This document shows positions 1 through 64,000 of a DNA stretch of 64,000 nucleotides, piece after piece. The number at the start of each line of letters is the position of its first letter. Within the stretch, counting starts at the first letter, position 1. The translations under genes were made by a program, and so were the position numbers. Under the pieces are notes generated by a model. The model saw only the letters and a program-made list of their open reading frames with translations, did not search any database and had not been told where the DNA came from. Location of the stretch: contig JBDKRA010000029.1 in the NCBI GenBank assembly GCA_039683615.1, forward strand, positions 53,256 to 117,255, written 5' to 3'. This DNA is from Phycisphaerae bacterium. Lineage in GTDB: Bacteria; Planctomycetota; Phycisphaerae; SM23-33.

Positions 1-138
1 ATCTCTTCATGGCAAACCTCTCCGGAAGTTCGGACGATGCCATTGCGCAGGCATGGTAACACGCCATGTCTGGCCCTGCCAGCAAGTGCGCAAAGGCCTT
101 TACAGCCCGCCGCAAACGGGGTATTATTCCGCTCCCTT

Positions 139-1377
139 ATGGCAATCATCGTCATGAAATTTGGCGGCACCAGCGTGGCCACGCCGGAAAAGATCCGGTC
201 GGCGGCCCAGCGCGCCATCGACGCGAAGAAGAAGGGCTACCAGGTCATCATGGTCGTCTCGGCGATGGGTCACGAGACCGACCGCCTGGAAGAACTCGCC
301 AAGGCCGTCTGCCGCGGCGACGAACCCTCCAAGCGCGAACGCGACCAGTTACTCGCCACCGGCGAGCAGGTCACCATCTCGCTGGTGGCCATGGCGCTGG
401 AGCACATGGGCACGCCGGCGATCAGCTTCACGGCCGGGCAGATCGGCATGATCACCGACGAGGCGCACACCAAGGCCCGCATTCACCGCATCGACGCCAA
501 GCGCATTCACGACCAGCTCAACGCCGGCAAGATCGTCATCATCGCCGGCTTCCAGGGCGTAACGGCCGCCGGGCACGTCACCACGCTCGGTCGCGGCGGC
601 AGCAATGTCACGCTGGTGGCGGTGGCCGCGGCGGTCAAGGCGGAAGTATGCGAGAACTACACCGACGTCGACGGCGTGTACACCGCCGACCCGCGGATCG
701 TGCCCAACGCCCGCAAGATCGAGCGGATCAGCTACGACGAAATGCTCGAGCTGTCCAGCCAGGGCTTTAACGTGCTGCACAACCGGGCCGTCGAGTTCGC
801 CAAGAAGTACGACGTGCCCATCCACGTCCGCAGCAGTCTCAACACCAACAAAGGAACGATGATCGTGGCTGAAACACAATCCATGGAACGCATCGTCGTC
901 AGCGGAGTGGCGCTGAAAGAAAACATCGCCCGCGTCTCGCTCAAGGACGTGCCGGACCGGCCCGGCAGCGCCGCCCAGATCTTCCACTCGCTGGCCGTGG
1001 GCAAGGTCGTCGTCGACGACATCATCCAGACCGAGAACGAGTCCGGCACCGCGGACATCTCCTTCACCGTCGACCTGGGCGAACTCAGCGACGCCGAAAA
1101 AGTCGTCTCCGCGCTGGCCAAGAGCCTCAAATGCCGCTACCGCGTCGAAAAGGACCTGGCCAAAGTCTCGGCCGTCGGCGTCGGCATGCGAGTGCACACC
1201 GGCGTGGCCGAACGCATGTTCGCCGCCCTGGCCAAGGCCAAGGTCAACATCGACAACATCACCACCAGCGAAATCAAGATCTCGGTCATCGTAAACCAAA
1301 AGCAAGGCCGCGACGCCCTCCGGGCCGTCCACGACGCCTTCGACCTGGGCAAGCCCGCCAGGAAGGCCAAGAAGTAA
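139..1377 (+). CDS. lysC: Aspartate kinase (aspartokinase)
   Basis: MKFGGTSVATPEKI amino-acid kinase N-terminus and C-terminal ACT-domain region. Start moved to the internal ATG at 139 (MAIIVMKFGG); the upstream 34 codons have no homology signal. Confidence 0.9.
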   Translation: MAIIVMKFGGTSVATPEKIRSAAQRAIDAKKKGYQVIMVVSAMGHETDRLEELAKAVCRGDEPSKRERDQLLATGEQVTISLVAMALEHMGTPAISFTAGQIGMITDEAHTKARIHRIDAKRIHDQLNAGKIVIIAGFQGVTAAGHVTTLGRGGSNVTLVAVAAAVKAEVCENYTDVDGVYTADPRIVPNARKIERISYDEMLELSSQGFNVLHNRAVEFAKKYDVPIHVRSSLNTNKGTMIVAETQSMERIVVSGVALKENIARVSLKDVPDRPGSAAQIFHSLAVGKVVVDDIIQTENESGTADISFTVDLGELSDAEKVVSALAKSLKCRYRVEKDLAKVSAVGVGMRVHTGVAERMFAALAKAKVNIDNITTSEIKISVIVNQKQGRDALRAVHDAFDLGKPARKAKK

Positions 1378-1390
1378 CCATCGCCAACTC

Positions 1391-1407
1391 ATGGGCGTCT
1401 CGCCCAT
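1391..1407 (+). terminator. Hairpin ATGGGCG-TCT-CGCCCAT directly after the lysC stop, followed by a T-rich stretch
   Basis: 7-bp perfect stem and 3-nt loop seen in the sequence 14 nt after the stop, followed by aatctttgatttc. Confidence 0.4.
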
Positions 1408-1427
1408 AATCTTTGATTTCACAACAG

Positions 1428-1464
1428 TCAGGGACGCGCACAACGGAGTTGTGCGTGGCACCCG
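1428..1464. repeat. Palindromic repeat element (CGCACAACGGAGTTGTGCGTGGCACCCG family), copy 1
   Basis: Near-identical 36-nt copy at 30372-30407. Contains the internal hairpin CGCACAAC-GGAG-TTGTGCG. Confidence 0.6.
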
Positions 1465-1482
1465 GTTGTGTAAACTGGCGGC

Positions 1483-2121
1483 GTGAAACGATTCCCAAAC
1501 CCGATGGTTCCCGTCTCCGTGCGATGGCGCCGGCGGCGCATCATGCGTCTCAGTGCCGCGTCGTTGATAGCCTTGGCGATTGCGGCCGCGCTGGCGGTTG
1601 CGGACCGCAGTGGATTCTTCGGCCGCGCGCCTGAGGGCGAGTTTGCCCGCTACGACGGCAAAAACTTCCGCGTGACAAAGGTCGTAGACGGCGACACGAT
1701 CGACATCGACATGCCGGATCTGAAAACTTCGCACCCGCACACGCGAATCCGGTTCTGGGGCGTGGACACGCCGGAAGTTCCCCACGGTGAAAAGCCCGGA
1801 ACCTACTTTGGTCCCGAGGCCGCCGCTTATACTCGCAAGCTCATCCAGGGGCAGTACGTGCGGCTGGAACTCGAGCCGGCCAAGAAGCCCCGCGACAAGT
1901 ACGACCGCCTGCTGGCGTGGATCTATCTGAGCGACGGGCGGCTGCTCAACCGCCTGCTGGTCGAGGAAGGCTGCGCCTACGCCGACCCGCGATTCGATCA
2001 TCATCTTAAAGGCGAGTTCGCGCGGCTGCAGAAGAAGGCCCGCACGGCCGGGCGGGGGCTTTGGAAGTCCGTCAAGCCCGAAGACCTGCCCTACTATATG
2101 CAGCAAGACAGCAATCGGTAG
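1483..2121 (+). CDS. Thermonuclease (SNase/micrococcal nuclease) family protein, membrane-anchored or secreted
   Basis: VDGDTIDI...RIRFWGVDTPE...GEKPG...DKYDRLLAWIY is the staphylococcal-nuclease fold signature. N-terminal hydrophobic segment LIALAIAAALAV. The true start may be the internal M at 1543. Confidence 0.8.
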   Translation: MKRFPNPMVPVSVRWRRRRIMRLSAASLIALAIAAALAVADRSGFFGRAPEGEFARYDGKNFRVTKVVDGDTIDIDMPDLKTSHPHTRIRFWGVDTPEVPHGEKPGTYFGPEAAAYTRKLIQGQYVRLELEPAKKPRDKYDRLLAWIYLSDGRLLNRLLVEEGCAYADPRFDHHLKGEFARLQKKARTAGRGLWKSVKPEDLPYYMQQDSNR

Positions 2122-2226
2122 CCCAAAGAGGTAGCCAGTAGCCCGTAGCCGGTAGCCAGTGGGGAAGGACGCCGATTGGCAACGCATGGTTTTCCCTGGC
2201 TACGGGCTATCGGATACCGGCTACTT
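2113..2226. repeat. Long imperfect palindromic GTAGCC-rich repeat element, copy 1
   Basis: AATCGGTAGCCC...GTAGCCAGTGG ... CCCTGGCTACGGGC arms. Related copy at 19798-19905. Its left end overlaps the last codons and stop of the nuclease gene. Confidence 0.6.
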
Positions 2227-2300
2227 CTTTGCGAGGCTTTTTGGGCTTGTTATCGGCGCGTGTTTGTGCAAAATAACCGCTCAGGAAAAGGAGTTCAGCC

Positions 2301-2933
2301 GTGGCTTTGATTTTTGGCGACAACGACCGTGTTTTGTTCCAGGGCGACAGCATCACCGACTGGGGGCGCAGCCGCACCGACGACAATAATCTCGGCGGCG
2401 GATACGCGGCCGCGTGCGCGGCGTGGATCTCGGCGGCCTATCCGGCCAAGAAGATCACGTTCCTCAACCGCGGGATCAGCGGTAATCGCGCGTGCGACCT
2501 CAAGGCCCGCTGGCAGGCGGACTGCATCGACCTCAAGCCCAACTGGGTTTCGATCCTGATCGGCATCAACGATACGTGGCGGGCGTTTGACAGCAACAGC
2601 CCCACCACGGCAGAGGCGTACGAGGTCGACTACCGCGCGATCCTGACCGACGCGCGTGCCAAGCTGAATGCCAAGTTCATCCTGTGCGAACCGTTCGTGC
2701 TTCCCTGCCCTCCCGACCGTGAGAAATGGCGGCTCGATCTCGATGCCAAGATCAATGCCGCCAGAAAGCTCGCCCGCGAGTTTGGCGCGATCTTCGTGCC
2801 CTTTGACGGCATCTTCGCTGCTGCGGCAACGCAGCGCGAACCAGCCTTCTGGGCCGGCGACGGTGTACACCCAAGCCCGGCTGGCAACGCCCTGATGACC
2901 CAGGCATGGCTGCGGGCGGTGGGAGCTCTGTAG
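2301..2933 (+). CDS. SGNH/GDSL-family hydrolase (lipase/acylhydrolase)
   Basis: N-terminal FGDSITD block (GDS(L) motif) and C-terminal DGVHP (catalytic D-x-x-H). GTG start preceded by the RBS aggaaaaggag. Confidence 0.85.
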   Translation: MALIFGDNDRVLFQGDSITDWGRSRTDDNNLGGGYAAACAAWISAAYPAKKITFLNRGISGNRACDLKARWQADCIDLKPNWVSILIGINDTWRAFDSNSPTTAEAYEVDYRAILTDARAKLNAKFILCEPFVLPCPPDREKWRLDLDAKINAARKLAREFGAIFVPFDGIFAAAATQREPAFWAGDGVHPSPAGNALMTQAWLRAVGAL

Positions 2934-2978
2934 AAAACTGCGATACCTGTGAATGGCTAAGGGCCTTTGAAATCGTGA

Positions 2979-4310
<1,332 letters not shown>

Positions 4311-4347
4311 CCCCCCAGCGCGGCGGGCGCTCAATGCGGCCGGACGC

Positions 4348-4881
4348 ATGGTCGGCTTTCTCGTGCTGACCGTGCCGGCGATGACAGTGTTCGGCTCGGC
4401 CGTACTGCTGCCGCATATCGTCAATCAACAGCACAATCAGTACCTGCTGGAGAGCAAGCAGGCCCAGGTGGCCGATTGGGAAGTGCTCGTCGCCGCCAAC
4501 GACAAGCTCATCGCGCACCTGCCCGTCGACGAGGTGCTGACCAAGCGGCTGGCCGAAAACCAGTTAGCGGTCATACCCGACGGCGAGGAAGTGATGCCGC
4601 CCGTGGGGGCGGCCAACCCGCCGGATCTGCTGCATCCCCAGCCCCACAAGCGCCCCAGCCCCCCGCCGGCGTGGCTGCTGCGCCTCAGTCGGCGATTGAG
4701 CAATCCCCCCACCCGCCGCGGCCTGGTGGTCCTGTCGCTGGGAACGATCATCACCGCGTACTTCCTGTTCTCGCCGCCGTCGGCCGCGCGGCGCAGGAAG
4801 GAAGATGGGCAATCTCCTGAAGGCTCCGCGCCGCTTGAAGAAGCTCAGGAAGAGAATCCCCAACCGGCGACAACGCCGTGA
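4348..4881 (+). CDS. Hypothetical membrane protein (Pro-rich C-terminus)
   Basis: ORF directly downstream of eno. Hydrophobic N-terminal segment FLVLTVPAMTVFGSAVLL. No recognisable family. Start chosen downstream of the eno stop. Confidence 0.35.
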   Translation: MVGFLVLTVPAMTVFGSAVLLPHIVNQQHNQYLLESKQAQVADWEVLVAANDKLIAHLPVDEVLTKRLAENQLAVIPDGEEVMPPVGAANPPDLLHPQPHKRPSPPPAWLLRLSRRLSNPPTRRGLVVLSLGTIITAYFLFSPPSAARRRKEDGQSPEGSAPLEEAQEENPQPATTP

Positions 4882-4890
4882 TTCCGTTTT

Positions 4891-4917
4891 GAGTTGTGAA
4901 CTCACCACACACAACTC
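4891..4917. terminator. Hairpin GAGTTGTG-N11-CACAACTC between convergent genes
   Basis: 8-bp stem between the + gene ending at 4881 and the sigma factor gene ending at 4936. Shares the GTTGTGAG/CACAACTC word with the hairpin at 50141-50198. Confidence 0.4.
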
Positions 4918-4935
4918 ACCACTCACCACTGCTTA

Positions 4936-6609
4936 TTACGCCATCAAGTCCGACTGCTCGGGCTGCATCAAGCCTCGCAGTTTCTTCATGGCCTGAAGTT
5001 CGATCTGGCGGACGCGCTCTTTGGAGATGCCCAACTGGCGGCCGAGCTCTTCGAGAGTCTTGCTCTTGCCCGAGGGGTCGAGGCCGTAATGGTCGATGAG
5101 GATGGCCCGCTCCTGCGGGTTGAGCCGGGTCAGAACCGCGTCGATGCTCTCGCGAAGCTCTCGCAGATTCAGTTCGTTGGGATCGTACGTGCGAAGACTG
5201 GCGGCGATATCGAGCACTTCCTCGTTGCCGGTGGCGAAGCGGTCAAGCTGGTACAACTCCTTGGGCACGCTGCGGGCGAAGTTGCGGATGATGGCCCAGG
5301 AGGCATACGTGCTGAAACGGTTGCCTCGCGTGTAGTCGAACTTCTCCACCGCTCGCATGAGCGAGACGTTGCCGTCACTGATAAGCTCGAAAAGCGTCTG
5401 GGCCTTGCCCACGTGTTTCTTGGCGATGGACACCACCAGGCGCAGGTTCGCGCGGATGATCTGGTTCTTGACGACGTTGGACTGCAACAGGAGGTCTTCG
5501 ATTTCCCGCAGCTTACGCGTGCGGACGCGATTGAGGTCGATCCCCTTGCGCTGCTTGTCGGCCTTGTACTTGAGGTAGTTGTACCGGCGGAAGAGATCCT
5601 TCTCGCCCTCGCTGGTCAGCAGGGGCACGTCGTAGAGAGCCCGCAGGTACGGGGGCAGATCGGACGGCGGCCGCGGGGCAGGCTTGGATGAGTCCCCGTC
5701 CAACGGCACTGCCGCCATGATGATTTCATCGGCGTTGGGCAGGTCGAACTGCGAGCTGTACACGTAATTGACTGACCGCTTGAGCAGTTGCTGCGCCCGC
5801 ACTTCGTTAACAACGCGATAGATCGTGCCTCGCGTGCGGTGGTGGCGCTGGGCCAGGGCGGGCACGGCCAGGCCCCGCAGATATCCGCGGTAGATGGCGA
5901 TCTTCTCCTGGTCGTTCAGCGGGGCGAAGAGATAGGGAAAGATGGGATCTTCGGGATGTTCGATGTCGTGGTTTCGCAGCGTGTAGCGGATGGTCTCCAT
6001 GGCCCGGCCGCTGCGTGCCGCCAGCCGCTTGGCCACGTCGCTGAGCGAGCAGTGCGTGAACAAGGCCATTCGCTTGGCACGGCGGAAGATGTCGCGGCGT
6101 TCCTGCTCGCTGAGCTGGGTGAATCGCACCGAGCGGCTGACCTCGCCTTCCTGGCGGCTGATGAACCGCTGCAGGGAGCTTTCGAGGAACGCAATTCGTT
6201 TGCGTCCGTCGGGGAAGATCATCCGCCGCGTGGGCAGCCCGCGAAGGCGCCATCGCTGGACGGTCTTGGTCGAGACGTTGTACCGATTGGCGACAGCCTG
6301 GGTATCGACGGCGGGTTCTTCGTATTCGCCGGTGCGCAGGTCGAAGCTGTCGCAGATCTTGATCATCATTTCCAGCAGATCGCGGCGGAGCCTGGACCCG
6401 AGCATGGGCCTCGGCGTGGACTTGTCGATGCTTCGCGGGCGATAGCCCGTCAGGCGGAAGACCACGAAGTCGTAGGGATACTCTTGGTCGTCGTCGAGGA
6501 TCATCGCCAGCGATTCGGCGGAATCGACGTACCCTTTCCGCAGGCGCGCAAGCCCCGCGGCCAGTTCCGCCGCCATTTCCTCCATCGCCTTGTACGCGTA
6601 TTTGCCCAC
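4936..6609 (-). CDS. RNA polymerase sigma-70 family factor with long N-terminal extension
   Basis: C-terminal half carries regions 2-4 (IRANLRLVVSIAKK, DLISDGNVSLMRAVEKFD, RFSTYASWAIIRNF, LEELGRQLGISKERVRQIELQAMKKLR). The ~280-aa N-terminal extension has extra HTH-like segments. GTG start with a GGAGAGGG RBS. Confidence 0.85.
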   Translation of the reverse strand: MGKYAYKAMEEMAAELAAGLARLRKGYVDSAESLAMILDDDQEYPYDFVVFRLTGYRPRSIDKSTPRPMLGSRLRRDLLEMMIKICDSFDLRTGEYEEPAVDTQAVANRYNVSTKTVQRWRLRGLPTRRMIFPDGRKRIAFLESSLQRFISRQEGEVSRSVRFTQLSEQERRDIFRRAKRMALFTHCSLSDVAKRLAARSGRAMETIRYTLRNHDIEHPEDPIFPYLFAPLNDQEKIAIYRGYLRGLAVPALAQRHHRTRGTIYRVVNEVRAQQLLKRSVNYVYSSQFDLPNADEIIMAAVPLDGDSSKPAPRPPSDLPPYLRALYDVPLLTSEGEKDLFRRYNYLKYKADKQRKGIDLNRVRTRKLREIEDLLLQSNVVKNQIIRANLRLVVSIAKKHVGKAQTLFELISDGNVSLMRAVEKFDYTRGNRFSTYASWAIIRNFARSVPKELYQLDRFATGNEEVLDIAASLRTYDPNELNLRELRESIDAVLTRLNPQERAILIDHYGLDPSGKSKTLEELGRQLGISKERVRQIELQAMKKLRGLMQPEQSDLMA

Positions 6610-6644
6610 AATTCCCTCTCCCTGCGGCGGGGCGGGGATTCTGC

Positions 6645-8408
6645 TTACGGTTGAGGCGCCGCCGGCGGGGGCGTCTGCGGCGGGGTGACCGCGGGCGCCT
6701 CGGGTGAGGCCGGAGGGGCGGCAGGCTCGGACGCCGCCGGCTGCGTCGCGGCAATGCCCGCCAGCCGGTCGCGCAGGTGCAATACCGGGCGCAAATACGG
6801 CGAGGCCTCACGGCTCTTCATCGCGTCGGCGATGATCTCGTTGGCTTTGCGCAGTTTCTCGGCGTCGTTCTTGAGACGATAGTGCCCCAGGTATGCCGCC
6901 GCCAACTCGCCCTGGTAGATCCAGCGATAGACCTTTTCATTCTCTTTGAGGCCTTGAATGGCCAGTTCGTAATCGCGGATCGTCTCTTCGTAGTTCTTCA
7001 ACGATTCGCCAGCCGTCACGTCGGGATTGCTCAGGTACGCCGCCAGTTCCTGGGCCTCTTTGGGCGCTGTGGCATTGGCAGCGGCCTTGGGCCAGACGTC
7101 GTTGATCGGGGCCTGCAACGCCAGCAGCCGGCGGGCGAAGATAGCCTGTTCGCTCTGGAGACCGGCGATGCGTGCGAGCACGTCGCCCTTTTCGGCCAGT
7201 CCCTCAGCGGTATTGGCGTCGGGGCCGACTAGCGCGTGGCCCAGTTCCGCCTGGCAGTTGCTGTATTCTTTCATCGCCTGGGCCTCATCGGCCTTGGCGC
7301 CCAGGGCCGCCGCGTTGACGGCGGCTACATCTTTGAGGATGGCGTCCTGCGACTCCTTGATGAGCTTGAGGCAGTCTTCTCGCTGCTGGCCGCGGCGGCC
7401 CATCTGTTCTTTGCGGTGTTCGAGCATGCTCTTGGCCATTTCGATCTTGCTGCGGCCGGCGTTGATTCGCACGCCGAGCATGCGGCGCTGTTCGAGCAGT
7501 TGCTGCACCTGGTTCTGGTTGGTGGAGATCTTGCCCTCGATCTGCCGGATCTGGGCTTCGTCTTTGAGCACGTCCTCGATCATGGCCAGGCTCTTGGCCC
7601 CGGTGATCAGACGGCTTTCGGCGCGATTCTGCCGCGCTTTCTGGGACAGGGTTGCGATCTGGTCGCGCAGCGCCGCCACCTCGTTGCCCAGGTAGATGAT
7701 CTGCTTCGAGGCCGCCTCGTGCTCTTTCTCGATGTCAGCCAATTCGGTCGTGGTCTGGTCGACGATCTTCTGCACGTCGTCATCGGGCAGGCTCAGCAGT
7801 TTGTCGTACTGGGCGAGGAACCCCAGTTGCGCCTGCACGACGCCCAGGGTGCGATCGACGCGGTTGGCATCGCGCTGCGCGTTCCAACGCTGGTTGAGCG
7901 CTTTCTGGTCGAAGCAGTAACCGCGCAGCGACATCACGCGAGCGGCCATGTGATGCGCCAAGGCCTTGATGTCCGCAGGGGCCAGGCTGTTATCGGCCAG
8001 GGCCGCTTGCAGGATCGTCTTGGCCTGCGTCAGCGCCGTCTCGGCTTGGGGGTTGACGGCGTTGGGCGCCCTGAGCCTGATGGTCTCACGGGTCACAACG
8101 GGGTCGCCGTCCTTGACAAAGGGTCCGACCCTTCCCGAGACGGAGTCTTCGTGGACAGGGGTGGACAACAGCCCCAGCGCACGCTGATAGAGGGCGTCGG
8201 CGTCGTCGACGGCCGCCACGATGCCGGCGCGGGCCTTATTGACCCCTTCCTCGTTGCGCGTCACGAAGTAGGTGAACCACACCGCCAGCACCACCAGGGC
8301 GATGATGCCGCCCACGGTCAGCAGGACGCTCTGACGGTCCGGAAACAGTTTGCCCGCCGGAGAGGCAGAGCCCGTACGGCGCCCGGATTCCTTGCGGGAT
8401 TCGGTCAT
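6645..8408 (-). CDS. Hypothetical single-pass membrane protein with long coiled-coil periplasmic region and Pro-rich tail
   Basis: Short basic N-terminus, TM segment VLLTVGGIIALVVLAVWFTYFV, heptad-rich Q/E/A/L region, C-terminal PAASEPAAPPASPEAPAVTPPQTPPPAAP. Ends 35 nt upstream of the sigma gene. Confidence 0.6.
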   Translation of the reverse strand: MTESRKESGRRTGSASPAGKLFPDRQSVLLTVGGIIALVVLAVWFTYFVTRNEEGVNKARAGIVAAVDDADALYQRALGLLSTPVHEDSVSGRVGPFVKDGDPVVTRETIRLRAPNAVNPQAETALTQAKTILQAALADNSLAPADIKALAHHMAARVMSLRGYCFDQKALNQRWNAQRDANRVDRTLGVVQAQLGFLAQYDKLLSLPDDDVQKIVDQTTTELADIEKEHEAASKQIIYLGNEVAALRDQIATLSQKARQNRAESRLITGAKSLAMIEDVLKDEAQIRQIEGKISTNQNQVQQLLEQRRMLGVRINAGRSKIEMAKSMLEHRKEQMGRRGQQREDCLKLIKESQDAILKDVAAVNAAALGAKADEAQAMKEYSNCQAELGHALVGPDANTAEGLAEKGDVLARIAGLQSEQAIFARRLLALQAPINDVWPKAAANATAPKEAQELAAYLSNPDVTAGESLKNYEETIRDYELAIQGLKENEKVYRWIYQGELAAAYLGHYRLKNDAEKLRKANEIIADAMKSREASPYLRPVLHLRDRLAGIAATQPAASEPAAPPASPEAPAVTPPQTPPPAAPQP

Positions 8409-8477
8409 GATGAAACCTTTCCAAAAGATACCTTGGCCTTATTCTACTACAGGGACACTTCGGCTGGCGAAGAATCC

Positions 8478-9140
8478 TCACGTTACGGAATCTTCCCCTT
8501 GCCCTGCGGCCGACAGATCGCACACGGCGCGGATCGCCAGGTCGCTGACCCGCGCCAGGTCGATAAACTGCCGGGCGTAGGCCTTGGGCCGGCCTTGCAC
8601 CGCCTGCCAGACCAGCACCGCGCCGCCCTGCGTCTCGATGCTCATCGGCGCCAGCGTGTCGCCGACGACGGCGCCCAATGCCTTGGCCATAGTCCGGTCG
8701 CCGCGGCAGAGCCAACTCTCCTGCCGCCAGTGATGCCGCTGCAGCGCCAGCGGCGCTGCGGGGACATCCTGCTCGTGCCACATCAGCGCCGCCGTCAGAG
8801 GCCGGTCCATCTCGACGACGACCACGCTGTAATGGCGGGCCAAACGGCTGATCCCGTGCCCGCACTCATAGCGAAAGTCGAACGCCCGAACGCTCCGGCC
8901 GTTGACGCGCCCATAGGTCACGTTGTGCGCGCGGGGGCTGTGGCCGCTGGCGATCAGCGCGAACCGTCCGTACAGGCCAGGCAGATCGAACGGGTCGTCG
9001 CGCGAAAACCGCATGTTCAACTGGCGGGCCTGGGCGGCCATGGCCCTGCTGCGCCGCCGCTGGCGGCGGGCCATGACCATGAACGAAACCACAGACCCCC
9101 CCAGCGCGGCCACCAGCAGCACGATCAACAAGTCCTGCAC
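8478..9140 (-). CDS. Hypothetical membrane-anchored protein
   Basis: N-terminal TM segment LLIVLLVAALGGSVVSFMVMA followed by RRQRRRSR. No family recognised. Tightly spaced in the same minus-strand unit. Confidence 0.5.
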   Translation of the reverse strand: MQDLLIVLLVAALGGSVVSFMVMARRQRRRSRAMAAQARQLNMRFSRDDPFDLPGLYGRFALIASGHSPRAHNVTYGRVNGRSVRAFDFRYECGHGISRLARHYSVVVVEMDRPLTAALMWHEQDVPAAPLALQRHHWRQESWLCRGDRTMAKALGAVVGDTLAPMSIETQGGAVLVWQAVQGRPKAYARQFIDLARVSDLAIRAVCDLSAAGQGEDSVT

Positions 9141-9171
9141 ATCGCATCTCGTTTAGGAGGCGGCGGTATTG

Positions 9172-10371
9172 TTATTCCGTCGCGGGGGCGCCTCGCAGGG
9201 CGGGGTCCGCCGGCGGAGCCGCCTTGCCGGCCGGCAGCGTCACCGTCACGCCGTACTGACCGCCCTCGGGCGGACCCTTGAGCGACGAAATCCAGTCCAG
9301 CATCTGCCTGTACGCAGCCGCCTTGACGTCCAGGTACAGCGGCGTCAACTCGCGGCCGGGGTGCACCTGCGTGGGGCGAACAGCTTCCTTGCGCTGCAGG
9401 TAAGTCAGCAGCAGCGAGTCCTCGCGCTGCTGGCGGTCGATCAGCGACCACTGACCGTGGCGGGTCGAGCTAAGGATCAGGAAGTTCGTGTAGTCGACGC
9501 GATCGTTGCGCGCCGGGGTGCCAAGCAATCTGAAATTGCCCTGCCCCCTGGGCCCGCCATGGCACTGGACGGTGGCGCACTGCGTCGCAATGCCCGCCCA
9601 GATGCGGCCTCGGAATTCCTTCAGCGGTTGCGGGTCGCCCAGGAGAAGAACGTCGTTGCGAAGCGGGTCGTTCCACTCGGTGTTCTCGACGATGTACTTG
9701 GCCTTGTCGCCGCTGGACAGGGCGTTGAAGCGGTTCTCGTCGAAGGCGGCGCCGCGGATGTCGTTGCGTCCGCGCATCGCCTTGATGAACTTTTCGAGGA
9801 CATTGTTGCGAAACCGCACCGGCAGGGAATCGCGCTTGGGGCTGAACTCGCCCATGCGGATTTTGTAGATGCCTTCCTGCGTCACCAGCCAGTTCTGGGG
9901 CACCTCCGACGGCAACCCCGCTTCAGGCGGCGCGACCGACACGCCGCCCTGGCCGCCGGCGACAGGGGCATTGAGTTTCTCGTTCACGTGCGCCAGAAGC
10001 GCCTTGGCCATCTCGATATTGGGATCGATCTCGATGGCCTTCTGATATTCGTCGCGGGCGGCGTCGAGCAGGCCTTTCTGCTGGGCCCACTGGCCAAGTT
10101 GCAGATGGGCCCGGGCATCCTTGGCGTCAATCTTGGCGGCCCGCTGGTTGTATTCGTCGATGGGATTGACCTGCTCGATGACTTTCTCGACCTGATCATT
10201 GGTGAACGTCAGCACGGCCATGCGGGTGTCGATTCGATATCCCTCGGGCGTTTTGGTGACTTCGCCCTTGAACGTGCGTCCATCCTTGAGCACCAGAACC
10301 TGGGTGGCGCCTGCCGCCATCGCCGCCAGGATTCCCACCACCGCCAATCCGGCCATCACGTGTCTTAGCAT
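9172..10371 (-). CDS. Hypothetical secreted protein with TPR-like N-terminal region
   Basis: Signal-like segment MLRHVMAGLAVVGILAAMAAGA. Helical-repeat region (AHLQLGQWAQQKGLLDAARDEYQKAIEIDPN). Track ORF extends to 10485 but would overlap the tRNA-Cys, so the start is placed at the internal M. Confidence 0.55.
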   Translation of the reverse strand: MLRHVMAGLAVVGILAAMAAGATQVLVLKDGRTFKGEVTKTPEGYRIDTRMAVLTFTNDQVEKVIEQVNPIDEYNQRAAKIDAKDARAHLQLGQWAQQKGLLDAARDEYQKAIEIDPNIEMAKALLAHVNEKLNAPVAGGQGGVSVAPPEAGLPSEVPQNWLVTQEGIYKIRMGEFSPKRDSLPVRFRNNVLEKFIKAMRGRNDIRGAAFDENRFNALSSGDKAKYIVENTEWNDPLRNDVLLLGDPQPLKEFRGRIWAGIATQCATVQCHGGPRGQGNFRLLGTPARNDRVDYTNFLILSSTRHGQWSLIDRQQREDSLLLTYLQRKEAVRPTQVHPGRELTPLYLDVKAAAYRQMLDWISSLKGPPEGGQYGVTVTLPAGKAAPPADPALRGAPATE

Positions 10372-10460
10372 GCCGCACCTCGTTGATGCGTCCGGGGACC
10401 GAGCCCCAAGCCCGCCCGCCGGCGCCGCAACACCGGGCCTCATCCTGAGGCCCTTGTCAC

Positions 10461-10534
10461 AGGCGGCAGTGGGATTCGAACCCACGAATAACGGATTTGC
10501 AATCCGTCGCCTTGGTCCGCTTGGCTATGCCGCC
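10461..10534 (-). tRNA. tRNA-Cys (GCA)
   Basis: Cloverleaf read by eye: acceptor GGCGGCA/TGCCGCC, T-arm GTGGGTTCGAATCCCAC, anticodon loop TTGCAAA. 74 nt. Confidence 0.85.
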
Positions 10535-10588
10535 GCTTGCGTCACTTGAGAATACTAGCCGCCGCCCTCGATATCAAGCGCGGTCCTG

Positions 10589-13500
10589 TTAACGGTTTAG
10601 AATCTGGCGGAGGTCGGCCTTGATCGCGTTGAACCCGGCGTATATGCCGCCGAAGGTCTTGTCGGCGGCCTCGAGGTTGCTGACATACACGCTCAGGTTT
10701 TCGATCTTGCCGCGATAGTCTGCCAGTTTCTTCTCGCGATCGGCGTTGCTCAGCGATGCCAGATCCGCCCTGCCGGGATCGGGGCGGAACGTCTCCAGCC
10801 AGCAGCGGCAGTAGGCCAGTTCCGATTCCCAGTACTGCCCGGCCTGGCGGGCCTTGTCGAATCCCTGGGTCAGGCGCTGGTAGATGGTCAGGGCCTTGTC
10901 GAACATCTTAAGCCCTTCATAGCTGCGCCCCATGCCCCAGAATGTCTTGGCGTCGAAGGCGATGCCCTCTTTCTCTTCGTCGGCCAGCCGGGCCATCAAC
11001 TGCTGATGCCCCCGCAGGCACATGTCGACCAGGCGGGCGACGTTCTGGGTGTCAGGCCTGGACTGCGAGGTCGAGTTTACTTTGCCCAGGGCCTTGCCCA
11101 ATTCGCCGGTGACATTCTTGAGATCTCGCGCGACGAACGAAGAACGTACGAACTCCGGCGGCAATTCATCCACGGTCTTCTTGAGCAGGTCGTATACTTG
11201 CGCCGGATTCTCGCGAACCTGGACCAGGCCCTGCTGGCGCGCATCGAACTTGGCGGCGATAGCGGCTTCCTTGGCCTTGCGATCGGCGTTCTGCGCAGCC
11301 GACACTTCTTCAAAGATCGTGCGCGCGTCGGCGAACCTGGCGGCCTGGATCAGCGCGTCGCCGTAGAGTTGCTTGCGATCCAGCAGCGTCTGCGCATCGG
11401 CATTGTCCTTGGTTTCGTACAACATCTTGGCGAACTTGGCATAGCCCTCGCGGTAGGCCTTCAGTCGCGCCTCGGTGGTAGGCCCGCGAGCGCCCTGGTC
11501 GAGCTGCTTGATTGTCTTCTGGATATTCGTGATGAGCAGGTCGATCAGCGGACCGCCGCGGTCGGGGTATGCTTTCAGGAACTCGTTGAGGGCTTCCAGC
11601 GCCGCCTCGATCTGGGCCGTCTCGATCAGCTTGCGGATGCGGAACTCCATGCTGGCTTCGATGATCGTCGTGCCAGGCCACTTCGTCGGCAACTTCTTGT
11701 CATCCTCAAGTGCCTTGGTCGTGTTGCCTAGATGATTGTATGTCAGCGTGATGACCAGATAATCCGCCCGCGCTCCCCACTCTCGCAGCATCTTCGCCAG
11801 AGTCCCGGCCGAGGGCTTGGACGCTTCCGCCGCAGCCTTCTCGCTGTACTGGCCCGCCTGGAAGACCAGGTCGCGCACTTGCTTGTCCGTCGGCGGAGTC
11901 GTGCTTTCCTTGAGCGCGTCGATATTTTCCGCTTCCAGATCCAATGCCCAGTACTGGGCCTCCATGTAGGCCGCGTGATCGGCTGGGGGAACTTTGCGGA
12001 ACGCCGCAGCCGCCCGAGCGCGAAGGGCAATCTTCTCGTTGAGCATTTCCGCCGTGTCCGGGGTGGCCTCGACCAGGCGCTGCAGTTCCACGCCCAACTC
12101 GAGGTAATGGGTCAGGACAATATTGGGATCCTGACCGCCGGCCGCAGCCGCCTTCTGGGCCGCCTGCACCCACTCGGGTTTTTCCAGCAGCGTCTCCAGC
12201 GCCTTGACATATTCGCGACGCAGGTCCGGACTGATGGAACGCTTCTTCTCCTGCAATTCCCCCACCAGTCCCGAATAGCAGATCACGCCGTTGAAGGCCG
12301 CCGACGGCGCCAAGCCATGGGCGGCGTTCTGTACGGCGATCTCGACATACGACCGCGCCGCCGCCAGCGTCTCATGCTTGACCAGGTCGATCTTCGCCAG
12401 ATACCACAGCGCCTGCGGACGCATCTGTTTGGCGGCCGCGTCGTCCTTGCGCGTCAACAGTTCCTTGAGAGCCTTTTCCGGACCGGCCAGCAGTTGCAGG
12501 CGGTGCGCCTCGGGAAGCTTGTCGTCGCCCCAGGAACGGTAGTTGCCCATGGCCAGCGCCATCAGCACGACGGGGTTGGCTTTCTTGAGCGTCTCGGGAT
12601 CGTCCAGCTTGATGTTGGAGGCATACTTGCGGACGATGACTTCGTACAGCACTTCCTGCACGTCGGTGCGGCCGCTGTACTTGTTGATGAATTGGACCAG
12701 GACGTCCAGCGCCTGGCGCCGGTACTCGGCGGACTTGGCCGCGTCGCCGCCCTTGGCCGCCGCGGCATCCCAGATGTAGCTGCGCAGGATCACGGCGCTG
12801 ACATCCTGCTGCACCTCGATCGCCGCGGCATCTTCGACCCTGGCATTTTGCCGAGCCAGAATGACGGACTTCTTGAAGAAGTCGTCGACGGCCGTCATCG
12901 CATCAGTGTACTTGCCGCCTTGAGCCAGCACGCGCGGGATTTCAAACAACGCCTGGATGCGCGGGGCGGCCGGCGCATCGTTGTCGTCCACCTGCCGCAG
13001 GAGCTTGATCGCCCGGTCGGTCTGGCCCAGGGCGCCGGCGGCCGTGCCTTCCACCAGCAGACCCCGGTACATGTCGATGCCGCTCTTGGCGCACTGGCTG
13101 CCGGCCGCCTGGGCCTTGGTGAGGTAGAGGGCCCGCTCGGGGCTGTTCTCGGGCAGGGCCAGGCCCCGGTAGAGCAATATCCACATCCCCATGCGCAGCA
13201 CTTCGTTGCGGAGTTCCTCGATCTTGCCTTTTTCCAGGTTGTCTTCAAGAGTGGTGCAGTTGTTGATCATGTCCCGCAGTTGATCCTGCAGGTCGACGAT
13301 CAGGGGGGCGGCATTGCGCGTCAGGACCACGATCATGCGGCGGTCTTCATCGGTGCCCCGCAGGAAGATCATGTTCAGGCCGTAGGGCGTCTGCACGCGG
13401 TTCAACCCGCTGATCATGGCTAACTTGAACTGCTCCGAACAGTAGGTCATCTGCGACTTGAGATTGTTGGGCTTGGCGGCGGTCTTGGCGGCCTCGACCA

Positions 13501-13867
13501 CCCGAAGCTGCCGCACGACCGCGTCATTGAGCCACGCCAGCCGCTGGTCCTGGCTGAAGGGCTGGTCCATGTCGGTGGCCTTGGCGACCAGCGAACTGAT
13601 GGCGATGACGTCCTGGGCGACGCCGCCCTGCTTGGCCAGCAGCGACTGCTGGTATTCGACGATTTCCCACATCCCCATGTCCTGCATCAGGCGGTGCAGG
13701 CCAACGAGGTCGATGCCCTGCATCGCGCCGGCTTCGGGCGCCGCCGACGAGTTGCCGCCGGCGCCTTCGTCCTGGGCCAAGGCCCCCCCCGTCGCCAGCG
13801 CTGCGGCCAGCACACTCACTGCCACGCGTGATTTCCAACCGCCCTTAGGCATGGTCGATATCCTCAT
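10589..13867 (-). CDS. Large secreted TPR/helical-repeat protein (1092 aa)
   Basis: Signal peptide AVSVLAAALATGGALAQ. Long helical repeat-rich sequence. No catalytic motif. Ends 15 nt after the first ExbD gene. Confidence 0.7.
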   Translation of the reverse strand: MRISTMPKGGWKSRVAVSVLAAALATGGALAQDEGAGGNSSAAPEAGAMQGIDLVGLHRLMQDMGMWEIVEYQQSLLAKQGGVAQDVIAISSLVAKATDMDQPFSQDQRLAWLNDAVVRQLRVVEAAKTAAKPNNLKSQMTYCSEQFKLAMISGLNRVQTPYGLNMIFLRGTDEDRRMIVVLTRNAAPLIVDLQDQLRDMINNCTTLEDNLEKGKIEELRNEVLRMGMWILLYRGLALPENSPERALYLTKAQAAGSQCAKSGIDMYRGLLVEGTAAGALGQTDRAIKLLRQVDDNDAPAAPRIQALFEIPRVLAQGGKYTDAMTAVDDFFKKSVILARQNARVEDAAAIEVQQDVSAVILRSYIWDAAAAKGGDAAKSAEYRRQALDVLVQFINKYSGRTDVQEVLYEVIVRKYASNIKLDDPETLKKANPVVLMALAMGNYRSWGDDKLPEAHRLQLLAGPEKALKELLTRKDDAAAKQMRPQALWYLAKIDLVKHETLAAARSYVEIAVQNAAHGLAPSAAFNGVICYSGLVGELQEKKRSISPDLRREYVKALETLLEKPEWVQAAQKAAAAGGQDPNIVLTHYLELGVELQRLVEATPDTAEMLNEKIALRARAAAAFRKVPPADHAAYMEAQYWALDLEAENIDALKESTTPPTDKQVRDLVFQAGQYSEKAAAEASKPSAGTLAKMLREWGARADYLVITLTYNHLGNTTKALEDDKKLPTKWPGTTIIEASMEFRIRKLIETAQIEAALEALNEFLKAYPDRGGPLIDLLITNIQKTIKQLDQGARGPTTEARLKAYREGYAKFAKMLYETKDNADAQTLLDRKQLYGDALIQAARFADARTIFEEVSAAQNADRKAKEAAIAAKFDARQQGLVQVRENPAQVYDLLKKTVDELPPEFVRSSFVARDLKNVTGELGKALGKVNSTSQSRPDTQNVARLVDMCLRGHQQLMARLADEEKEGIAFDAKTFWGMGRSYEGLKMFDKALTIYQRLTQGFDKARQAGQYWESELAYCRCWLETFRPDPGRADLASLSNADREKKLADYRGKIENLSVYVSNLEAADKTFGGIYAGFNAIKADLRQILNR

Positions 13868-13882
13868 CGTGAAATAACTCCA

Positions 13883-14284
13883 TCAAACGCCCGCAAGCAA
13901 AATCACGTCCGGCACCTTGGCTCGATGGACGGCGTTGACGGCCTCAACGACGTGATCCCACGCCACGTCGCCGTCGGTGCGCACCCGGATTTCCAGCCGA
14001 AGGCCCGCAACCTTCTGTCGTACGATTTCCTGATAGAGGTCCTGGGCGTCGCTGGCCCAGAACGTGGTGCCGTCGATACGATATACCGCTGCATCACCCT
14101 GGGCCCCCACCCGCAGCGTCAACTGCCGCACCATATCCAAACCGCCGCCTCCGCCGGGCAGGGCGGCCGGAATCAGCCCTTCCGTGGGGCGCATCTGAAA
14201 CCCGATCAGGAAGAAGATCAGGAGCTGGAAGGTCACGTCGATCATCGGCGTCAGGCTCAAAGCGGATGTTCGCGGACTTTTCAT
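13883..14284 (-). CDS. exbD: Biopolymer transport protein ExbD/TolR family (paralog 1)
   Basis: LTPMIDVTFQLLIFFLIGFQ TM helix typical of ExbD/TolR. Start placed at MKSP. Confidence 0.8.
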   Translation of the reverse strand: MKSPRTSALSLTPMIDVTFQLLIFFLIGFQMRPTEGLIPAALPGGGGGLDMVRQLTLRVGAQGDAAVYRIDGTTFWASDAQDLYQEIVRQKVAGLRLEIRVRTDGDVAWDHVVEAVNAVHRAKVPDVILLAGV

Positions 14285-14306
14285 ATCCGTCTCCCCGAAA
14301 CGGCGG

Positions 14307-14810
14307 TCAACTGCTGCCGCTTGGCGCAAAGGCCACATTCTTGAGCCCCGCACGCACGGCGGCGTTGAAGGCCTCGACGACAAACTCCCATTGCACGTCC
14401 CCTTCGGCGCGGATCACGACGGGAACCTTATCGGAACCCTGGCTGCTTCTCTGCGCTTCCAGATGACGTTTCAATTCTTCAGAATCAGTGGTCTCGATCA
14501 GCGTCTGTTCGATCTGGTAGACGGCCTGATCTTTCTCCTCGCCCTGCGGGCGGACGCGGACGAAGACCGTCTTGAAGATATTCTGTTGGTCGACGCTGCC
14601 GATGCCTTCGGCAGGCAGCGAGGAGGGGATCAGCCCTTCCGTCTCGCGCATCTGAAAGCCGATCAGGAAGAAGATGATGAGCTGAAAGGTCACGTCGATC
14701 ATCGGCGTCATCGGCGGTTGCATGGCGCCGGAGGGCGGCTTGCGCTTCTTGCGGGGCGGAATATAATGGACGGCTTCTTCGCCCTGAATCTTTTTTACCG
14801 ATTTGGCCAT
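14307..14810 (-). CDS. exbD: Biopolymer transport protein ExbD/TolR family (paralog 2)
   Basis: MTPMIDVTFQLIIFFLIGFQ; basic cytoplasmic N-terminus. Confidence 0.85.
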   Translation of the reverse strand: MAKSVKKIQGEEAVHYIPPRKKRKPPSGAMQPPMTPMIDVTFQLIIFFLIGFQMRETEGLIPSSLPAEGIGSVDQQNIFKTVFVRVRPQGEEKDQAVYQIEQTLIETTDSEELKRHLEAQRSSQGSDKVPVVIRAEGDVQWEFVVEAFNAAVRAGLKNVAFAPSGSS

Positions 14811-14813
14811 GGG

Positions 14814-15368
14814 TTATTCGCTTCCCCTCTTAGGCAAGGCCGTGATGTTCATCTTGGGGATCCTGGCCCCCAGTCCGGCCATGATCACCGGCTCGACGTC
14901 GGACCATCGCGTGCGCTTATCGGCGCGGACAACCATGGTGAAGTCTTTTTCGGGCTTGTCGGCCGCCCGCGCGGCATTCTTGCGATCTTCCAGCATGGGC
15001 ACCATCATGGCGACGGCGTTGTCCGGCTTGATCTCTTGCTTGCGCAGGTTGCTCTGGCGTGAAGGCATGCGGATCATATAGTATTCCACGCGCCCTCGCA
15101 GATAGCTGGGGACCGCCTGTCCTTTGTACTTCATGGCCGAGTCTTCGGAGACCACGTTGACGATGACGTGGTTTCCGGCCTTGTTGACCGCCTGGTCATT
15201 CAGGGCTTGGCTGACCTTCGGGCGCGACAGGGCGATCCGCAAGTCCAGTTCGTCCGACGCGCTCTGGCCGGAGAGCATGAAGAAAATGATCAACTGGAAC
15301 GTGACGTCGATCATCGGCGTCATGTTCATGTCGGCCTTGCTGTCGGCAAATATGTTTTTCTTGGCCAT
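14814..15368 (-). CDS. exbD: Biopolymer transport protein ExbD/TolR family (paralog 3)
   Basis: MTPMIDVTFQLIIFFMLSG; 3-nt gap to paralog 2. Confidence 0.85.
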   Translation of the reverse strand: MAKKNIFADSKADMNMTPMIDVTFQLIIFFMLSGQSASDELDLRIALSRPKVSQALNDQAVNKAGNHVIVNVVSEDSAMKYKGQAVPSYLRGRVEYYMIRMPSRQSNLRKQEIKPDNAVAMMVPMLEDRKNAARAADKPEKDFTMVVRADKRTRWSDVEPVIMAGLGARIPKMNITALPKRGSE

Positions 15369-15396
15369 AGCAGTTTCTCCCCGGCCGCCGACCGCT

Positions 15397-16038
15397 CTAG
15401 CTGCGCCCGGCGGGACGGAACGTCGCGATCAATTCCTGGCACGTGGTCATCGCCTCGCTGGTCAGCGAGTCGATGCGGTTGCGCAGGAAGGTAAAGCACG
15501 ACAGCACGGGAATGGCGATCATCAGCCCTTCCAGCGTCGTCACCAGGGCCAGACCGATGGGCTTGGCGATGGCCGAAGCCTCGACGGTGCCCATGCGCAC
15601 GATATCAAAGAAGGCCATGATCATGCCTTGCACCGTCCCCAGCAGCCCCAGCATCGGACCGACGTTTCCGATCAGGTTGAGCCACTCGATGGTTCGCAGC
15701 AGCTTGGTGGTGCGCTCCTCGGCGGCCTCTTCCATGGCGCGCTCCATGGCGGGGTATCCGTGGGCGGCCTCGTTGAGCGCCGCATGCATGACGTAGCCCA
15801 TGAAGCTGGGCTCATTTTCCGTCAGGTCGATCACGGCGCGATACTGGCGCTCTTCAAACATCTGCTGGATCTGCTCGCGCAGGGCCGGGGGCATGATGTT
15901 CATGCGACGCACCATCATGATGTATTGCACCATCAGCGCCACGGCCAGGACGCTCAGAAGCCAGAGCACCCAGCCGACGAAACCGCAGTCGAGAAACAAA
16001 GCCGAAAACCATGTCATTTGCTGTTGTTGTGCGAGCAT
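15397..16038 (-). CDS. exbB: MotA/TolQ/ExbB proton-channel family protein
   Basis: Three TM helices and the PMLGLLGTVQGM...GLALVTTLEGLMIAIPVL signature of ExbB/TolQ. Confidence 0.88.
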   Translation of the reverse strand: MLAQQQQMTWFSALFLDCGFVGWVLWLLSVLAVALMVQYIMMVRRMNIMPPALREQIQQMFEERQYRAVIDLTENEPSFMGYVMHAALNEAAHGYPAMERAMEEAAEERTTKLLRTIEWLNLIGNVGPMLGLLGTVQGMIMAFFDIVRMGTVEASAIAKPIGLALVTTLEGLMIAIPVLSCFTFLRNRIDSLTSEAMTTCQELIATFRPAGRS

Positions 16039-16102
16039 GCGCCAATCTCCGTAAAAGTTCCTGCTGGGGACGCTACGGCTCGGCCGCGCGTCGCTGGGTG
16101 TC

Positions 16103-17173
16103 TTACTTAAGCCGGGTCAAAGCCTGGCGGGCCGCCGTGGACGTCACCGTCCGAGGGTAATCGTTGAGGATCTTCTGGTAACACTTCTTCGCCGCGGCGG
16201 TATTGGGGGTCTTGAACGATTCATTGGCCTGGCCGGCCAGGTACAGCGCGCGGGCCTTGTCATCCTCGCCGGCGCCGCCGAGCATCAGCACGCGCATGGC
16301 GTTGAGCCCCGCCTGGCAAAGCAGGGTCTGCTGCTGGGCGCCGGCCGCTGCCTGTCCCAGCGTCAACTGCGCCTGCCCCATCGCCAGCAGGGCCCGGACC
16401 AGTTCGGTCTGGTTGAACTGCTCCATCAGCGGCTGCAGCGCCGCGACCGCCTTGTCGGGCTGCTGGCTCTTGAGGAACTGCTCGGCGGCCTCGATCTTGC
16501 TGACAAACGCCACGCGCCCCCCGTCGGCGGTGTTGGTGTCGGGCTGAGCGGCGCGGCTGATTTTTTCGGCCAGCGTGGCGGCCTCGGCGTCGCGCCCCTG
16601 AATCTGCAGGAGTTTCATGCGATACGGATCGACCGCGCTGCGATACGCGGGGCTGGTCTGCGAGTCCTTGCCCGCCAGCAACTCGATGGCTCGATCGGCC
16701 GCGTCGCTCTTTTCCTTGGGAAGGGGCGGGCGCAGGGCAATGGTCTCCTTCGAGGCGCTGTTGGCGTCCATCAGCGACAGCCACGCCGCCACGGCCCGGT
16801 CGATCTGGCCCGCTCGCACGGCCGCAGAGAGCATGCGGTGGGAAATCAGCGGTTTCAGCCAGGCTTTATCTTCGGGGGCGGGCTTCTTGAGCAACTGCTC
16901 GTACGCGGACAGGGCCTGATCGTACTGCCGCTCTTTCACGAGCTTTTCGGCCGCATCCAGGTCAGGAACGCCGCTGATGGAGATTTCCTTCAGATCGGCG
17001 ATCGAGCCGATGATCTGCTTCATGGTCGGCAGGCGGAAGTAGATGATGCAGTCTTTGACGTCGGTGACGACGATGCCTTCGCCATAGGGCAGTTTGAGCG
17101 TGATCGAGTCGGCCCGCGCAGCGACGCCGCTCATCAAGATCGCGCCGGCAACAATGGCTGCTATGTGTTTCAT
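16103..17173 (-). CDS. Secreted TPR-repeat protein
   Basis: Signal peptide AIVAGAILMSGVAARA. TPR-like helical repeats. 3-nt gap to the upstream VWA gene. Confidence 0.7.
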   Translation of the reverse strand: MKHIAAIVAGAILMSGVAARADSITLKLPYGEGIVVTDVKDCIIYFRLPTMKQIIGSIADLKEISISGVPDLDAAEKLVKERQYDQALSAYEQLLKKPAPEDKAWLKPLISHRMLSAAVRAGQIDRAVAAWLSLMDANSASKETIALRPPLPKEKSDAADRAIELLAGKDSQTSPAYRSAVDPYRMKLLQIQGRDAEAATLAEKISRAAQPDTNTADGGRVAFVSKIEAAEQFLKSQQPDKAVAALQPLMEQFNQTELVRALLAMGQAQLTLGQAAAGAQQQTLLCQAGLNAMRVLMLGGAGEDDKARALYLAGQANESFKTPNTAAAKKCYQKILNDYPRTVTSTAARQALTRLK

Positions 17174-17176
17174 GGC

Positions 17177-18325
17177 TTACTCTTGGCCGGAAATAAACTT
17201 ATATTTGCCGCCATTTTCCTTGGCGATGGTCTGCAGCACTTCGACAGCCACGGGCGGCTTGTTGCCGTAGAGGAACGTGTTGACGTGCACGTCCCGGCGG
17301 ATGTTCAGCGCCCGGATGGTCGCCAAGGCCTTCTCGTTGTCTGGGAAGACGCCGTCGGTCAACAGAAACAACAACTTGCCTTCCAGCTTCGGATTGGCCG
17401 CGGCCAGCACCGCAAAGGCCCGCTTCAGCGCTGGGATCGGGTCGGTCTGGGCCTGGGCCTGCACTTCCTTGAGGAACTTGACGGCCTCGAGCTTGGACGC
17501 TTCGGTCGCCGAGACGAGTTTCTTGGAGGGCGGTTCCAGCGGCGCGCCTTCGGCGAAAAGGATGATGTGGAAGTCCTGGCTGGACTGGAGACGCCCCATC
17601 GATGCGGCGCACTCTCGCTTGACCAGGTCAAAGCTGTCGCTCATGGAGCCCGAGCGGTCGATGACGTACACGATATGGTGGGCATTGCCGCCGCTGCCGA
17701 ACAGCCCCGCGCCGGGCGCCCCGGCGCCGCCGGCCAGGCCCGCCACCGGGCTGCCGCTACCGGCGCTGCCGCCCTGGGCGTACACGGCAATCTGCTTGTT
17801 GGTGCGGCTGGCGTCGGTGATCAGGGCCGACTCTTTCTTGGAGTAGTTCGGCGAGGCGGCCTTGGGACGGTTGCTCATGGCCTTGGCGGTCTGCTCGCGA
17901 GTGCTGAAGCTGCCGCCGGGGTTTTCGCTCAGCGTGGCCGAGGGGACCAGCACCTTCTTGGGATCGATGGGCGGATTGATCACCATCACCACCAGGAAGA
18001 ACATGATCAGCGCCAGCGCCGCGTGCAGGAACAGGCTGACGACCCAGGGCATCGAGCGGGCCATGACGATCATCATGGCTTCATCGCGATGGCTGCCCTC
18101 TTCTTCCAGAGGCTCTTGGTCTTCCGGGGCCGGCGGAGGCGTCTGAGAAGACGTCGCCACGACGCCGCGTTCGGCGTTGGGCGGCACGTGCGGGCGAGGC
18201 AGAGCGGCCAGTCCCGCCGGAACCACCGTCATCTTTTGACAATGGGGACAGCGGGCCGACTTGCCGATCTCGCCTTCAAGCCGCACCATCTGTCCGCAAT
18301 GTTCGCACCGGAAGTCCGCAGCCAT
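17177..18325 (-). CDS. Zinc-ribbon / single-TM / Pro-rich linker / von Willebrand factor A domain protein
   Basis: N-terminal CxxC...CxxC (CEHCG...CPHCQ), TM helix VVSLFLHAALALIMFFLVVMV, then a VWA domain (VYVIDRSGSMSDSFD... LLFLLTDGVFPDNE). Confidence 0.8.
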   Translation of the reverse strand: MAADFRCEHCGQMVRLEGEIGKSARCPHCQKMTVVPAGLAALPRPHVPPNAERGVVATSSQTPPPAPEDQEPLEEEGSHRDEAMMIVMARSMPWVVSLFLHAALALIMFFLVVMVINPPIDPKKVLVPSATLSENPGGSFSTREQTAKAMSNRPKAASPNYSKKESALITDASRTNKQIAVYAQGGSAGSGSPVAGLAGGAGAPGAGLFGSGGNAHHIVYVIDRSGSMSDSFDLVKRECAASMGRLQSSQDFHIILFAEGAPLEPPSKKLVSATEASKLEAVKFLKEVQAQAQTDPIPALKRAFAVLAAANPKLEGKLLFLLTDGVFPDNEKALATIRALNIRRDVHVNTFLYGNKPPVAVEVLQTIAKENGGKYKFISGQE

Positions 18326-18393
18326 GTCAATCTCCCTGCAACAAACGACCCTATTCTAGCGGATGTTTCGCCGCTAATGCAACCGGCTTATTC

Positions 18394-19491
18394 TCATTCC
18401 GCTTTCACGTTAAAGAAGCCACCATGGTTTTCGGCCGCTATCGTCTTGAGCGTGCTTTCGGCCACGCCCGAGCGGCCGCCGTAGAGGTAAGTGTTGACCT
18501 GCACGAACCGCTGGGGATTCAACGCCCGCACGAGACCCAGGGCCTTGGCACTATCGGGAAACTCCCCGTCGGTGAGCAGGTGCACCAACTGCCGTCGCGT
18601 GGGACCGCGGGAGGCCTTGAGAACCGCAAAGGCCCGCTTCAGCGCCGGCTGCGGGTCGGTCTGGCCCGTGGGCTTAACCTGGAACAGGAACCGCGCCAAG
18701 GCCAGGCGGACCTCATCCGTCGGGGCCGCCAGGTTCGGGCGAAACTCGATAGGCACGCCGCTGTCAAACAACACCACCGCGAAGCGCTGACGGGGGCTCA
18801 GACGCGCGACCTCGCGATTGATCTGGTCGCAGAGATAGCTGAACGTGTCGGACATCGACCCGCTGCGGTCGATCACAAAAACGGTGTCGTCCGGAGGCAA
18901 CCCGTCAGGCACGCGAGGGCCGCCGCCGGGTTTGTCTGCCGTGCCTATGCGGAATATCGCGCCGTCGCCCGGTGTGGGCCGCCCGCTCTGGATCAGCCCC
19001 GGGGCAAGAATGCGGACATCGGGTTTGAGCTTGTCCGGCCGGCCCGGATCCACAAGCTCAGGCTTCTTCCAGACCCGGTCGGAGGGGGCGTCAAGCCGGG
19101 TCGATTCACGACCCGTGTCGGTCAGCTTCACCAGGTCACGGAAACGTATCGACGGTGCACTGTTGTAACCACTCTGCACCTGCGCCGGCGGCTCGGGCTT
19201 CTGCGTCACCATGACGACCACCAGCATCAGGACCAGGCCCAGCGACAGGTGCAGCAGTCCGCTCACCAGCCACGGGAACATCCGCGCAAGCAATCCGTCA
19301 GCCGCGGCGCAGCGCTGCAACTCGCGCTGCTCCTGCTCTTGCGGCGGGGCATCGGGAATCACAGTCACGGGCATGGCCGCGATGGCCTGGGGAACGTAAA
19401 CGTCGCGCCCGCATGCGCACCGCCCGCGCCGGGACCTCGAACCGATCAGCATCTTCCGCCCGCACCGGTCACACTGAACTGGAATCTTCAT
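18394..19491 (-). CDS. Zinc-ribbon / single-TM / VWA domain protein (paralog)
   Basis: CDRCG...CACG zinc ribbon, TM helix WLVSGLLHLSLGLVLMLVVVMV, VWA domain (VFVIDRSGSMSDTF... LVHLLTDGEFPDS). Start set at MKIP. Confidence 0.8.
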   Translation of the reverse strand: MKIPVQCDRCGRKMLIGSRSRRGRCACGRDVYVPQAIAAMPVTVIPDAPPQEQEQRELQRCAAADGLLARMFPWLVSGLLHLSLGLVLMLVVVMVTQKPEPPAQVQSGYNSAPSIRFRDLVKLTDTGRESTRLDAPSDRVWKKPELVDPGRPDKLKPDVRILAPGLIQSGRPTPGDGAIFRIGTADKPGGGPRVPDGLPPDDTVFVIDRSGSMSDTFSYLCDQINREVARLSPRQRFAVVLFDSGVPIEFRPNLAAPTDEVRLALARFLFQVKPTGQTDPQPALKRAFAVLKASRGPTRRQLVHLLTDGEFPDSAKALGLVRALNPQRFVQVNTYLYGGRSGVAESTLKTIAAENHGGFFNVKAE

Positions 19492-19708
19492 GGCAGTACT
19501 CCCCAACAGCAGGTTCTCTCCGATCCTCAAGGCCGGGCCACTGCCGCTTGCGGGTTGGCAGGTTCTCTGCTTGCCGAACAACTGCCAGGCCGCAAGCGGC
19601 AGAGGGAACAGCCGGATTCTTCAGGCATGTCGGCCCCGGGCATTTTTCGCTATGGCCCGGCGGCCGCGTGTTCGTATGATTAGACGCAGTAGTTGCAGAA
19701 AAGTTCCC

Positions 19709-19790
19709 GCGAGGGTGGCGGAATTGGCAGACGCGCCAGGTTTAGGTCCTGGTCCCGAAAGGGATGTGGGTTCGAGTCCCTCCCCTCGCA
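19709..19790 (+). tRNA. tRNA-Leu (TAG)
   Basis: Acceptor GCGAGGG/CCCTCGC, long variable arm, anticodon loop TTTAGGT, T-loop GGTTCGAGTCC. 82 nt. Confidence 0.85.
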
Positions 19791-19797
19791 ATGGCAG

Positions 19798-19905
19798 TAA
19801 TCGGTAGCCCGTAGCCAGTGGCGGGCAGAAACAAGACTCTGTCGAGAAGGTCTTTCCTGGCTACTGGCGACTGGCTACCGGCTCACTAGCTACGGTTCCT
19901 ACCGG
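19798..19905. repeat. Long imperfect palindromic GTAGCC-rich repeat element, copy 2
   Basis: AATCGGTAGCCCGTAGCCAGTGG ... CCTGGCTACTGGC...GGCTACCGG. Related to 2113-2226. Its right arm encodes the last ~15 codons of the GT2 gene (…VASEPVASRQ). Confidence 0.6.
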
Positions 19906-21387
19906 TTCACGGCGGGCCTGGAAGCTCAGCACCGACACGTAGAAAAACCCGAAGGCGAAGATGACCAGGAACGGGCTGCCCAGCAGGCCCCACACGCTGG
20001 CCATCGACAGCAGGGCGCACGCGCCGAGGTAGATGCCAAACCCCATCTCGACGTATGGCAGCCAATGGTTCTTGCGCTTGGGTCGAACGCCGCCCGTCGT
20101 AACGCCCCCGCCGTTGGCGGAGCTGCAGCCGTACTTGGGGGTGCGAACAAACTCGCTGCGCTTGCCCAGCACCGCTTCAAAAATAGCCTTGGTGTTGGAG
20201 ATGCACATTCCCACGCCCAGGGCCATCAGCATCGGCATGAACTTGAACGCCGTGCGCCAGTCGCGGAAAAGCTGGAACTGGCTGGCGGCGTAGAACACCG
20301 TCGCCGACAGCGTCGCCAGCGTGAACACCGTCATGTCAAACAGCGTGAGCCAGACGTTGACTTCGCCATGGGCCGACGCCCGCACGCACGCGGCCGGAAA
20401 CAACAGCAACACCAGCAGGGCCATGTAGAAATGCAGCGTGAAACCCGTCAGGTGGAAGAACCCCTCGATCTTGACCTTCAGCGGGGCCTTGGACAGCAGC
20501 AATCGCGGGAGCATTTTCAACGCCGTCTGCGCGCCGCCCTTGGTCCAGCGGAACTGCTGGGCCTTGAAGGCGTCCATCTCCGGCGGCAGTTCGGCCGGAC
20601 TGGCCAGCTCGGGCAGGAAGACGAACTTCCAGCCCTTGAGCTGAGCACGGTAGGACAGGTCGAGGTCTTCGGTCAGCGTGTCGTTGCGCCAGCCGCCGGC
20701 GTCTTCGATGGCCTTGCGCCGCCACGTGCCGGCCGTGCCGTTGAAGCTCATGAACCGGTCGCTGCGGTTGCGAGCGACGTGCTCGATCATGAAATGCCCG
20801 TCGAGGAACATCGCCTGGCTGCGGGTGAGCAGGCTGTCGTTGCGGTTGAGATGCTCCCAGCGCGTCTGCACGACGCAGACTTTCGGGTCGGTGAAGTAAT
20901 GCACGCTGCGCTGGAGGATGTCCGGCGGGGGAATGAAATCGGCGTCGAAGATCGTGACGAACTCGCCGGTAGCGCTCTTGAGCCCGTTCTCCAGCGCGCC
21001 GGCCTTGTAGCCCTGGCGGTTGGTGCGATGAACGAAGCTGACATCGAACCCGCGGGCGCGGCAGCTTTCGACCGTCCGACGGCAGATCTCGGTCGTCTCG
21101 TCGGTGCTGTCGTCGAGGACCTGGATTTCCATGCGGTCGCGCGGGTAGTCGATCAGGCACGTCTGCTCGATGATCCGCTGGGCGACCAGACTCTCGTTGA
21201 ACATCGGCAACTGCACCGTCACGCGCGGCAGCGGGTCGAACGTCGACGGCGGCGTGGGCACGTTCTTGCGATGGCGGAAGTACAGAATCACCAGCACCCA
21301 GCGGTGCAGGCCGTACATCGAGACCACCACCAACGCCAGGGTGTAGACGGTAACGAGAAACGATTGTCCCAGTTCCAGCAAGTTCAT
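19861..21387 (-). CDS. Family 2 processive glycosyltransferase (cellulose/hyaluronan/glucomannan-synthase-like), multi-TM
   Basis: DxD-type motifs (LDDSTDET, FDADF), TED, and the QQFRWTKG (QxxRW) processivity motif. N- and C-terminal TM helices. Confidence 0.85.
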   Translation of the reverse strand: MNLLELGQSFLVTVYTLALVVVSMYGLHRWVLVILYFRHRKNVPTPPSTFDPLPRVTVQLPMFNESLVAQRIIEQTCLIDYPRDRMEIQVLDDSTDETTEICRRTVESCRARGFDVSFVHRTNRQGYKAGALENGLKSATGEFVTIFDADFIPPPDILQRSVHYFTDPKVCVVQTRWEHLNRNDSLLTRSQAMFLDGHFMIEHVARNRSDRFMSFNGTAGTWRRKAIEDAGGWRNDTLTEDLDLSYRAQLKGWKFVFLPELASPAELPPEMDAFKAQQFRWTKGGAQTALKMLPRLLLSKAPLKVKIEGFFHLTGFTLHFYMALLVLLLFPAACVRASAHGEVNVWLTLFDMTVFTLATLSATVFYAASQFQLFRDWRTAFKFMPMLMALGVGMCISNTKAIFEAVLGKRSEFVRTPKYGCSSANGGGVTTGGVRPKRKNHWLPYVEMGFGIYLGACALLSMASVWGLLGSPFLVIFAFGFFYVSVLSFQARREPVGTVASEPVASRQ

Positions 21388-21488
21388 GTGAGGCCTCAAG
21401 GGCACCGTGCCCCGCTGCATCGGCGGATAATACTAGTCACACCCGCCCCCGCCGTCAATAGGTTGGTCGTAATTGCCCTGTGGGCGTT

Positions 21489-21902
21489 CTATGGCAGATT
21501 GGCCTTGATCGCGTCGGCGAGTTGCCCGGCGCGGCCTTGGGGATACTGTCCGGCGGGCCAGTTGAAATGGAAGGCGTCGCCGATGTTGCGCGGGATGATG
21601 TGCACGTGCACGTGCATGACTTCCTGATGCGCGGCAGGGCCGTTGTTCTGCAGCACGTTGACCCCGGCGCACCCCGTGGCCGCCTTGACGGCTGAAACCA
21701 GCGCGGGCAGATGTTTGAGCATTGCCCCGGCCCCGGCAGCTTCCATGTCGTCGAGCTGCTCGGCGTGGGCCTTGGGGATCAGCAAGACGTGCCCCTCGGC
21801 CAGCGGGCCGATATCCATGAACGCCAGGCACGCCTCGTCCTCGAGCACCTTGGCACAGGGAATCTTCCCGGCGGCAATTTTGCAGAAGATGCAGTCGCTC
21901 AT
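21489..21902 (-). CDS. HIT-family (histidine triad) hydrolase
   Basis: CIFCKI... and the HVHVHIIPR histidine-triad motif. Confidence 0.85.
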   Translation of the reverse strand: MSDCIFCKIAAGKIPCAKVLEDEACLAFMDIGPLAEGHVLLIPKAHAEQLDDMEAAGAGAMLKHLPALVSAVKAATGCAGVNVLQNNGPAAHQEVMHVHVHIIPRNIGDAFHFNWPAGQYPQGRAGQLADAIKANLP

Positions 21903-22023
21903 GCGTGTTCTCCGGCTGAACGCTCAACCCTGAATCATGAGCCGCACACAATCGACCCTTGCGGTCGTGAGGCGCCGAAAACTCGGCGCCTCACGCGCAA
22001 GCGGCTGCACTCACTCAATTTTC

Positions 22024-22818
22024 TTAAGCTGGCTGCAACTCTTTTCTTCGTTTGTCCAGTTGGCTCTTGAGGCGTTCCAGGACGGCTGAGTGCATCTGGC
22101 TGACGCGGCTTTCGGAGAGGTCGAGCGTCTGGCCGATCTCTTTCATCGTCATCTCTTCGTAGTAGTACAGGACGATGATGAGCCGTTCGGCGCGGCTGAG
22201 GCCGCGCGTCAGGAGGTCCTTGATGTCCTTGCCCTGGGCGACATGCAGCGGGTCGTCGCTGCGCTTGTCTTCGAGCACGTCGATCTCGCGCACGTCCTTG
22301 CTCGAGTCGGTCTCGAACCACTTGCGGCTCAGCGAGACCTGCCCCACCGTCGCGGCGTCGCGCTTGACCTTCTCGAACTCGCTCATCGACAGCTTCATGC
22401 GCTTGGCCAATTCTGAATTGGTCGGGCTGCGTCCGAGTTGCGCCTCGAGCTCGCGCGAGGCGAGATTGAGCTTGTGAGCGCGGCTGCGGACGAGGCGCGG
22501 CACCCAGTCCATCGATCGCAATTCGTCGAGGATGGCCCCGCGGATGCGCGGACTGCAATACGTCTCGAACTTGACGCCGCGGCCTTCGTCGAACGCCGTC
22601 AGCGCGTCCATCAGCCCGAAGATGCCGGCCGAAATCAGATCGTCGACGTCAACCTCTTCCGGCAGCTTGGTGTACACCCGCTCGGCCGTGTACTTCACAA
22701 GCGGCAGGTAGTACTCCAACAGTTGGTTGCGCGACTCTTCGTCGGCAGTTTTTCTGAACTGTTTCCACCAATGTTCGAGTTGCTCTGGAGACAACTTCTT
22801 CCGTGCTACTGGCGGCAT
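22024..22818 (-). CDS. fliA: Flagellar sigma factor FliA (sigma-28)
   Basis: Sigma-70 regions 2, 3 and 4 in a ~260-aa protein (LISAGIFGLMDALTAFD, FETYCSPRIRGAILDELR, MKEIGQTLDLSESRVSQMHSAVLERLK). Lies beside the flagellar operon. Confidence 0.85.
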   Translation of the reverse strand: MPPVARKKLSPEQLEHWWKQFRKTADEESRNQLLEYYLPLVKYTAERVYTKLPEEVDVDDLISAGIFGLMDALTAFDEGRGVKFETYCSPRIRGAILDELRSMDWVPRLVRSRAHKLNLASRELEAQLGRSPTNSELAKRMKLSMSEFEKVKRDAATVGQVSLSRKWFETDSSKDVREIDVLEDKRSDDPLHVAQGKDIKDLLTRGLSRAERLIIVLYYYEEMTMKEIGQTLDLSESRVSQMHSAVLERLKSQLDKRRKELQPA

Positions 22819-22859
22819 GATAGGCTCCTTCCATCAATGCCCAGGCCATCCTTGGCCAT

Positions 22860-23031
22860 GTGCCTGATGATATTAACAATGCGATAAGTGCTCATCAAGT
22901 TCCTTTGTGACATTATCTTAGGAAATTGGAAATTTTTTTTCGTTACGCGGATCATATTACCCATGTTCTACATGTTATGTATATTCTATACACTACCTAT
23001 ATTCTGTCAAGCCACTTTATGAAATATTCTT
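22860..23031. promoter_or_regulatory. AT-rich island between flhG and fliA (candidate fliA promoter/regulatory region)
   Basis: ~170 bp of <40% GC in a ~65% GC background (…ttatgtatattctatacactacctatattctgtcaag…). Confidence 0.4.
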
Positions 23032-23880
23032 TCACTTCAGCCATCCGGCGACTCGTTTGAAGAATCCCTCGCGTCCGACATCGTCCAGGCGGCTGCTGCA
23101 GAGCATGCGGGCTATGTCAGCCAGGCAGCGGCTGGCGGGGCATTGTGGATACGCCAGCACGAGCGGCTGGCGCTGCCGCACAGCCAAGGACATTTTCGGA
23201 TCGCTGATGACGTACCCGCCCTGGGCCACCTGCACGTCCAGGAACTGCTTAGCGACGTTGGCGATTCGCGAACAGGTCGCGCGGCCTTCGGCGGCATTTC
23301 GGGCCTGGTTGGTCACCACGGTCATCGCACAGGACGCGTTGGCGCGGGTGAGGACTTTGATCAGCGCGTAGGCGTCGGTGACGGCTGTGGGCTCGGGCGT
23401 AGTGACGATGACGGCGGTGTCTGCCGCGGCGGCGAAACTCAGCACCTCCGGACCGATGCCGGCGCCACAGTCAATGACAACGACGTCGTTGTCGGCCTCG
23501 AGGGCCGAGAGTTCCTCCAGCAGCCTCGCGCGATCGAAGGCACTCAGGTCGGCCAGGCGCGGCAGGCCGCTGGCGCCGGGGACGAACTGCAGGCCGCAGG
23601 GCAGGTTCATGACGATGTCGCTGACATGGCCGGCGCCCTCGATGACGCGCGACAGGTCCGATGCGGCATCGACGTCAAGCATGATGTCGAGGTTCGCCAA
23701 CGCCAGATCGGCGTCGACCAGCGCGACGCGGTGCCCGGCAGCCGAGATCAGAATCGCCAGGTTCGCGGCGACGCAGCTCTTGCCCACGCCGCCCTTGCCG
23801 CTGGCGACGGCGATGGTGTGCGTGCGGCGCTGCTGCATCAGCGAGCGCAGGCGCTGGGCTTGATCGACGTGCTCGCTCAT
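23032..23880 (-). CDS. flhG: Flagellar number regulator FlhG (MinD/ParA-like ATPase)
   Basis: Deviant Walker A AVASGKGGVGKS; MinD-like. Sits between flhF and fliA. Confidence 0.8.
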   Translation of the reverse strand: MSEHVDQAQRLRSLMQQRRTHTIAVASGKGGVGKSCVAANLAILISAAGHRVALVDADLALANLDIMLDVDAASDLSRVIEGAGHVSDIVMNLPCGLQFVPGASGLPRLADLSAFDRARLLEELSALEADNDVVVIDCGAGIGPEVLSFAAAADTAVIVTTPEPTAVTDAYALIKVLTRANASCAMTVVTNQARNAAEGRATCSRIANVAKQFLDVQVAQGGYVISDPKMSLAVRQRQPLVLAYPQCPASRCLADIARMLCSSRLDDVGREGFFKRVAGWLK

Positions 23881-24971
23881 GAGACCACCTCGCCCAGGAT
23901 CATCTGCGCCAGGCGGTCGGCCTTGGCTGGGGCGATGTCGTCGGGCACTTCCTGGCCGAACGTCGTGTAACTCAGCGGGGCCTTGCTGGCCTCGATCATG
24001 TTCAGCACCAGGCCGTACGTGACGGCCTCGTCGAGCTTGGTCAGCGTGAGGCGGTTGGCGCCGATGCCGGCGAACTTCTCCACCGCCCGCCGCGTGGCTG
24101 CCTGGTTGCCCGTGGCCGATGCCACCAGGTGAACCTCGTCAGCCTCGGCGGCGTCCAGAAAGCTGCGCAGCTGGCCCAGGCGGAGCTGGTCGCCGGGGCT
24201 GCGCCCGGTGGTATCTATAAGGATGACGTCGGCGGCCGTGGCGGCCTTGATCGTTCGGCGCATCTCGGTCGGGCTCAGCACCGCCTGGATAGGCACCTCG
24301 ATGATGTCGGCGTAGGTCTTGAGTTGGTCGACCGCCGCGATGCGGTAAGTGTCGATGGTGATCAGCGAGACGCTCTTGTGCTGGGCGATTTTGAAGTTGG
24401 CGGCGAGCTTGGCGATGGTGGTGGTCTTGCCCACGCCGGTGGGCCCGACGAAGGCGATGACTCTGGGGCCGGCGGCACTCTCGGCCAGCGGAGCAGTACG
24501 GATGCGCGCGGCGATGCGCTTCCGCAGTTCCGTGCGGACGGCGGATTCATCCTGCATCTGCTGCCCGGTCAGGTCGCGGGCGGTCTGGTCGATGAGTTCG
24601 GCCGCCAGCGCCGCCTCGACATCCTGCGCCAGCAGGTGGTCGTGCAGCTTCTGCAGCACCATCGGTCTCTGGACCGCCGCCGACGCAGGCCGGCGGGCCA
24701 ACTGCTCGACGAGGATCTTGATCTCGGCGATCTGCCCATCGAGCCGCCCGGCCGGGGCGGGCGCATCGCTGGCATAGACGCCGGTCAGGGGCGGCAGGAG
24801 GCCGCTGTGCGGGGCGGCGGTGATCTCCCACGCCCGCCGCGAGCCAATGCCCATCCACCCGCCGATGCGGCAGCGGCGCGTGCGCAGGATCACCGCGTCG
24901 CGTCCCAGGTCGCCCTTGACCGCCGCCAGAGCCTCGGCCATCGTCGCTGCTTTATAGTTCTTCGCGTTCAT
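23877..24971 (-). CDS. flhF: Flagellar biosynthesis GTPase FlhF (SRP-type)
   Basis: GPTGVGKTTTIAKLA, DTYRIAA, LIDTTGR SRP-GTPase motifs. Overlaps flhG and flhA. Confidence 0.85.
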   Translation of the reverse strand: MNAKNYKAATMAEALAAVKGDLGRDAVILRTRRCRIGGWMGIGSRRAWEITAAPHSGLLPPLTGVYASDAPAPAGRLDGQIAEIKILVEQLARRPASAAVQRPMVLQKLHDHLLAQDVEAALAAELIDQTARDLTGQQMQDESAVRTELRKRIAARIRTAPLAESAAGPRVIAFVGPTGVGKTTTIAKLAANFKIAQHKSVSLITIDTYRIAAVDQLKTYADIIEVPIQAVLSPTEMRRTIKAATAADVILIDTTGRSPGDQLRLGQLRSFLDAAEADEVHLVASATGNQAATRRAVEKFAGIGANRLTLTKLDEAVTYGLVLNMIEASKAPLSYTTFGQEVPDDIAPAKADRLAQMILGEVVS

Positions 24972-27054
24972 AATGATCTTCCGTGATCGTCACCGGCTGC
25001 ACCTGCACGCCGGAGACTTCGTCGTATCCCAGAACCACCGCCGCCGGAACCGCCGTCGCCACCGCGCCGGCCAGGGCCCTGCGCAGCATGGGCCGGCAGA
25101 GCACCACCGGACGATGGCCCCCCACTCGTAGCCGGCTTGCTCCGGCCGAAACCGCCTGGGCGAGCGTCTCGGCCAAAGCTGGCGAGAGCACCCCGCCGCC
25201 GAGTCCGAGCTCCCGGGCTGCGGACTGTTCGGTCTTCTCGTCCAGGCACAGGCACCACAGGGCCCCGTCGGCGGCGCAGTACTGTTGCGACAGCGCCGGG
25301 CCGAGCTGGCGGCGGATGTAATCGCACGCTTCTTCGATCGGCTCCTCGACCGGTCGCTCGGCCAGTGCTTCGAGGATCGTCTCCAGGTCGCGCACCGATA
25401 CGCCCTGGCCCAGCAGATGCTGCAGGACCTTGTGGATGCGGGCCAGCGGCAGCTTGGCCAGCGTCTCTTTGACCAGCGCCTCCGCCCGGCCGCGGAGTGC
25501 CTCGACCGTGGCGGCCACCTGCTGGCGCGTCAGAAGCGAGGCGGCGTGGATGCGGATCATCTGCCCCAGGTGCGTCATGAGAACGTCGGCCGGCTCGATG
25601 ACCGTGTAGTTGAGCGACTCGGCCGTAGCGACCTGGTCGGCAGCGATCCACACCGCCGCCGTTCCGAATGCCGGCTCGATGGTCTGTCGCCCCAGAAGTT
25701 GACCGGTGGTCGCCCCTGCCGCGACGGCCAGAAGTTGCCCCGGGTACAGCATGCCGCCGCCGACGCGAGCGCCGCGAATCTTGACGACGTACTCGTGCGC
25801 CCGCAGACGCATATCGTCGCGAATGCGGATCGAGGGAACGATCAGACCCAGTTCCAGCGCCACGTCGCGCCGCAGGCCGGCCAGGCGGTCCAGCAGGTCG
25901 CCGTCGCGTGTCTTGTCGGCCAGCGACAGCAGCGCGAAACCCAGGTCCAGTTCCATCGCCTCGACAGCCAGCAGGCCTTTGAGTTCTTTGTCGTCGGCCG
26001 CGGGCTTAGAGACGGTCGAGATGCTCGACGCGTTTGCCGCGGGCAACACGCGCCGCCGTGACAACAGCAGCGCCAGTCCCGCGCATCCGGCCCCCATCAA
26101 CAGCAGCGGCACCTTGGGCAGGCGCGTCAGCATGAGAGCGGCCAAGAACCCCGCCGTCACGGCCAGTGCGATCGGGCGTGCGATCAACTGGCCGATCACC
26201 TGCTCGGCAAAGTTGGTGCGGTCCATGCTGCGCGAAACGATTAGCGCCGCGGCCACGCTGACCAGCAGCGCCGAAATCTGGGCTACCAGCCCGTCGCCGA
26301 TGGTCAGCCGCGTGAACAGGTCGAGCGTCTGCTCCCACCCCCAGGAGTACTGGACCATGCCCACGTACAGCCCGCCGCCGATGTTGACCAGCACGATGAC
26401 CACAGCCGCCACCGCGTCGCCGCGGACGAACTTGGACGCGCCGTCCATCGCGCCGTAGAAATCGGCCTCGCGGGCGATCTTGCGGCGGCGCTGGTGGGCC
26501 TGCGACTCATCAATGGTCCCGGCGTTGACGTCGGCGTCGATGCCCATCTGCTTTCCGGGCATTGCGTCGAGCACGAACCGCGCGGCCACCTCGCTGATAC
26601 GGGCGGCGCCTTTGGTGATCACCACGAACTGCACCACCGCGATGATCGCGAAGAGGATCACGCCCACGGCCAGGCTGCCGCTGGTGACGAACTGGCTGAA
26701 CGACCAGACCACGTGCCCGGCCGCCAGGCGCGCCGTCTCGACATCGGCCCCGCCTGCCCCAGCCGTCAGGATCAGCCGCGTCGTGGCGATGTTGAGCACC
26801 AGCCGCAGCAGCGTCGCTCCCAGCAGCACCGAGGGGAACACGCTGAACTCCAGCGGGCTGTGCACGGCGATGGCCGTCATCAAAATGATCGCCGAGAGGG
26901 CGATGTTGGCCGAGAGCAGCACGTCCATCAGCAGCGGCGGCAGCGGCACCAGCAGCACCAGCACCAGCAGGGCAGCCCCGCCGGGCAACAGCAGCCCGCG
27001 GTATCGCGCCAGCACCCGCGCGGCGCCGTTCATGGTGTCGTTCAGGTCAGCCAT
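24952..27054 (-). CDS. flhA: Flagellar export apparatus protein FlhA
   Basis: Full-length FlhA: FHIPG-like TM domain, conserved FVRGDAVAAVVIVLVNIGGG loop, large cytoplasmic domain. Confidence 0.92.
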   Translation of the reverse strand: MADLNDTMNGAARVLARYRGLLLPGGAALLVLVLLVPLPPLLMDVLLSANIALSAIILMTAIAVHSPLEFSVFPSVLLGATLLRLVLNIATTRLILTAGAGGADVETARLAAGHVVWSFSQFVTSGSLAVGVILFAIIAVVQFVVITKGAARISEVAARFVLDAMPGKQMGIDADVNAGTIDESQAHQRRRKIAREADFYGAMDGASKFVRGDAVAAVVIVLVNIGGGLYVGMVQYSWGWEQTLDLFTRLTIGDGLVAQISALLVSVAAALIVSRSMDRTNFAEQVIGQLIARPIALAVTAGFLAALMLTRLPKVPLLLMGAGCAGLALLLSRRRVLPAANASSISTVSKPAADDKELKGLLAVEAMELDLGFALLSLADKTRDGDLLDRLAGLRRDVALELGLIVPSIRIRDDMRLRAHEYVVKIRGARVGGGMLYPGQLLAVAAGATTGQLLGRQTIEPAFGTAAVWIAADQVATAESLNYTVIEPADVLMTHLGQMIRIHAASLLTRQQVAATVEALRGRAEALVKETLAKLPLARIHKVLQHLLGQGVSVRDLETILEALAERPVEEPIEEACDYIRRQLGPALSQQYCAADGALWCLCLDEKTEQSAARELGLGGGVLSPALAETLAQAVSAGASRLRVGGHRPVVLCRPMLRRALAGAVATAVPAAVVLGYDEVSGVQVQPVTITEDHYEREEL

Positions 27055-27838
27055 CGCTGCCCTCCGTCGGCTTGCGCAGCGATGCCCGCCCGCGCCGTTT
27101 GCTCATTTCCCGCCGCCGAGCCAGGCGGATCTGCGGGTCGCCTTCCATCTTTCGCATGTCGTCGAGGTACTCGCGCCGCGTCATCTTCAGGTCCTGGCGG
27201 AACTGCCATCGCTGGTAGAACAGGTCCACCACCGCCAGCGCCAGCAGCGCCGCCGACGCCCGGATTGCCACCTTCAGCACCGCCCCGCCGCCCCAGGCCG
27301 CTATCTCCTCGCTGCCCCCCGACGTCGGCAAGGCCGTCATGATCCCCAGCGGCGACAGCGCCGCCCATGCAATCGCCCCTGCGGCTGTCACTTTCGCCAG
27401 GCCCAACCCCACGCGCACCCACACGCGGCGGCCGAAGAGCCCTTTCAATCCTTTCATCAAGCCCACGCGCGACAGGTCGAACTTGACCGGCTCGCCTGTC
27501 ATCAGCGGGCCGACCTGTCCCAGCCCAGCGCCGATCGCCAGCAGCGCCGCGGCCAGGCACAGCGCCCCGCCCAGCCACAGCACGCTGCCCAGGCCGGCGA
27601 TCTCAAACGCCCCCGTCGCGCTGGGGGCGCTCTTGCCCGCGGCGTCCAGACTCGCTGAGAACATTTCCCTCATCGCGTTCGTGAGCGACCCGGCCAACGC
27701 CATCAACAGCATCAAGCTGCCAAAGACGACGATCGCGCCGGAGAAGTCCGCGCTGCGCGCAACCTCTCCGCGCCGCCTGGCCTCCTGCAACCGCAGGGGC
27801 GTCGGCATCTCGGTCCGGGATGTAGCGTCTTCACTCAT
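27047..27838 (-). CDS. flhB: Flagellar export protein FlhB, transmembrane domain only (C-terminal cytoplasmic NPTH domain absent)
   Basis: N-terminus PTPLRLQEARRRGEVARS and four TM helices; linker KMTRREYLDDMRKMEGDPQIRLARRRE. The ORF stops 8 nt inside flhA, before any NPTH autocleavage region. Confidence 0.75.
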   Translation of the reverse strand: MSEDATSRTEMPTPLRLQEARRRGEVARSADFSGAIVVFGSLMLLMALAGSLTNAMREMFSASLDAAGKSAPSATGAFEIAGLGSVLWLGGALCLAAALLAIGAGLGQVGPLMTGEPVKFDLSRVGLMKGLKGLFGRRVWVRVGLGLAKVTAAGAIAWAALSPLGIMTALPTSGGSEEIAAWGGGAVLKVAIRASAALLALAVVDLFYQRWQFRQDLKMTRREYLDDMRKMEGDPQIRLARRREMSKRRGRASLRKPTEGSDG

Positions 27839-27850
27839 TCAAACAACTCA

Positions 27851-28008
27851 CCACAGAGGCACAGAGGGCGCAGAGGTAAGAAACAAAACAAGAACCGGGT
27901 GGCATGGCGACATGCGTTGCTGTTCCTTGCGGGTCACCATGCCACCCGTCGCTCGCATCCATCCTGTTGTTGCTTTTTCATTCACTCGTTCTTCTCTGTG
28001 CCTCTGTG
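27851..28008. repeat. Nested palindromic element in the fliR-flhB intergenic region
   Basis: Outer 16-bp inverted repeat CCACAGAGGCACAGAG / CTCTGTGCCTCTGTGG. Inner inverted repeat CGGGTGGCATGGCGAC / GTCACCATGCCACCCG. Shares the GAAACAAAA..GTCGCCATGCCACCCG word with 30331-30362. Confidence 0.6.
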
Positions 28009-28020
28009 GTCAGTCTTTCT

Positions 28021-28803
28021 TCACCCGCCGGCGGCGAGCTGCGCGGCCTTGGCGCCGAGCATATCGGCGCCGCGTTCGATCATCGGCAGCATCAGCGCCA
28101 GGCCGCCGGCCAGGGCGATCAGGCCCACCAGCGCCTGGGCCGGCAGGCCGACGGTCAGGATGTTCAGTTGGGGCATCGTGCGTCCGACCACCGCCAGCAC
28201 CACGCCGATCACCAGCAGCGTCACCACCACCGGGGCGGCGATCTTGATGGCCATCACGAACGAGGCCGCCAGCACCGACATGGCGATGTTCAGCATGCCC
28301 TGCCCGCTACCGATGGCGCCCGGCGCAACGGCAGTGAACGTGCCCATCAGCCCGCTCAGCAGACCGCGGTGCCCGCCGACAGCCAGGAACACCACGATGC
28401 CCAGCAGGTACATCAGCCGCGTCAGCGGATCGTCGCCGCCTTCGCCGTCGGCGGCGTCTGCGTAATACACCTGCCCCAGCGTCAGGCCCATCTGCTGACC
28501 GATCAGGGCAGCCGCCACTTCGATACCTGACAGCAGTGCCCGCGCGGCCAGGCCGATCACCGACCCGATCAGCGCCTCGACGGCCAGCGCGACCAGCCCC
28601 GCACCCGTCGAGACGGGCATGGCCAGCGGCGTGGCGATCTGCGCAGCTGCACCCAGCGCCAAGGCCACGCACAGCAGATATCGCAGGCGGGCGGGCAGCA
28701 CCGAGCTGCTGAAGACCGGCGCGATAACGAACAGCCCGCCGATGCGGGCCATCAGCAGCGCCAGAGTCCAGCCCCAGGTTGTGTACTGCGACAAATCCAT
28801 CAT
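28021..28803 (-). CDS. fliR: Flagellar export apparatus protein FliR
   Basis: ~260-aa polytopic membrane protein directly downstream of fliQ, with a FliR-like N-terminus. Confidence 0.8.
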   Translation of the reverse strand: MMDLSQYTTWGWTLALLMARIGGLFVIAPVFSSSVLPARLRYLLCVALALGAAAQIATPLAMPVSTGAGLVALAVEALIGSVIGLAARALLSGIEVAAALIGQQMGLTLGQVYYADAADGEGGDDPLTRLMYLLGIVVFLAVGGHRGLLSGLMGTFTAVAPGAIGSGQGMLNIAMSVLAASFVMAIKIAAPVVVTLLVIGVVLAVVGRTMPQLNILTVGLPAQALVGLIALAGGLALMLPMIERGADMLGAKAAQLAAGG

Positions 28804-29054
28804 CCTGTCCCGAACATCGCTCGCGCGAACTCCACCAGCCGCGTCAGCATCCAGTGCCCCGCCAGCGAGGCCGTCACCGCCACGGCGATCAGCTTGGGCA
28901 CGAAGGTCAACGCCTGGTCCTGGATCTGCGTGGCCGCCTGCAGCAGGCTGACGATCAGTGCGATCACCAGCGCCGCCACGAGCATCGGCGCGCCAACGAC
29001 CAGCGTCACCTTCAGGGCCTCGCGGGCCAGATCCATTGCGTGTGCGGCGTCCAT
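28800..29054 (-). CDS. fliQ: Flagellar export apparatus protein FliQ
   Basis: 84-aa two-TM protein with LQAATQIQDQALTFVPKLIAV, matching the FliQ consensus. Start placed at MDAAHA. Confidence 0.8.
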   Translation of the reverse strand: MDAAHAMDLAREALKVTLVVGAPMLVAALVIALIVSLLQAATQIQDQALTFVPKLIAVAVTASLAGHWMLTRLVEFARAMFGTG

Positions 29055-29056
29055 CG

Positions 29057-29863
29057 TTATCCTTGTGCGAAACTTTGCATCAGCGTGCCGACGACCAGGT
29101 GCCACCCGTCAGCCAGCACGAACAGCAGCAGTTTGAACGGAATCGAGACCATCACCGGCGGCATCATCAGCATGCCCATCGACGTCAACACCGACGCCAC
29201 CAGCAGGTCCACCACCAGGAACGGCAGGTACACGCGGAAGCCGATCCAGAAGGCGGTCTTGAGCTCGCTGACGACGAACGCCGCGATCACGGCCGGCGTG
29301 GGCACATCCTTCCACGTCAGCTTGCCCGCGCGCGAGGCCTCGCTCTGCTTGGCGTCCAGGAACAGCACCACGTCGTTCTGGCTGTTGGAGGCCTCGATCT
29401 GGCGGATCATGAACGTCCGCACCGGCGCGGCGCCGGCGGCCAGCGCCGCCTCGCCCTGCGCACGGCCGGCGAGATACGGCTCGATTCCGTCGCGATACAC
29501 CGCCGAATAGACCGGCGACATCACGACCACCGTCATCAGCAGCGCCAAGCCGAAGAGCACCTGGTTGGGCGGCAACTGATTGGTCGCCATCGCCTGGCGC
29601 AGCAGCCCCAGCACGACGACGATCCGCGTGAAGCACGTCATCAAAATCGCCACCGCCGGCGCGACGGAAAGCACCGTCACCAGGGCGACCCACTTGAGGG
29701 CGTTGCCCGCATCCTGCGGACTCGACAGGCTCGGCAGCGATATCCCAGTCGCCGCAGCGGCGGCGGGCGCTGTCGCCGCTTGCGGCGCGGCAGGCGCCGA
29801 CTGCGGCGCGAACACCGCAGCCGCCAGCACCACCGCAGCAAGGATGTTTTTCTTTGAACTCAT
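29057..29863 (-). CDS. fliP: Flagellar export apparatus protein FliP
   Basis: Signal peptide, then FTRIVVVLGLLRQAMATNQLPPNQVL and a C-terminal FliP signature. Confidence 0.88.
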   Translation of the reverse strand: MSSKKNILAAVVLAAAVFAPQSAPAAPQAATAPAAAAATGISLPSLSSPQDAGNALKWVALVTVLSVAPAVAILMTCFTRIVVVLGLLRQAMATNQLPPNQVLFGLALLMTVVVMSPVYSAVYRDGIEPYLAGRAQGEAALAAGAAPVRTFMIRQIEASNSQNDVVLFLDAKQSEASRAGKLTWKDVPTPAVIAAFVVSELKTAFWIGFRVYLPFLVVDLLVASVLTSMGMLMMPPVMVSIPFKLLLFVLADGWHLVVGTLMQSFAQG

Positions 29864-30318
29864 TTCGGTTCGATAGACTCTTTCGCGGGCGTCTGCGCCG
29901 CCGGCGTGCCCAGCAGCGCCGCCACTTCATCCGCGTCCGTCACTTCCGACAGCGTCGTCATCTGCTCGGGGCCCACGCCCACCAGCACCAGGCGGCGGCC
30001 CATGCGGACCAGGATCACCTGGTGCCGGTACGTCACGCTGCGGCGGGCGACGATCTCGATGGCTGCGCCGCCCCGCACGCCGACTCGCTGGCCGCCCATG
30101 CGCTTCATCGCCGAGCGGACAAGCAGGATCAGGGCGATTACCACCGCCAGAGCCCCCGCCGTGCGCAGCAGGTCCCACTCGGCGCCTGGGGCAGTCCCCT
30201 TGCCGATGGGCCGCTCCTCGACCGACTGCAGCGGCCGCGTGGAGACGTCCGTCGTTGCCGGGGCGCTCTGGGCCATGATGGTTGTGGCTGTCAGAAGAAT
30301 CGCCGCTGCGACGATCAT
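29860..30318 (-). CDS. fliO: Flagellar protein FliO
   Basis: Single TM helix MIVAAAILLTATTIMA. ~150-aa protein immediately upstream of fliP. The track N-terminal extension was rejected because it runs through the repeat elements. Confidence 0.6.
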   Translation of the reverse strand: MIVAAAILLTATTIMAQSAPATTDVSTRPLQSVEERPIGKGTAPGAEWDLLRTAGALAVVIALILLVRSAMKRMGGQRVGVRGGAAIEIVARRSVTYRHQVILVRMGRRLVLVGVGPEQMTTLSEVTDADEVAALLGTPAAQTPAKESIEPK

Positions 30319-30330
30319 GGCGACCCGCTT

Positions 30331-30407
30331 GAAACAAAAACGCGTGTCGCCATGCCACCCGACTGGGAGTTCAGGGACACGCACAACGGAGTTGTGCGTG
30401 GCACCCG
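30331..30407. repeat. Two adjacent repeat elements inside the flagellar operon (fliN-fliO spacer)
   Basis: 30331-30362 GAAACAAAAACGCGTGTCGCCATGCCACCCG is related to 27879-27948 and 35645-35672. 30372-30407 is near-identical to 1428-1464. Confidence 0.6.
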
Positions 30408-30458
30408 TCGCGCATGTCGCGGACGTCTCGCCCGCGTCTTGTTGTTTCCCTGCACGTT

Positions 30459-30686
30459 TCATGTCGTTCTCGCGCCGTCTATCCGCACGCCCAGGCGGTC
30501 CTGCACGCTCACCAGCGTGCCCACTGCCGTCGCTGCGCCGTCGCGGCTTATTTCGACCGCCCCGGCCGCAGGCGTATCGAGCGTGACGATCGAGCCGGGC
30601 GCCAACTCCCGCAGCGCCGCCGCGTTCAGCCACGCCCTGCCCAGGTCGATGCGTACGGCAGTCTGTGTTTCCTGTTGCGTCGTCAT
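30459..30686 (-). CDS. fliN: Flagellar motor switch protein FliN (SpoA domain)
   Basis: RIDLGRAWLNAAALRELAPGSIVTLD...VQDRLGVRI is the FliN/SpoA C-terminal domain. Confidence 0.75.
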   Translation of the reverse strand: MTTQQETQTAVRIDLGRAWLNAAALRELAPGSIVTLDTPAAGAVEISRDGAATAVGTLVSVQDRLGVRIDGARTT

Positions 30687-31135
30687 TGCACGCCCTCGCC
30701 TGCGGATCGCGCGGCGTACGCTTCGTCGGCAGCCGCGGCGGCCAACGCCGTCTCACGCAGGCACTGCTGCCGGCGGCGGCGGTCGGCCAGCGCCCGGGCC
30801 ACCCGCACCAGCAGCACCGCGTCGAGCAGGGCCTTGCGGCTGCGCACGAGCGATTGCTCGCCGTCGCGGGCCTGCTGCTTCAGACCGCCCATCGCGGCCC
30901 GAATGCCATCCACGCTCACGCGGTATCCGGCCGGAACGCCCTGGCCGGCTGGCGAGAGCAAACTGCGCCGTGCCGCCGCGTCGTGCTCATCGAGCGAGCC
31001 GTCCAGCGCCGCCAGCCGACTCCGCAGGGCTGTCAGGTCCTGGTACGTGCGCGCCAGGACCGCTGCAGCCTGGTCTTGCTGCCGGCGGCGAAACCGCACC
31101 AGCATGTCAGCGCATTGCGTGCGTCGGTCGGTCAT
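30683..31135 (-). CDS. fliJ: Flagellar export chaperone FliJ-like coiled-coil protein
   Basis: ~150-aa helical protein between fliI and fliN. Assigned by position and composition. Confidence 0.5.
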   Translation of the reverse strand: MTDRRTQCADMLVRFRRRQQDQAAAVLARTYQDLTALRSRLAALDGSLDEHDAAARRSLLSPAGQGVPAGYRVSVDGIRAAMGGLKQQARDGEQSLVRSRKALLDAVLLVRVARALADRRRRQQCLRETALAAAAADEAYAARSAGEGVQ

Positions 31136-32468
31136 GGAGGTACGTTCCTGTTTCTTGCGGTTCGTCGGCGACCGCAAGCTTTTGCAGTGACGCGATGGTC
31201 TGGTCGAAGTCGCACGGCTCGGCCACGTCCTGCGTCAAGAAGGCGTCGATGGCGTCGCGGGCGGCGATGGCTTCGTCATATTGCGGATTGGCCCCGGCCT
31301 GATAGACGCCCAGGTTGAGCAACTCTTCGACCTCGCGATAGAGCCCGACCAGTCGCCGCACGCGAGCGGCCGCCGCCTGATGTTCCGGCGCGGCGACCTC
31401 GTCCATCACGCGCGATACGCTGGTGACAATGTCGATGGCCGGCCAGTGCCCGCGGTTGGCCAGCGTGCGCGTCAGGTGGATGTGCCCGTCGGCCACCGCC
31501 CGCACGGCGTCGGCCAGCGGGTCGCCCGCGTCGCCTTCCTCGGCCAGCACCGTGTAGAAACCGGTGATCGATCCCGCCGCCGTGCGGCCGCAGCGCTCCA
31601 TCAACTGCGGCAGCAGGTTGAAGACGCTAGGTGTGTACCCTCGCACGGTCGCCGGCTCGCCCGCGGCCAGGCCGATCTGGCGCTGGGCCGACGCCAGGCG
31701 CGTCAGCGAGTCCATCACCAGCAGCACGTTGGCGCCGCGGTCGCGGAAGTATTCAGCCACAGCCGTAGCGACCGCGCCGGCCTGCACGCGCAGCAGCGGC
31801 GGCTCGTCGCTCGTCGAGGCTATCACGACGCAGTGCTTGAGGGCGTCACTGCCAAGTTCCTTGTCGACGAAGTCGCGTACCTCGCGGCCGCGCTCGCCGA
31901 TCAGCGCCACCACCGTCACGTCGGCGATGGCGCGGCGGGCGATCATGCCCAGCAGCACGCTCTTGCCCACGCCGCTGCCGGAGACAATGCCCATGCGCTG
32001 CCCCTGGCCGACGGTGAGCATCGCGTCGATGGCCCGCACGCCGGAGGGCAGCGGCGTGTCGATGCGCCGCCGCGACAGCGGGGCGATGGGCTGCGGCCAC
32101 AGGCTCTGCGGCATCGGCGCGGCCGGCGCCGGCAGGCCGTCGATGCAGCGCCCCAGGCCGTCGAGCACGCGCCCCAGCAGTCCTTCGCACACTCCGACGG
32201 TCTGCTCGGCGAAGGTGCAGTGCACCAGGTCGCCGCGGCGGATGCCCGTCATGGCCCCGGCCGGCATCACCAGCGTGCTGCGCCCGTCGAAGCCGATCAC
32301 GCGGGCGTCCAGCCCGCCGCCGGCGCACGCCAGGCGGCAGCCCGCCCCCAGCGGCACGGCGAAGTCGGCCACGCTGACCGTCAACCCGCGCACCGCCTCC
32401 ACGCGGCCGGTGATGTCCACCGGCTCGATGCGGTCCAGCGCCTCGGATTGTCGCTCAAATATCTGCAT
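31107..32468 (-). CDS. fliI: Flagellum-specific ATPase FliI
   Basis: Walker A GSGVGKS, Walker B LLVMDSLTR, FliI/T3SS-ATPase N-terminal beta-barrel. Confidence 0.92.
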   Translation of the reverse strand: MQIFERQSEALDRIEPVDITGRVEAVRGLTVSVADFAVPLGAGCRLACAGGGLDARVIGFDGRSTLVMPAGAMTGIRRGDLVHCTFAEQTVGVCEGLLGRVLDGLGRCIDGLPAPAAPMPQSLWPQPIAPLSRRRIDTPLPSGVRAIDAMLTVGQGQRMGIVSGSGVGKSVLLGMIARRAIADVTVVALIGERGREVRDFVDKELGSDALKHCVVIASTSDEPPLLRVQAGAVATAVAEYFRDRGANVLLVMDSLTRLASAQRQIGLAAGEPATVRGYTPSVFNLLPQLMERCGRTAAGSITGFYTVLAEEGDAGDPLADAVRAVADGHIHLTRTLANRGHWPAIDIVTSVSRVMDEVAAPEHQAAAARVRRLVGLYREVEELLNLGVYQAGANPQYDEAIAARDAIDAFLTQDVAEPCDFDQTIASLQKLAVADEPQETGTYLHDRPTHAMR

Positions 32469-33222
32469 GCACGCTCGTATCCGCGGCCGGGATGTACCGG
32501 CCGGTCGTATTTTGCTGTGGCTCGCTGGGCCGACCGAGCAGCGCCTGGGCGACCCGCCGCAGTTGCGTTTCGATGGTCGCGTCGACCGCCCCGCAGCGCG
32601 TCAGCACTCGCGCGCCGCCGGCGGCAATGCTGCTGTCGGCCTCGAACCGCACGCGGCCGGCGCGGGCGAGCTGCCGCCAGAGGCGCTGGCCTTCCTGCTC
32701 CAGCGCCGGAAGCTGCCCAGGATTGACGCACACGATGATCTCGTCGGCGTCGCTGGCCAGCTCCATCGCCCGGCGCAGGTTCACCAGCGCCGCGCGAGTG
32801 TCCACGGCCGCCACTTCGCCCACGATCCGCCGCGCCAGCTCGATGCCGAATCGCAGCAACTGCTCCTGGCGGTCCTGCTGGACCTGCCCGGCGGCCGCGG
32901 CCAGTTCGTCCACGATCTTGCCTGCCGCCTGCGCCAGGGCGGACATTCGCAACTGGCTCTTCTGGGCCGCCTGCCGCAGGCCGTGAGCGTAGCCTTCGGT
33001 CTGGCCGCGCTGGAATCCTTGCTCGTAGGCGCTGCGGTTGTAGTTGGTCTGGGCCGACTCGAGCTGCGCCTGTGCGGCGGCGACGATCTGCTGAGCCTGC
33101 AAGCGGGCCTGGTCGAGAATTTCTTTGCCCGCGGCCTCGAAGTCCGGCAGGGCCAACTCGGGCGCGCCGGCGTCGCCGCACGCGGCGGCTTGGATGATCC
33201 AGGCTGTCTTGGAGGCGTTCAT
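32455..33222 (-). CDS. fliH: Flagellar assembly protein FliH
   Basis: Coiled-coil N-terminal half and a FliH/YscL-like C-terminal domain. Start set at MNASK. The upstream in-frame extension is arginine-rich high-GC noise. Confidence 0.65.
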   Translation of the reverse strand: MNASKTAWIIQAAACGDAGAPELALPDFEAAGKEILDQARLQAQQIVAAAQAQLESAQTNYNRSAYEQGFQRGQTEGYAHGLRQAAQKSQLRMSALAQAAGKIVDELAAAAGQVQQDRQEQLLRFGIELARRIVGEVAAVDTRAALVNLRRAMELASDADEIIVCVNPGQLPALEQEGQRLWRQLARAGRVRFEADSSIAAGGARVLTRCGAVDATIETQLRRVAQALLGRPSEPQQNTTGRYIPAADTSVHADI

Positions 33223-35123
33223 GTGGCGGCGGCCTCCCGTGCTTCGTCGAGCGTGCTGCCGCAGCGGCGAACCATGCGGGCGACGTGGTCCTGGGCGGCT
33301 TCCACTTCGCTCAGCCGCACCGGCGGCAGCGTGTCCATCTGGCGGCGCAGGTCTCGCGTCGCGCGGCCGCCGATGCAGTGGAAGATTTTCGTGCGGATGG
33401 CCTGGCCCGCTGTGCGCATCGCCACGGCCAGCACCTGCGGATCGAGTGCGGCCAGTGCGGCGCGGAGTTCGTCGTCGTCGACAAGTTCGAGGTCTTCGAA
33501 CCCCAGCATGTCGCGGCGGATGTTGCGGGCCAGTTGCGGCTGACTCGAGGCCACCAGGTCCATCACGGTCCCGCCGGCGGCACCGCCGGCGTGCGTGAGG
33601 ATGTCGCGAATGACGGCCTCGCCCTGGCCCTGCGGAGTGTGGAGGGCGTTGAGGCGGTCGATGAGCGTATCCAGCACGTCCTGCACCGTTCGCTCGTCGA
33701 CCGTTAGCGGGTGCGCCAGGTGCATCACCACCTGCCGAGCGATCGGGGCATCGAGCGCGGCCAGCATCGCCGCCGACCGCCGCGGGTTCATCCGCGAAAG
33801 CACGATGGCGATCGTCTGCGTCTGCTCGGCCGCCAGCACCCACAGCAAATCGTCGTCGGCCAGGAGCTCCAGCCGGCGAATCTTGCTCTCCTCGGCCGTA
33901 ATCTCGCACGGCGGCTGCGCCACCTGCTCGGCCGCGGTGCGAGCCCTGGCACGACGGCGGCGACGCACGGCCGCGATGATGCAGAAGACCCCCGCCGCAA
34001 CCAGCACACCCGAGCCGGCGACAGCCCAGCCGCTACGGCCCTGCTGCGGCGGGCCCACAAATGCTGCCGCGAGGGCTTTGCCCGATAGCGCGTCGGTGTA
34101 GCAGTCGACGCTGACGGCCTTGGCGTCGGCCCCGATGATTCGCGCCGCGGCGGCGGCGATCCGTGCCGACTCATCGCGCGTGACTTGCTGAATGTCGAGA
34201 TTACGGCTGGCGGCGATGGCCTCGAAATAGCTCCGCGGCGCCAGCAGTGACGCGGCGGTGCAAGACTCGCCCTGCACCGCTGCGGTGACAGTCAGGCCCG
34301 GCACGTACGTCAGGGCCCCGGCGATGCGCTGCTGCCAGTAGTCGGCCACGCGGGCGCGGTTGGCCAGCCGGTCTTCCTGCGCCAGCGTCTCGTCGCCTGG
34401 CCGGTAGCTGCGCCCGCGCTGGTCGATCACGCACACGGCAGTGCGCTCCAGTCCGGCGTTGCTGCCGGCCAGCAGGTCGGCGATGGCGTTGACGAGTTGG
34501 GCGCTCATGCGCGCCTGGGCCCGCATGCGGAGGTTGACCGCAGCGGTGGCCGCGACTGCGGGCTGGCCGATCTTGCCGGCGCGGCCGCCCTCGAAGATGA
34601 CCTCGGCGTACTCGACGTCGGGGAACTGGCCGATCAGGCGCGAGAGCCGCTCGGCCTTGGCGGCCGCGGCGCGCTGTGAACGCTGCGATTCCGACAGCCA
34701 GATGTCTTCCTGAGACGAAGCCGCCTGCGCCGCGAGATCCTGCGGCGTCAGTGAGGCGTCGGTGAGGATCTTACGCGCCGCCGGCAGCGCGTCGGGCTGC
34801 ACGAGCAATCGCCCGCCGACGATCTGGCACTCGATGCCCCCGCCGGAGAGCATGGCGGCGGCGTTCTTGACGTGCTCGGCCGGCAGAGGCTGGTTAAAGA
34901 CGGCCTTGCGCTGCGGGGCAGCGTCGCTGGCCATCAGCCAGATGCCCCCCGCCACCGCCAGCACGGCCAGCGCAGCAAGGGCCGCCTGCCAGATGCGGCC
35001 GGTGACCGTCGCCTGGGCCTTGAGCCTCAGCCAAAGTTTGTACAGCACCTTCACCACGCGGTCCTCCGTGACCGCAAGTTGAGTGGCACGGCAAGAACGC
35101 GTGCCACCCGCTCGATCATCCAT
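33219..35123 (-). CDS. fliF-fliG: Fused FliF (MS-ring) and FliG (rotor/switch) protein
   Basis: N-terminal ~410 aa has TM1, an RBM1-like block (VFNQPLPAEHVKNAAAMLSGGGIECQIVG) and TM2. C-terminal ~215 aa has the FliG middle motif EQTQTIAIVLSRMNPRRSAAMLAALDAPIARQVVMHLA and the torque-helix region RLSEVEAAQDHVARMVRR. Single uninterrupted 634-codon ORF. Confidence 0.8.
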   Translation of the reverse strand: MDDRAGGTRSCRATQLAVTEDRVVKVLYKLWLRLKAQATVTGRIWQAALAALAVLAVAGGIWLMASDAAPQRKAVFNQPLPAEHVKNAAAMLSGGGIECQIVGGRLLVQPDALPAARKILTDASLTPQDLAAQAASSQEDIWLSESQRSQRAAAAKAERLSRLIGQFPDVEYAEVIFEGGRAGKIGQPAVAATAAVNLRMRAQARMSAQLVNAIADLLAGSNAGLERTAVCVIDQRGRSYRPGDETLAQEDRLANRARVADYWQQRIAGALTYVPGLTVTAAVQGESCTAASLLAPRSYFEAIAASRNLDIQQVTRDESARIAAAAARIIGADAKAVSVDCYTDALSGKALAAAFVGPPQQGRSGWAVAGSGVLVAAGVFCIIAAVRRRRRARARTAAEQVAQPPCEITAEESKIRRLELLADDDLLWVLAAEQTQTIAIVLSRMNPRRSAAMLAALDAPIARQVVMHLAHPLTVDERTVQDVLDTLIDRLNALHTPQGQGEAVIRDILTHAGGAAGGTVMDLVASSQPQLARNIRRDMLGFEDLELVDDDELRAALAALDPQVLAVAMRTAGQAIRTKIFHCIGGRATRDLRRQMDTLPPVRLSEVEAAQDHVARMVRRCGSTLDEAREAAAT

Positions 35124-35132
35124 GACAGAGCA

Positions 35133-35474
35133 CTACGTCGCCGGCGCGCCCGAAAGCCGCAGGCGAATCTGCCCGAGCTTCATGCCCGAGGCCTTCAACT
35201 CTTCAATCGAATCCAATCGCTCGAACGCCGACTCGTCATAGAGCCGGTGCCCGCCGCGGGTCCAGCCGCATTCCTGCAGCAGCCCCATGGCCGTGTAGTT
35301 GTGGATCGTCTGGCGGCTGGCGCCGAGATAGTCGGCCAGTTCGCTGATGCGATAGACCTTAGGCGGCCGTCGCCGACCGCCGCGACTCGCCGCAGGCGTT
35401 ATGCCGCCACCAGACCCCACGCCGTCCGAGGAGCTGCCGGCAGGTGTCTGCGGATTTGTGTCTATCGCATCCAT
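35133..35474 (-). CDS. MerR-family transcriptional regulator
   Basis: HTH YRISELADYLGASRQTIHNYTAMGLL and a dimerisation helix. Start set at MDAID. Confidence 0.7.
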   Translation of the reverse strand: MDAIDTNPQTPAGSSSDGVGSGGGITPAASRGGRRRPPKVYRISELADYLGASRQTIHNYTAMGLLQECGWTRGGHRLYDESAFERLDSIEELKASGMKLGQIRLRLSGAPAT

Positions 35475-35611
35475 AAAGGTCTCAAGTGCTGCGCTCACGG
35501 TCGACCGGCTACTACTCTTTACGCTTTGCAAAATGTATAGCACCTGCGGCAAAGCAGCAACGGAAAAATCTTTAGAAAATCTGAAAAAAGTTACCGCCAC
35601 GACGATATGGG

Positions 35612-35657
35612 CGTCCTCAGCGACCTCAGCGGCTAACTAATCCCCCGGAAACAAAAA
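35612..35657. repeat. Partial copy of the 43370-43547 inverted-repeat element
   Basis: 25 nt (CGTCCTCAGCGACCTCAGCGGCTAA) identical to 43493-43517, then a similar tail (CTAATCCCCCGGAAACAAAAACG vs TTTAACCCCCAGAAATTGGTCGCAAAAACG). Confidence 0.6.
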
Positions 35658-35691
35658 CGTGTATCGCCATCCCGGCCGGTTCGCCGGTACA

Positions 35692-36819
35692 ATGTGGGCC
35701 ATGCGATTTATGGATTTGACCATCCTGGTTGCCATCGGCGTGGCCGCGATTCTTGGCGGGTGCAGGAAGGGGACATCCCCCACTTCGGCACCTGCCTCTG
35801 CGCCACTGCCGGCCAAGGCCGCTCAAGCCGGGCGGGAACAGAAAGACGGGCGAAAATCACCGGTGGCCGGATTGCAGCCCGGGGATCGGATCGTTTCGAT
35901 CGGAAGCCGAAGGGTCTCGGCCACTCGGCCGTCGCAGACTATGCAGGCCGTCGAGGCGGCGCGGGTTTCGGTAGCCGCGCAGGAATTTCTGCCGCCGCAA
36001 CGGCTGGCGGCATCGCGATCCGCGTCCGGTCCGCTGGACGCCGACCTTGTCGAGGGCGACGCCGCCTTGGCGGCAGGCAATCTGAGTGGGGCCGAGGCAG
36101 CGTTCCGGCGGCTGCTCGAACGCCGCCCCAAAGACTACGATGCCTTGTGCGGGCTGGCCACCACGCTGACGGCCGGCGGGCACAATCTGCCGGCCATGCT
36201 GGCCTATCAGCGCATCCTGGCGCTGCGGAAAGACGACCACACCGCGCGGTTCAACCTGGCGGTGGCGATGTCGCGGCTGGGGCGGTTCGACGAGGCCGAG
36301 CAGGAGTTCATCACCCTGCTCAAGCAGAACGCCGATGACGTGCGGGCCCGCTACAATCTGGCGATGGTGCTGGCCGCACATGGCAAGCTCGACGACGCCC
36401 GCTATCATCTTAAAGGCGTCGTGAGCCGCACCGACTCGCTGCCCTCAGCCTACGCCATTCTCGGCCAGGTGCTCATCGATCTGGGCGACGACGAAGGCGC
36501 GATGGAAGCCTACGGCAAGGCCGCCGCGCTCCAGGGCGACAACGTCGACAACTGGAAGAACTATGCCGCCGCCGCGCAGGCTGCCGGCAGCTACGGCCGG
36601 GCGATCTTGGCCGCGACGCGCGTGACGAAGCTCAACTCCTCCGACCCCGCCGCGTGGGCCTATCTGGGCGACTTGCACATGGCCGTGTACGAATCGACGC
36701 AGAAGGAGCACTTCCTGCGTCAGGCCCGCGAGGCCTGGATGCGGTCGCTGTCGCTTAATCCCGAACAGGAACCTCTTCGCGCCAAGCTGCGGGCCGCTCC
36801 GCGCCCGAAGGAGCCGTGA
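35692..36819 (+). CDS. TPR-repeat lipoprotein
   Basis: Lipobox LVAIGVAAILGGC. Multiple TPR motifs (AEAAFRRLLERRPKDYDALCGLA, ARFNLAVAMSRLGRFDEAEQEF, ARYNLAMVLAAHGKLDDA). The track ORF starts at GTG 35659; an internal ATG was chosen. Confidence 0.75.
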   Translation: MWAMRFMDLTILVAIGVAAILGGCRKGTSPTSAPASAPLPAKAAQAGREQKDGRKSPVAGLQPGDRIVSIGSRRVSATRPSQTMQAVEAARVSVAAQEFLPPQRLAASRSASGPLDADLVEGDAALAAGNLSGAEAAFRRLLERRPKDYDALCGLATTLTAGGHNLPAMLAYQRILALRKDDHTARFNLAVAMSRLGRFDEAEQEFITLLKQNADDVRARYNLAMVLAAHGKLDDARYHLKGVVSRTDSLPSAYAILGQVLIDLGDDEGAMEAYGKAAALQGDNVDNWKNYAAAAQAAGSYGRAILAATRVTKLNSSDPAAWAYLGDLHMAVYESTQKEHFLRQAREAWMRSLSLNPEQEPLRAKLRAAPRPKEP

Positions 36820-36823
36820 GATC

Positions 36824-37693
36824 ATGCTCGACCTGAAGACCTTCGCCAAAACCATCCGCGTCAGCGACGGCGCCTGGGGCACTGAACTGCAAACCGCCGG
36901 CCTTGTCGCCGGGGCTTCGCCGGAACTGCTCAACGTGGAGAATCCCGCCGCCGTGGCGGCCGTCGCCCGTTCCTACGTGCAGGCCGGCTCCGACGTCATC
37001 CTCACCAACACCTTCGGCGCCAACCGCTTCATCCTGGGCTCGCACCACCTTGCCGACCGCACGGCCGAACTCGCCCGCGCCGGGGCGGCCATCAGCCGCC
37101 GCGAGGCCGGCGACGCCGTCAAGGTCTTCGGCTCGATGGGACCCACCGGCAAGATCATGATGATGCAGGAGGCGCCCGAGGCCGAGATCGCAGCGGCTTT
37201 CGCGGAAGCGGCCGTCGCCCTGGCTGAAGGCGGCGTCGACGCGATCCTGCTGGAAAGCTTCGCGCAGCTCGACGAGATCTCGCTGGCACTTCGCGCGGTG
37301 CGTGAAGCAGTGGACCTGCCGGTAGTGGTCTCGATGACTTTCGCATCGGGTCCCGACGGCACGGCTACCATGATGGGCAACACCCCGGGCGACATGGCTG
37401 CCGTGGCGAAAGAGCACGGCGCCGCGGCTATCGGCGCCAACTGTGGCGCAGGCCCGGCGGGGTTCGTGAAAGTCGCCCGGCTCTTCCGAGCGGCCAGCGC
37501 CCTGCCGATCTGGATCAAGCCCAATGCCGGACTGCCCCAGCGCGGACCCGACGGCAAGACCTTCTTCCCCATGAGCCCCCAGGACTTCGCCGCCGCCGGC
37601 AAGTCGCTGATCGAAGCCGGCGCCAATTTCCTGGGCGGCTGCTGCGGCACCACGCCCAAACACATCGCCGCCGTGCGGCGAGTTGTGAGTTAG
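36824..37693 (+). CDS. Homocysteine S-methyltransferase (Hcy-binding domain) protein
   Basis: Pfam S-methyl_trans-like: DGAWGTELQ, ILTNTFGAN, zinc-ligand motif GGCCGTTP near the C-terminus. Confidence 0.8.
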   Translation: MLDLKTFAKTIRVSDGAWGTELQTAGLVAGASPELLNVENPAAVAAVARSYVQAGSDVILTNTFGANRFILGSHHLADRTAELARAGAAISRREAGDAVKVFGSMGPTGKIMMMQEAPEAEIAAAFAEAAVALAEGGVDAILLESFAQLDEISLALRAVREAVDLPVVVSMTFASGPDGTATMMGNTPGDMAAVAKEHGAAAIGANCGAGPAGFVKVARLFRAASALPIWIKPNAGLPQRGPDGKTFFPMSPQDFAAAGKSLIEAGANFLGGCCGTTPKHIAAVRRVVS

Positions 37694-37717
37694 CACTGCC
37701 TGCTAAAGGGGCTTCAC

Positions 37718-38152
37718 ATGATGGAAATGAGCATCACAGAACGGAAAGCACTTGAACGAATTGAAAAGGGTAGCAGGCGAACTGTGTTTTACTGGGCCAT
37801 TGATGGCTTTATCCTTTTTGTTCTGCTTTCAGTGTGCGTAGGGGCCTGCGGGCTCATGCTGGCAGCGATCGAGACCTATCATTTCTCCTCGTGGAAGGAG
37901 TTGGTGACACTGAGTATGCCAACACAATTGCAGCAGTCGGAAAGTCTCAGTGCATCAACCCGCCATATTGGGGCGATGTTTGTCTTGTTCCACGGCTGCG
38001 TGGCGTTCTTTTCTCTGCTGTTGTCGCTTCAACAACTCAATAACATCCTCATCTTGATACGTCAGGTAAGTGCTCACAAGGTAGCCGCACGACTCATCGC
38101 CCATCTCAAGGAACTGGGCGAGATTCCGTCGGGTCTGCCCAAGACTCGATAG
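37718..38152 (+). CDS. Hypothetical small membrane protein (low-GC gene)
   Basis: Two hydrophobic helices. Gene GC is noticeably below the surroundings. No family recognised. Confidence 0.4.
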   Translation: MMEMSITERKALERIEKGSRRTVFYWAIDGFILFVLLSVCVGACGLMLAAIETYHFSSWKELVTLSMPTQLQQSESLSASTRHIGAMFVLFHGCVAFFSLLLSLQQLNNILILIRQVSAHKVAARLIAHLKELGEIPSGLPKTR

Positions 38153-38157
38153 CAAAC

Positions 38158-38694
38158 TCACTGCGCCGGTGCGTTCTTCTGCTTTGCCAGGCGGGTGTCG
38201 AGATCCTGACGCGAGGGCAGCACGATCAAGTCGCCGCCGACAGTCAGGGCCACGTATCGGCTGCTGATGGACACCGGGTCGTAAACCAGGATGTTGTCGT
38301 GCCGGGAGTCTGTCTGCTGCCCGGGAAGATATACCAGGGCGACTTCTCGATCGCTGACGCTGACGAGAATGTTCGCCGGCAGGTCGCGCAAGTCGGCGAG
38401 TTTGGGCGGAAAGAGGCCTCGGTGGTCGTGGGCGTAGCTGAGCATCTGTCCGTAGATGTTGCGCAGGTTCGTCTGGGCGGCCACCATCGGCAGGTCGGGG
38501 CCGACGATGTTGATCGGCAGACCGCCCGCACCCGATCGCGGGCGCGCCTCGACGGCGCTGTCGGGCCCGGCGGGCGTCGAATCCATGCGCCGCACGACCA
38601 GCCATATCGTCGCGCCCAAGGCGGCAAATATCGCGATGATCCCCACGATCTGAATCTTCTTGCCGCCGCCGGATGGAGTTGGTGTTGGAGCCAT
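38158..38694 (-). CDS. Hypothetical membrane-anchored protein
   Basis: N-terminal TM helix IVGIIAIFAALGATIWLVV. Weak, unverified resemblance of NLRNIYGQMLSYAHDHRGLFPP to the planctomycete DUF1559 H-X9-DG region. Start set at MAPTP to avoid overlapping the HAD gene. Confidence 0.45.
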   Translation of the reverse strand: MAPTPTPSGGGKKIQIVGIIAIFAALGATIWLVVRRMDSTPAGPDSAVEARPRSGAGGLPINIVGPDLPMVAAQTNLRNIYGQMLSYAHDHRGLFPPKLADLRDLPANILVSVSDREVALVYLPGQQTDSRHDNILVYDPVSISSRYVALTVGGDLIVLPSRQDLDTRLAKQKNAPAQ

Positions 38695-38728
38695 TGAACT
38701 AATGATACTCCAGGAGTTCAAAGGATCA

Positions 38729-39379
38729 TCACAGCAGCTTGAGCAGATCCATCGGGTGGGCGAGCAGCGTTTGTGCGCCGGCGGCGGTGAGCTCCGCCCC
38801 CTGGCGGAAACCCCACAGCACGCCCACCGCGTACATGCCCGCAGCCACGGCCGTCTGCATGTCGGTGTTGGTGTCGCCGAGGTAGAGGATGCGATCGCAC
38901 GGCACATTGAGCCGCGCCGCGATGGCCACCGCCGCGGCCGGGTCGGGCTTGCGAGGCACGCCGTCCTGGGCGCCCTCGACCGCCGCAAAACGCCACGCCT
39001 TCAGCAGTTTGTGCACGCACTTGAGCGTGAAAGGGTGGGGCTTGTTGCTCAGGACCGACATTGGCAGCGCCCTGGCGGTCAACGCATCGAGCAGGTCGGC
39101 GATGCCCGGATACGGCCGCGTCCGATCGGCCCAGCACCGGGCGTAACGGTCGCGCTGCAGTTCGATGGTTCGTCGCACGAGTTCGTCGTCAGTGCCGCGC
39201 TGGCCCAGCGAACGGCGGGTGAACATCTCCAGCCCGTCGCCGACAAAGACCTTGTACGACTCCAGCGGATGCGTGGGCAGGGCCTGCGCCGCCAGGGCCG
39301 TGTTCATCGAATCGGCCAGGTCTTCCAGCGTATCCAGCAGCGTCCCATCGAGGTCGAAAATTACCGCGGAATATTCCAT
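38729..39379 (-). CDS. HAD-superfamily hydrolase (phosphoglycolate-phosphatase-like)
   Basis: Motif I VIFDLDGTLLD, motif II SVLSNK, motif IV GDTNTDMQTAVAAG. Only the C-terminal 216 codons of the 857-codon track ORF are coding. Confidence 0.85.
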   Translation of the reverse strand: MEYSAVIFDLDGTLLDTLEDLADSMNTALAAQALPTHPLESYKVFVGDGLEMFTRRSLGQRGTDDELVRRTIELQRDRYARCWADRTRPYPGIADLLDALTARALPMSVLSNKPHPFTLKCVHKLLKAWRFAAVEGAQDGVPRKPDPAAAVAIAARLNVPCDRILYLGDTNTDMQTAVAAGMYAVGVLWGFRQGAELTAAGAQTLLAHPMDLLKLL

Positions 39380-39436
39380 ACGGGCACATGATAGCGGAAC
39401 CACCGCAAGGATGAAGCCATTTTCCTTGACCGCAAG

Positions 39437-41566
39437 ATGAAAACCCCCGATAGAATGCTCTTTTGCCCAAAGGAGAGGACGTTGACCGCCACACAGACCA
39501 CACCGCAGACGCAGGACCCAGCGGAGAAACGCATCGAGGACGCCCGAACCATCGCCGACCATTTCGAGCAGTCCATCGCCATCACACCGCCGGAGATTCG
39601 CCCCGTCGGCGTCATTGCCGGCCCTCTGCACCGCAATACCGTGCCCAAAACCAACTGGGGCGGCGATAATCTGCACTACCCGATGGACGTCCGCACACTG
39701 ATGCGGTTGGGCGCGCCCGGCATCGCCGCTACCGCACGCACCAACGCCGCACGCCTCGCGCACGAGCAGGCCGACTACCTGCGCAACATCGCCCGCGCGT
39801 TCGACGCCGTCACGGCGTTCATCGCCGCGCACGCCAAGGCCGCCCAGGATCAAATGCCCGGCGCGACCACGGCCGAGCGCCGTCGCCTCAAGACCATCGC
39901 CGATAACTGCACCGCCCTGGCCGCCGGGCCGCCGCAGACCTTCGCCCAGGCCGTGCAGCTCTTCTGGTTCGTGCATTCGCTGCGCGGAATGGCCGACGTC
40001 TCCAGCACCATCGGCCGACTCGACCAGCACCTCGATCCGTTCTACAAAGCCGACATCGCCGCCGGCCGAATCACGCGCGACGAGGCCCTTGAGCTGACGT
40101 GCGAGTTGTGGCGGCTGCTGAACGTCGTGGTCTCGCACCCGGCGCAGGGGCTGATGAACCTGATGGTCGGCGGGCAGGACGCCGCCGGCAACGACGCCAC
40201 CAACGACATGTCGTACCTGCTGATCGACACGGCCATCGCCGTCAACGACACCAACCCGTTCCTCAGCGCCCGTATCCACGCCGGCAGCCCGGCAGCGTTT
40301 GTAGACAAAGTCGTCGAGCTGCAACTCGTCGGCCACGGGCAGGGCACGATATATAATGATGAGCTGATCATCCCCTCGCTGGTGCGTTACGGGGTGCCGA
40401 TCGAGTTGGCCCGCAACTACGCCAACGACGGCTGCAACGAGGTCACCATCGACGGGCAGTCGACCATCGACCTCAACCTCGTCGATTCGCTCAAGGCACT
40501 GGAGTACGTGATCTTCGACGGGGCCGACAACCCCTCCTGCCGCCAGCAGCCCAAGGCCACCTGCCGCAACTACGATACGCCCGGCCACCACACGGGCATG
40601 GCCGAGCCGGGCATCAAGACCGGCGACTTCGCCGCGATGACCAGCTTCGACCAGGTCTTCCAGGCCTTCTGCAAGCAGTTCTATCACCAGATCGACACGC
40701 GCCTGGAGCACTCCCGCCAGGGACGCATCTGGGCGGGCGACCACGCCGTCAGCGCCCCGGTGATGGCCGGGACGTTCGCCTCGGTGCTCGATAGCGGCCG
40801 GGACCCCTACCGCGGCGGCGTCGAGGTGCCGATCCTGTGCATGTTCCTGGGCTCGATGGGCACCGCCGGCGACGCCCTGGCGGCGATCAAGAAAGTCATC
40901 TTCGACGACAAGGCCGCCACGCCCGCCCAGCTTCGCGACGCCCTGGCCTCCGACTGGAAAGGCTTCGACGCGCTGCGCCGCCAGTGCCTCTCTGCACCCA
41001 AGTACGGCAACGATGACGACTACGTCGACAGCATTCTCGCAGCGGCCGTGCGCGGCGCCGTCGACCGCGTCAAAGCCGCCCCCGCAGCCCCTGGGCAGAC
41101 CGTTCTGCCGGCGCTGTTCAACCATGTGTTCCTCGCCACCGCCCAGAACTGCGGCGCCACGCCCGACGGGCGAAAGTGGATGGAACCGGTGGGCGAGCAT
41201 TTCTCGCCAGTCCCCGGCCGCGCCGTCAGCGGCCCCACCGCCGTCATCCGTTCGGCCACCAAGAGCCCGCTGGCCGACGCCGCCGGCGTGGCGATCTTCC
41301 ACGTGGGCCTCTCACGCGACATGGCCCCCAACAATGCCAGCGGCGCTGCCCTGGTTAAGAGCCTGCTCAAAGCCAGCCTCAAGATGGGCGCCACCGTGAT
41401 GAACACGGCGATCTACGACATCGAAACCCTCAAGGCCGCCAAGGCCCACCCCGAAAACTACGCCGACCTGATCGTGCGAGTGTGGGGCTACTCCGCAAGA
41501 TTCGTGGGCCTGTCCGCAGAAATGCAGGACCATATCATCGCCCGCGCGGTCAGGGACAAAAACTGA
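39437..41566 (+). CDS. Glycyl radical enzyme, pyruvate formate-lyase-like family
   Basis: KYGNDDDYVD block, Cys-loop-like NDGCNEV, C-terminal glycine-radical motif LIVRVWGYSARFVGLS (the canonical motif is RVSGY). Confidence 0.8.
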   Translation: MKTPDRMLFCPKERTLTATQTTPQTQDPAEKRIEDARTIADHFEQSIAITPPEIRPVGVIAGPLHRNTVPKTNWGGDNLHYPMDVRTLMRLGAPGIAATARTNAARLAHEQADYLRNIARAFDAVTAFIAAHAKAAQDQMPGATTAERRRLKTIADNCTALAAGPPQTFAQAVQLFWFVHSLRGMADVSSTIGRLDQHLDPFYKADIAAGRITRDEALELTCELWRLLNVVVSHPAQGLMNLMVGGQDAAGNDATNDMSYLLIDTAIAVNDTNPFLSARIHAGSPAAFVDKVVELQLVGHGQGTIYNDELIIPSLVRYGVPIELARNYANDGCNEVTIDGQSTIDLNLVDSLKALEYVIFDGADNPSCRQQPKATCRNYDTPGHHTGMAEPGIKTGDFAAMTSFDQVFQAFCKQFYHQIDTRLEHSRQGRIWAGDHAVSAPVMAGTFASVLDSGRDPYRGGVEVPILCMFLGSMGTAGDALAAIKKVIFDDKAATPAQLRDALASDWKGFDALRRQCLSAPKYGNDDDYVDSILAAAVRGAVDRVKAAPAAPGQTVLPALFNHVFLATAQNCGATPDGRKWMEPVGEHFSPVPGRAVSGPTAVIRSATKSPLADAAGVAIFHVGLSRDMAPNNASGAALVKSLLKASLKMGATVMNTAIYDIETLKAAKAHPENYADLIVRVWGYSARFVGLSAEMQDHIIARAVRDKN

Positions 41567-41601
41567 CCACAGAGACACGGAGGGGGATGAGGTAAAAACA
41601 G

Positions 41602-41714
41602 AGACTTTGCCACAAAGAGCACAAAGACCACGAAGAAGAAGACGAAGAGATTTGGTCCCCGTCACTCTCTGTGTTCTTTGTGACCTTTGTGGCAAAGCTT
41701 CTTCTTTCTTTTTG
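41602..41714. repeat. Long imperfect inverted repeat (CTTTGCCACAAAG...CACAAAG family) between the GRE gene and the next gene
   Basis: Left arm CTTTGCCACAAAGAGCACAAAGACCACGAAGAAGAAG and right arm CTCTGTGTTCTTTGTGACCTTTGTGGCAAAGCTTCTTC are reverse complements with a few mismatches. Confidence 0.5.
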
Positions 41715-41724
41715 CGAGAGCAAA

Positions 41725-43367
41725 CGATGAACATGCGAAATGGTCTGGTGGCATTGTCGGTGATCGTTCTTCTGGCCGCTTGCGGCTTCGCGGATGTGCC
41801 CAAGGTCCCCCCGCCGGTCGGGGCGCCGCTGGCGGCGAAGTGGGAGTATAGTCGCGACGGCGGCAAGACGTTCTCCCCTGAGGCGCCGGCGGTGACGGTC
41901 ACCAGCGGACCCGACGCCAAGAACGCCCTCGTCGCGCGGGCGACGTTCAGCATCGACGACATGGCGAAGATCGGCGCCGTAAAGATCGTGACGGCGTCTG
42001 GCACCGGGGCCTTCGCCCTGACCGACGCCGACAGCGTCCAGCGGCGGTACGTCGGGGCGTACCCCACGCTCGTCAACGCCAGGCTGGCCGTCAACGGCAA
42101 GGAGACCGACGCCGGGCATTTCCCCTCGCGTCTATACAACTATCTCACCATCGACCCGGACCTGCTGCACAAGGGCGCCAATACGCTGACAGTCGCCGCC
42201 GTGCTGTGGGCGCCGCCGACTGTTAAGACCGACGCTCCGGCCGGGCTGAGCCTGGAGACGCTCGGGACGGACATGGTCTCGCTCGACCGCGGGCCGACGC
42301 TGGGGGCCATCGGCGAGGACTACTTCACCTTCACCGCCCGCGCCGTCACGGCCTGCGATTTCAGCGTGAGCGTCAAGCCCATCGAGCCGGCCGGCGCGGA
42401 GACGCAGCAGGCCTTGCCCAAGGCGCGGCTGCTGCGGGCGAAGGTAGCGCTTGCCAAAGGAACGAAGAAGTTCGCCTACACGCTGACGGCCAAGTCGGCC
42501 GGCGGGGCGACCAAGGCGTACGGGCCTTACGAAGTGGTCGTGCCGGTCTTCGGCGAGGGGTTCAAGTTCGTCGCCGCGGCCAACACCTACATCTACGGGC
42601 ACCATCCCGAGGAGCTCAAGGCGTTCTTCGCCAAGCTGCCCTCGTCGGGCGGGCAGATCTTCGTGCATGGGGGCGTGATGCAGAACGTGGCCACCCACGA
42701 CCAGATGTGGACGAACGACTTCTTCTACTACAGCCGCGAGGCCCTGGCCCGCATGCCGATGTACGCTGTGCCGGGCTACCCCGACACGTACTCGATGGAA
42801 GCCTGGGGCAGCGAGTTCTACTTCCCCACCCCCGACGGGACATGGAATTACTGGACGCAGGCTTTCGGCAAGGTGCGGCTGATCGGGATCGAGGCGATGT
42901 CGATGATGGAGGACAAAGGCGCGGGCAAGGCCTGGCTCGAGGACGTGCTCAAGAACGCCAAGGAAGATTACGTCATCGTCTTCAACTCGCAGGCGCCAAA
43001 CTGCTCGGGCCAGAACGCCAAGTACTACTCAAAGCCGGCGGTGGAGTACATCGCCAAGGAGATCAGCCCGCTGCTGGTGAAGTACAAGGTGACGGCCACC
43101 ATCGGCAGCTACCACTACAGCTACCAGCGCAACGAGCCGCCGGCCGACGAGAGCGTCACGACGATCATGACCAGCAAGGCCGGCGGGCTGGGCTGGCCGC
43201 TGCGCACGGATTTCGTGGCCGCCAACAAAGAATCGAAAGTCGCCGTCGGATACAAGAACCACTACTGCCTCTTCGAAGTGACCAAAGACGCCCTGCAGAT
43301 GCAGGCGATAGCGTACGAGACCGGAGAGGTCATCGACAAGGTGACGTTCAAACCGCGGGCCAAGTAA
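41725..43367 (+). CDS. Hypothetical secreted lipoprotein
   Basis: Signal/lipobox LVALSVIVLLAACGF. ~545 aa. No confident family. Start placed at MNMRNG. Confidence 0.6.
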
Positions 43368-43369
43368 TT

Positions 43370-43547
43370 AGCCGCTGAGGTCGCTGAGGACGCTGAGGGG
43401 GAGGGATGGAATAGTGGAATAACGGAATAATGGACTTGGTCCTTTGACCGGTATTCCACCATTCCATCATTCCCTTGTTCGTTCTTCCTCAGCGTCCTCA
43501 GCGACCTCAGCGGCTAATTTAACCCCCAGAAATTGGTCGCAAAAACG
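43370..43547. repeat. MITE-like element with perfect 31-bp terminal inverted repeats
   Basis: TTAGCCGCTGAGGTCGCTGAGGACGCTGAGG (43370-43400) is the exact reverse complement of 43487-43517. The interior is also palindromic (GGAATAGTGGAATAACGGAATAATGG / CCACCATTCCATCATTCC). Partial second copy at 35612-35657. Overlaps the stop codon of the upstream gene. Confidence 0.6.
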
Positions 43548-45368
43548 TTACTTCGTCCTTCGATTTCCAAACCTCGAACTTCCCCGCCGCCCTTCGAACT
43601 TCACGCCTTCTCTCTTCTTGCTCTGCGATCTCTGCGTTCTCCGCGGTGAATCCTCCCCCGCCGGGGCGAGCAGGTAGTGCATCCGCAGGCGCTCGGCGTC
43701 GGTGCGGGCGACGGGGATGGCGTGGCCTTGCGGGTCGATTCCGGCGTAGAACATCGCCGCCGCGACCGTGCCCGGCAGCGGGATGAAGCACTGCACCTGC
43801 TGGGGCTTCCAGCCGCGCTGCTTGAGCCAGGCCGCGAGCTGCCGCATGTCGGCCTCGGTGCATCCGGGAAACGCGCTGATCAGATACGGCACGACGAACT
43901 GCTCCTTGCCCGCGCGCTGGCAGAGCCGCTCGAAGAGTTCGAGGAACTTCTCGAACGCCTCGGCGGGCGGCTTGCGCATCAGGCGCAGGACGCGGTCGGC
44001 GATGTGCTCGGGTGCGATCTTGAGCTGGCCGCCGACGAACTGGCCGATCAGCGTCTCGAGATACGCGCTGGAGCGCATCGCCAGGTCGTACCGCACGCCG
44101 CTGGCGACGCGGACGTTTTTGACGCCGCTGGTGGTCCGCACTTTCTCAAGCAGGGCCGCATTGGCGCCCTGGGCGTCGACGAAGTTGCGGCAGATCGCCG
44201 GCGTCAGGCAGCTCGCCCGCGTGCAGGTGGACGCGTCGCCGCTGCAGCGGGCGCCCCACATGTTGGCCGTGGGCCCGCCGACGTCGCTGATCGAGCCACG
44301 CCACTGCGCGTGGCGCGTCATCGCCTGGGCCTCGGCTTCAATCGAGCCGGCGCTGCGAGACGCGATGCGCCGCCCCTGGTGCGCCGCCAACCCGCAGAAC
44401 GAGCATCCGCCCGCGCAGCCGCGGTGGCTGGTGATGCTGAAGCGGATCATGTCGGCGGCCGGCACCGCCTCGCGGTACGACGGGTGCGGCTCGCGCGTGA
44501 ACGGCATGGCGTAGATCGCGTCGAGCTCCTCGCCCGTCACCGGCGACGGCGGCGTGAGGATGAGGCTGCGGCCCTCGACGCTCTGCACCGCCCACGCGCC
44601 CTGGTGCACCTGGCGCTCCTGGGATAGCGTGGCTTCCATCAAGGCCGCGGGATCGGCCAGCATCTCCTCGTGCGAGGGCAGGCGGATGACCGCCGCCCCT
44701 TCCGGGATGTCGCTCTCGTTGCCGATGAACGCCGCGCCGCCAATGGCCGCAAACGCACGGCTGCGCGCGGCGCGGTCGACGTCGCCGGCGAGCGTTTCAA
44801 ACGCCGCCGCGGCCGCCAGGATCGACCGCTCGGCCATCCCGTACAGCAGCAGGTCGGCCTTGGCGTCGAGCAGGATCGCCCGGCGGAGCTTGTCGGTCCA
44901 GAAGTCGTAATGCGTGATGCGCCGCAGCGAGGCCTCAATGCCCCCCAGCACGATCGGCAGGCCGGGCATGGCCTGTTTGACCAGCCCCGCGTAGACCAGC
45001 GCCGCGCGGTTGGGCCGCCGCCCCGCCGCCCCGCCGGGCGTGTACGCGTCGTCGCTGCGCTTCTTGCGAAACGCCGTGTAGTGCGCCAGCATCGAATCCA
45101 GCGCCCCGGCCGTCACGCCGGCGAACAGCCGCGGCCGCCCCATCGCGACGATGTCGTCAGGCCGGTCCCACCGCGGCTGCGCGACGATGCCCATGCGGTA
45201 CCCGTGCGTCGCCAGCCACCGCCCCAGCACGGCCACGCCGAAGGACGGATGGTCCACGTACGCGTCGCCGCTGACAAGCAGGACATCGAGCTCGCGCCAG
45301 CCCAGGCGGTCCATCTCGGCCCGCGTCATCGGCAGCACGCCGCTGTAGGATTTACTGTGCTCACTCAT
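43548..45368 (-). CDS. YgiQ-family (UPF0313) radical SAM protein
   Basis: N-terminal YgiQ-type domain ([17 protein letters not shown]), radical SAM cluster motif CAGGCSFC, C-terminal extension. Confidence 0.8.
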
Positions 45369-45482
45369 TGTCCAGGCAGCTCTCAGCTCTCAGTTGTCAG
45401 CCGGCACCTATGCTAATGTTTGTACGTTGGAGAAAGCCGCCCGTGGTCAGCCATTCGCACTGCTTACTGACTAGTGAATTAC

Positions 45483-47945
45483 TTACTTTTTCCTATGCTT
45501 CCCCGCATGCTTGTGGGGTCGTGCGGCGCCGTCCATGGCGGCCCTTAACACGTCGTCGACGGTCTTGGCGAAGATGAATTTCAGGTCCTTCTGGGCGTCG
45601 GGGGGCACGTCGACAAGATCCTTGCGGTTACGTTCGGGCAGGATGATGGTGTTGATGCCCGCGCGTTTGGCGGCTAACACTTTTTCTTTCACTCCGCCGA
45701 TGGGCAACACGAGCCCGCGCAGGGTAATCTCGCCGGTCATGGCCACATCGTGGCGGACGGGTTTGGCCATCAGCAGGCTGGCCAGCGCGGTGAACATCGC
45801 CACGCCGGCGGAGGGGCCGTCCTTGGGCACGGCGCCAGCGGGCACGTGCACGTGGATATCGGTATCGGAAAGGCTCGTCGGCAGCAGGTGCAGGTCGGCG
45901 GCGCGGCTCTTGATGAGACTCATCGCCGCCTGGGCCGACTCCTTCATCACGTCGCCGATCTGTCCGGTGAGGGTGAGATTGCCCTTGCCGGGGTATCCGG
46001 CGGCCTCGATGAAGATGATCTCGCCGCCGGTGGGCGTGTACGCCAGGCCGGTGGCCACGCCCGGCACGCTGGTGCGCTGGGCGAGTTCGTTTTCATATCG
46101 CGGCGGCCCGAGCGTCTCGGCGATGAGCTTGCTGTCGATGGTGCGCTGGTGCTCCTTGCCCTCGGCCACCAGGGCCGCCACCGCGCGGCAGACGGCCCCG
46201 ATCTGTCGTTCCAGTTCGCGCACGCCGGCCTCGCGGGTGTAGCTGTCGATGATCTCGAGCAGCGCCTTGTCGGGCCAGTTCACCTGGGCGGTCTTGAGAC
46301 CGTTGTCGGCAAGCTGTCGCCTGACGAGGTACCGCCGGGCGATCTCGAGCTTTTCGCTGCGCGTGTAGCCGGGCAGCTCTATGACCTCCATGCGGTCGCG
46401 CAGGGCCGGAGGCACCGGAGCCATGTAGTTGGCCGTACCGATGAACAGCGTCTTGGACAGGTCGAAGGGCACGTTGAGGTAGTGGTCCTGGAACGAGTTG
46501 TTCTGTGCCGGGTCGAGCACCTCCAGCAGGGCGCTGGTGGGGTCGCCGCGGAAGTCGGCGCCGACCTTGTCCAGCTCGTCGAGCATGAAGACCGGGTTGT
46601 TCGTGCCGGCCTTGCGGATCTCCTGCACCACGCGCCCGGGCATGGCGCCGATATACGTGCGCCGGTGGCCGCGCAATTCCGCTTCGTCGTGCATGCCGCC
46701 CAGGGACATGCGGATGAACTTGCGCCCCATGGCCCGCGCGATGGACTGGCCCAGCGAGGTCTTGCCCACGCCGGGCGGGCCGACGAAGCACAGGATCGGC
46801 CCGTGGCTCTCCGGCGCGAGCTTGCGCACGGCCAGGAACTCGAGGATGCGCCGCTTGATCTTCTCCAGGCCGTAATGGTCCTCGTCGAGGATGCGGCGCG
46901 ACGTGCCAATCTCGAGCTTGTCGGTGCTGCTGACCGACCATGGCAGCTCGATCATCCAGTCCAGGTACGTGCGGATGACGTGGTATTCCGGCGAGGCGCT
47001 GGGGATCTTCTCCATGCGCTCCAGCTCGCGGACAGCTTCCTTGAGCACCAGCTCGGGCATGCCGGAGGCGTCGATCTTCTTGTGCAGATCCTCCAGCTCG
47101 ACGGTGCGATCGTCACCCTGGCCCAGCTCGTTCTGGATGGCTTTAAGCTGCTCCTGCAGGTACATTTCGCGCTGGCTCTTGGTGATCTTGGCCTTGACGT
47201 CGTCCTGGATCTTCTGCGACAGCTGTAACACTTCGATATAGTGCTGCAGTTCGTTGACGATGCGCCGCAGGCGCCGCCCCACCGAAAGCTCCTCGAGCAT
47301 CTCCTGCTTCACGGCGACATCCAGTTGCAGGTTCGTGGCCAGGAAGTCGCTCAGGGCCCCGGCGGTGTCGATGTTGTTGAGCACGACGGCGGCCTCGTCG
47401 GGAATATTCGGCGACAACTCGATGATGCGCCGCGCCAGGTCGCGCGCGTTAATCATCAGGGCCTCGATCTCGTTGGATTGCTCGGCCTGATCGTTCATCA
47501 CCGCAATGCGGGCCTTGAAGAACGGCTGCGTCTGCATCCACTGTTCGATCCGCACGCGCGACAGCCCCTGGACGATGATGCTCTGCGTGTTCTCCTCCAG
47601 GCGCAGCAGCTTGAGGACCATGACGGCCGTGCCGAACTGGTAGAGCTCCTCCGGCGAGGGGTCTTCGGTGTTGGCGTCTCTCTGGCAGACGGTGATAATG
47701 ATTTTCTGGTCGGGCAGGACGCTCTCGATCAGGTGCCGCGACTTGTCGCGCCCGATCGACAGCGGGACGACCGTTCCCGGAAAGAGCACCAGGTTCCGCA
47801 CCGCCAGCACCGGCGCCTCGCTGGGGATGGAGACGGCGGTTTCTTCGCCCTCGCCCGGCGCGCCAGGCCGGCGAGCGGCGGGAATGACGGCCACGCCCGA
47901 ATCATCGTCGCCGACAATCGGTGTTTTGTTTTTTTCGCGTGCCAC
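45483..47945 (-). CDS. lon: ATP-dependent Lon protease
   Basis: LON N-domain, AAA+ Walker A GPPGVGKTS, Walker B FMLDELDK, proteolytic-domain serine motif PKDGPSAG. Confidence 0.95.
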   Translation of the reverse strand: MAREKNKTPIVGDDDSGVAVIPAARRPGAPGEGEETAVSIPSEAPVLAVRNLVLFPGTVVPLSIGRDKSRHLIESVLPDQKIIITVCQRDANTEDPSPEELYQFGTAVMVLKLLRLEENTQSIIVQGLSRVRIEQWMQTQPFFKARIAVMNDQAEQSNEIEALMINARDLARRIIELSPNIPDEAAVVLNNIDTAGALSDFLATNLQLDVAVKQEMLEELSVGRRLRRIVNELQHYIEVLQLSQKIQDDVKAKITKSQREMYLQEQLKAIQNELGQGDDRTVELEDLHKKIDASGMPELVLKEAVRELERMEKIPSASPEYHVIRTYLDWMIELPWSVSSTDKLEIGTSRRILDEDHYGLEKIKRRILEFLAVRKLAPESHGPILCFVGPPGVGKTSLGQSIARAMGRKFIRMSLGGMHDEAELRGHRRTYIGAMPGRVVQEIRKAGTNNPVFMLDELDKVGADFRGDPTSALLEVLDPAQNNSFQDHYLNVPFDLSKTLFIGTANYMAPVPPALRDRMEVIELPGYTRSEKLEIARRYLVRRQLADNGLKTAQVNWPDKALLEIIDSYTREAGVRELERQIGAVCRAVAALVAEGKEHQRTIDSKLIAETLGPPRYENELAQRTSVPGVATGLAYTPTGGEIIFIEAAGYPGKGNLTLTGQIGDVMKESAQAAMSLIKSRAADLHLLPTSLSDTDIHVHVPAGAVPKDGPSAGVAMFTALASLLMAKPVRHDVAMTGEITLRGLVLPIGGVKEKVLAAKRAGINTIILPERNRKDLVDVPPDAQKDLKFIFAKTVDDVLRAAMDGAARPHKHAGKHRKK

Positions 47946-47948
47946 AAC

Positions 47949-48365
47949 TCACCCCTTTTTGGGAAGGCGGATGGTCAAGAAGCCCAGGCGATAACCGGCG
48001 GATATTTCCGCGGTGTTCACGTCGGGAGGCAGTTTCAGCGCCCGCTGGAAGTGCCCCTGGTCGATCTCCATCAGGTGCATGCGGAGACGCTTGTCCTTGC
48101 TGGGCGGGTTGGGCATGTCGCGCTCGCCCGAAAGCACCAGGCGGTCGGACTCGACGCTCAGGTCGATCGCCGCGATGTCCACGCCCGCCAGGTCCACCAG
48201 CACGAAATAGGCCACCGAATCCTCGTACAGGTTGACCGATGGCGCCCAGCTGCGATCGACGGCATACTTGTGAAACGTGGTCGTCAGAACATTGTCCACC
48301 CAGGAGTAGAGATCCTGATTGCGACGTGCCATCTTTCCTGCCGCATCGATATGTATCGTCGACAT
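47949..48365 (-). CDS. Hsp20/alpha-crystallin family small heat-shock protein
   Basis: Alpha-crystallin domain (VNLYEDSVAYFVLVDLAGVD...LSGERD...GFLTIRLPK). 3 nt upstream of lon. Confidence 0.8.
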   Translation of the reverse strand: MSTIHIDAAGKMARRNQDLYSWVDNVLTTTFHKYAVDRSWAPSVNLYEDSVAYFVLVDLAGVDIAAIDLSVESDRLVLSGERDMPNPPSKDKRLRMHLMEIDQGHFQRALKLPPDVNTAEISAGYRLGFLTIRLPKKG

Positions 48366-48543
48366 GCCGTTGTCCTTTCGCTGCCTGCGGTATGGGCATG
48401 GCCATTTCTGCCGCTCAATTTCCTGGCCCACATCCTGGAAGCTGCTGCAAATCTGTAGGTATTATACCCTCTCTTGTGCGTCGTTGCCCGCCCCTGATTC
48501 ACATAATGGCGAAACAGCGCCCACAGGGCGGGGTTTCATGTAG

Positions 48544-50124
48544 ATGCTGAAAGGATATTCAGTGAAAACTATTGGCATGATCGTAATCCTTGGGACTCTC
48601 TGTGCAACCTCCATCATGGCGGCCGACCCTGCGGCGCCGGGCCAGTTGGGCAATGTCGCACCGTGGAGCCAGAAGGACTTCGTCAACCCGCCGCTGAAAT
48701 GTATGGAGCGGTATCTGCGATTCGACGTGTTTCCGATCGTCGGCTGGTGCTTCCACGGCGACCGGCAGAGGGATCCCAAACGCCGCCAACCGTACGACGA
48801 GTCGTACTGCGAACAGGCCAAGGCCGCCGGGTTCACCGTGCTGGTCGACGACGACCGCATGCTCGAGCCCTGCCGCAAGACGAACATGCGGCTGATCATC
48901 CCGACGTTCCGCGTCACGCCCGACCATCTGGAGGACCGATTCTTCAAGAAGGCTGATGTCGGCGACCACCCGGCCCTGCTGGGCTTCGTGATGGACGACG
49001 ACTGCATGGGCGTGACCGGGCAGGTGATCCGCACGGCCGCATGGCTCAAGGGCACGCACCCGCACCTGGCGGCGTTCGTGTCGAAGTACCCCACGCGCGA
49101 CCCGCAGACCAACACCGAGTGCCGCATCCTGGCGACGATGAACTACCAGTTCATGAAGGGCAAGGGCGGCGCGTGGTCGCGCATTCGCTACTACGCCGAG
49201 ATGGAACACGAGCGGAACGTCTGTAACAAGGGCAACCTGGCCATGTGGCCCATCATCTTCGGCCACACGTACAGCGAGCACCGCTTCAGCATCACCGCGG
49301 GTCTGGCATACGGGGCGCAGGGCTTCATCTACTTCGCCTACCTGCCGCACAAACTGCAGTGGATGATCCCCGAGCGGCTGGACTTCCACAAGAACTCAGG
49401 CGACATCCAGACCTATGCGTGGAAAGTAATCGGCCGCCACCTCTGGGGCACGCGAAGCTTGGGCGTGTACCAGACCGATTATGAAGGCGACACGCACGGC
49501 AGCGCCCTCAAGTGCGGACCCGACCAGGTTGTGCGCGAGATGGACCAGGCGCTGCTGGCGGGCATGCTCGTCGTCGAGAGCCGCATGCCGGCCGCGGGGC
49601 AGAAGGTCACGCCCGACTACATCATGGTCGGCGACAAGCGCGCCGCTCGCAGGGGCGACGATCCGCCGCTGCGCAAGACCTGGATCGCCCTGGGTGGCGA
49701 GATCCCGGTCGTCGAGATCCTCGACCGCGACGCGATGGACCCCAAGGCCCCCCGCAAGTTCTGCCCCGGACGCTACGTCCCCATCGAGCTCAAAGGCGGC
49801 GATGGCGTCCTGCTGCGGGCCAATCCTGCGGACGTTGAAAAGGTCCTGGGCGCCGAGGCTGCCAAGGCCCTGACGGAGTTGGCGGCCGAGTTGAACAAGA
49901 TCTCAGCCGGCGACGCCAAAGCCTGCGACGCCGCCAAGGGCGCCGCCGACAAGCTCAAAGCCGCCCTCGACGCGGCTGTCAAAGACAAAAAGGTTTCCGC
50001 CGCCCAGGCCGACGCCGTGATGAAATGCGTTGCCGCCGCCATTGAAGGCCTGCGAACGCCCCCGCCTCCGCCGCCGGCGCCCCCGGCTGCTGCCCCGGCG
50101 CCGCAGCCCAAAAAGCAGGGATGA
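48544..50124 (+). CDS. Hypothetical secreted protein with Ala/Pro-rich C-terminus
   Basis: Signal peptide IVILGTLCATSIMAADP. ~525 aa. No family recognised. Confidence 0.55.
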   Translation: MLKGYSVKTIGMIVILGTLCATSIMAADPAAPGQLGNVAPWSQKDFVNPPLKCMERYLRFDVFPIVGWCFHGDRQRDPKRRQPYDESYCEQAKAAGFTVLVDDDRMLEPCRKTNMRLIIPTFRVTPDHLEDRFFKKADVGDHPALLGFVMDDDCMGVTGQVIRTAAWLKGTHPHLAAFVSKYPTRDPQTNTECRILATMNYQFMKGKGGAWSRIRYYAEMEHERNVCNKGNLAMWPIIFGHTYSEHRFSITAGLAYGAQGFIYFAYLPHKLQWMIPERLDFHKNSGDIQTYAWKVIGRHLWGTRSLGVYQTDYEGDTHGSALKCGPDQVVREMDQALLAGMLVVESRMPAAGQKVTPDYIMVGDKRAARRGDDPPLRKTWIALGGEIPVVEILDRDAMDPKAPRKFCPGRYVPIELKGGDGVLLRANPADVEKVLGAEAAKALTELAAELNKISAGDAKACDAAKGAADKLKAALDAAVKDKKVSAAQADAVMKCVAAAIEGLRTPPPPPPAPPAAAPAPQPKKQG

Positions 50125-50140
50125 ACACGGATGAAAGAAA

Positions 50141-50198
50141 GTTGTGAGTTGTGAGTTGTGAGTTGTGGATTCTTTCTCACCACGCACAACTCACAACT
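50141..50198. terminator. Strong bidirectional terminator hairpin (GTTGTGAGTTGTG repeats) between convergent genes
   Basis: (GTTGTGA)x3-GTTGTGG / CCACGCACAACTCACAACT stem of ~20 bp with an 11-nt loop. The right arm overlaps the stop codon of the M81 peptidase gene. Confidence 0.55.
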
Positions 50199-51612
50199 GA
50201 AGCGCAGCGTCTTCATCCAGCGGCCAGATCGGGCGCTTCAGGTGCTTGAAGGGCAGGCGGTCGAGGCGCAGGTCGGTGTAGCCGGGGCTCAGGGCCATCA
50301 GGCCCAGCGGGGCGTTGTCGCGGACGTCCGGCCAGAGGTAGCCCTGCTTGACGACGGCGATCTTCTTCTTGAAGACGTCCACGCCCATCTTCTCGAAATA
50401 CCAGACCATGACGAACGGCCAGCGGTCCGACTGCAGCACGACCTCGACGCCGCCGGTGGCCACCAGCGCCCGCGGACCGCCGGCGCCACTGTCGGTCACC
50501 AGGCGAATGATCTTCACGCGCGCGGCCAAAGGCTTGCAGAATGTGGAGTCGAGCTTGCCGCCGATGCTCAGGTCGATCTCGGTGCCTTCGCCGGCAGCGA
50601 AGCAGGCCTGCACCGCCGCAGGGTCGGTGATCCCGCCCACGATGGCGTCTTTGACCCCCAGGGCAATCAGGCGCTGAAGGATGATGGTGCTGTCGCCGCC
50701 GCCGCCGGCCGTCGGATTGTCGCCGCTGTCCGAGATGAACACCGGCGCCTCCGGCGCCGCCAGCGCAGCCGCGATCGTCGCGTCCGCTTCGGCCACCGGC
50801 ATGTCCGGACCGAACTCCTCCCGCCGCGACCAGATCTCCCTCGCCAGCGCCCGGGCCTGGCGTTTCACTGCCGCGGCGTCAGTGCCGCTGACGAGCACGC
50901 TCACGCCGGTGTGCGGGCTATCGGTCCAGGCGCAGCCGATGAGAATCGACGAGGTCAGAATCCCCGGCACGGCGTCGATTTCTTCCAGCCGCGCGTAGAG
51001 CGACTTGGCCGGCTCGACTTCCGTCACCGCCCACTCGCCCGTCAGCAACAGCGGCAGCTTGATCAGTTCCGTCACCGGCCGCACGTTCTGCTCCAGACAC
51101 TGCATCATCAGCTTCAATGCGCGCTGGGAGGTTTCGGCGCAATCGCGATGCGGGGCCGTGCGGTAGGCGGTCAGGAAGTCGCAGGCATGGACGAACTGCG
51201 GCGAGAGGTTGCCGTGCAGGTCCAGCGTGCCGCAGATGAAGACCCTATCGCCGGTGACAGCCCGGATGCGGCGCAGCAACTCGCCTTCGCCGTCGCCGAT
51301 CTCCTCCACTTCCATCGCCCCGTGCAGCCCCATGAACAGCGCGTCCAGCGGCATCGCCGCCGCGATCATCTCCACCATCTCGCCGGCAATGCGGTCGAAG
51401 GCGTCTTTGGTGATGCGCCCCGCCGGACCGGCCGAGGCGTATATCAGCCCCGCCACCTCGTGCCCGGCGGCCGCAAGCTCCTGCCAAAAACCGTCTTTGA
51501 CCAGGCCGCTGCCGCGTGCGATGCCGAAGTCTTCATACCGCGTGGGCATCGTCGAGAAGGTGTTGGTCTCATGCGACCAGCCGGCCGTGGCTATTCGCAT
51601 AACGATCTCCAT
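50191..51612 (-). CDS. M81-family metallopeptidase (MlrC-like, DUF1485/DUF1205)
   Basis: MRIATAGWSHETNTF N-terminus typical of MlrC-like proteins. ~470 aa. Confidence 0.65.
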   Translation of the reverse strand: MEIVMRIATAGWSHETNTFSTMPTRYEDFGIARGSGLVKDGFWQELAAAGHEVAGLIYASAGPAGRITKDAFDRIAGEMVEMIAAAMPLDALFMGLHGAMEVEEIGDGEGELLRRIRAVTGDRVFICGTLDLHGNLSPQFVHACDFLTAYRTAPHRDCAETSQRALKLMMQCLEQNVRPVTELIKLPLLLTGEWAVTEVEPAKSLYARLEEIDAVPGILTSSILIGCAWTDSPHTGVSVLVSGTDAAAVKRQARALAREIWSRREEFGPDMPVAEADATIAAALAAPEAPVFISDSGDNPTAGGGGDSTIILQRLIALGVKDAIVGGITDPAAVQACFAAGEGTEIDLSIGGKLDSTFCKPLAARVKIIRLVTDSGAGGPRALVATGGVEVVLQSDRWPFVMVWYFEKMGVDVFKKKIAVVKQGYLWPDVRDNAPLGLMALSPGYTDLRLDRLPFKHLKRPIWPLDEDAALQL

Positions 51613-51855
51613 GATGTCATCAACAGGTTCATGCTCGTTCCGATCGCGAAGAGCATTCTAGCGTCACCTGCGGCAGAATCAAAAGAGTTCAAAGCGTTTG
51701 GATATCTTCGCACACCAATACGTGAATTCCTGCGACCCTACCTCACTGCTGCGGTGTTAAATGTAACATGGACAGGAACGGACCGACCCGCTGGCGGGAC
51801 TGCTGCCGTTCCTGAGACGCCGGATAAACCTGTTTCGTTATTGGGAAAGATCACC

Positions 51856-52467
51856 ATGCAGAGAAATCGACACGGTTCGCTCATCGTTCTGACTCTTGCC
51901 GCGGCACTGCTCGTGGCCGCCGGCTGCGAGCAGCAGCCTGCCAAGGTTGACGCCGGGGAAGTGAAAGCCCCCGTCGTGAAGACCCCGCCGACCGCCAAGC
52001 CCGCCGCCGTGGCCAAGGGCGGCGCGGCCAGCAGGCCCGCTTCGCAGGCGGCCTTGCCCGAGGCCGTCGAAAAGGCCGTGCGCACGCTCTACGCCAAGGC
52101 GCCCTACCACAAGATCGAGACCGCCCAGTGCGAAGGCGTCGATGTCTATACCGTGCACGTGGCACGGATGGCCACCAAGGTCGTCGTCACGGCAGAGGGC
52201 GACATCCTCATGGTCGGCCGACAGCTCCCCCTCAAGGATCTGCCCAAGACCGTGGCCGAGACGATCACCAAGACCTACGGCGATTCGACCCTGAAGATCA
52301 CCAAGGATGATGTTCGCGCCGAGATCAAGAAGACCGGCGACACCGCCGGCGTCGTGAAGGTCGAGCCCCTTCGTACCTACTATGAAGTGCAGGTGCTCCG
52401 GGCCAACGATGCCAAGAACCACAAAGGCTACATGCGGGTCGACAGCACCGGCTCGATTATGAAGTAG
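51856..52467 (+). CDS. Lipoprotein, possible PepSY-like domain
   Basis: Lipobox LLVAAGC. C-terminal repeated beta-hairpin-like blocks (YTVHVA…, YEVQV…). Family call is tentative. Confidence 0.5.
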   Translation: MQRNRHGSLIVLTLAAALLVAAGCEQQPAKVDAGEVKAPVVKTPPTAKPAAVAKGGAASRPASQAALPEAVEKAVRTLYAKAPYHKIETAQCEGVDVYTVHVARMATKVVVTAEGDILMVGRQLPLKDLPKTVAETITKTYGDSTLKITKDDVRAEIKKTGDTAGVVKVEPLRTYYEVQVLRANDAKNHKGYMRVDSTGSIMK

Positions 52468-52619
52468 AGCCGGCGTTCTGCTGCCAACGTCGAGAATCGA
52501 GGAGGCGTCCTTCCGGATGCCTCCTCGTTTTTTTGCACTGCCCGGCAAAAACTTTTGGCCGTTGGCCCGCGCTCTGCCATAATTGGCCTGGATCGCTTTC
52601 TGTGAAACGGAGACCGCTC

Positions 52620-55600
52620 ATGCGCCGATACAGACTTGCTCTGCTCGCCTTGTTCCTGATGACCGCACCGGCCCTGGCGGCCGACTGGCCCACCTTTCGC
52701 AAGGACATCAGCCGCAGCGGGATCACAGATGAATCGCTCTCGCTGCCGCTGACGCAGGCATGGGTGTTCGTCTCGCCATTCAAGCCCGCGCCGGCCTTTG
52801 GGCCCGGGTACGCCTTGCACACCAACTTCGAGGGCGGCGTTGAGAAGCGCCGCATCGACTTCGACCGCTCCGACAGCACCGTCGCCGTCGGCGATAGCGT
52901 CTTCATGGGCTCGGTGGGCGACGGCAAGGTCTACTGCCTCGAAGCCGGCACCGGCAAGGTGAAGTGGACGTATCTCACCGGCGGGCCGGTGCGGCTGGCC
53001 CCGACCGTCGACGCCGGCAACGTGTACGTCGGCAGCGACGACGGATGGGTCTACTGCCTCTCGGCCGCCGACGGCAAAGAAGTCTGGAAGTTCCGCGCCG
53101 CCCCGGAAGACCGCCGCGTGATCGGACTGGGCAAGATGGTCTCGCTCTGGCCGGTGCGCAGCAGTGTGATGGTGGACTCGGGCATCGCGTACTTCACGGC
53201 CGGCATCTTCCCCAGCGAAGGCGTGTTCATCTACGCCGTCGACGCCAAGAGCGGCAAGCTGATCTGGAAGAACGACAGCACCGGCGAGCAGCGGCTGCTG
53301 CAGGTCTGCCCGCAGGGATACCTGCTGGCCAACAAGAACCAGCTTGTGATCCCCAACAGCCGCCTGTGCCCGTTCGTCTACGACCGCGCGACGGGCAAAG
53401 GCCCGCTGATGCGGCTTTCGATCTACTTCGGCGGCGGCTCGTTCGCGGCGCTGGACGGCGTGTGGCTGTACACCGGCTGGGAAGGCGCGCGTGCGTTCCG
53501 CATCAACACGACCAATCTCAAGAGCGAAGGCGGCAACACCGAGTGCGCCGGCAGCTTCCCCGGCGGACAACTCGTCGCCGGGCAGGGCATGGTGTACTCC
53601 GTCGGCCTGCCGCACGGCGAAGGCGCTTCCAAGGCCGTCAAGGCATACGCGTTTACCCCGCCGCCGGCAGACGGGCCGGCCGTCGATGAGAAAGAAGCCC
53701 GCCGCGGCAAAGGCACCCCCGCCGCCGCTCCGGCCGACAACGGCAAGGAAGTCTGGTCGGCCCCGATGGAAGGCGCCGAGTCGATCATCCTGGCCGGCAA
53801 GACCGTCTTCGTCGGAGCGCCGGGCAAAGTGGCCGCCCTCGACGCCGCAACCGGCAAGGAGACCTGGACCGCCAAGGTCGAAGGCTCGGCCCTGAGCCTG
53901 ACCGTCGCCAACGGCCGCCTGCTCGCCTCGACCGACACGGGCAAGATCTACTGCTTCGCCAGCGGCGTCGCCGCCGGCGGCGAAGTGCGCCCGATCGCTG
54001 ACGCCAATATCAAGATAAGCCAGAGGATGCAGGCCGCGGCCGATGCGGCGATGAAGATGGCTCCGGATATCCGCAAGGGCTTCGCGCTGGTCTACGGCGT
54101 CGAGACCGGGGAGCTTGCCCTGGAGATCGCCCGCAAGACCGACCTGTTCGTGGTGGCCGTCTCGGACGACGCCGCCAAAGTCGCGGCCGCTCGCAAGCTG
54201 ATCGAGTCAGCCGGCCTCTATGGCGGGCGCGTGATCGTGGAGCAGTGGCCCCTCGACCGAGTTCCGTACACGAAGTACTTCGCGGCCCTTGTGGTCTCCG
54301 AAACGGCCGAGTTGACGAGCAAGTGTCCCGGAACGTGGGCGGAGCTGTATCGCATGACGCAGCCGGTGCGCGGAACGATCGTGCTGCCCGAAGGGGCCCG
54401 AGAAGGGCAGAACGCCGCCAAGGCCCCGGCGGGCTGGCAGAAGATAGTCCGCGACCCCCTCAAGGACGCCCGCCCGTGGACGCACCAGTACGCCGTGCCG
54501 GGCAACACCGCCTCGAGCATGGATAAGGAAGTGCGCGGGCCGTTCCGCGTGCAGTGGTTCGGCAATCCCGGTCCGGCGGACTTTGTCGACCGCCATTACT
54601 GGGGCGCCTCGCCGCTGGCCCTGGACGGCCGCATGTTCGTCTGCTCGTACAGCGCGGTGACGGCCTACGACGCGTACACAGGCACGGAGCTGTGGAACTA
54701 TCCGCTCAAGAACGCCACGCGGGCACACATCGCTGACGTGCCGGGCAACGTCGCGGTCGGGCCGGAGGGGTACTTCATCGCCGTAGACGACACCTGCCGC
54801 CGCCTCGACCCTGTCACCGGAAAGCTTCTGGGCGAGTACAAAGTGCCTGGGGCGGCCGAGGGCAAGGGGCACATGTGGGGCTATGTCGCGCTGGTTGACG
54901 GCGTGCTGGTGGGCTCGCGCACGATCGGCAAGCTCGACATGAACAAGTGGAAGTCCTCGCGCGGCGAGCAAGTCGGCTGGTGGCTCTCGAGCGACCTGCT
55001 CTTCGCGATGGACGCCAAGACCGGCCAGGTGCTCTGGCAGCATCAGTCGCCGTGGTTCAGCCACAATTCCATCACGGCAGGCACAGCCGCCGACACCGGC
55101 GCCAAGGCCATGGTCTACATGCTCGATCCCAACGTGCCCGACAACCAGGTCGCGGCCGCCCTGGCAGAGAGCAAGCCTTTCATGGACAAGTTCCCCGGCG
55201 GCGGTAAGAGGGTCGACAAGAAGGGCAAGGCCATCGAGGCCGCAGTTTCCCTGCTGATGGCCTTCGACCTGCGCGAGGGGCTCAAATGGCAGAAGCCTGT
55301 CGACTGCTCGGCCACCGGCGGTGGGCGAGTCACGCTGGTCCTGACCAAGGGCCTGCTGCTGCAGATGTCCGACCAGGGCGGATGGAAGGCCTTCGGCGGC
55401 TATAGCGTCAACGAGGGCACCGGGCGCGGGATGGCCGCACGCAAAGCCGCCAACGGCGAACTGGTCTGGCTCAAGGACCTCTCCTACCGCAGCCGCGCCG
55501 TCATCGCCGGCGATACGATCTTCGCCGAACCCTGGGCGTACGATCTCGCCACCGGCGAGAAGAAGACCATCCCCAACCCGCTGACCGGGCAGACCGTGCC

Positions 55601-56414
55601 CTGGCGATTCGTGCGGCCATACAAGCACTGCGGCCCATTCAACGCCTCAGCCGACACGCTGTTCTTCCGCTGCGAGGGCTACGGCTACTACGACACCACG
55701 CGAGACACCGGCGTGAGCCTCTTCCCCAGCAACCGCCCCAACTGCTGGATGAGCTTCATCGCGGCCGAGGGCCTGGCGCTGTGGCCGGCCGGCGACACCG
55801 GCTGCCGCTGCGGCCTGCCGATCTCGTGCAGCGTGGCGCTGGTGCATGACGACGAAGACCGCGTCTACGGCGACTACTCGTTCTCGGGCGACCTGACGCC
55901 CGTGCGGACGCTGGCGCTGAACATCGCCGGCCCCGGCGATCGCCGCGACAGCAGCGGGCAGCTCTGGCTGGCATTCCCGCGCAACAAGTACGGCGGCGCG
56001 GTCGAACTGCCTTACACTGCCGCCTTCGATGGCAAGGAAACCTACGACCGCCGCAACTCCATCTGGAACGGCGTGAAGGACGGTGCCGCACCGTGGGTCT
56101 ACGCCTCGGCCGCCGTGGGCATCAAGCAGCTCAAGATCCCGCTGCGCAAGGCCGCCGACGGCCCGGGCAAGTACACCGTGAGGCTGCACTTTGCCGCCTG
56201 GCCCGGCGACACGGCCGGCAAGCGAGTCTTCGACATCAAGCTCCAGGACAAGCCCGTCAAGGAAGGCGTCGACCCGGCCGCCGCCGGCCCCGACCATCCG
56301 CTGGTGCTGACCTTCGAGAACATTGAAGTCAAAGAAGACCTGACCATCGACCTGATCGGCAAGACCGCCGACAAACCGCTCCTGTGCGGCCTGGAGGTCA
56401 AGCTGGCACAGTAG
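52620..56414 (+). CDS. Large secreted PQQ-like beta-propeller repeat protein with embedded class-I methyltransferase-like domain
   Basis: Signal peptide LALLALFLMTAPALA. Many PQQ/BamB-type blades (VYCLEAGTGKVKWTY, VYCLSAADGKEVWKF, IYAVDAKSGKLIWKN…). Central segment FALVYGVETGELALEIARKTDLFVVAVSDD…GGRVIVEQ resembles a SAM-MTase fold. Confidence 0.75.
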   Translation: MRRYRLALLALFLMTAPALAADWPTFRKDISRSGITDESLSLPLTQAWVFVSPFKPAPAFGPGYALHTNFEGGVEKRRIDFDRSDSTVAVGDSVFMGSVGDGKVYCLEAGTGKVKWTYLTGGPVRLAPTVDAGNVYVGSDDGWVYCLSAADGKEVWKFRAAPEDRRVIGLGKMVSLWPVRSSVMVDSGIAYFTAGIFPSEGVFIYAVDAKSGKLIWKNDSTGEQRLLQVCPQGYLLANKNQLVIPNSRLCPFVYDRATGKGPLMRLSIYFGGGSFAALDGVWLYTGWEGARAFRINTTNLKSEGGNTECAGSFPGGQLVAGQGMVYSVGLPHGEGASKAVKAYAFTPPPADGPAVDEKEARRGKGTPAAAPADNGKEVWSAPMEGAESIILAGKTVFVGAPGKVAALDAATGKETWTAKVEGSALSLTVANGRLLASTDTGKIYCFASGVAAGGEVRPIADANIKISQRMQAAADAAMKMAPDIRKGFALVYGVETGELALEIARKTDLFVVAVSDDAAKVAAARKLIESAGLYGGRVIVEQWPLDRVPYTKYFAALVVSETAELTSKCPGTWAELYRMTQPVRGTIVLPEGAREGQNAAKAPAGWQKIVRDPLKDARPWTHQYAVPGNTASSMDKEVRGPFRVQWFGNPGPADFVDRHYWGASPLALDGRMFVCSYSAVTAYDAYTGTELWNYPLKNATRAHIADVPGNVAVGPEGYFIAVDDTCRRLDPVTGKLLGEYKVPGAAEGKGHMWGYVALVDGVLVGSRTIGKLDMNKWKSSRGEQVGWWLSSDLLFAMDAKTGQVLWQHQSPWFSHNSITAGTAADTGAKAMVYMLDPNVPDNQVAAALAESKPFMDKFPGGGKRVDKKGKAIEAAVSLLMAFDLREGLKWQKPVDCSATGGGRVTLVLTKGLLLQMSDQGGWKAFGGYSVNEGTGRGMAARKAANGELVWLKDLSYRSRAVIAGDTIFAEPWAYDLATGEKKTIPNPLTGQTVPWRFVRPYKHCGPFNASADTLFFRCEGYGYYDTTRDTGVSLFPSNRPNCWMSFIAAEGLALWPAGDTGCRCGLPISCSVALVHDDEDRVYGDYSFSGDLTPVRTLALNIAGPGDRRDSSGQLWLAFPRNKYGGAVELPYTAAFDGKETYDRRNSIWNGVKDGAAPWVYASAAVGIKQLKIPLRKAADGPGKYTVRLHFAAWPGDTAGKRVFDIKLQDKPVKEGVDPAAAGPDHPLVLTFENIEVKEDLTIDLIGKTADKPLLCGLEVKLAQ

Positions 56415-56469
56415 CAGTAGCATCCCCTGGGGATGAATAGCACCGGCCTGCCGCCATGCTCTTGCGGTC

Positions 56470-56700
56470 TGGCATGGGCTCTCGTTCATCCGGATACCAG
56501 GTCAAGCGACAATTGTCTGTTGTTGCACTTTGTTGTACTTTTCACAGCGGTTTCGCGAGAGGGTGTGGCGTTAGGGAGGGCATTTTGAGATCGCAGTATT
56601 TTTATAACTCATTTCTAGTAAATCATTTCTATTGATACCGTCGTGTTTGACCTTCAACTAATATTACTTGACAAGCTCCTTCGCATTCCAGGCGACGGGG
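56470..56700. other. AT-rich non-coding island between convergent genes
   Basis: ~230 bp at roughly 40% GC with no ORF. Contains direct word repeats (catttctagtaaatcatttctattg). Confidence 0.4.
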
Positions 56701-56729
56701 CGGGGCGGGCCCCGCCGCTGAACAAACCG

Positions 56730-57143
56730 CTACGTATTTTGGGCGCAGACTTCAATAGCGAGTATCGAGACCGCCAAGGCTGCCAGATTCACAAGCACCC
56801 CTATGTGGCATGTGATCTTCTTCTTGCCTGCTGACCGGCATTCTCCAACAACGCCCGTCGCCAGCCCGATGATGGCACATGTGAAGCCCAGGAAGAACAA
56901 TACCTCATACGAGCTGAGGCCAAAATCGCCAATGAACCACAACATGTCACTGGCCGGCTGGTTCCTCTCAATGGCAAGTTCGACAAATCCCCAAGCAAGC
57001 GAGGCCCACGCAAGCGCGCCAATAAACACAGACGCAATTCCACTCTCCGAATGCTGCAGCGACGCTGGATATGATACGCGCACGGCCTCGGCCGACTCAT
57101 CCGACAGCAGCACGCTCAGCGGTTCGCGCACGCGGGTTGGCAT
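56730..57143 (-). CDS. Hypothetical small membrane protein
   Basis: 137-aa ORF with three hydrophobic helices. No homology recognised. Confidence 0.35.
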   Translation of the reverse strand: MPTRVREPLSVLLSDESAEAVRVSYPASLQHSESGIASVFIGALAWASLAWGFVELAIERNQPASDMLWFIGDFGLSSYEVLFFLGFTCAIIGLATGVVGECRSAGKKKITCHIGVLVNLAALAVSILAIEVCAQNT

Positions 57144-57322
57144 GGCCGTCCTCTCTGTTGATCTAATTGTCGCCAGGAGAAGCGATCAATTCAAGCCGCC
57201 TCCAACTCTTTGCCCGGTTTCCGGCCCCCCCTGCGAAGGAATTTGCCATCGGCGGTTGTTTTCGTCTAGAATGGCTCCCTGGCAGTCGCGGGCAGGCGAT
57301 TCCAACATAAGAGAGAGTTGAC

Positions 57323-59491
<2,169 letters not shown>

Positions 59492-59630
59492 CACAAAGAA
59501 GTTCCCGCCAACGGCGGGTAAACTGCGTTCAAAGTTTGGAGTGGTCGCCCCGCCGGGGGGCGACCACTTTTTTTCTGTTCGTTCGCTTGCTTTATTCCTG
59601 CTGCGTCTGTGAGCAGAAGAATAATGCCAT

Positions 59631-59667
59631 TGACTTATTGACATTTAATGACGACCCGTCAATAATT
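59631..59667. promoter_or_regulatory. Candidate operator/promoter upstream of the TetR gene
   Basis: TTGACTTATTGACATTTAATGACGACCCGTCAATA contains the inverted repeat TATTGAC-N15-GTCAATA, just upstream of an AAGAGG RBS. Confidence 0.35.
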
Positions 59668-59673
59668 AAGAGG

Positions 59674-60420
59674 ATGAGCACGGAAGAACGGAAATTGCGG
59701 CAGCGCGATGAGCGGGAGCATCTGATCCTGCGCGTAGGGCGCAAGATGCTCATCGAACGGGGATACCTGGGCCTGAACATGGATCGGATCGCCCAGGAGA
59801 TCGAGTACTCCAAGGGCATTGTCTACCAGCATTTTTCGTCCAAAGAGGACATGCTCTGCGCGATGACCATCGAGATGCTGGGGGACATGCTGGGACTGTT
59901 CCGCCGGGCGGTGGAATTTCGCGGCCGAACGCGAGAACGCATTGCCGCCGTCGCCACGGCAGCTCAACTCCAGTTCCGCCTCAATCCGGACCACCTGCAG
60001 GCGCAGCAGATTTTGTGGATTGCCTCTATCGCCCACAAGGCCTCCAATGAACGGCGGTTGGAACTGGACCGCCTCGACGCTCAGGCCATCGGTCTCTTCG
60101 AGCAGTTGATCGATGCGGCGGTCGCCGACGGCGACTTGACGGTGCCCAAGGGGATCGAGCCCCAGCAACTGGTCTACGGGATGTGGTCCATGATGATCGG
60201 CGCCGAGGTGCTCGGATATGACCCCTCGCACGAAATCGTGTTTGGAAAACTGAACTTCGGCCGCGCCGTCCGCAGGAACCTCCAGACGTTTCTGGACGGC
60301 TTGGGCTGGCAACCGCTGTCGAGCGACTGGGACTACGAAAAAACGGTCCGGCGCGTTCTGCAAACCGTCTTTCACGATGAATGGAGCGACCTCAAGCGAA
60401 AGGGTCTTGAACTGATGTAA
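59674..60420 (+). CDS. TetR/AcrR-family transcriptional regulator
   Basis: N-terminal TetR HTH (GYLGLNMDRIAQEIEYSKGIVYQHFSSKEDM). Start set at MSTEERK with its RBS. Confidence 0.8.
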   Translation: MSTEERKLRQRDEREHLILRVGRKMLIERGYLGLNMDRIAQEIEYSKGIVYQHFSSKEDMLCAMTIEMLGDMLGLFRRAVEFRGRTRERIAAVATAAQLQFRLNPDHLQAQQILWIASIAHKASNERRLELDRLDAQAIGLFEQLIDAAVADGDLTVPKGIEPQQLVYGMWSMMIGAEVLGYDPSHEIVFGKLNFGRAVRRNLQTFLDGLGWQPLSSDWDYEKTVRRVLQTVFHDEWSDLKRKGLELM

Positions 60421-60454
60421 CCTTCCTCCCGCCACACGGGAGGTGATATTTTGC

Positions 60455-60490
60455 CGGTATTTGACGATGTGTCATAATTTGACATATAGA
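60455..60490. promoter_or_regulatory. Candidate TetR operator upstream of the RND efflux operon
   Basis: TGTCA-TAATT-TGACA inverted repeat within TTTGACGATGTGTCATAATTTGACATATAG. Shares the TTTGACAT word with the site upstream of tetR. Confidence 0.35.
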
Positions 60491-60525
60491 AAGGCCGGCG
60501 TGCCTGATACACGGAGTGACTGGGA

Positions 60526-61743
60526 ATGTCAAAACAATGGATTCGAATCGCTGCCCCCGCCGGAATTGTCGCCCTGGTGCTGGCGGGATACGCCGCCTAC
60601 CGCTGTCTGGGCGGCACGGCGAACACCGCAGCGTCGACGCGGGCTGCAGGCCCCGCCACGGCGACACAGCCCGTGGCGGTCCCCATCGTCGTGACTGCCG
60701 CGTCCCGCCGCCAGTTCCGCCAAAGCCTGGTGGTGCAGGGCAACGTCGAGGCGCGGTATTTTGCGATGGTCTCCTCGCGGGTGGAGGGAACCATCGAGAA
60801 GTTGTATGTCGAAGAGGGCGACGCGGTGGTGGCGGGGCAGACTCGATTGTTTCAGGTCGATGCCCTGAAGCTCAACAAGGCCCTCGAGATCGCCCAGCAG
60901 GACGAGGCCGTCGCCCGATGCAATCTGACGGAGCGCCAGGCGTATGTCGAACAGATCGAGGCCGAACACCGCAAGATCATGCTCGACCGCCGCCGCGTGG
61001 ACCAGATGTCCAAGAAGGGCGTGGCCACCGAGAACGAGGTGGACGCCTCGCAATCGGCCCTGGAGCAGAGCCAGGCGATGGTCAAACACGCCAAGGCCCT
61101 GATGGACCTGGCCGCGCAGAAACTCCAACAGGCCCGAGCCGCGGTCATGATGGCCCAGAAGAATCTCAGCGACTCGCTGGTGCTGGCGCCGTTGAACGGG
61201 AGAATATGCAAGCGCTTGGCCGAGCCGGGCGAGATGACCAAGCCCGGCCAGACTATCCTGCGCATCGAGGACCCCAGCGAGGTGGAAGTCTCGGCCTGGT
61301 TGCCCGGCAAACACCATCCCCAGATCACCCACGGCGTCACTCCCATGCGGATCCGCATCGGCGGACGCGACCTGGGCGAGTTCCTCGTCTGCTATCGAAG
61401 CCCGACGATTGATCCATGCTTGCGCACATTCGAGGCCAAGTGCCGCATGCGGGACACTTCCGGACTGGCCGTGCCCGGCGCGATGGCGGACATCGAGATC
61501 ATCCTCCAGCAGCGCGAAGGCCTGGGCGTTCCGACGGCCGCGATCATCGAGCGCGCCGGGCGCACGGCGGTGTTTACGGCCAATTCCGGCGCGGCGAGCA
61601 TGATAGCCGTCGTTGCCGGTTTAGAGACTGACGGCTGGACCGAGATCGTCTCAGGCGATCTGCACGAAGGCGACGCCGTTGTCTGCCAGGGGCAGTTCCT
61701 CCTTGATGAGGCGTCGAACGTGGTCGTGCGAGAGGAGAAGTAA
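60526..61743 (+). CDS. Efflux RND transporter periplasmic adaptor subunit (MFP/HlyD family)
   Basis: Signal anchor, coiled-coil hairpin, beta-barrel and MP domains. Stop 2 nt before the permease start. Confidence 0.85.
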   Translation: MSKQWIRIAAPAGIVALVLAGYAAYRCLGGTANTAASTRAAGPATATQPVAVPIVVTAASRRQFRQSLVVQGNVEARYFAMVSSRVEGTIEKLYVEEGDAVVAGQTRLFQVDALKLNKALEIAQQDEAVARCNLTERQAYVEQIEAEHRKIMLDRRRVDQMSKKGVATENEVDASQSALEQSQAMVKHAKALMDLAAQKLQQARAAVMMAQKNLSDSLVLAPLNGRICKRLAEPGEMTKPGQTILRIEDPSEVEVSAWLPGKHHPQITHGVTPMRIRIGGRDLGEFLVCYRSPTIDPCLRTFEAKCRMRDTSGLAVPGAMADIEIILQQREGLGVPTAAIIERAGRTAVFTANSGAASMIAVVAGLETDGWTEIVSGDLHEGDAVVCQGQFLLDEASNVVVREEK

Positions 61744-61745
61744 GC

Positions 61746-64000
61746 ATGTTCCTTGCCAATGTCTCCGTTCGCCGCCCGATTGCCGTCGGCTGCCTGATCA
61801 TCGCACTGGTGGCGCTGGGGCTCAACGCATACCGCAAGTTGGCCCTGGAGAATCTGCCCAAGATCGACGTTCCGTACGTGACCATTCAGACCGTCTGGCC
61901 CGGCGCCAGCCCGGGCGACATCGAGAAAGACGTCGCCAAACGCATTGAAGACGCCGTCAGCCGCGTCGACGGGCTCAAGCACGTCACCTCCTCCTGCATG
62001 GAAAATGCCTGTCTGACCCAATTGGAGTTCCAGTTGGGCGTAAACGTGGACGTGGCGGCCACCGACGTGCGCGAGCGGCTGGACACCATCCTCGGCGAAC
62101 TGCCTGCCGACGTGGAACGCCCGGTGGTGCTCAAGCTGGATATCAACGCCAAGCCGATCGTCACGCTGGCCCTGACGGGCAATGCGGGAGTCGACGCGAT
62201 GTACGACTTCGCCGACAACCGCCTGCGCGACCGCATTTCGGTCATCCGCGGCGTGGCCAACGTCGAACTCGTCGGCGGCAGCAAACGCGAGGTACACGTC
62301 CTGCTCGATCGCGCGGCGGTGGCGGCCGCGGGCATGACCAGTCTGAACGTCGTCGAGGCCACCCGGAACGGCGTGATGTCGATTCCATCGGGGCGGATAC
62401 GCGAGGGCGGGGCTGAGTACGCCGTCCGCTTCGACGCCGACTACGATGCGGTCGCCGCGATCGACTCGCTGGAAGTGGCCAATAACAACGGCTCGCGCCG
62501 CTATATTCGCGACATGGGCACGGTGCAGATGGCCTCCCAGGAGCGGCGGCAACTGGCGTTTATCGACGGCCAGGAGTGCATCAGCATCCGCGTCGTCAAG
62601 AAGGCCGAAGCCAACACCGTGCAGGTCGTCAGCGACATCCGCCAAGCCATGGCCAAAATTGCCGCGACGTTGCCCGGCGGCATGAAACTGATCTGGATCA
62701 GCGACGACGGACAATTCGTTCAGGCATCCGTCGACAGCACCCTCAGCGACATCGTCATGGGCATCGCCCTGACGGCTGCGGTTCTGCTGGTGTTCCTGGC
62801 CAACCTGCGCACCACCGTGGTCGTCTCGATCACCATGCCCTTGACGATCCTGATCAGCCTGTGGTTCATGCAGTTGTTGGATTTCACGCTGAACCTGTCG
62901 ACGCTGCTGGCCATAGGACTGTCCACGGGCATTCTGGTGTCGAATTCCATCGTGGTCCTGGAGAATGTCGTGCAACGATTCGCCGACACGCACGACCGGT
63001 GGGAAGCCGCACGCAAAGGCACCAGCGAAGTGGCCGTGGCCGTTTTGGCCAGTGCCGGAACCAACGTGGTAGTCATGCTGCCCATCGGCATGATGGGCAG
63101 CATGGTGGGTCTTTTCTTCCGCCCCTTTGCGGTCACCACCTTGATCGTCAACACTATGTCGCTGCTGGTGTCATTCACGCTGACGCCCATCCTGTGCGCG
63201 CTGCTGCTCAAACCAGCCTCGCAGGTCACGCACAATCCGCTGACGCGACTGGCCCAGCGATGGGACGCCGCGCTGTCGGCGATGGCCCACGGATACGCCC
63301 GCCTGCTGCATCTGGTCGCCCGGCGCCGGTGGCTGGCGGGGTTGCTCATCCTGGGCGTGGTCGCCTTGCTGTGGCAGGCGATGGCGCTGGCGCCGCGGCT
63401 GGGCTTCTCGTTCGTGGACAACCCCGACCGCGGGCAGATCTTCATCAAATTGGAGTACCCCACACGATACGACTTGGCCGCGGCCACGATCCGCGCGCAT
63501 CAGGCCTGCACTGCTCTGCGCGACCTGCCGGACCTGCGCCACATCCTGATGACGGTGGGAAAAGTCGAGGGCTCGGCCGGCATGTCTTCCGAGGGCGTGT
63601 ACCTGGCACAGACATTCCTGGTTTTTGCCGACAAGACCGAGCGTTCATGGAACATCATGGACGTTCTGCAGCAGGTGCGCAGCCGCCTGGCCAACCACAC
63701 CGACTGCATCGTCACCGCCAGCGTCCCCAGCGTCGTTGGCGGGCAGTCGCTGCCGATGGAGATGGAGATCTCCGGCGAGGAGTTGCCCGTGCTCGACCGC
63801 GTGGCCATGGACGTCCAGCGCCTGGCGCGCGGCACTGCCGGCGTGGTCAACCCCGACACGACCGTTCGCCAGGGCAAACTCGAGCTGCGCGTTCATCCCC
63901 GCCGCGCCATCCTGGCCGACCAGCACATTTCTGCCCAGACCCTGGCCATGACGCTGCGCGCCAACCTGGAAGGCATCAAGGCCGGCAGTTTCAAACGAGG
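61746..64000 (+). CDS. Efflux RND transporter permease (AcrB/CzcA family), 3' end outside window
   Basis: Begins MFLANVSVRRPIAVGCLIIALVALG…YVTIQTVWPGASP and stays open to the window end (~751 codons visible). Confidence 0.85.
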   Translation, partial: MFLANVSVRRPIAVGCLIIALVALGLNAYRKLALENLPKIDVPYVTIQTVWPGASPGDIEKDVAKRIEDAVSRVDGLKHVTSSCMENACLTQLEFQLGVNVDVAATDVRERLDTILGELPADVERPVVLKLDINAKPIVTLALTGNAGVDAMYDFADNRLRDRISVIRGVANVELVGGSKREVHVLLDRAAVAAAGMTSLNVVEATRNGVMSIPSGRIREGGAEYAVRFDADYDAVAAIDSLEVANNNGSRRYIRDMGTVQMASQERRQLAFIDGQECISIRVVKKAEANTVQVVSDIRQAMAKIAATLPGGMKLIWISDDGQFVQASVDSTLSDIVMGIALTAAVLLVFLANLRTTVVVSITMPLTILISLWFMQLLDFTLNLSTLLAIGLSTGILVSNSIVVLENVVQRFADTHDRWEAARKGTSEVAVAVLASAGTNVVVMLPIGMMGSMVGLFFRPFAVTTLIVNTMSLLVSFTLTPILCALLLKPASQVTHNPLTRLAQRWDAALSAMAHGYARLLHLVARRRWLAGLLILGVVALLWQAMALAPRLGFSFVDNPDRGQIFIKLEYPTRYDLAAATIRAHQACTALRDLPDLRHILMTVGKVEGSAGMSSEGVYLAQTFLVFADKTERSWNIMDVLQQVRSRLANHTDCIVTASVPSVVGGQSLPMEMEISGEELPVLDRVAMDVQRLARGTAGVVNPDTTVRQGKLELRVHPRRAILADQHISAQTLAMTLRANLEGIKAGSFKR

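Follow-up and report, generated by a model that had tools for sequence, protein, structure and literature searches.

Long simple-sequence repeats (SSRs) with units of 5–11 nt, among which heptanucleotides predominate, have been described in bacteria, the heptamers being the most over-represented long SSRs in many of them, and polymerase slippage has been proposed as their cause (Mrazek et al., 2007, as summarised in PMC4679880 and PMC4692102). The GGGAATC arrays of Xanthomonas usually consist of about four tandem units and are separated from the upstream ORF by 28 nt and from the following ORF by 160 nt on average; 7–11% of them overlap ORFs, 70–75 inverted, so-called convergent pairs have stem-loop potential, their lengths and sequences vary between close species, and no function was found (Rehm et al., 2015, PMC4692102). 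The cyanobacterial STRR heptamers (CCCCAGT, TTGGTCA, and CAACAGT) and the TAACTGA repeats of Beggiatoaceae, Cyanobacteria, and Bacteroidetes change in 7-nt indel steps between strains and show a scattered phylogenetic distribution; the TAACTGA arrays of Beggiatoaceae are located mostly just upstream of start codons and only one of 170 is inverted (MacGregor, 2015, PMC4679880). A literature search for the heptamer strings of the elements described below returned nothing relevant.

The window analysed here, that is, the whole 64,000-nt stretch of DNA from a Planctomycetota metagenome-assembled genome (MAG), contains two hairpin-forming elements that an earlier note had described as GTAGCC-rich and located at the end of a nuclease gene and between a tRNA-Leu gene and a family-2 glycosyltransferase (GT2) gene. 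The sequence, the coordinates, and the ORF ends confirmed both of them, apart from the position of the shared 12-mer in the second copy, which was corrected from 19798 to 19799. A point absent from that note is that the arms of both copies are tandem 7-nt repeats, as seen by TRF and by direct reading: on either strand the 5′ arm has the form (GTAGCCN)n and the 3′ arm that of its complement, (NGGCTAC)n, the right arm of both copies being the complement of a GTAGCCN-type array. The elements and their neighbours are the following.

2110–2238: copy 1, whole element, GTAGCCN heptamer array facing its own reverse complement (sequence)
2110–2165, plus strand: left arm of copy 1, AGCAATC GGTAGCC CAAAGAG GTAGCCA GTAGCCC GTAGCCG GTAGCCA GTGGGGA (sequence, TRF)
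2166–2195, no strand assigned: loop and inner stem of copy 1 (alignment, fold)
2196–2238, plus strand: right arm of copy 1, CTGGCTA CGGGCTA TCGGATA CCGGCTA C, plus outer stem TTCTTTG..GGC (inverted repeat, fold)
2238–2242, plus strand: TTTTT run at the 3′ foot of the copy 1 hairpin, terminator-like anatomy (sequence, fold)
1483–2121, plus strand: thermonuclease (SNase) gene (ORF; Pfam SNase, E = 1.3e-18; homologues)
2301–2933, plus strand: downstream, co-directional GDSL-like lipase/acylhydrolase gene (ORF; Pfam, E = 1.3e-27)
19796–19905: copy 2, whole element, GTAGCCN heptamer array facing its own reverse complement (sequence)
19796–19823, plus strand: left arm of copy 2, AGTAATC GGTAGCC CGTAGCC AGTGGCG (sequence, inverted repeat)
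19824–19856, no strand assigned: loop of copy 2 (fold)
19857–19905, minus strand: right arm of copy 2, read on this strand as CCGGTAG GAACCGTAG CTAGTGAG CCGGTAG CCAGTCG CCAGTAG CC (TRF, translation)
19861–21420, minus strand: GT2 gene (Pfam; tails of 120 homologues)
19709–19790, plus strand: tRNA-Leu (anticodon tag), convergent with the GT2 gene (ARAGORN; Rfam tRNA)

TRF detected period 7 at 2131–2160 in copy 1 (unit GTAGCCA, 4.3 copies, 86% matches) and at 19857–19893 in copy 2 (5.1 copies), so both copies belong to the heptanucleotide SSRs, defined by a head-to-tail 7-nt unit present at least three times. The GTAGCC and GGCTAC hexamers are not enriched over the whole window (16 and 17 occurrences vs. 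approximately 22 expected per strand). Seven of them are clustered within 102 nt in copy 1 (2118–2219) and four within 70 nt in copy 2 (19804–19873), where about 0.07 per 100 nt would be expected from the overall hexamer frequency by our own arithmetic, and no further cluster of three or more was found within the 64-kb window.

As in the long SSRs of Mrazek et al. (2007), for which slippage was proposed, period 7 is dominant, while the inverted-pair hairpin form and the stop-codon polarity described below are absent from that work as it is summarised in PMC4679880 and PMC4692102. The likeness to the GGGAATC repeats of Xanthomonas extends to the tandem 7-nt units, the intergenic position near the end of the upstream ORF, the overlap of some arrays with ORFs, and the convergent pairs; both copies form such a pair, and both lie closer to the end of the upstream ORF than to the next ORF, as they overlap gene ends. 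In contrast to GGGAATC, the GTAGCCN unit has no run of three or more G and hence no G-quadruplex potential, it occurs in the phylum Planctomycetota, and it carries a stop codon that reads in the same direction as the upstream gene, so that all three frames are closed. With the STRR and TAACTGA repeats the elements share the tandem intergenic heptamers, many of which have a CAGT/ACTG core (here CAGTAGC, CAGTGGT, and CAGTTGT), but unlike the TAACTGA arrays of Beggiatoaceae, those examined here are situated at gene 3′ ends and form hairpins. The class itself is thus already known, and what is new is the GTAGCCN unit and its occurrence in a Planctomycetota MAG.

The hairpins of both copies are long and imperfect, as had been proposed, and form on either strand. 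Copy 1 folds with a ΔG of −66.6 kcal/mol (z = −5.9; none of 200 shuffled sequences was as good) and copy 2 with −53.7 kcal/mol (z = −3.1; one of 200 shuffles). The inverted repeat of copy 1 joins 2124–2159 to 2196–2231 with 83% complementarity, and that of copy 2 joins 19802–19822 to 19860–19880 with 86%. The outer stem TTCTTTG..GGC of copy 1 pairs back to 2120–2130, position 2120 being paired with 2238 in the fold; the stem (2120–2238) runs directly into the TTTTT run, and the 12 nt past it contain seven T. No U-tract or T-run was found beside copy 2 on either strand. In the Rfam search nothing but the two tRNAs passed at the gathering score, and the permissive search returned only miRNA-precursor models at 22–24 bits against cut-offs of 79–128, that is, generic hairpin noise.

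The GTAGCCN unit includes the triplet TAG, and as 7 and 3 are coprime, three consecutive units close all three reading frames. Consequently, any ORF that enters such an array stops inside it, and this is why the nuclease and GT2 genes both end in arrays. The final codons AGC AAT CGG and the TAG stop (2119–2121) of the nuclease ORF are made up of the first two heptamer units of copy 1, which bears out the statement that the left end of this element supplies the end of the gene; copy 1 overlaps the nuclease stop and lies at least 59 nt from the next start codon. The AATCGG motif of copy 2 follows the end of the tRNA-Leu gene (19790) by 8 nt, and the right arm of this copy, read on the minus strand, contains the last approximately 14 codons and the stop of the GT2 ORF (19861–21420). 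The degenerate heptamers of this arm encode PVGTVASEPVASRQ* at the end of the protein, as the earlier note had recognised. The conserved core of the GT2 protein ends with ...FGFFYVSVLSFQARR, the last approximately 14 residues are repeat-encoded, and the C-terminal peptide is ...EPVGTVASEPVASRQ. In this tail the phase is shifted by two irregular units, 9 and 8 nt long, so that the ORF passes through about six units until a TAG comes into frame.

The extent to which the arrays have altered the two proteins was judged from their homologues. In 119 GT2 homologues the conserved core ends with ...FGFFYVSVLSFQA(E/Q)RA and is followed by a non-conserved tail of 15–25 residues, and none of the 119 carries the VASEPVASRQ end, which would be expected in distant relatives if the tail were ancestral. 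The gene order HIT - GT2 - tRNA-Leu(tag) - VWA is kept, as far as the contigs reach, in four relatives with 68–74% identity; their GT2-to-tRNA spacers measure 32, approximately 135, 63, and 340 nt, none of the four spacers contains a GTAGCC array, and their GT2 tails are unrelated to that of the window. In L244, one of the four, the gap between GT2 and tRNA-Leu is occupied by an ordinary hairpin that is followed by a T-rich tail (TTTTCCT). The only second assembly (L117) is identical and shows no 7-nt step in array length. Since the four syntenic relatives lack the array and the tails of the homologues differ, the GT2 tail of the window is specific to this lineage and written by the repeat, and it takes the place of a segment that varies freely in every relative.

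The situation differs at the nuclease locus, where the tail following ...DLPYY is variable throughout the homologues. In the closest of them, an orthologue with 83% identity, the protein is equally long and the stop occupies the same codon; the gene ends with AAT AGT AGC CAG TAA, a related heptamer context in a different version (AGTAGCCAGTAAG), 4 nt before the end of the contig. Because of the shared stop position and the heptamer context, the array at this locus is, judged from these sequences, older than the split from this orthologue, and remodelling was minimal, affecting only the last few codons. Thus, the earlier suggestion that the repeats remodelled gene C-termini holds for GT2, where the tail is absent from relatives, and applies very little to the nuclease, the end of which has barely changed.

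Repeat-armed hairpins are not limited to the two GTAGCC copies. Among the local inverted repeats of the window, the strongest were 43366–43519, 41595–41707, copy 1, 19538–19605, 50140–50198, copy 2, and 4890–4932; those not yet listed are as follows.

50140–50198, no strand assigned: (AGTTGTG)4, 8-nt loop, (CACAACT)3, at a convergent junction (TRF; inverted repeat, 91%; sequence)
4890–4932, no strand assigned: smaller GAGTTGTG ... (ACTCACC)n hairpin (TRF at 4900–4930, period 7; sequence)
43366–43519: hairpin with outer GCTGAGGNN arms and inner GGAATAAN arms (TRF, inverted repeat)
41595–41707: hairpin of CACAAAGAN units (TRF, inverted repeat)
19538–19605: unrelated hairpin (inverted-repeat search)

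The stop codon of the M81 peptidase gene (minus strand, Pfam) at 50191–50193 lies inside the right arm of the 50140–50198 hairpin, and the 4890–4932 hairpin fills the gap between a plus-strand stop at 4879–4881 and the minus-strand stop of a sigma-70 gene at 4936–4938 (Pfam). The AGTTGTG and GGTGAGT arrays close the three frames through TGA. The outer arms of the 43366–43519 hairpin have period 9, are 33 nt long and 100% complementary, the inner arms have period 8, and TAA, TAG, and TGA occur in three different frames within 14 nt at its start. According to the GC-frame gene map of the window, four of the five convergent junctions (4881|4936, 19790|19861, 43367|43548, and 50124|50191) are occupied by tandem-repeat-armed hairpins. 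In all of these hairpins without exception, the purine-rich, stop-bearing arm comes first on each strand, and the flanking stop codons are located in the arms or within approximately 15 nt of them.

To place the unit in a wider context, the species-representative genome collection was scanned with the pattern GTAGCCNGTAGCCAGTGG, which matches both copies. At least 116 loci in more than 100 genomes of many phyla were found; Acidobacteriota had the largest share among the matches listed, which according to the record titles also included Chloroflexota, Planctomycetota, Bacteroidota, Actinomycetota, Gemmatimonadota, Desulfobacterota, Verrucomicrobiota, Poribacteria, and others. Period-7 arrays of at least 3.6 units were present at 96 of the 118 sites among these matches, the longest having about 48 units, so the matches represent arrays and not chance 18-mers, and neighbouring units formed a mutational series (CAGTAGC, CAGTGGC, CAGTGGT, CAGTTGT, and further variants). 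Period 7 was by far the commonest TRF period at the 116 loci listed (422 of approximately 1150 arrays), which had been chosen for having such an array. Genes at these loci were called heuristically by GC-frame scoring and the sites were oriented with GTAGCC on the plus strand. At about 27 of the 118 listed sites the upstream sense ORF ended 4, 11, or 18 nt inside the array, and at many more it ended within +20 nt; the 7-nt spacing of these ends indicates that the three-frame stop property is seen in practice.

Considering these results, we interpret the two elements as heptanucleotide SSRs arranged as a convergent inverted pair at gene 3′ ends, which have grown in place by slippage and may serve as terminators or 3′-end hairpins, a reading to which we assign a probability of about 0.6. 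Judging from the anatomy of the arms, the arrays would arise and change length locally through replication slippage rather than by transposition, and the occurrence of such arrays in over 100 genomes from many phyla fits slippage in place rather than a transposed element. In the lineage of the window they probably overwrote the dispensable, non-conserved C-terminal tail of GT2. The hairpin, when transcribed just past the stop codon, would act as a transcription terminator or as a protective 3′-end structure, and at convergent junctions it could work in both directions. The position past stop codons, the T-run after copy 1 (2238–2242), the occupation of four of the five convergent junctions, and the ordinary terminator of L244 at the spot equivalent to copy 2 all point to a terminator role. 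The elements resemble intrinsic (Rho-independent) terminators in having the hairpin directly after the stop codon and, in copy 1, a T-run behind it. On the other hand, their stems of 25–45 bp with regular mismatches differ from the usual 5–14 bp, and the absence of a U-tract from copy 2 and from most hairpins of the class counts against this role: at least five T followed the hairpin in two of the 32 class hairpins, a count in which MFE folding of the flanked regions blurs the stem boundaries. The simple terminator scan, limited to loops of at most 8 nt, is blind to hairpins with longer loops. Furthermore, about three quarters of the GTAGCC arrays elsewhere (88 of the 118 sites among the matches listed) are solo and hence incapable of forming a hairpin, and a role of the hairpin therefore fails to account for the class in its entirety.

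These solo arrays also lend weight to a serious alternative, namely that the elements are functionless by-products of mutation: slippage arrays would build up in any tolerant place, most readily just past stop codons, their inverted partners would be produced by template switching, and both the hairpin and the stops would be incidental. It agrees with this explanation that units and lengths vary freely, that the element is not kept at the GT2 locus of the relatives, and that published work on the Xanthomonas arrays found no function (PMC4692102). The arms, moreover, are only 70–90% complementary, with mismatches at the variable positions of the units, although this position-specific test does not separate slippage from an old inverted duplication. 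What a neutral origin accounts for less easily is the fixed polarity. Among the matches listed, an inverted heptamer partner was found downstream of the TAG-bearing arm at 30 of the 118 sites and upstream at none, a comparable inverted repeat being present in random segments of the same loci in 8 of 116 cases. For arrays located 0–30 nt past a called stop, again among the matches listed, the stop-bearing strand coincided with the sense strand of the gene 34 times and with its antisense strand 12 times (binomial p = 0.0016); when GTAGCC units were left out, the bias kept its direction (10 vs. 4) and was not significant. The period-7 array clusters at the 116 loci listed were a median of 14.5 nt from a gene 3′ end versus 77 nt from a gene start, that is, they hug stop codons despite the much larger intergenic space, and chance occupation of four of the five convergent junctions in the window is likewise not readily expected of neutral arrays. 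Polarity and placement suggest more than neutral drift, yet a seeding bias, in which duplication starts from a stop-containing segment, could mimic part of both. We regard the neutral explanation as possible and give it clearly less credit than slippage-grown arrays with a role at the 3′ end.

An origin by insertion of a miniature mobile element at both loci, truncating or extending the genes, appears improbable. Such an element could be MITE- or REPIN-like, e.g., mobilised by a tyrosine transposase of the RAYT type through recognition of hairpins bearing GTAG. REP sequences classically bear GTAG at their 5′ end, and REP/BIME/REPIN elements, which are thought to be terminators or mRNA stabilisers, are in Proteobacteria also extragenic, hairpin-forming, and GTAG-containing, often lying between convergent genes or at 3′ ends. 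Two hairpins of approximately 110 nt with a common 12-mer at the left edge and GTAG motifs, together with the absence of the element from the GT2 locus of four relatives, would fit this origin. What speaks for it most is a comparable hairpin in another Phycisphaerae MAG (L109), which shows 76% identity over 100 nt, a stretch that takes in part of the loop, and which lies at a non-orthologous locus, between ATP-grasp-like and HAD-like genes according to the reading of the ORF translations. (For the conservation of the nuclease locus this hairpin, L109_b, was dropped as evidence, the locus being non-orthologous.) However, REPs are discrete palindromes of 20–40 nt, present in many copies and linked to RAYTs, whereas the arms here are variable-number tandem 7-mers which, in spite of containing GTAG, are direct repeats and not self-complementary, so that single arms are not palindromic REP units. 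The 64-kb window holds two GTAGCC copies, which do not align outside the arms: pairwise alignment matched mainly the arms, the loops gave no conserved core, and the only likeness in the loop region was a short purine-rich inner stem, GGAARRAC...GTYTTYCC. The copies also differ in how many units make up an arm. Neither target-site duplications nor other direct repeats were seen when the flanks of both hairpins were inspected by eye, so the flanking duplication and the conserved interior that accompany terminal inverted repeats in MITEs are both absent, and no transposase adjoining either copy was seen among the ORFs and Pfam matches. The notion of a dispersed palindromic family inserted into genes was therefore abandoned, as the copies have in common only the 7-nt unit and the short inner stem. 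Finally, transposition does not yield solo arrays of 3 to about 48 units, which occur in many phyla among the matches listed.

The shared 12-mer deserves separate mention, since a search with it as the terminus of the family had been suggested. AATCGGTAGCCC has exactly two occurrences in the window, at 2113 and 19799, and it corresponds to [AGYAATC][GGTAGCC], a degenerate first unit and a full unit in register with the array. A scan of metagenome contigs for AATCGGTAGCCC...GTAGCC gave more than 120 matches, nearly all of which were chance occurrences in coding DNA, and the few true arrays read GGTAATC GGTAGCC CGTAGTC..., GGTAATC being a degenerate unit. The 12-mer was rejected as the terminus of a mobile element on the grounds of these chance matches and the in-register heptamers of the true arrays.

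Least probable of all is that the arrays serve as periodic binding sites for a protein that recognises RNA or DNA, or that they pair in trans as antisense modules of different loci. HutP binds UAG triplets spaced 4 nt apart (i.e., with period 7), (GUAGCCN)n resembles its sites in showing UAG every 7 nt, and GTAGCCN is found again at separate loci and across many phyla. However, the search brought up no candidate protein, related units (CAGTGGT, CAGTTGT, and AGTTGTG) lack UAG, the motifs are base-paired in the hairpin form, and the Rfam matches were sub-threshold generic hairpins. Chi-like or primase-site arrays, CsrA-type GGA sponges, integrase attachment sites beside the tRNA, and a link between the TAG anticodon of tRNA-Leu and the repeat were considered as well and dropped, as nothing supported them.

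Returning to slippage-grown heptamer arrays with a 3′-end role, their recurrence in distant phyla is unaccounted for by random slippage. A bolder generalisation, which we put forward tentatively and consider rather unlikely, is that the GTAGCCN and CAGT-core arrays constitute a multi-phylum class of polar modules combining a stop in all three frames with a hairpin. If this were true, the stop-bearing arm would face the incoming gene on both strands, and translation would be halted in any frame just before the structure by which the transcript is terminated or protected. The sharing of one unit by distant phyla would in that case imply a sequence-specific generating or selecting mechanism instead of random slippage. 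To the biology of heptamer repeats the present data add the fixed polarity, the close apposition to stop codons, and the closure of all three frames by the unit. For annotation it is of relevance that the last codons and the stop of a gene can be written by a fast-evolving simple repeat, so that C-terminal tails of the GT2 type are repeat artefacts and not conserved features of the protein, and that assemblies tend to break at such repeat sites.

Apart from the heptamer arrays, which consist of tandem GTAGCCN units at gene 3′-ends, the window contains the following nested structure.

43366–43519: nested hairpin, about 155 nt

The outer arms of this hairpin, 33 nt in length and 100% complementary, are built of GCTGAGGNN units with a period of 9, and the inner arms are composed of GGAATAAN units with a period of 8. 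The hairpin begins at the TAA that terminates the upstream gene, and its three frames show TAA, TAG, and TGA inside 14 nt. A lone copy of its right arm (41 nt, 90% identity) was detected at 35611–35651 in a divergent intergenic region. Another hairpin with the purine-rich arm first lies at 41595–41707 between co-directional genes; its 42-nt arms are 79% complementary and consist of CACAAAGAN-type units. A T-rich run comes after the hairpin, and approximately 20 nt further there is an ATG at 41728.

At 56405–56440, a large gene (end at 56414) terminates in CAG TAG CAG TAG CAT, where the doubled CAGTAG gives two in-frame TAGs and a small hairpin (CATCCCC/GGGGATG) follows directly on the 3′ side. 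This gene end is of the same flavour of stop-bearing repeat as the heptamer arrays.

A second repeat family, distinct from the heptamer arrays, occupies 1428–1464/30371–30407 and 27896–27941/30316–30361. The first pair represents two copies (97% identity) of the 37-nt sequence TCAGGGACRCGCACAACGGAGTTGTGCGTGGCACCCG, which includes a small hairpin, and the copy at 1428–1464 is located immediately upstream of the nuclease gene. The CGGGTGGCATGGCGAC...hairpin motif is found at 27896–27948, and its inverted second occurrence (30316–30361) lies beside the 37-mer copy at 30371–30407.

Upstream of tRNA-Leu, the start region of a VWA-domain gene is overlapped by a 33-nt inverted repeat (19538–19605; 79% complementary, 2-nt loop), the arms of which lack a tandem-repeat structure. 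Two neighbouring paralogous genes (17177–18325 and 18394–19581) encode VWA-domain proteins with Cys-rich N-termini and have a 72-nt stretch in common (17406–17477/18620–18691, 76% identity). This gene pair adjoining tRNA-Leu is kept in relatives. At the junction of the GT2 glycosyltransferase gene and tRNA-Leu, the syntenic relative L244 carries a hairpin of the conventional kind (GGCAGGGGCGAA...TTCGCCTCTGCC) with the T-rich tail TTTTCCT behind it (3050–3100); this structure occupies the position of the heptamer hairpin of the window.

A Logan contig (L121:1000–1031) bearing an 83% orthologue of the nuclease gene ends 4 nt past the stop codon, within the heptamer context AGTAGCCAGTAAGAAG, which suggests that short-read assemblies break at heptamer arrays. 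How far such arrays can expand is illustrated by a Candidatus Poribacteria MAG (L111), where GTAGCCA alternates with GTGGTCA in two very long arrays (3802–4050 and 7290–7622; approximately 48 units or more), both inside 8 kb. Since two of the three matches in IMG/VR viral contigs were genuine solo arrays, predicted (pro)phage DNA also carries heptamer arrays. One of them (L245:4361–4378) reads GTAGCCA GTAGCCA GTGGTCA GTAGTCA..., and the other (L246:13737–13754) reads GTAGCCA twice, GTGGCCA, and GTAGCCA, then continues with GGGGTCA units.

Follow-up and report, generated by a model that had tools for sequence, protein, structure and literature searches.

The 557-aa protein that ends a four-gene minus-strand block in the window (the whole 64,000-nt stretch of Phycisphaerae bacterium contig JBDKRA010000029.1 that was analysed) belongs to a sigma-70 lineage that occurs across Planctomycetota and is uncharacterised. 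This lineage has a fixed architecture that lacks domain sigma3, and it is rather probable that it represents a phylum-wide, housekeeping-type second sigma factor with a basic HTH head that probably adds DNA contacts. An identical protein from a Planctomycetaceae MAG is recorded at NCBI under the label 'sigma-70 family RNA polymerase sigma factor'. The features of the locus are shown in Table 1.

Table 1. Features of the extended sigma locus, with positions in the window; 'aa' refers to residues of the sigma factor
Feature	Position	Strand	Description
Extended sigma-70 family factor, 557 aa	4936..6609	-	GTG start preceded by GGGAGAGGGA
Sigma aa 1-95	6325..6609	-	Four-helix N-terminal domain, approximately neutral (pI 5.5); AF2 model
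Sigma aa 96-160	6130..6324	-	Winged HTH (HTH_17, excisionase/MerR-like), pI 11.1; Pfam and AF2
Sigma aa 161-222	5944..6129	-	Tri-helical HTH, pI 10.2; AF2 helices 168-182, 189-200, 204-217
Sigma aa 226-282	5764..5934	-	sigma4/LuxR/transposase-type HTH (HTH_38/HTH_23), pI 10.6
Sigma aa 283-318	5656..5763	-	Conserved 283-297 (SSQFDLPNADEII), then acidic linker; alignment
Sigma aa 319-450	5260..5655	-	Region 1.2, short non-conserved insert, regions 2.1-2.4; group-1-like
Sigma aa 451-481	5167..5259	-	Short acidic linker replacing domain sigma3 and region 3.2, pI 4.05
Sigma aa 482-557	4936..5166	-	Region 4.1-4.2 and stop codon; Pfam Sigma70_r4 9.5e-17
p587	6645..8408	-	Long helical periplasmic protein anchored at its N-terminus, Pro-rich tail
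p220	8478..9140	-	N-terminal TM helix, Arg-rich stretch, conserved domain
p437, 399 aa	9172..10371	-	Signal peptide, TPR stretch, C-terminal domain with conserved CX4CH motif
tRNA-Cys(GCA)	10461..10534	-	5' boundary of the four-gene block; ARAGORN
Promoter-like TTGATA-17-TATTCT	10549..10577	-	Ends 15 nt before the tRNA; pattern match only
Context genes upstream of the tRNA	10589..16038	-	Secreted TPR protein (1092 aa), three ExbD/TolR, one ExbB/TolQ; Pfam

The original prediction of a long N-terminal extension with extra HTH-like segments is borne out by Pfam HTH matches and by conservation across the phylum, and both peptides that it quoted are present (aa 111-125 and 261-274) inside these matches. 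The extension is real, but its length is about 315 aa rather than the approximately 280 aa first given, and it is directly followed by a recognisable region 1.2 (aa 318-345). The N-terminal domain (AF2 helices at aa 7-18, 21-37, 46-54 and 71-87, pLDDT about 70-95) matched no Pfam family, and this segment is unclassified. The winged HTH was matched by HTH_17 at aa 102-153, below the cut-off, has strands at aa 128-131 and 137-142 in the AF2 model, and has T116, R119 and W120 as invariant residues. Invariant in the second HTH are E205, T206, R208 and T210, and in the third R258, R260, R265, E269 and R271; the third was matched by HTH_38/HTH_23 at aa 231-269 (HTH_38 30.2 bits vs a cut-off of 27, N-terminus scanned alone). 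These invariant residues cluster in the third, putative recognition, helices. The three segments have pI values of 10.2-11.1, and the N-terminal 300 aa as a whole have a net charge of +13 and a pI of 9.8. The sole variable linker of the protein, at about aa 298-318, is acidic and was modelled at low confidence (pLDDT <50 at aa 304-312).

The part behind the extension had been described as normal regions 2-4, which does not hold: regions 1.2, 2 and 4 are present and sigma3 is missing. Pfam placed r2 at aa 385-446 and r4 at aa 493-545, with no match to Sigma70_r3 in the same scan, and the aligned region-2 and region-4 blocks are separated by about 36 residues (449-484) vs 96 in E. coli sigma70 (residues 66-161 of the fragment compared); a relative's own RpoD-like sigma has 98 aa at this place. 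Region 2, which carries 'STYASWAIIRNFARS' in place of the 'STYATWWIRQAITRS' of sigma70, showed 51% identity over 65 aa to that of E. coli sigma70 in BLASTP, and phmmer aligned the protein from aa 318 onwards with HrdB/SigA (Streptomyces HrdB, E 1e-33). The full-length AF2 model is poor across region 2 (pLDDT <50 at aa 399-481). Region 4.2 reads 'SKERVRQIE' vs 'TRERIRQIE' in sigma70. Profile comparison aligned the HTH at aa 161-222 weakly, and in register, with region 4 of the same protein (hhalign P 6.8e-5), and the hhalign probabilities of the head HTHs against that region were likewise weak (19-64%); it is a possibility, suggested by these profiles, that the head HTHs arose by internal duplication of region 4.

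Members of the family were confirmed by tblastn in 586 genome stretches. The best 80 of these 586 loci encode proteins of about 555 aa each (most ORFs 550-565 aa) and cover Phycisphaerae, Sedimentisphaerales, Isosphaeraceae, Pirellulales, Planctomycetaceae and Brocadiae. Over approximately residues 1-557 the window sigma is 36-73% identical to the genome loci and to Phycisphaerae-type database proteins; Isosphaeraceae members share 77-93% identity among themselves and 42-45% with the window sigma (alignment A2). The order of parts is the same in the relatives, namely N-terminal domain, winged HTH, HTH, HTH, region 1.2, region 2, short linker and region 4. A profile of the N-terminus only recovered 1521 clusters (50% identity level) at E<=1e-10 and 859 at E<=1e-30; among the best 150 of the 1521, the match begins at or near the protein N-terminus in nearly all, and most are approximately 480-590 aa long. 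The extension is conserved like the core, with a mean column identity of 71% (62% in an alignment across two classes), and is therefore neither region 1.1 nor a variable insertion. Both of these assignments, which the original prediction had named as alternatives typical of the primary sigma (RpoD) of the clade, were rejected, given the conservation across the phylum, the basic HTH segments and the domain search of the N-terminus, which returned HTH_17 and HTH_38/HTH_23 and had no match to Sigma70_r1_1 even at E<=10. A literature search found no specific description of a planctomycete sigma factor extended at its N-terminus, or of a second housekeeping sigma.

Compared with group 1/2 sigma-70 factors (RpoD, HrdB/SigA, RpoS), regions 1.2, 2.1-2.4 and 4 align well, and the 4.2 motif KERVRQIE is near RERIRQIE of sigma70; unlike them, the window sigma has no acidic region 1.1 and no sigma3, replaces W434, Q437 and T440 of sigma70 by A, R and A, carries the 315-aa basic head with three HTH domains, and falls far below all RpoD/RpoS cut-offs. 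Its scores were 135.3 bits on TIGR02393 (RpoD_Cterm; cut-off 354) and 135.2 bits on NF004208 (cut-off 555), each in two separate stretches, and the sole curated model that it passed was the generic superfamily TIGR02937. With ECF sigma factors with fused extensions (C-terminal in ECF41/42, N-terminal in ECF121 BldN) it shares a core of sigma2, short linker and sigma4 and a large conserved fused extension, in both cases with no obvious universal anti-sigma factor; by analogy, the extension would be likely to modulate promoter use (PMC7826278). Unlike in ECFs, a region 1.2 stands before sigma2, which is group-1-like, the extension at the N-terminus consists of about 300 aa of HTH domains, and the family is highly conserved phylum-wide; ECFs are typically numerous, with about 10 per genome on average, and that classification reports no ECF group with the extended sigma (PMC7826278). 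MzaA of the MZA anti-phage system (NF041931) is also a long sigma-70 protein, to whose model the C-terminal part gave a partial score of 134 bits; the cut-off is 800 bits, regions 2 and 4 alone match, and there is no defence-gene context.

A separate RpoD/RpoS-like sigma with regions 1.2-4, sigma3 and the WW/KQ motif is present in relatives, for which reason the extended family is probably not RpoD. Two such proteins, of 275 aa at locus L004 and of 362 aa at locus L066 (the latter adjoining rpsA), reached 203-229 bits against RpoD_Cterm over regions 2-4. Regarding Planctopirus limnophila, the supplement of a Tn-seq study lists RpoD (Plim_0214) as essential, and likewise Plim_0893 ('sigma-70 family'), the sole paralogue-group partner of Plim_0214 (PMC10632474 supplement). 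The essential RpoD of P. limnophila adjoins dnaG. That Plim_0893 is the P. limnophila member of the extended family is a lead, not proof: its neighbours (porin, citrate synthase) match no extended-sigma locus retrieved, the Plim_0892-0895 neighbourhood was not reproduced in L081 (Fuerstiella marisgermanici) or in the Planctomycetaceae-type contigs L082-L084, and upstream of tuf P. limnophila has a peptidase gene.

In the window, the sigma gene is, as originally predicted, the last of a minus-strand unit following three envelope genes (5' to 3' p437, p220, p587, sigma), and all four ORFs were confirmed within 4936-10371. The intergenic gaps are 31, 69 and 35 nt, no terminator-like site was found on the minus strand between the four genes, and the spacing in the source genome is probably tight enough for co-transcription of the trio and sigma. 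No promoter-like site was found within 300 nt upstream of sigma, which starts 35 nt after p587, so its expression here may depend on the upstream unit. The originally chosen start of p437 at 10371 is right, because the longer ORF (to 10485) overlaps the tRNA-Cys and the ATG is preceded by GAGGTG. The position of the tRNA-Cys is kept in L001, L002, L005, L006, L009 and L010 (ARAGORN), and the TPR/ExbD/ExbB context in L001, L002, L006, L009 and L010, not in L005. The promoter-like site before the tRNA is not significant alone, as the pattern scan gave 2 sites vs 2.2 expected. The ExbB/TolQ, ExbD/TolR and TPR genes lie on the same strand as the trio, as they would in an ExbB-ExbD/TolQ-TolR operon; the notion that the trio is the tail of such an operon is weakened by the conserved tRNA-Cys and the promoter-like site that intervene, and by L005, which carries the trio without ExbBD.

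The topologies first assigned to the trio (p437 secreted and TPR-like, p220 membrane-anchored, p587 single-pass and helical with a Pro-rich tail) agree with prediction. In p437, several overlapping Pfam TPR models match aa 124-156 of the long ORF, and the Pfam scan gave no PSCyt match in the C-terminal domain despite its CX4CH. In p220 the TM helix is followed by RRQRRRSR, and the bulk of the protein is thus probably cytoplasmic; H67, E92-x-G94-H95-G96 and R99 are invariant, and p220 had no Pfam match and nothing at E<=1 in a PDB profile search. In p587 a 27-aa N-tail leads into a single TM helix, and a long part of the protein is helical; it matched no Pfam/NCBIfam family, a weak SMC-like coiled-coil match apart. 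Its general shape (N-terminal anchor, long helical spacer, Pro-rich stretch) resembles TonB/TolA; unlike these, it matches no TonB_C or TolA domain, and its TM helix (SVLLTVGGIIALVVLAVWFTYFV) contains no His and lacks an SHLS-type motif. In 8 of 10 p587 homologues a lipobox-like xxGC directly follows the hydrophobic N-terminus, so these would be periplasmic lipoproteins without a cytoplasmic segment to hold sigma.

Conservation of the four-gene order, as assessed with profile HMMs of p437, p220 and p587, held in the closest clade and failed beyond it: the trio lies upstream of sigma in 10 of 11 informative close-clade loci, where the block tRNA-Cys-p437-p220-p587-sigma recurs, and in none of 68 others. 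The close relative L008 has a sigma with the whole N-terminus kept and no trio within 9 kb upstream. The p587-sigma gap in the relatives is usually 170-500 nt (about 1.6 kb, 1650 nt, in L005); three of them carry TTGCCA-N17-xATACT, a match of the sigma70 promoter type, some 90-100 nt before the sigma gene begins, and the match in L010 is a different one, TTGCGA-N17-GATAAT, at -52. In three orders of Planctomycetia, sigma lies upstream of tuf-secE-nusG-rplKAJL (13 genome loci as well as L081, L082 and L084), and no partner gene is conserved beside sigma across the phylum. In a second Phycisphaerae clade, a possible distant relative of p587 (the c72 family) lies directly upstream of sigma in 4 loci; hhalign linked the two families at 94%, a score that coiled-coil composition may inflate, and the HMM search between them was negative, so that profile-profile comparison alone joins them. 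As far as these profiles go, the c72-type protein leaves some room for a functional link.

With respect to mechanism, sigma2 and sigma4 would bind the protein to core RNA polymerase, as in all sigma-70 relatives. Its -35 element would be sigma70-like, since region 4.2 differs little from that of sigma70 in its residues, and its -10 element would be a different one, given the A, R and A noted above; the protein could not make the sigma3 contacts with an extended -10 element. In the weakest step, the basic HTH head would add DNA contacts, probably upstream of the promoter, like a built-in activator. The strong conservation, together with the place upstream of the tuf cluster in Planctomycetia, suggests a housekeeping-type role alongside RpoD rather than one in stress response.

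Two other readings of the protein itself were weighed. It is unlikely that it is the lineage's primary housekeeping RpoD/SigA with a clade-specific N-terminal region, as might be concluded from the label 'RNA polymerase primary sigma factor' given to many homologues by JGI, from group-1 sigmas (HrdB/SigA) being the nearest database relatives of region 2, from the very strong conservation and from the adjoining tuf-nusG-rpl cluster in Planctomycetia. This reading is opposed by the fragmented 135-bit scores far below both RpoD cut-offs, the missing sigma3, -10-reading residues unlike those of group 1, the separate sigma of the relatives (once beside rpsA) and the essential RpoD beside dnaG in P. 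limnophila. HTH folds also mediate protein contacts, e.g., those of region 4 with anti-sigmas and activators, and the head might not bind DNA at all, serving instead as a pseudo-region-4 docking or regulatory module that binds a partner or auto-inhibits the core, comparable to the sigma-like domain of PhyR or to the extensions that some ECF sigmas carry. Strongly basic HTHs (pI 10-11) with invariant residues in the recognition helices are typical of DNA binding, and this, along with the lack of a phylum-wide partner gene, makes such a docking head improbable, even though the head HTHs weakly match region 4 in register and ECF extensions are known cis-regulators (PMC7826278).

The original prediction had joined the four genes into a cell-envelope-coupled sigma module, with p587 as an anti-sigma factor or signalling scaffold. 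In such a module p587 or p220 would hold sigma at the membrane and free it on an envelope signal in the style of ECF/anti-sigma pairs, which we regard as very unlikely. Class I pairs (RpoE-RseA, SigW-RsiW) do resemble the locus in that the sigma gene adjoins same-strand genes of single-pass membrane proteins. An anti-sigma factor carries, N-terminal to its TM helix, a cytoplasmic anti-sigma domain of about 60-90 aa and is found together with its sigma; here, p587 has just its 27-aa tail and lipoprotein-like homologues, evidence against a role as anti-sigma factor, the topology of p220 is reversed (TM helix first, domain after), neither matched an anti-sigma family, and neither co-occurs with sigma outside one clade. 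The tight same-strand spacing with no terminator-like site, the lack of an own promoter-like site for the window sigma, the block kept in the close clade, the membrane anchor and probably cytoplasmic conserved domain of p220, and the p587-like single-pass helical protein in the second clade would be consistent with coupling; the claim is opposed by the absence of the trio from all 68 more distant loci and L008, by the long gaps (170-1650 nt) in relatives, four of which have promoter-like sites there, by the tuf-secE-nusG-rplKAJL setting in Planctomycetia, and by a sigma core that is group-1-like, not ECF. The three proteins p437, p220 and p587 are envelope proteins, not regulators of sigma, and their place beside it looks like inherited gene order in one Phycisphaerae-like sub-lineage, not a signalling module. 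For annotation, envelope genes beside this sigma should not be called anti-sigma factors.

To our knowledge, little is known of transcription initiation in Planctomycetota. The extended sigma is an undescribed, moderately interesting sigma-70 variant, which neither of the names given by annotation pipelines ('primary sigma factor', 'sigma-70 family') describes. A sigma factor of near-constant length across a phylum that has lost sigma3 and gained approximately 300 aa of conserved basic HTH domains would imply unusual promoter recognition, and we know of no model bacterium for which this mode has been described. If Plim_0893 is the P. limnophila member, the family would be essential and testable in a genetically tractable planctomycete. 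It is possible, though doubtful, that Planctomycetota run two essential housekeeping-type sigmas, RpoD and a sigma3-less one whose triple-HTH head reads an extra upstream element; were this true, a large class of planctomycete promoters would be tripartite and recognised by a single sigma-plus-activator chain.

The 557-aa sigma factor encoded in the window gave two Pfam matches in its core, Sigma70_r2 (aa 385-446) and Sigma70_r4 (aa 493-545); neither region 3 nor region 1.1 was found by these models. In a search of PDB sequences (E about 1e-33), aa 318-450 were aligned with regions 1.2-2.4 of Streptomyces HrdB and other group-1 sigma factors, and aa 479-546 with region 4. Pairwise alignment with the C-terminal part of E. 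coli sigma70 (51% identity over region 2) left about 36 residues between regions 2.4 and 4.1, compared with 96 in sigma70, and the gap recurred when the factor was aligned with a relative's own RpoD-like sigma factor. The factor therefore lacks domain sigma3, and the "normal regions 2-4" of the original prediction have to be corrected. The RpoD, RpoS, RpoH and SigB models all scored far below cut-off, with their matches in two separate pieces. Region 2.4 of the family reads STYASWAI(I/M)(R/K)NFAR (sigma70 counterpart, STYATWWIRQAITR), with A, R and A at the positions of sigma70 W434, Q437 and T440, and region 4.2 carries KERVRQIE, near the RERIRQIE of sigma70. By analogy with the established roles of these residues in sigma70, we infer from the similar region 4.2 and the three changed positions that the factor would read a sigma70-like -35 element, but the -10 element differently. 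In the full-length AlphaFold2 model, aa 399-481, comprising regions 2.2-2.4 (the best-conserved part of the protein) and the linker, showed pLDDT values below 50, while the N-terminal extension was modelled confidently; the low values probably reflect a shallow alignment.

The extra helix-turn-helix (HTH) segments proposed for the N-terminal extension (the head) were recovered by Pfam as HTH_17 (aa 102-153) and HTH_23/HTH_38 (aa 231-269). AlphaFold2, using a 30-sequence alignment, gave high confidence for aa 1-300 (pLDDT 85 for the head modelled alone) and resolved a four-helix domain, a winged HTH and two tri-helical HTH units. The three HTH segments have a pI of 10.2-11.1, the first 95 aa and the two linkers being neutral to acidic, and the positions that are invariant in the head are concentrated in helix three of each HTH (T116/R119/W120; E205/T206/R208/T210; R258/R260/R265/E269/R271). 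This distribution of charge and invariant residues is what would be expected of a DNA-binding module, and the basic pattern is the opposite of that of the acidic, DNA-mimicking region 1.1. As the best mechanistic guess, the head would add DNA contacts that compensate for, or reach past, those lost with sigma3. The main alternative is that it acts as a docking or auto-inhibitory pseudo-region 4; the tri-helical units gave weak in-register profile-profile matches to the factor's own region 4 (P 7e-5 and 1e-3), and a region-4 origin of these units is possible. Two further readings of the extension were ruled out: a region 1.1 by the Pfam result and the basic HTH segments, and a lineage-specific insertion by its conservation, which equals that of the core throughout the family, the only variable part being approximately 20 residues before region 1.2.

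Full-length relatives number thousands in the protein database. Among the best 120 (61-100% identity over the full length, 546-609 aa), every named source was Planctomycetota or a Phycisphaerae MAG. With one genome scanned per species, 586 stretches with the family were confirmed, and the best 80 loci came from Phycisphaerae, Sedimentisphaerales, Singulisphaera and other Isosphaeraceae, Pirellulaceae, Botrimarina, Mariniblastus, Fuerstiella, Thermoguttaceae and Kuenenia. The length of the ORF varies little around 555 aa, apart from a subgroup of about 490-520 aa in which the first domain is shorter; identity is 77-93% within Isosphaeraceae and 53-94% within Fuerstiella-like Planctomycetaceae. 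A profile of the head only, searched against 1.84 billion cluster representatives, recovered 2003 proteins (1521 at E<=1e-10, 859 at E<=1e-30). Almost every one of the best 150 carries the head at or close to its N-terminus. Their length is mostly about 480-590 aa, shorter members probably having been truncated at contig ends; no stand-alone or otherwise fused head was found among these 150 of 2003. The extension therefore defines a conserved family. Contigs of MAG JAQBZB01 (L050 and L065) encode two distinct extended sigma factors (44% and 41% identical to that of the window), which could be paralogues or the product of a mixed bin.

All four minus-strand ORFs of the original prediction, i.e., the sigma factor and three envelope-protein genes upstream of it (p437, p220 and p587; the trio), are present as described. 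The proposed start of p437 is correct, since its ATG is preceded by GAGGTG and the alternative longer ORF, which reaches 10485, runs into a tRNA-Cys(GCA) gene. The intergenic gaps are 31, 69 and 35 nt, without a terminator-like site between the four genes on the minus strand, and the GTG start codon of the sigma factor is preceded by GGGAGAGGGA. A promoter-like TTGATA-17-TATTCT ends 15 nt before tRNA-Cys; it is a pattern only, as such matches are no more numerous in the region than in shuffled sequence. A GGGCCTC/GAGGCCC hairpin follows tRNA-Cys. This tRNA gene separates p437 from a Ton/Tol-like or Bat-like envelope cluster on the same strand, conserved in five relatives, which encodes three ExbD/TolR proteins, one ExbB/TolQ, TPR and VWA-domain proteins and then a 1092-aa secreted TPR protein (TPR1092). 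A gene convergent with the sigma gene, for a protein of 199 aa with two TM helices and no family match, occupies this position in six relatives as well; it is followed by enolase here, as it is in L004 and L005. The second sigma factor of the window is a FliA/WhiG (sigma-28) type (251.6 bits, cut-off 189.6) in an ordinary flagellar regulatory cluster. G+C is 0.68-0.72 at about 24000-36000, against 0.61-0.65 elsewhere in the window.

Coordinates of features in the window, in the sigma factor and in related loci
Feature	Sequence	Coordinates	Strand	Remark
Enolase	window	3006-4310		
199-aa protein	window	4282-4881	+	two TM helices
Extended sigma factor	window	4936-6609	-	557 aa
p587	window	6645-8408	-	587 aa
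p220	window	8478-9140	-	220 aa
p437	window	9172-10371	-	399 aa from true start
p437 CX4CH motif	window	~9559-9579	-	
tRNA-Cys(GCA)	window	10461-10534	-	
TTGATA-17-TATTCT	window	10549-10577	-	promoter-like
ExbB/ExbD/TPR/VWA cluster	window	13883-18325	-	
FliA/WhiG (sigma-28)	window	22024-22818	-	
MinD/ParA-type ATPase	window	23032-23880	-	FlhG-like
SRP54-type GTPase	window	23877-24971	-	FlhF-like
700-aa ORF	window	24952-27054	-	
Four-helix domain	sigma factor	aa 1-95		AlphaFold2
Winged HTH	sigma factor	aa 96-160		AlphaFold2
Two tri-helical HTH units	sigma factor	aa 161-222 and 226-282		AlphaFold2
Second sigma factor	L004	7938-8765	+	275 aa
Second sigma factor	L066	4782-5870	+	362 aa, directly after rpsA
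Elements of tuf-type neighbourhood	L081	8195-8637 and 10222-10295		

Gene neighbourhoods were compared over the 80 loci using tblastn, all-against-all ORF clustering and profile HMMs. The trio lies upstream of the sigma gene in ten loci (L001-3, L005-7, L009-12), all those with a sigma factor at least 55% identical to that of the window except L004, in which the contig ends at the sigma gene, and L008, in which the trio was not found within 9 kb upstream. The four-gene arrangement is thus conserved in this close clade, and is absent from all of the 68 more distant loci (0/68). In the six loci that reach far enough (L001, L002, L005, L006, L009 and L010), tRNA-Cys directly precedes the p437 homologue, with ExbB/ExbD/TPR1092 genes before it in all but L005. 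In Planctomycetia the sigma gene precedes a tRNA cluster, after which come tuf, rpmG, secE, nusG and rplKAJL (13 genome loci, Fuerstiella marisgermanici and two metagenomic contigs); the order in L081, L014, L046, L082 and L084 is sigma, tRNA-Thr/Tyr/Gly/Thr, tuf, rpmG, tRNA-Trp, secE, nusG, rplKAJL, and in L083 the sigma gene adjoins rpsN and rpsR instead. Here 28 loci have, upstream of the sigma gene, a divergent gene for a secreted protein of about 450-476 aa. A third neighbourhood is found in a Brocadiae-like group, and other Phycisphaerae show various arrangements. A possible exception to the clade restriction is found in four Phycisphaerae loci (L031, L039, L042 and L047), where the gene directly upstream encodes a protein of 618-656 aa that has an N-terminal TM helix and a long helical stretch; its profile-profile match to p587 (94% probability, E 8.5e-8) is of a kind that coiled-coil composition can inflate, and an HMM search yielded no link between the two. 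Loci without the trio still encode a sigma factor of complete architecture. The presence of the trio looks like gene order inherited in a single clade, and the proposed envelope-coupled sigma module is not supported.

Spacing in relatives differs from that in the window. There, 170-500 nt usually separate the stop codon of p587 from the start of the sigma gene (1648 nt in L005), TTGCCA-N17-xATACT occurs about 90-100 nt upstream of the sigma gene in three relatives and TTGCGA-N17-GATAAT at -52 in a fourth, whereas no such match was found within 300 nt upstream in the window. These wider gaps and promoter-like matches are read as pointing to a promoter that the sigma gene would normally own; in the window, where the Pro-rich tail of p587 appears to have run into the intergenic region, the gene is probably read through from upstream. 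Short Pro-rich C-terminal tails are also present on the p587 homologues of L001 and L002.

Hydropathy agrees with the topologies suggested for the trio. The N-terminus of p437 resembles a signal peptide, and the protein contains a TPR stretch on which several Pfam TPR models overlap. In nine of ten full-length homologues F[RK]xx[VI]W is followed, after seven residues, by CxxxxCHG...G.[FL][KR]L, whose CX4CH is similar to a haem-c site and to the PSCyt1 signature of planctomycetes; the region gave no Pfam match. In p220 the N-terminal TM helix is followed by RRQRRRSR, and its bulk is therefore probably cytoplasmic. p587 has an N-tail of 27 aa, a single TM helix and a long helical region. The idea that p587 could be an anti-sigma factor or scaffold is weakened by its homologues (L001-L012 set), in eight of ten of which a short hydrophobic N-terminus ends in a lipobox-like xxGC (LIGC, VAGC, TAGC, LLGC, AAGC, FAGC, LAGC and PPGC); as judged from sequence, these would be periplasmic lipoproteins lacking a cytoplasmic segment. 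The p587 of the window has lost the cysteine, kept the 27-aa tail and looks like a signal-anchored protein. Neither p587 nor p220 matched an anti-sigma family in the family searches, to which a PDB profile search was added for p220.

An identity of the extended factor with RpoD is unlikely, as two relatives carry a separate RpoD-like sigma factor with regions 1.2-4. In the Phycisphaerae loci L004 and L066, a second sigma factor with regions 1.2, 2, 3 and 4 and a WW..KQ motif is encoded within 4-6 kb of the extended one. These proteins are RpoD/RpoS-like without region 1.1, reach 203-229 bits against RpoD_Cterm with one unbroken match, below the RpoD cut-offs, and may be the true housekeeping sigma factor of Phycisphaerae. 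According to a Tn-seq study of Planctopirus limnophila (PMC10632474), RpoD (Plim_0214), located beside DNA primase, and its only paralogue-group partner Plim_0893 ('sigma-70 family') are both essential; the conservation table in its supplement gives a first count of 45 for each of the two, presumably how many planctomycete genomes have a homologue. The paralogue rule of that study (length ratio at least 0.6, bit-score ratio at least 0.1-0.2) would admit an extended sigma factor of about 555 aa, but not a 200-aa ECF factor. None of the retrieved sigma loci matched the Plim_0892-0895 neighbourhood; as a lead, Plim_0893 is rather likely to be the P. limnophila member of the family. Literature searches for a description of this family found none. 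The extended sigma factor exists beside an RpoD-like one, in Planctomycetia in a translation/transcription gene neighbourhood, and is a member of an undescribed, phylum-wide and highly conserved sigma-70 variant in which group-1-like regions 1.2, 2 and 4 are combined with a basic triple-HTH head and sigma3 is lacking.

Follow-up and report, generated by a model that had tools for sequence, protein, structure and literature searches.

If a locus encodes the proton-driven motor of a Ton or Tol system, and neither TonB nor TolA is recognisable beside it, what does the motor drive? The question is raised by a unit of eight co-directional genes on the minus strand (10589–19491) of the 64-kb stretch of DNA that we analysed, here called the window. 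All eight are open reading frames, and their coordinates confirm the spacing of 3–68 nt given in a preliminary description of this DNA. The products are two proteins built of a zinc ribbon, one transmembrane helix, a disordered linker and a VWA domain; a 356-residue TPR protein; one TolQ/ExbB; three ExbD/TolR; and a TPR protein of 1092 residues. Pfam profiles matched VWA, TPR, MotA_ExbB and ExbD domains on these products.

Motor and TPR subunits

The TolQ/ExbB-type proton-channel subunit (15397–16038, minus strand; Pfam MotA_ExbB, E 8e-26) has three transmembrane helices according to a TM scan. Among solved structures the nearest in sequence is E. coli TolQ (8odt, E 1.5e-9), to which both pore threonine motifs, GLLGTVQGM and ALVTTLEGL, could be aligned. 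Three ExbD/TolR paralogs follow on the same strand: paralog 1, of the D1 type with an extra insertion (14814–15368; Pfam ExbD, E 4.5e-13), paralog 2, of the D2 type (14307–14810; E 5.8e-17), and paralog 3, a D2-like extra copy (13883–14281; E 5.7e-13). The segment TPMIDVTFQL with its proton-binding Asp is invariant in all three, and FFLIGFQMRxTEGLIP is carried by both D2 and paralog 3. Retention of the residues needed for a 5:2 stator, the pore Thr and the Asp, is consistent with the proton-driven ExbBD stator that had been suggested. A third ExbD also occurs in five relatives (L001, L011, L012, L023 and L035); the others have two. The start of paralog 3 is ambiguous and may lie as far upstream as 14383.

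The two TPR proteins are encoded on either side of the motor genes. TPR356 (16103–17173, minus strand), a small secreted protein with weak Pfam TPR matches, consists of a signal peptide, a five-stranded beta domain (residues 22–65) and a TPR solenoid (residues 70–355). TPR1092 (10589–13867, minus strand), whose gene closes the core module, is likewise secreted; this giant protein of TPR-like helical repeats has a signal peptide and a Pfam TPR_6 match above cutoff. Its family profile matched only PPR/TPR designs in the PDB, and Pfam searches of 11 family members returned only TPR and HEAT matches.

Might a TonB or TolA domain be concealed among these proteins? Pfam and NCBIfam gave no match to TonB_C or TolA in the eight proteins of the unit or in the 30 other open reading frames of the window; neither the high-confidence model of TPR356 nor the family profile of TPR1092 contains a TonB/TolA C-terminal domain. 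The earlier statement that the unit lacks TonB, TolA and TonB-C thus held, and no cryptic domain of this kind came to light in its TPR or VWA proteins. TolB, Pal and TonB-dependent transporters were likewise not found in the window. These searches covered the 64-kb window, and a canonical TonB may be encoded elsewhere in the genome.

The VWA proteins

Which proteins, then, might take the place of TonB? The candidates are VWA1 (18394–19491, minus strand; Pfam VWA_2, E 7e-14) and VWA2 (17177–18325, minus strand; Pfam VWA_3, E 9e-9, with additional weak zinc-ribbon matches). In VWA2 a zinc ribbon (18230–18316) is followed by a conserved cytoplasmic motif, VPxGLAxLPxPxVP, a transmembrane helix containing S97-x3-H101 (17978–18064), a disordered linker of some 95–100 residues (17678–17977) and a VWA domain (17180–17677) with the complete MIDAS D223-S225-S227-T294-D324. 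The AF2 model shows the same succession of zinc ribbon (pLDDT ~85), single long helix (residues 80–116, ~90), disordered linker (<50) and VWA domain (>90), and bears out the TonB/TolA-like topology already put forward; the N-in orientation is inferred. Foldseek matched the VWA fold to the VWA domains of ITIH1, CaV alpha2delta and 4fx5, which are ligand-binding MIDAS domains.

Across 103 homologs of VWA2 (37–70% identity), S97 is conserved in 98% and H101 in 97%, the four cysteines of the zinc ribbon in 100%, and the MIDAS is about invariant (D/S/S 100%, T 98%, D 100%). The W-x2-S-x3-H helix is retained even in distant VWA relatives that lack the zinc ribbon. This S-x3-H signature had escaped the preliminary description.

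VWA1 comprises a zinc ribbon (19402–19479), a transmembrane helix with S77-x3-H81 (19204–19287) and a VWA domain with a DRSGS MIDAS (18397–18888); aligned to the VWA2 family it keeps the S, the H, DxSxS, the T and the D. Two details had been ascribed to both paralogs. The CxxC...CxxC pattern does not apply to VWA1, whose ribbon reads CxxC...CxC, and the Pro-rich linker is true of VWA1 (17% Pro) and not of VWA2, in which the periplasmic linker is rich in Gly, Ser and Ala (Pro 8%). A longer VWA1 beginning at a TTG at 19581 is possible.

Known systems and the proposed mechanism

Has such a machine been described? The preliminary description offered the motor with its VWA transducers as an uncharacterised machine, but the idea is not new: "vWA force transducers", encoded beside TPR, tolQ and two tolR genes, have been proposed for PVC bacteria, Planctomycetes among them (PMC12204202, Mol Biol Evol 2025), on the basis of genomics and AF3 only, with AF3 docking the His-bearing helix on the motor. 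Judged by its sequence, our operon is a zinc-ribbon variant of this class. With the Tichowtungia aerotolerans type of that study it shares the S-x3-H transmembrane helix, a disordered linker of ~100 residues, an 'FFG' motif ahead of the C-terminal VWA fold, a pair of transducer paralogs at each locus, the absence of a TonB/TolA C-terminal domain, and one tolQ-like gene, heterologous tolR-like genes and a TPR gene. The similarity of the VWA proteins to the type member is only remote: a profile comparison gave a match (94.8% probability, E 5e-8), whereas pairwise BLASTP was not significant (E 0.19). In the type member the N-terminal tail is short and has no zinc ribbon, and the VWA domain carries long insertions and 'FIDADKRM' in place of DxSxS; in the clade of our operon the MIDAS is complete, the ribbon is invariant and a Pro motif is conserved. 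The VWA genes stand upstream of TPR-tolQ-tolR rather than downstream, and the operon adds a third ExbD and, at the end of the module, a conserved TPR gene of ~1000 codons.

Ton and Tol-Pal systems likewise have a MotA/TolQ/ExbB subunit with the conserved pore Thr, an ExbD/TolR that carries the essential Asp, and a partner that crosses the membrane once and has an S-x3-H helix and an extended linker; the small TPR gene is similar to CpoB/YbgF in the tol-pal operon. In contrast to these systems, the operon has a MIDAS VWA head where TonB_C and TolA_C are absent, two transducers, three ExbD paralogs and a cytoplasmic zinc ribbon.

We conclude that the operon probably encodes a trans-envelope machine of the Ton/Tol type, driven by the proton-motive force, in which the VWA-headed proteins replace TonB or TolA. 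An ExbB pentamer would surround a dimer of ExbD, probably made up of one D1 and one D2, and paralog 3 could stand in for D2. Like TonB and TolA, the VWA proteins would dock against the outer face of the pentamer through the S-x3-H helix; the stator, turned by proton flow, would pull on the linker, and the MIDAS metal of the VWA head, by binding an acidic residue of a periplasmic or outer-membrane partner, would deliver the pull there. The small, CpoB-like and the giant TPR proteins may be periplasmic scaffolds or themselves the ligands of the VWA heads. A cytoplasmic partner may dock or exert regulation at the invariant zinc ribbon and Pro motif, which are specific to the clade. The role is most likely a housekeeping function of the envelope (outer-membrane tethering, constriction or maintenance), the weakest step of the proposal. 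It would place such a function in a phylum reported to be without Pal, the supplement of PMC12204202 recording none in Planctomycetes.

Conservation, alternatives and flanking genes

Does the linkage of VWA, motor and TPR genes persist among relatives? The order VWA-(TPR)-ExbB-ExbD-ExbD-giant TPR turns up repeatedly in Phycisphaerae and Pirellulales and is identical in >25 independent MAG loci, an arrangement far beyond chance; a TPR protein of 820–1260 residues comes after the ExbD genes in relatives. Within the close clade gene order is shared over the whole region, ribosomal genes included; synteny by itself counts for little there. The core, with its giant TPR gene, is however kept where the flanks have changed, as in L038 (Phycisphaerales chromosome CP070827) and L044 (Pirellulales), so that the linkage is conserved in two classes of Planctomycetota. 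Furthermore, of the 37 loci whose VWA protein has the S-x3-H motif, 30 have ExbB <5 kb downstream, against 4 of the 33 without it. Among the other seven, L073 has ExbB upstream and L017 is an additional, unlinked VWA gene of the MAG that contains L012. Together with the S-x3-H motif, the MIDAS and the motor residues, the conserved linkage supports the earlier suggestion of a motor with VWA-headed transducers.

The same mechanism might instead power the import of macromolecules, polysaccharides for instance, through the outer membrane; the VWA head would then engage an outer-membrane channel or fibre and not a TonB box. All the mechanistic evidence, with the failure to find TonB_C in the window, fits this reading equally, and for the 'selfish' uptake of polysaccharides by Planctomycetes the literature states that the route is not known (PMC6474216). 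We nevertheless think it unlikely: the conserved module has no outer-membrane beta-barrel, TBDT-like or glycan-utilisation gene in or beside it, and it stands in a core-genome context, adjoining ribosomal and rpoA genes.

Could the neighbourhood be coincidental or indirect? ExbBD would then serve a canonical TonB encoded outside the window, and the VWA and TPR proteins would form an independent periplasmic or membrane-located complex, like that of the Bat (Bacteroides aerotolerance) clusters, that merely shares the operon. In Bat-type clusters genes for membrane-anchored VWA proteins do occur beside TPR genes without motors, and the unlinked copy L017 also agrees with this account. Still, we know of no Bat operon that encodes ExbB or ExbD, and Pfam and NCBIfam found no BatA_N, BatD, MoxR (AAA_3) or DUF58 in the cluster or its flanks, which sets aside the identification with a known Bat-type cluster that the preliminary description had considered. 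The transmembrane helix here carries the TonB-type motif, and so conserved a polar Ser-x3-His within a membrane helix is difficult to account for if no motor interacts with it. The association of this motif with ExbB, and the persistence of the linkage across classes with different flanks, make coincidence quite improbable.

A third possibility is an adhesion or gliding machine like Agl-Glt of Myxococcus, also raised in PMC12204202, in which a TolQ homolog and heterologous TolR homologs (AglR/AglQ/AglS) drive two single-pass transducers with cytoplasmic regulatory domains (GltG and GltJ, the latter with an N-terminal zinc finger) along large periplasmic TPR proteins (GltD/E/C), with a MIDAS VWA adhesin, CglB, as effector (PMC11761067). 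The parts lists run parallel, and the VWA adhesin would here be fused to the transducer instead of residing in an outer-membrane lipoprotein. We nevertheless consider this the least likely reading: the zinc ribbon has no sequence match to that of GltJ (its nearest is archaeal Rpo12); the TPR proteins show no detectable relation to those of Glt and no NCBIfam gliding-protein match, and VWA2 matches CglD at E 0.037 only; the TonB-CTD-like domains that end the Glt transducers, the GYF/FHA domains and the Glt outer-membrane barrel genes are absent; and the window holds a full flagellar export cluster, while the module is conserved in lineages not known to glide.

Turning to the flanks, three further minus-strand genes lie downstream (6645–10368): g437 (9172–10368; signal peptide, TPR as the only Pfam match, C-terminal CX4CH), g220 (8478–9140; a transmembrane protein) and g587 (6645–8408; transmembrane helix and coiled coil). 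Synteny by tblastn in about 15 loci shows them to be co-conserved, with an upstream GT2 gene, only in the close clade; in L038 and L044 the module lacks them as neighbours, and their tie to the machine is uncertain. ARAGORN placed tRNA-Cys(GCA) downstream of the giant TPR gene (10461–10534, minus strand) and tRNA-Leu(TAG) upstream of the unit on the opposite strand (19709–19790, plus strand). Both are present as previously reported, but the bracket has no significance. The tRNA-Cys keeps its position in L001, L002 and L004, and in relatives whose VWA protein is only ~40% identical both tRNAs stand where they do here; they belong to an old syntenic block and are not the borders of an island.

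The ExbB–ExbD module and its TPR proteins

Eight minus-strand open reading frames lie between positions 10589 and 19491, separated by gaps of 3–68 nt, with GC3 values (0.74–0.85) like those of real genes. In order of transcription they encode the VWA proteins VWA1 (18394–19491; Pfam VWA_2, E 7e-14) and VWA2 (17177–18325; VWA_3, E 9e-9, and, over residues 4–31, weak matches to zinc ribbons), a small TPR protein of 356 aa (16103–17173; weak Pfam TPR matches), an ExbB-like protein (15397–16038; MotA_ExbB, E 8e-26), three ExbD proteins (14814–15368, 14307–14810 and 13883–14281; ExbD, E 5e-13 to 6e-17) and a giant TPR protein of 1092 aa (10589–13867; Pfam TPR). Pfam thus confirms the gene order given in the preliminary description. 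Genes for tRNA-Cys(GCA) (10461–10534) and tRNA-Leu(TAG) (19709–19790) flank the module. A promoter and terminator scan gave a signal no higher than that of shuffled controls.

What kind of motor is this? The MotA_ExbB and ExbD domain scores exceed the Pfam cutoffs. The ExbB-like protein aligns best with E. coli TolQ (8odt; E 1.5e-9) and keeps both pore Thr motifs, and TPMIDVTFQL, with its essential Asp, is invariant in all three ExbD proteins. The third ExbD copy resembles the second, which matched nothing among PDB sequences at E ≤ 0.01. Since the ExbD tree was built on genes picked by regular expression, which missed most of those of the first ExbD type, it supports no call of old versus recent for the third copy. 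By NCBIfam the motor proteins lie nearest to TolQ/TolR, with all equivalog scores far under their cutoffs. We conclude that the motor is neither an orthodox TolQ/R nor an orthodox ExbB/D.

Textbooks give two routes, Ton and Tol, by which inner-membrane energy is sent to the outer membrane, and the heads of both have the TonB/TolA fold. No TonB_C or TolA domain was detected in the eight module proteins (Pfam and NCBIfam, E ≤ 0.1) or in 30 further open reading frames of the window, in agreement with the absence of TonB and TolA noted earlier. Nor did any scanned reading frame of the window match TolB or the OmpA family and Pal, which sets the module apart from Tol-Pal. TonB and TolA end in a C-terminal domain of their own; the VWA proteins end instead in a VWA fold (Pfam, AF2 and Foldseek). 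The models and profiles of the TPR proteins likewise reveal none of the cryptic TonB-C or TolA-C domains for which the preliminary description had allowed, within the reach of the methods used. It had also raised the possibility of a known Bat-type cluster. This we reject: no BatA N-terminal domain, BatD, MoxR ATPase or DUF58 was detected in the cluster and the flanks scanned (4936–27054).

Both TPR proteins, as read from the sequence, carry a cleavable signal peptide without a lipobox Cys. The family of the small one is well defined and lacks a Pfam model. A word-indexed search returned two matches to the single sequence and three to an 18-sequence profile; the matter was resolved by an exhaustive search of 1.84 billion representatives (50% identity clusters), which gave 173 clusters at E < 1e-30 and about 520 at the looser E < 1e-10. 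Its AF2 model (pLDDT 93.4) consists of a five-stranded β domain followed by a TPR solenoid, the Asp at the mature N-terminus is invariant in the family, and an NCBIfam match to YbgF is sub-threshold. For the giant TPR family, a profile search of the PDB recovers nothing but PPR/TPR designs, and the Pfam matches are confined to TPR/HEAT.

The VWA proteins and their linkage to ExbB

An NCBI protein from a metagenome-assembled genome (MAG) is identical to VWA2 and bears no label beyond ‘VWA domain-containing protein’; most homologs of VWA2 are from MAGs of Phycisphaerae and other Planctomycetota. We measured conservation on 103 full-length homologs (37–70% identity). All four Cys of the zinc ribbon are invariant, and a cytoplasmic VPxGLAxLPxPxVP motif comes after them. 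Within the transmembrane helix, MPWxxSxFxH, S97 is kept in 98% and H101 in 97% of the sequences; these form a Ser/His pair (S-x3-H) of the TonB/TolA type. The corresponding pair in VWA1 is S77/H81, and distant loci retain the motif as well. In the MIDAS, D-x-S-x-S, T and D reach 98–100% conservation.

The single-chain AF2 model of VWA2, based on an alignment of 35 sequences, predicts a three-part shape: a confident zinc ribbon at residues 1–35, a single long helix at 80–116 (pLDDT ~90) and, beyond a disordered stretch at 123–212 (pLDDT <50), a VWA domain at 217–380 (pLDDT >90). Foldseek matches the head to VWA domains (E 2e-12 to 1e-9), among them the ligand-binding ITIH1 and calcium-channel α2δ domains. 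The sequence closest to the zinc ribbon is archaeal Rpo12; the GltJ zinc finger (ZnR 7zok) was not the match found. Two details of the preliminary description hold for one protein each. The CxxC…CxxC ribbon fails for VWA1, which reads CxxC…CxC. The linkers measure 98 and 103 residues with 8% and 17% Pro, the lower value belonging to VWA2, so that the Pro-rich periplasmic linker ascribed to both fails for VWA2, where it is rich in Gly, Ser and Ala. Separately, two Phycisphaerae loci (L019, 1–1464; L022, 8420–10516) encode a VWA domain 50–56% identical to the VWA2 head and fused to an FGE-sulfatase-like domain, with neither a zinc-ribbon/transmembrane anchor nor a nearby ExbB.

Is the association with the motor conserved? 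A set of 85 loci was assembled by looking up three homologs (about 40% identity) and by scanning GTDB with each species represented by one genome. The module was observed in MAGs only, including one of Pirellulales and the closed chromosome CP070827. In about 20 MAGs of the Phycisphaerae type the order is HIT, GT2, tRNA-Leu (opposite strand), VWA, VWA, small TPR, ExbB, ExbD, ExbD (sometimes a third), giant TPR, tRNA-Cys and three more genes. Within this close clade the whole region is collinear, so synteny there proves little by itself. The distant loci are more telling. The closed Phycisphaerales chromosome (L038) has VWA, TPR, ExbB, ExbD, ExbD and a 939-aa TPR protein between unrelated flanks; its VWA protein has no zinc ribbon and retains W-x2-S-x3-H. 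The Pirellulales locus (L044) has a zinc-ribbon VWA, ExbB, ExbD, ExbD and an 819-aa TPR protein.

We counted loci whose downstream sequence extends for 3 kb or more. An ExbB gene follows within 5 kb, in the same orientation, in 30 of the 37 that carry an S-x3-H VWA helix, and in 4 of the 33 in which no such helix was detected. In three of these four (L001, L034 and L040) the ExbB/ExbD linkage and family-level VWA identity suggest that the motif detector may simply have missed the helix. The zinc ribbon and the Pro motif are restricted to one large clade (21 of the 37 motif-bearing loci). The module can also expand and scatter. In a groundwater MAG (L035, 7133–19542) three genes for VWA proteins, two for small TPR proteins and three for ExbD follow one another. 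Another locus (L017, 285–2114) is a second, unlinked zinc-ribbon/S-x3-H/VWA gene in an assembly shared with locus L012.

Proposed force transduction and possible role

Proteins of this architecture were proposed in 2025. A search next to motor genes in species without TolA/TonB yielded transducers with an SHLS transmembrane helix, a disordered linker and a C-terminal vWA domain, in Proteobacteria, Planctomycetes, Verrucomicrobia, Bacteroidetes and Rhodothermaeota; AF3 models dock the helix that carries the His onto the motor, and phenotypes are not known (PMC12204202). Two transducers are encoded at the type locus, which is that of Tichowtungia aerotolerans. The VWA proteins of the window share the S-x3-H helix, the linker of about 100 residues and the VWA C-terminus, and the genes of both adjoin tolQ-like, heterologous tolR-like and TPR genes, although in a different order. 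Beyond the Ser/His pair the agreement with SHLS is incomplete: the S at H+11 is absent from both proteins, and the L at H+7 is present in VWA1. The type member has the S-x3-H helix and long insertions but lacks the zinc ribbon and the MIDAS serines. Against its sequence, taken from an OCR'd supplement, BLASTP with VWA2 was non-significant (E 0.19), while hhalign gave 94.8% probability (E 5e-8, 96 columns) across the ‘FFG’ motif that both have ahead of the VWA domain and the N-terminal half of that domain. The shared architecture and this remote match therefore suggest a distinct clade, probably of remote homologs. The published TPH-vWA family (Idiomarina type), whose VWA helix bears an ExbD-like Asp with no exbD/tolR nearby, does not fit: the helices ARSMPWVVSLFLHAALALIMFFLVVMV and ARMFPWLVSGLLHLSLGLVLMLVVVMV have no Asp, and three ExbD genes adjoin.

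The module accordingly does not found a class of its own: among the proposed vWA force-transducer systems it is a variant that carries a zinc ribbon and keeps its MIDAS intact. It differs further in gene order, in the third ExbD of some lineages and in a conserved giant TPR partner. The preliminary description had put forward a possibly uncharacterised machine; since the computational hypothesis is already in print (PMC12204202), the central idea is not original. The feature itself is real and strongly conserved, and its reading as a motor with VWA-headed transducers is in our judgement correct: the VWA proteins are probably coupled to the motor.

How might such a machine work? By analogy with the Ton and Tol motors, an ExbB pentamer would surround an ExbD dimer, probably a heterodimer of the first and second ExbD types as in AglQ/AglS. 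The VWA proteins would attach through the Ser/His helix, and proton flow would put tension on their linkers. The MIDAS head may take hold of an acidic residue on a partner. For the part of scaffold or partner the TPR proteins come to mind first, and the N-terminal Asp that is invariant in the small one is a speculative candidate for the MIDAS ligand. The clade-limited zinc ribbon and Pro motif suggest a cytoplasmic partner; a parallel is GltJ, whose zinc finger recruits a regulator (PMC11761067).

What is it for? We favour envelope housekeeping, given the core-genome setting, the phylum-wide spread and a possibly CpoB-like small TPR protein in a phylum recorded without Pal; any particular role is much less secure than the coupling to the motor. 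Import is a live alternative, and so is adhesion or gliding. With regard to the latter, we found no GltJ-type ZnR/GYF, no TonB-CTD-like domain, no GltD homolog and no gliding-family match for the TPR proteins, so that Agl-Glt is, as far as sequence comparison reaches, a functional parallel without detectable homology. A bolder reading, tentative and as a whole rather unlikely, would make the module a phylum-wide, PMF-driven Planctomycetota counterpart of Tol-Pal/Ton. Its MIDAS-VWA heads would hold on to a partner in the periplasm or outer membrane, for which the giant TPR protein and the Asp of the small one are possible candidates. Such a grip would serve outer-membrane tethering or constriction, or else macromolecule uptake, in bacteria without Pal and FtsZ. 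A cytoplasmic positioning factor would be coupled to the machine through the zinc ribbon and Pro motif.

Planctomycetes are recorded without Pal (PMC12204202 supplement), and their route of macromolecule uptake is unexplained, which makes the module a concrete candidate for either job. If true, a third head type, the metal-dependent VWA domain, would widen the Ton/Tol principle of energy transfer. The helix Ser/His, the intact MIDAS, the clade-specific zinc ribbon and Pro motif, and the Pfam-less small TPR family all offer handles. Genetically tractable model planctomycetes exist in the class Planctomycetia, and the versions in Pirellulales, an order of that class, are a further handle.

Genes around the module

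The two tRNA genes hold the same positions round the operon in three relatives (L001, L002 and L004) whose VWA proteins are only about 40% identical. They are thus old syntenic neighbours, not the borders of a genomic island, which we rule out. The synteny of tRNA and protein genes around the operon is unusually stable.

Just upstream of the operon lies a multi-TM GT2 gene (19861–21420, minus strand; Glyco_tranf_2_3, E 1e-30), conserved in the close clade. Together with a TPR protein it could recall a synthase-type exopolysaccharide system, a reading that we reject: the giant TPR protein has no β-barrel part, and GT2 is missing beside the module in the Phycisphaerales chromosome and the Pirellulales MAG.

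Downstream, three genes without family assignment (6645–10368, minus strand) are co-conserved in the close clade and may or may not be part of the machine. They encode a secreted TPR protein whose C-terminus bears the motif CATVQCH (CX4CH), a 220-aa transmembrane protein and a 587-aa protein with transmembrane and coiled-coil segments. The N-termini of the small TPR protein and of the secreted one (gene at 9172–10368) look alike by eye (signal peptide, β domain, TPR), but BLASTP finds no similarity (E 0.5), and we do not regard them as paralogs. Just downstream of the conserved block is a 557-aa sigma-70 family protein (4936–6609, minus strand) with a long N-terminal extension that holds an extra HTH.

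Upstream of the block the window has flagellar genes, whereas relatives have ribosomal genes and rpoA at that place, and we therefore reject a link between module and flagellum. The export cluster (~22000–35100) includes FliI, FliP, FliR, FlhB, FlhA, FlhF, FlhG and a FliA-like sigma factor. One 634-aa reading frame (33219–35123, minus strand) matches both YscJ_FliF and FliG_N/M/C, and is either a FliF–FliG fusion or a missed frameshift. Further along, and unrelated to the module, a glycyl-radical (PFL-like) enzyme, a 586-aa reading frame without family assignment and a radical SAM protein of the Radical_SAM_N type lie together at 39437–45368.

Follow-up and report, generated by a model that had tools for sequence, protein, structure and literature searches.

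A FlhB without its autocleavage switch domain in an uncultured lineage of Planctomycetota

Autocleavage at the N-P-T-H site of FlhB/SctU is regarded as the conserved core of specificity switching in flagella and injectisomes alike, and the C-terminal cytoplasmic domain (FlhB_C) is regarded as indispensable for the docking of early substrates. In Salmonella, FlhB_C is needed for export and docks hook-type substrates. Stand-alone FlhB_C-like proteins are represented by FlhX of Helicobacter or Pseudomonas and YlqH of Bacillus. The H. pylori FlhB with a deleted CC subdomain, together with FlhX (HP1575), is a precedent for a C-terminal subdomain that is not covalently joined to the rest of FlhB. 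Frameshift mutants in the C-terminal region of Salmonella FlhB suppress a fliK deletion (PMC3708937), which means that changes in this region can alter how far the normal switch is required. No report of a FlhB lacking the C domain in Planctomycetota was found in the literature.

The window, which is the whole 64-kb stretch of DNA analysed, has a flagellar cluster with a short flhB (Table 1). Its product is a variant of the known FlhB/SctU (PF01312) family. Canonical FlhB of Salmonella and Vibrio (PDB 6s3l, 8z5s) and SctU/YscU have the same N-terminal cytoplasmic segment and four TM helices, the same linker (...DLKMTRRE...MEGDP...) and the same operon place between fliR and flhA, and the fliPQR-flhB-flhA context is present in the window. 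However, the canonical proteins also have a globular cytoplasmic domain that includes strand beta1 and the N-P-T-H autocleavage loop, and the whole of it is missing from the window FlhB. Residues 7-249 match positions 2-240 of the 335 in PF01312 (Bac_export_2; E 8.5e-49), which leaves out the last ~95 positions (~241-335) that make up the globular domain. Only residues 4-260 of Vibrio FlhB (PDB 8z5s, 6s3l) align with the window protein. The PF01312 match and the Vibrio alignment both cover the N-terminal segment and the four TM helices. The linker (FlhB_CN) after TM4 is present, with QRWQFRQDLKMTRREYLDDMRKMEGDPQIR invariant or nearly so throughout the lineage. By alignment, the protein ends about 28 residues past EGDP and before strand beta1 (...VP.ADVVVTN); its C-terminal end is EGDPQIRLARRREMSKRRGRASLRKPTEGSDG, followed by the stop.

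Table 1. Features of the flagellar cluster and its borders in the window.
Feature	Position	Strand	Description
fliA, sigma-28-type factor	22024..22818	-	Sigma70 regions r2, r3, r4; dN/dS 0.05
flhG	23032..23880	-	ParA/MinD family; dN/dS 0.09
flhF	23877..24971	-	SRP54 GTPase family; dN/dS 0.06
flhA	24952..27054	-	700 aa, complete; FHIPEP profile 2-653 of 657; dN/dS 0.07
flhB	27047..27838	-	263 aa; N-terminal cytoplasmic segment, four TM helices and linker helix; no autocleavage domain
fliR-flhB spacer, 182 nt	27839..28020	-	nested palindromic repeat element
fliR	28021..28803	-	PF01311; dN/dS 0.16
fliQ	28800..29054	-	PF01313
fliP	29057..29863	-	PF00813
fliO	29860..30318	-	PF04347
fliN	30459..30686	-	75 aa, SpoA/FliMN_C domain only; PF01052 residues 6-70
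probable fliJ, 150 aa	30683..31135	-	by position; no Pfam match in window
fliI ATPase	31107..32468	-	PF00006 and PF18269
fliH	32455..33222	-	PF02108
fliF-fliG natural fusion	33219..35057	-	612 aa, or 634 aa from ATG at 35123
MerR-family regulator	35133..35600	-	directly upstream of cluster; conserved lineage-wide

The TGA of flhB (27047-27049) overlaps the start of flhA (ATG at 27054-27052) by 8 nt. The flhA gene directly downstream is complete, which leaves no space for a concealed C domain. The motif NP[TESA]H is absent from all six reading frames of the window. The initial annotation described a FlhB without the NPTH-bearing C domain, ending 8 nt inside the start of flhA with no coding room for FlhB_C, and both descriptions are borne out by the profile match, the motif search and the gene coordinates. 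An AlphaFold2 model of the 263-aa protein (10-sequence alignment; pLDDT 55, pTM 0.32) has four long helices but is of low confidence and contributes nothing to the conclusions. The spacer upstream of flhB contains inverted repeats (27846-27866 and 27994-28014) with an inner hairpin (27896-27948), and its RNA fold has an energy of -85 kcal/mol (z -7.8).

A gene of this length could result from a frameshift introduced by sequencing or assembly, or from a recent inactivating deletion that removed the 3' end of flhB. Noisy long-read assemblies do yield such fragments, but nothing specific to this locus supports such an origin. Two NCBI assemblies of the window organism encode the identical FlhB (MCE5328322.1 and MEN6664477.1), and orthologues of the same length come from a sister MAG and from an independent Logan assembly. 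The region of the stop codon is where flhA begins, and no coding remnant of a C domain is found there. At least 11 independent loci have the same short flhB (256-272 aa) with flhA always directly next to it. These are eight MAGs that represent GTDB species and come from different studies, plus L004, L042/L043 and L046; they are labelled Phycisphaerae or unclassified Planctomycetota, with one labelled Planctomycetaceae. The flhB-flhA junction varies among the genomes (an 8-nt overlap, a 1-nt overlap or a 3-nt gap); therefore, the loci are independent. A protein search also returned FlhB relatives of 253-272 aa with identity down to 39%. In an exhaustive HMMER profile search of 1.84 billion cluster representatives (clusters at 50% identity), 84 of the best 150 are short, mostly 249-277 aa, and 74 of these 84 are at least 245 aa long. 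None of the 84 has a FlhB_C match. One further candidate short FlhB (P0043/L005) was rejected since it comes from a frameshift-broken, noisy long-read assembly.

The short gene is also under purifying selection. The dN/dS of flhB is 0.34 against a 77%-identical orthologue and 0.175 in a second pair, and all 14 operon genes fall between 0.05 and 0.34. The 35 linker codons (206-240) have 0 non-synonymous and 8 synonymous changes. An artefact or pseudogene is therefore extremely improbable and, for practical purposes, refuted. The comparison with relatives proposed in the initial annotation found them equally short, so its refuting scenario, full-length relatives and a frameshift in this genome, is excluded.

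The lineage also includes full-length FlhB proteins, in which the C domain is degenerate. In about 39 relatives (P0011, P0014 and about 37 clusters) this domain is fast-evolving and has no Asn-Pro cleavage site. N-P is missing from the cleavage position in every degenerate sequence that was aligned, and a typical replacement is VVIAAP-GG. The canonical FlhB_C HMM gives these relatives 17-85 bits, as against 104-165 bits for canonical proteins. Identity between a degenerate C domain and any other is 30-40%, while canonical C domains share 59-79% among themselves. In the FlhA neighbour-joining tree the short and degenerate forms make up one clade in 100 of 100 bootstraps, and the short forms alone are monophyletic in 0 of 100. 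This shows that autocleavage was lost first, with the Asn-Pro site gone in the ancestor of the lineage, and that FlhB_C was deleted independently at least twice among the descendants, including the window genome. The minimum of two losses is taken from the FlhA tree and not from the neighbour-joining tree of 140 FlhB N-terminal domains, which has 27 parsimony changes and is too noisy for counting losses. The order fliA, DAP epimerase, HAD hydrolase downstream is common to a degenerate locus (L038) and a short one (L004). The series from lost site to degenerate domain to deleted domain shows that FlhB_C decayed in place and was not moved intact elsewhere.

The explanation that we favour, with modest confidence, is that the window flhB is intact and functional and belongs to a large uncultured Planctomycetota lineage (MAGs mostly labelled Phycisphaerae) in which the switch domain decayed and was then lost. 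After the Asn-Pro site had gone in the common ancestor, a fast-evolving, non-cleavable C domain persisted in some descendants, and others, the window genome among them, deleted FlhB_C and left flhB abutting flhA. The 263-aa protein would then be the membrane subunit only, and its TM hairpins and very strongly conserved linker helix would complete the FliPQR-FlhB export gate. FlhB would not carry out the autocleavage-dependent switch from hook to filament in these cells. The order of export may instead depend on FlhA_C with its chaperones, on a FliA-based transcriptional hierarchy or on a simplified substrate set. FlhB_C is required for export in Salmonella, so an export gate that works without it has no known precedent, and this counts against the explanation. 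The degenerate relatives are natural counterparts of the non-cleaving Salmonella FlhB (N269A/P270A). However, the Salmonella mutants carry laboratory point or frameshift changes and keep most of the domain, while in this lineage the change is ancestral and ends in full loss.

The main rival to this explanation is a split FlhB, in which a separate small gene similar to flhX or ylqH supplies the switch and docking functions in trans, so that the fused domain became redundant, decayed and was deleted. Redundancy would explain a C domain that is relaxed and repeatedly lost, and takeover by such a paralogue would give the identical pattern of decay followed by loss. The DNA searched is that of the window plus about 256 kb from the lineage. 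However, two FlhB_C HMMs had no match in the six-frame translation of the window (best E 0.23 and 4.6) or in the ~256 kb of lineage loci, with positive controls at E 1e-38 to 1e-52. No stand-alone PF01312 C-domain gene of ~90-130 aa, and so no counterpart of FlhX or YlqH, was found in the window, the 10 kb past its right end or the same lineage loci. There is also no FlhB_C-like ORF outside flhB in 46 loci (684 kb), canonical planctomycete loci included. The best 120 matches of a FlhB_C profile search of a 5.8-billion protein set are all short, and both long-contig cases examined for context among them (P0175 and P0158) were rejected as stand-alone genes. They are frameshift fragments from noisy long-read assemblies in which fliP, fliR, flhB and flhA are all broken. 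Strand beta1, which is retained in the H. pylori CC deletion for pairing with the subdomain in trans, is absent from the window FlhB; judging from the alignment and the established FlhB_C structure, the short proteins probably stop before it. The H. pylori truncation was engineered in a genome that has FlhX, while the truncation in the window is natural and goes further, with all of FlhB_C gone. A paper on split genes in the Pseudomonas syringae T3SS-2 is not applicable, since it concerns the secretin, HrcQ and hrcN/hrcV and not SctU. A split FlhB is rather unlikely. The initial annotation had offered a separately encoded C domain or a different mode of substrate switching. These two alternatives were correctly posed, but the first is weakened by the searches and by the decay in place.

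The gene content points to an apparatus of flagellar type and not an injectisome, with FliF, FliG, FliH/I/J, FliN, FliO-R and FlhA/B accompanied by FlhF, FlhG and FliA. The L040 and L046 orthologues of the probable fliJ match PF02050 (FliJ). The FliF-FliG fusion has Pfam matches to YscJ_FliF (residues 58-217), FliG_M (404-474) and FliG_C (503-599), and it aligns with T. maritima FliG_MC. It is lineage-wide (585-633 aa) and has neither FliG_N nor the FliF C-tail. In Salmonella, strains with engineered FliF-FliG fusions and deletion-fusions exist. PDB 8z4d also has a 945-aa chain in which FliF is joined to FliG, under the name 'Flagellar M-ring protein, Flagellar motor switch protein FliG'. Unlike the engineered fusions and the 8z4d chain, the fusion in this lineage is natural, lineage-wide and compact.

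These features could also belong to a reduced, non-switching apparatus that does not build hook and filament in sequence. It would be a simplified export machine or a relic basal body with a single substrate class, for which a FliK-FlhB_C switch would be needless. The fliK-flgD-flgE-flbD-motA-motB block, which canonical Phycisphaerae carry between fliJ and fliN, is absent from the lineage operon. The loss of FliG_N in the fusion and the small FliN fit such a machine, as does the position of fliH/I/J outside the cluster in L004, L008 and L009. The window, L042 and L004 have EQTQ or EQAQ in place of the FliG EHPQ motif, and RQ or RH in place of the acidic pair in the torque helix. No rod, hook, FliK, filament or stator genes were found in the window, and no further flagellar genes in the rest of it or in the flanks of 12 lineage loci. 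The 52 flank ORFs of these loci (Pfam scan) are housekeeping only, as are the genes past the edges of the window. Upstream of the cluster the conserved lineage synteny consists of an S-methyltransferase, a TPR protein and MerR, and downstream of the DAP epimerase and HAD hydrolase. A FlgE profile search gave 2303 matches and is uninformative on hook genes of the lineage; the 120 listed are near the top (672-811 bits) and are canonical relatives only, those with an organism name being Phycisphaerae or Planctomycetota, and none of the 120 is on a contig of the same length as a lineage contig.

However, flagellar genes are commonly scattered over the genome, and absence from the operon is not absence from the genome. 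In most of the lineage EHPQ is intact and one or more of the acidic torque residues remain, and FliG_C is retained. Few genes of the operon are as constrained as flhF, flhG and fliA (dN/dS 0.05-0.09). Window FlhA aligns with Salmonella FlhA residues 29-678, and the chaperone-docking residues D456/F459/T490 of Salmonella are conserved as E/F/T. On the conservation of these genes and docking residues, the apparatus still looks flagellar, and a reduced, non-switching machine seems improbable.

Decay and loss of the domain in a working flhB remains the favoured explanation. The further conclusion that the lineage runs flagellar-type T3 export without any FlhB/SctU switch domain, either fused or in trans, is tentative, with slightly less than an even chance. 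The lineage provides a natural evolutionary experiment on the need for FlhB_C, with at least 74 clusters (50% identity) without the domain and about 39 with a non-cleavable form, all of them in operons that purifying selection maintains. It points to other components able to carry the switch, namely FlhA_C, chaperones, FliK and the transcriptional hierarchy. Annotation pipelines call the short proteins 'export apparatus switch protein' despite the missing switch part. The gate-only FlhB and the natural FliF-FliG fusion form a compact core cluster that could guide the engineering of a minimal flagellum or minimal T3SS. If there is no switch domain fused or in trans, a streamlined apparatus with fused FliF-FliG, minimal FliN and gate-only FlhB would order its substrates in another way or never switch, and a domain held to be universal and essential in T3SSs would be dispensable.

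The flhB gene of the window matches PF01312 (FlhB/HrpN/YscU/SpaS) over profile positions 2-240 of 335, which correspond to residues 7-249 (Pfam, E 8.5e-49). Alignment with solved structures covers Vibrio FlhB residues 4-260 (8z5s, 6s3l), and the protein ends there. The part of FlhB that is kept is exactly that built into the FliPQR-FlhB gate. The gene follows fliR, and its stop codon TGA (27047-27049) and the flhA start codon ATG (27054-27052) give an 8-nt overlap. The adjoining flhA is complete (700 aa, FHIPEP positions 2-653 of 657 in Pfam). The tetrapeptide NP[TESA]H is absent from all six frames of the 64-kb window, and neither of two HMMs for FlhB_C, the cytoplasmic domain of FlhB, has a match in its six-frame translation, the best E values being 0.23 (FlhB's own linker) and 4.6. 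The initial annotation had described an FlhB that lacks the C-terminal NPTH domain and leaves no coding room for it before flhA, and this observation is right in all details. The protein belongs to PF01312 through its N-terminal two-thirds but has neither the C domain nor the NPTH motif, both of which define FlhB/SctU.

Features of the window (strand given where it applies)
Feature	Position	Strand	Description
tRNA gene	10461-10534	-	
ExbB/MotA-family gene, two ExbD genes, TPR proteins, two VWA-domain genes	14307-19581	-	clustered; resembles a Bat/aerotolerance-type or Tol/Exb-type operon, not a flagellar one
tRNA gene	19709-19790	+	
flhB	27047-27838	-	263 residues, ending ...MEGDPQIRLARRREMSKRRGRASLRKPTEGSDG
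fliR-flhB spacer, 182 nt	27839-28020		nested palindrome; outer 21-nt arms 27846-27866/27994-28014, inner hairpin 27896-27948
fliN	30459-30686	-	75 aa, SpoA domain alone
fliF-fliG fusion	33219-35057 (or from ATG at 35123)	-	natural, in frame; 585-633 aa as called across the lineage
MerR-family regulator gene	35133-35600	-	directly upstream of the fliF-fliG fusion

An assembly or sequencing error is hardly credible as the source of the truncation. The initial annotation had allowed for full-length relatives and a frameshift in this genome, but the relatives are equally short and the identical FlhB has been deposited from two assemblies (MCE5328322.1 of GCA_021371965.1, and MEN6664477.1). An orthologue of equal length with 77% identity and the same 8-nt overlap is found in GCA_021372275.1 and independently in the Logan assembly of SRR15035646. 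In a word-indexed protein search, relatives of 253-272 aa with identities down to 39% rank above the first full-length protein. Scanning a single genome for each GTDB species gave eight further species-representative MAGs with an flhB of 256-272 aa, which come from unrelated studies (fen, Zodletone spring, tar biofilm, sediments, Microflora Danica and others), and two more related loci (L004 and L046) carry it as well; the truncation is thus lineage-wide. The flhB-flhA junction varies among these loci (8-nt overlap, 1-nt overlap or 3-nt gap); therefore, the sequences are independent and no error has been propagated through them. One retrieved protein, P0043, was dropped as a member, since it lies on a contig from noisy long-read assembly on which every gene is broken into fragments.

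The dN/dS values indicate that the truncated flhB and its operon are functional. Between the window and its sister-genome locus (L042), flhB has a dN/dS of 0.34 (Nei-Gojobori), and in a second pair (L015/L024) the value is 0.175. Across all 14 genes of the operon it ranges from 0.05 to 0.34, and flhA, flhF, flhG and fliA do not exceed 0.09. Beyond TM4, the 35 codons of the linker (206-240) have no non-synonymous and eight synonymous changes between the window and L042, which shows the linker to be the most constrained segment of the short FlhB.

A profile built from ten truncated FlhB proteins was used in a HMMER search of 1.84 billion cluster representatives (50% identity). Short proteins make up 84 of the best 150 representatives; most of them have 249-277 aa (74 have at least 245 aa), and FlhB_C is undetectable in all 84. 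Since this length distribution is tight, contig-end fragments are disfavoured. A degenerate class (approximately 39 of the 150) is full-length, about 340-384 aa, and scores 17-85 bits or nothing against the canonical FlhB_C HMM, while approximately 27 canonical representatives score 104-165 bits, most with NPTH or NPTE. The named loci are labelled mostly Phycisphaerae, Phycisphaerales or Planctomycetota, and one Planctomycetaceae. N-P-T-E replaces N-P-T-H in many otherwise canonical planctomycete FlhBs (loci L007, L013, L028; proteins P0015, P0413, P0417, P0430, P0444 and others). Three loci (L002, L003, L005; ENA ERZ25039523, ERZ25039539) come from frameshift-rich long-read metagenome assemblies with fliP, fliR, flhB and flhA in pieces; protein databases contain such pieces as 'stand-alone FlhB_C' or 'short FlhB', and they dominate the rankings of profile searches.

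The degenerate proteins point to decay of FlhB_C before its loss. The canonical ...ADVVVTNPTH(F/Y)AVAL.Y... becomes VVIAAP-GGPAVA, ALVAT-GG, VVVAAPMPG and similar, and Asn-Pro is missing from the cleavage position in every degenerate sequence aligned. Fold-like features are kept (..VVED..LA..L.R.CR.G..VP...VAEILAYA). Within canonical planctomycete FlhBs, conservation is highest in the C domain (59-79% identity versus 34-52% for the N domain), whereas the C domains of the degenerate P0011 and P0014 have only 30-40% identity to anything. In a neighbour-joining tree of FlhA, all 100 bootstraps unite the short and degenerate genomes in one clade apart from canonical Phycisphaerae; none makes the short forms monophyletic on their own, and one groups the two degenerate ones together. 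The downstream order fliA, DAP epimerase, HAD hydrolase is common to a degenerate (L038) and a truncated (L004) locus. The simplest history is that the common ancestor lost autocleavage, that constraint was then relaxed or changed, and that FlhB_C was afterwards deleted at least twice independently; a larger N-domain tree hints at many more losses, although it is too noisy for a count.

The main rival is that an FlhX-like partner encoded elsewhere supplies FlhB_C in trans, which would also account for relaxed selection on the fused domain. A stand-alone gene had been offered in the initial annotation; locally it was not found, as a 137-sequence FlhB_C HMM has no match in the window or in approximately 256 kb of lineage loci. 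Over 46 loci (684 kb) this HMM recovers only the flhB genes themselves (canonical 128-172 bits, degenerate 41-71 bits), and no canonical planctomycete locus has a second copy nearby. The cluster flanks are housekeeping genes of conserved synteny (S-methyltransferase, TPR protein and MerR upstream; DAP epimerase and HAD hydrolase downstream). The best 120 matches of an FlhB_C profile search are all short, and two FlhB_C-only candidates on long contigs among them are frameshift fragments from noisy assemblies, not stand-alone genes. Furthermore, the truncated FlhB stops before strand beta1, so nothing is left to pair with a trans subdomain. A trans partner is rather unlikely, and loss of FlhB_C without replacement is somewhat favoured.

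The operon is also remodelled. Every lineage locus has the order merR-like, fliF::fliG fusion, fliH, fliI, fliJ, fliN (75-88 aa), fliO, fliP, fliQ, fliR, short flhB, flhA, flhF, flhG, fliA; within the clusters of L004 (5444-7686), L008 and L009, fliH, fliI and fliJ were not found and fliN or fliO comes directly after the fusion. In a canonical Phycisphaerae locus (L018), fliK-flgD-flgE-flbD-motA-motB-x lies between fliJ and fliN (178 aa), ahead of fliOPQR-flhBA, whereas in the window fliJ and fliN overlap by 4 nt (30683-30686). Compared with the canonical order, the hook-length, hook and stator block has been removed from the lineage operon. The MerR-family protein, with an equivalent site in L004, L006, L008, L040, L042 and L046, is a candidate regulator of the cluster.

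In the fusion, a YscJ/FliF domain (residues 58-217) and a TM segment are followed by FliG_M and FliG_C. Two parts that otherwise bind to one another, the FliF C-tail and FliG_N, are missing. The fusion also occurs in L004, L006, L008, L009, L016, L020, L024, L025, L040, L042 and L046, that is, at all truncated-FlhB lineage loci whose sequence extends upstream of fliN, and is absent within approximately 6-10 kb upstream of fliO in canonical Phycisphaerae loci. In the alignment, most lineage members keep the FliM-binding EHPQ motif of FliG and at least one acidic torque-helix residue. In the window, L042 and L004, EHPQ is EQTQ or EQAQ and the acidic pair is RQ or RH, suggesting that C-ring and stator contacts are altered in this sub-lineage. 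The FlhA_C equivalents of Salmonella D456/F459/T490, which form the docking site for late-substrate chaperones, are E/F/T. Since flhF, flhG and fliA are also strongly constrained, this suggests, though only indirectly, that the cluster still encodes a flagellar export apparatus and that chaperoned late substrates pass through it.

The RNA fold of the fliR-flhB spacer has -85 kcal/mol (z -7.8), and a related palindrome arm lies in the fliN-fliO spacer (30316-30361). The core CGGGTGGCATGGCGAC has three copies in the window versus 0.17 expected, all within the flagellar operon, and one copy is at another site of the sister genome (L042 2024-2037). Rfam has no match for the nested palindrome, which is probably a small REP/MITE-like repeat and could affect processing of the operon mRNA.

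Truncated FlhB is common to a large uncultured lineage, and the literature searched gave no description of an FlhB or SctU that naturally lacks the C domain. Its nearest parallels were made in the laboratory (the CC-deleted FlhB of H. pylori with FlhX, the non-cleaving N269A mutant and the fliK-suppressor truncations), whereas the change in this lineage is natural. In Salmonella, flhB mutants with a C-terminal frameshift suppress the deletion of fliK (PMC3708937); therefore, an altered FlhB C-terminal region can abolish the need for the normal FliK-FlhB_C handshake. Loss without replacement may be compatible with either a full flagellum or a reduced apparatus; a reduced, non-switching apparatus, which overlaps with such loss, is improbable overall. 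The short FlhB would be a gate-only subunit of the FliPQR-FlhB gate, the Asn-Pro autocleavage switch would be absent in cis, and substrate order would depend on FlhA_C and chaperones, a FliA-based hierarchy or a reduced substrate set.
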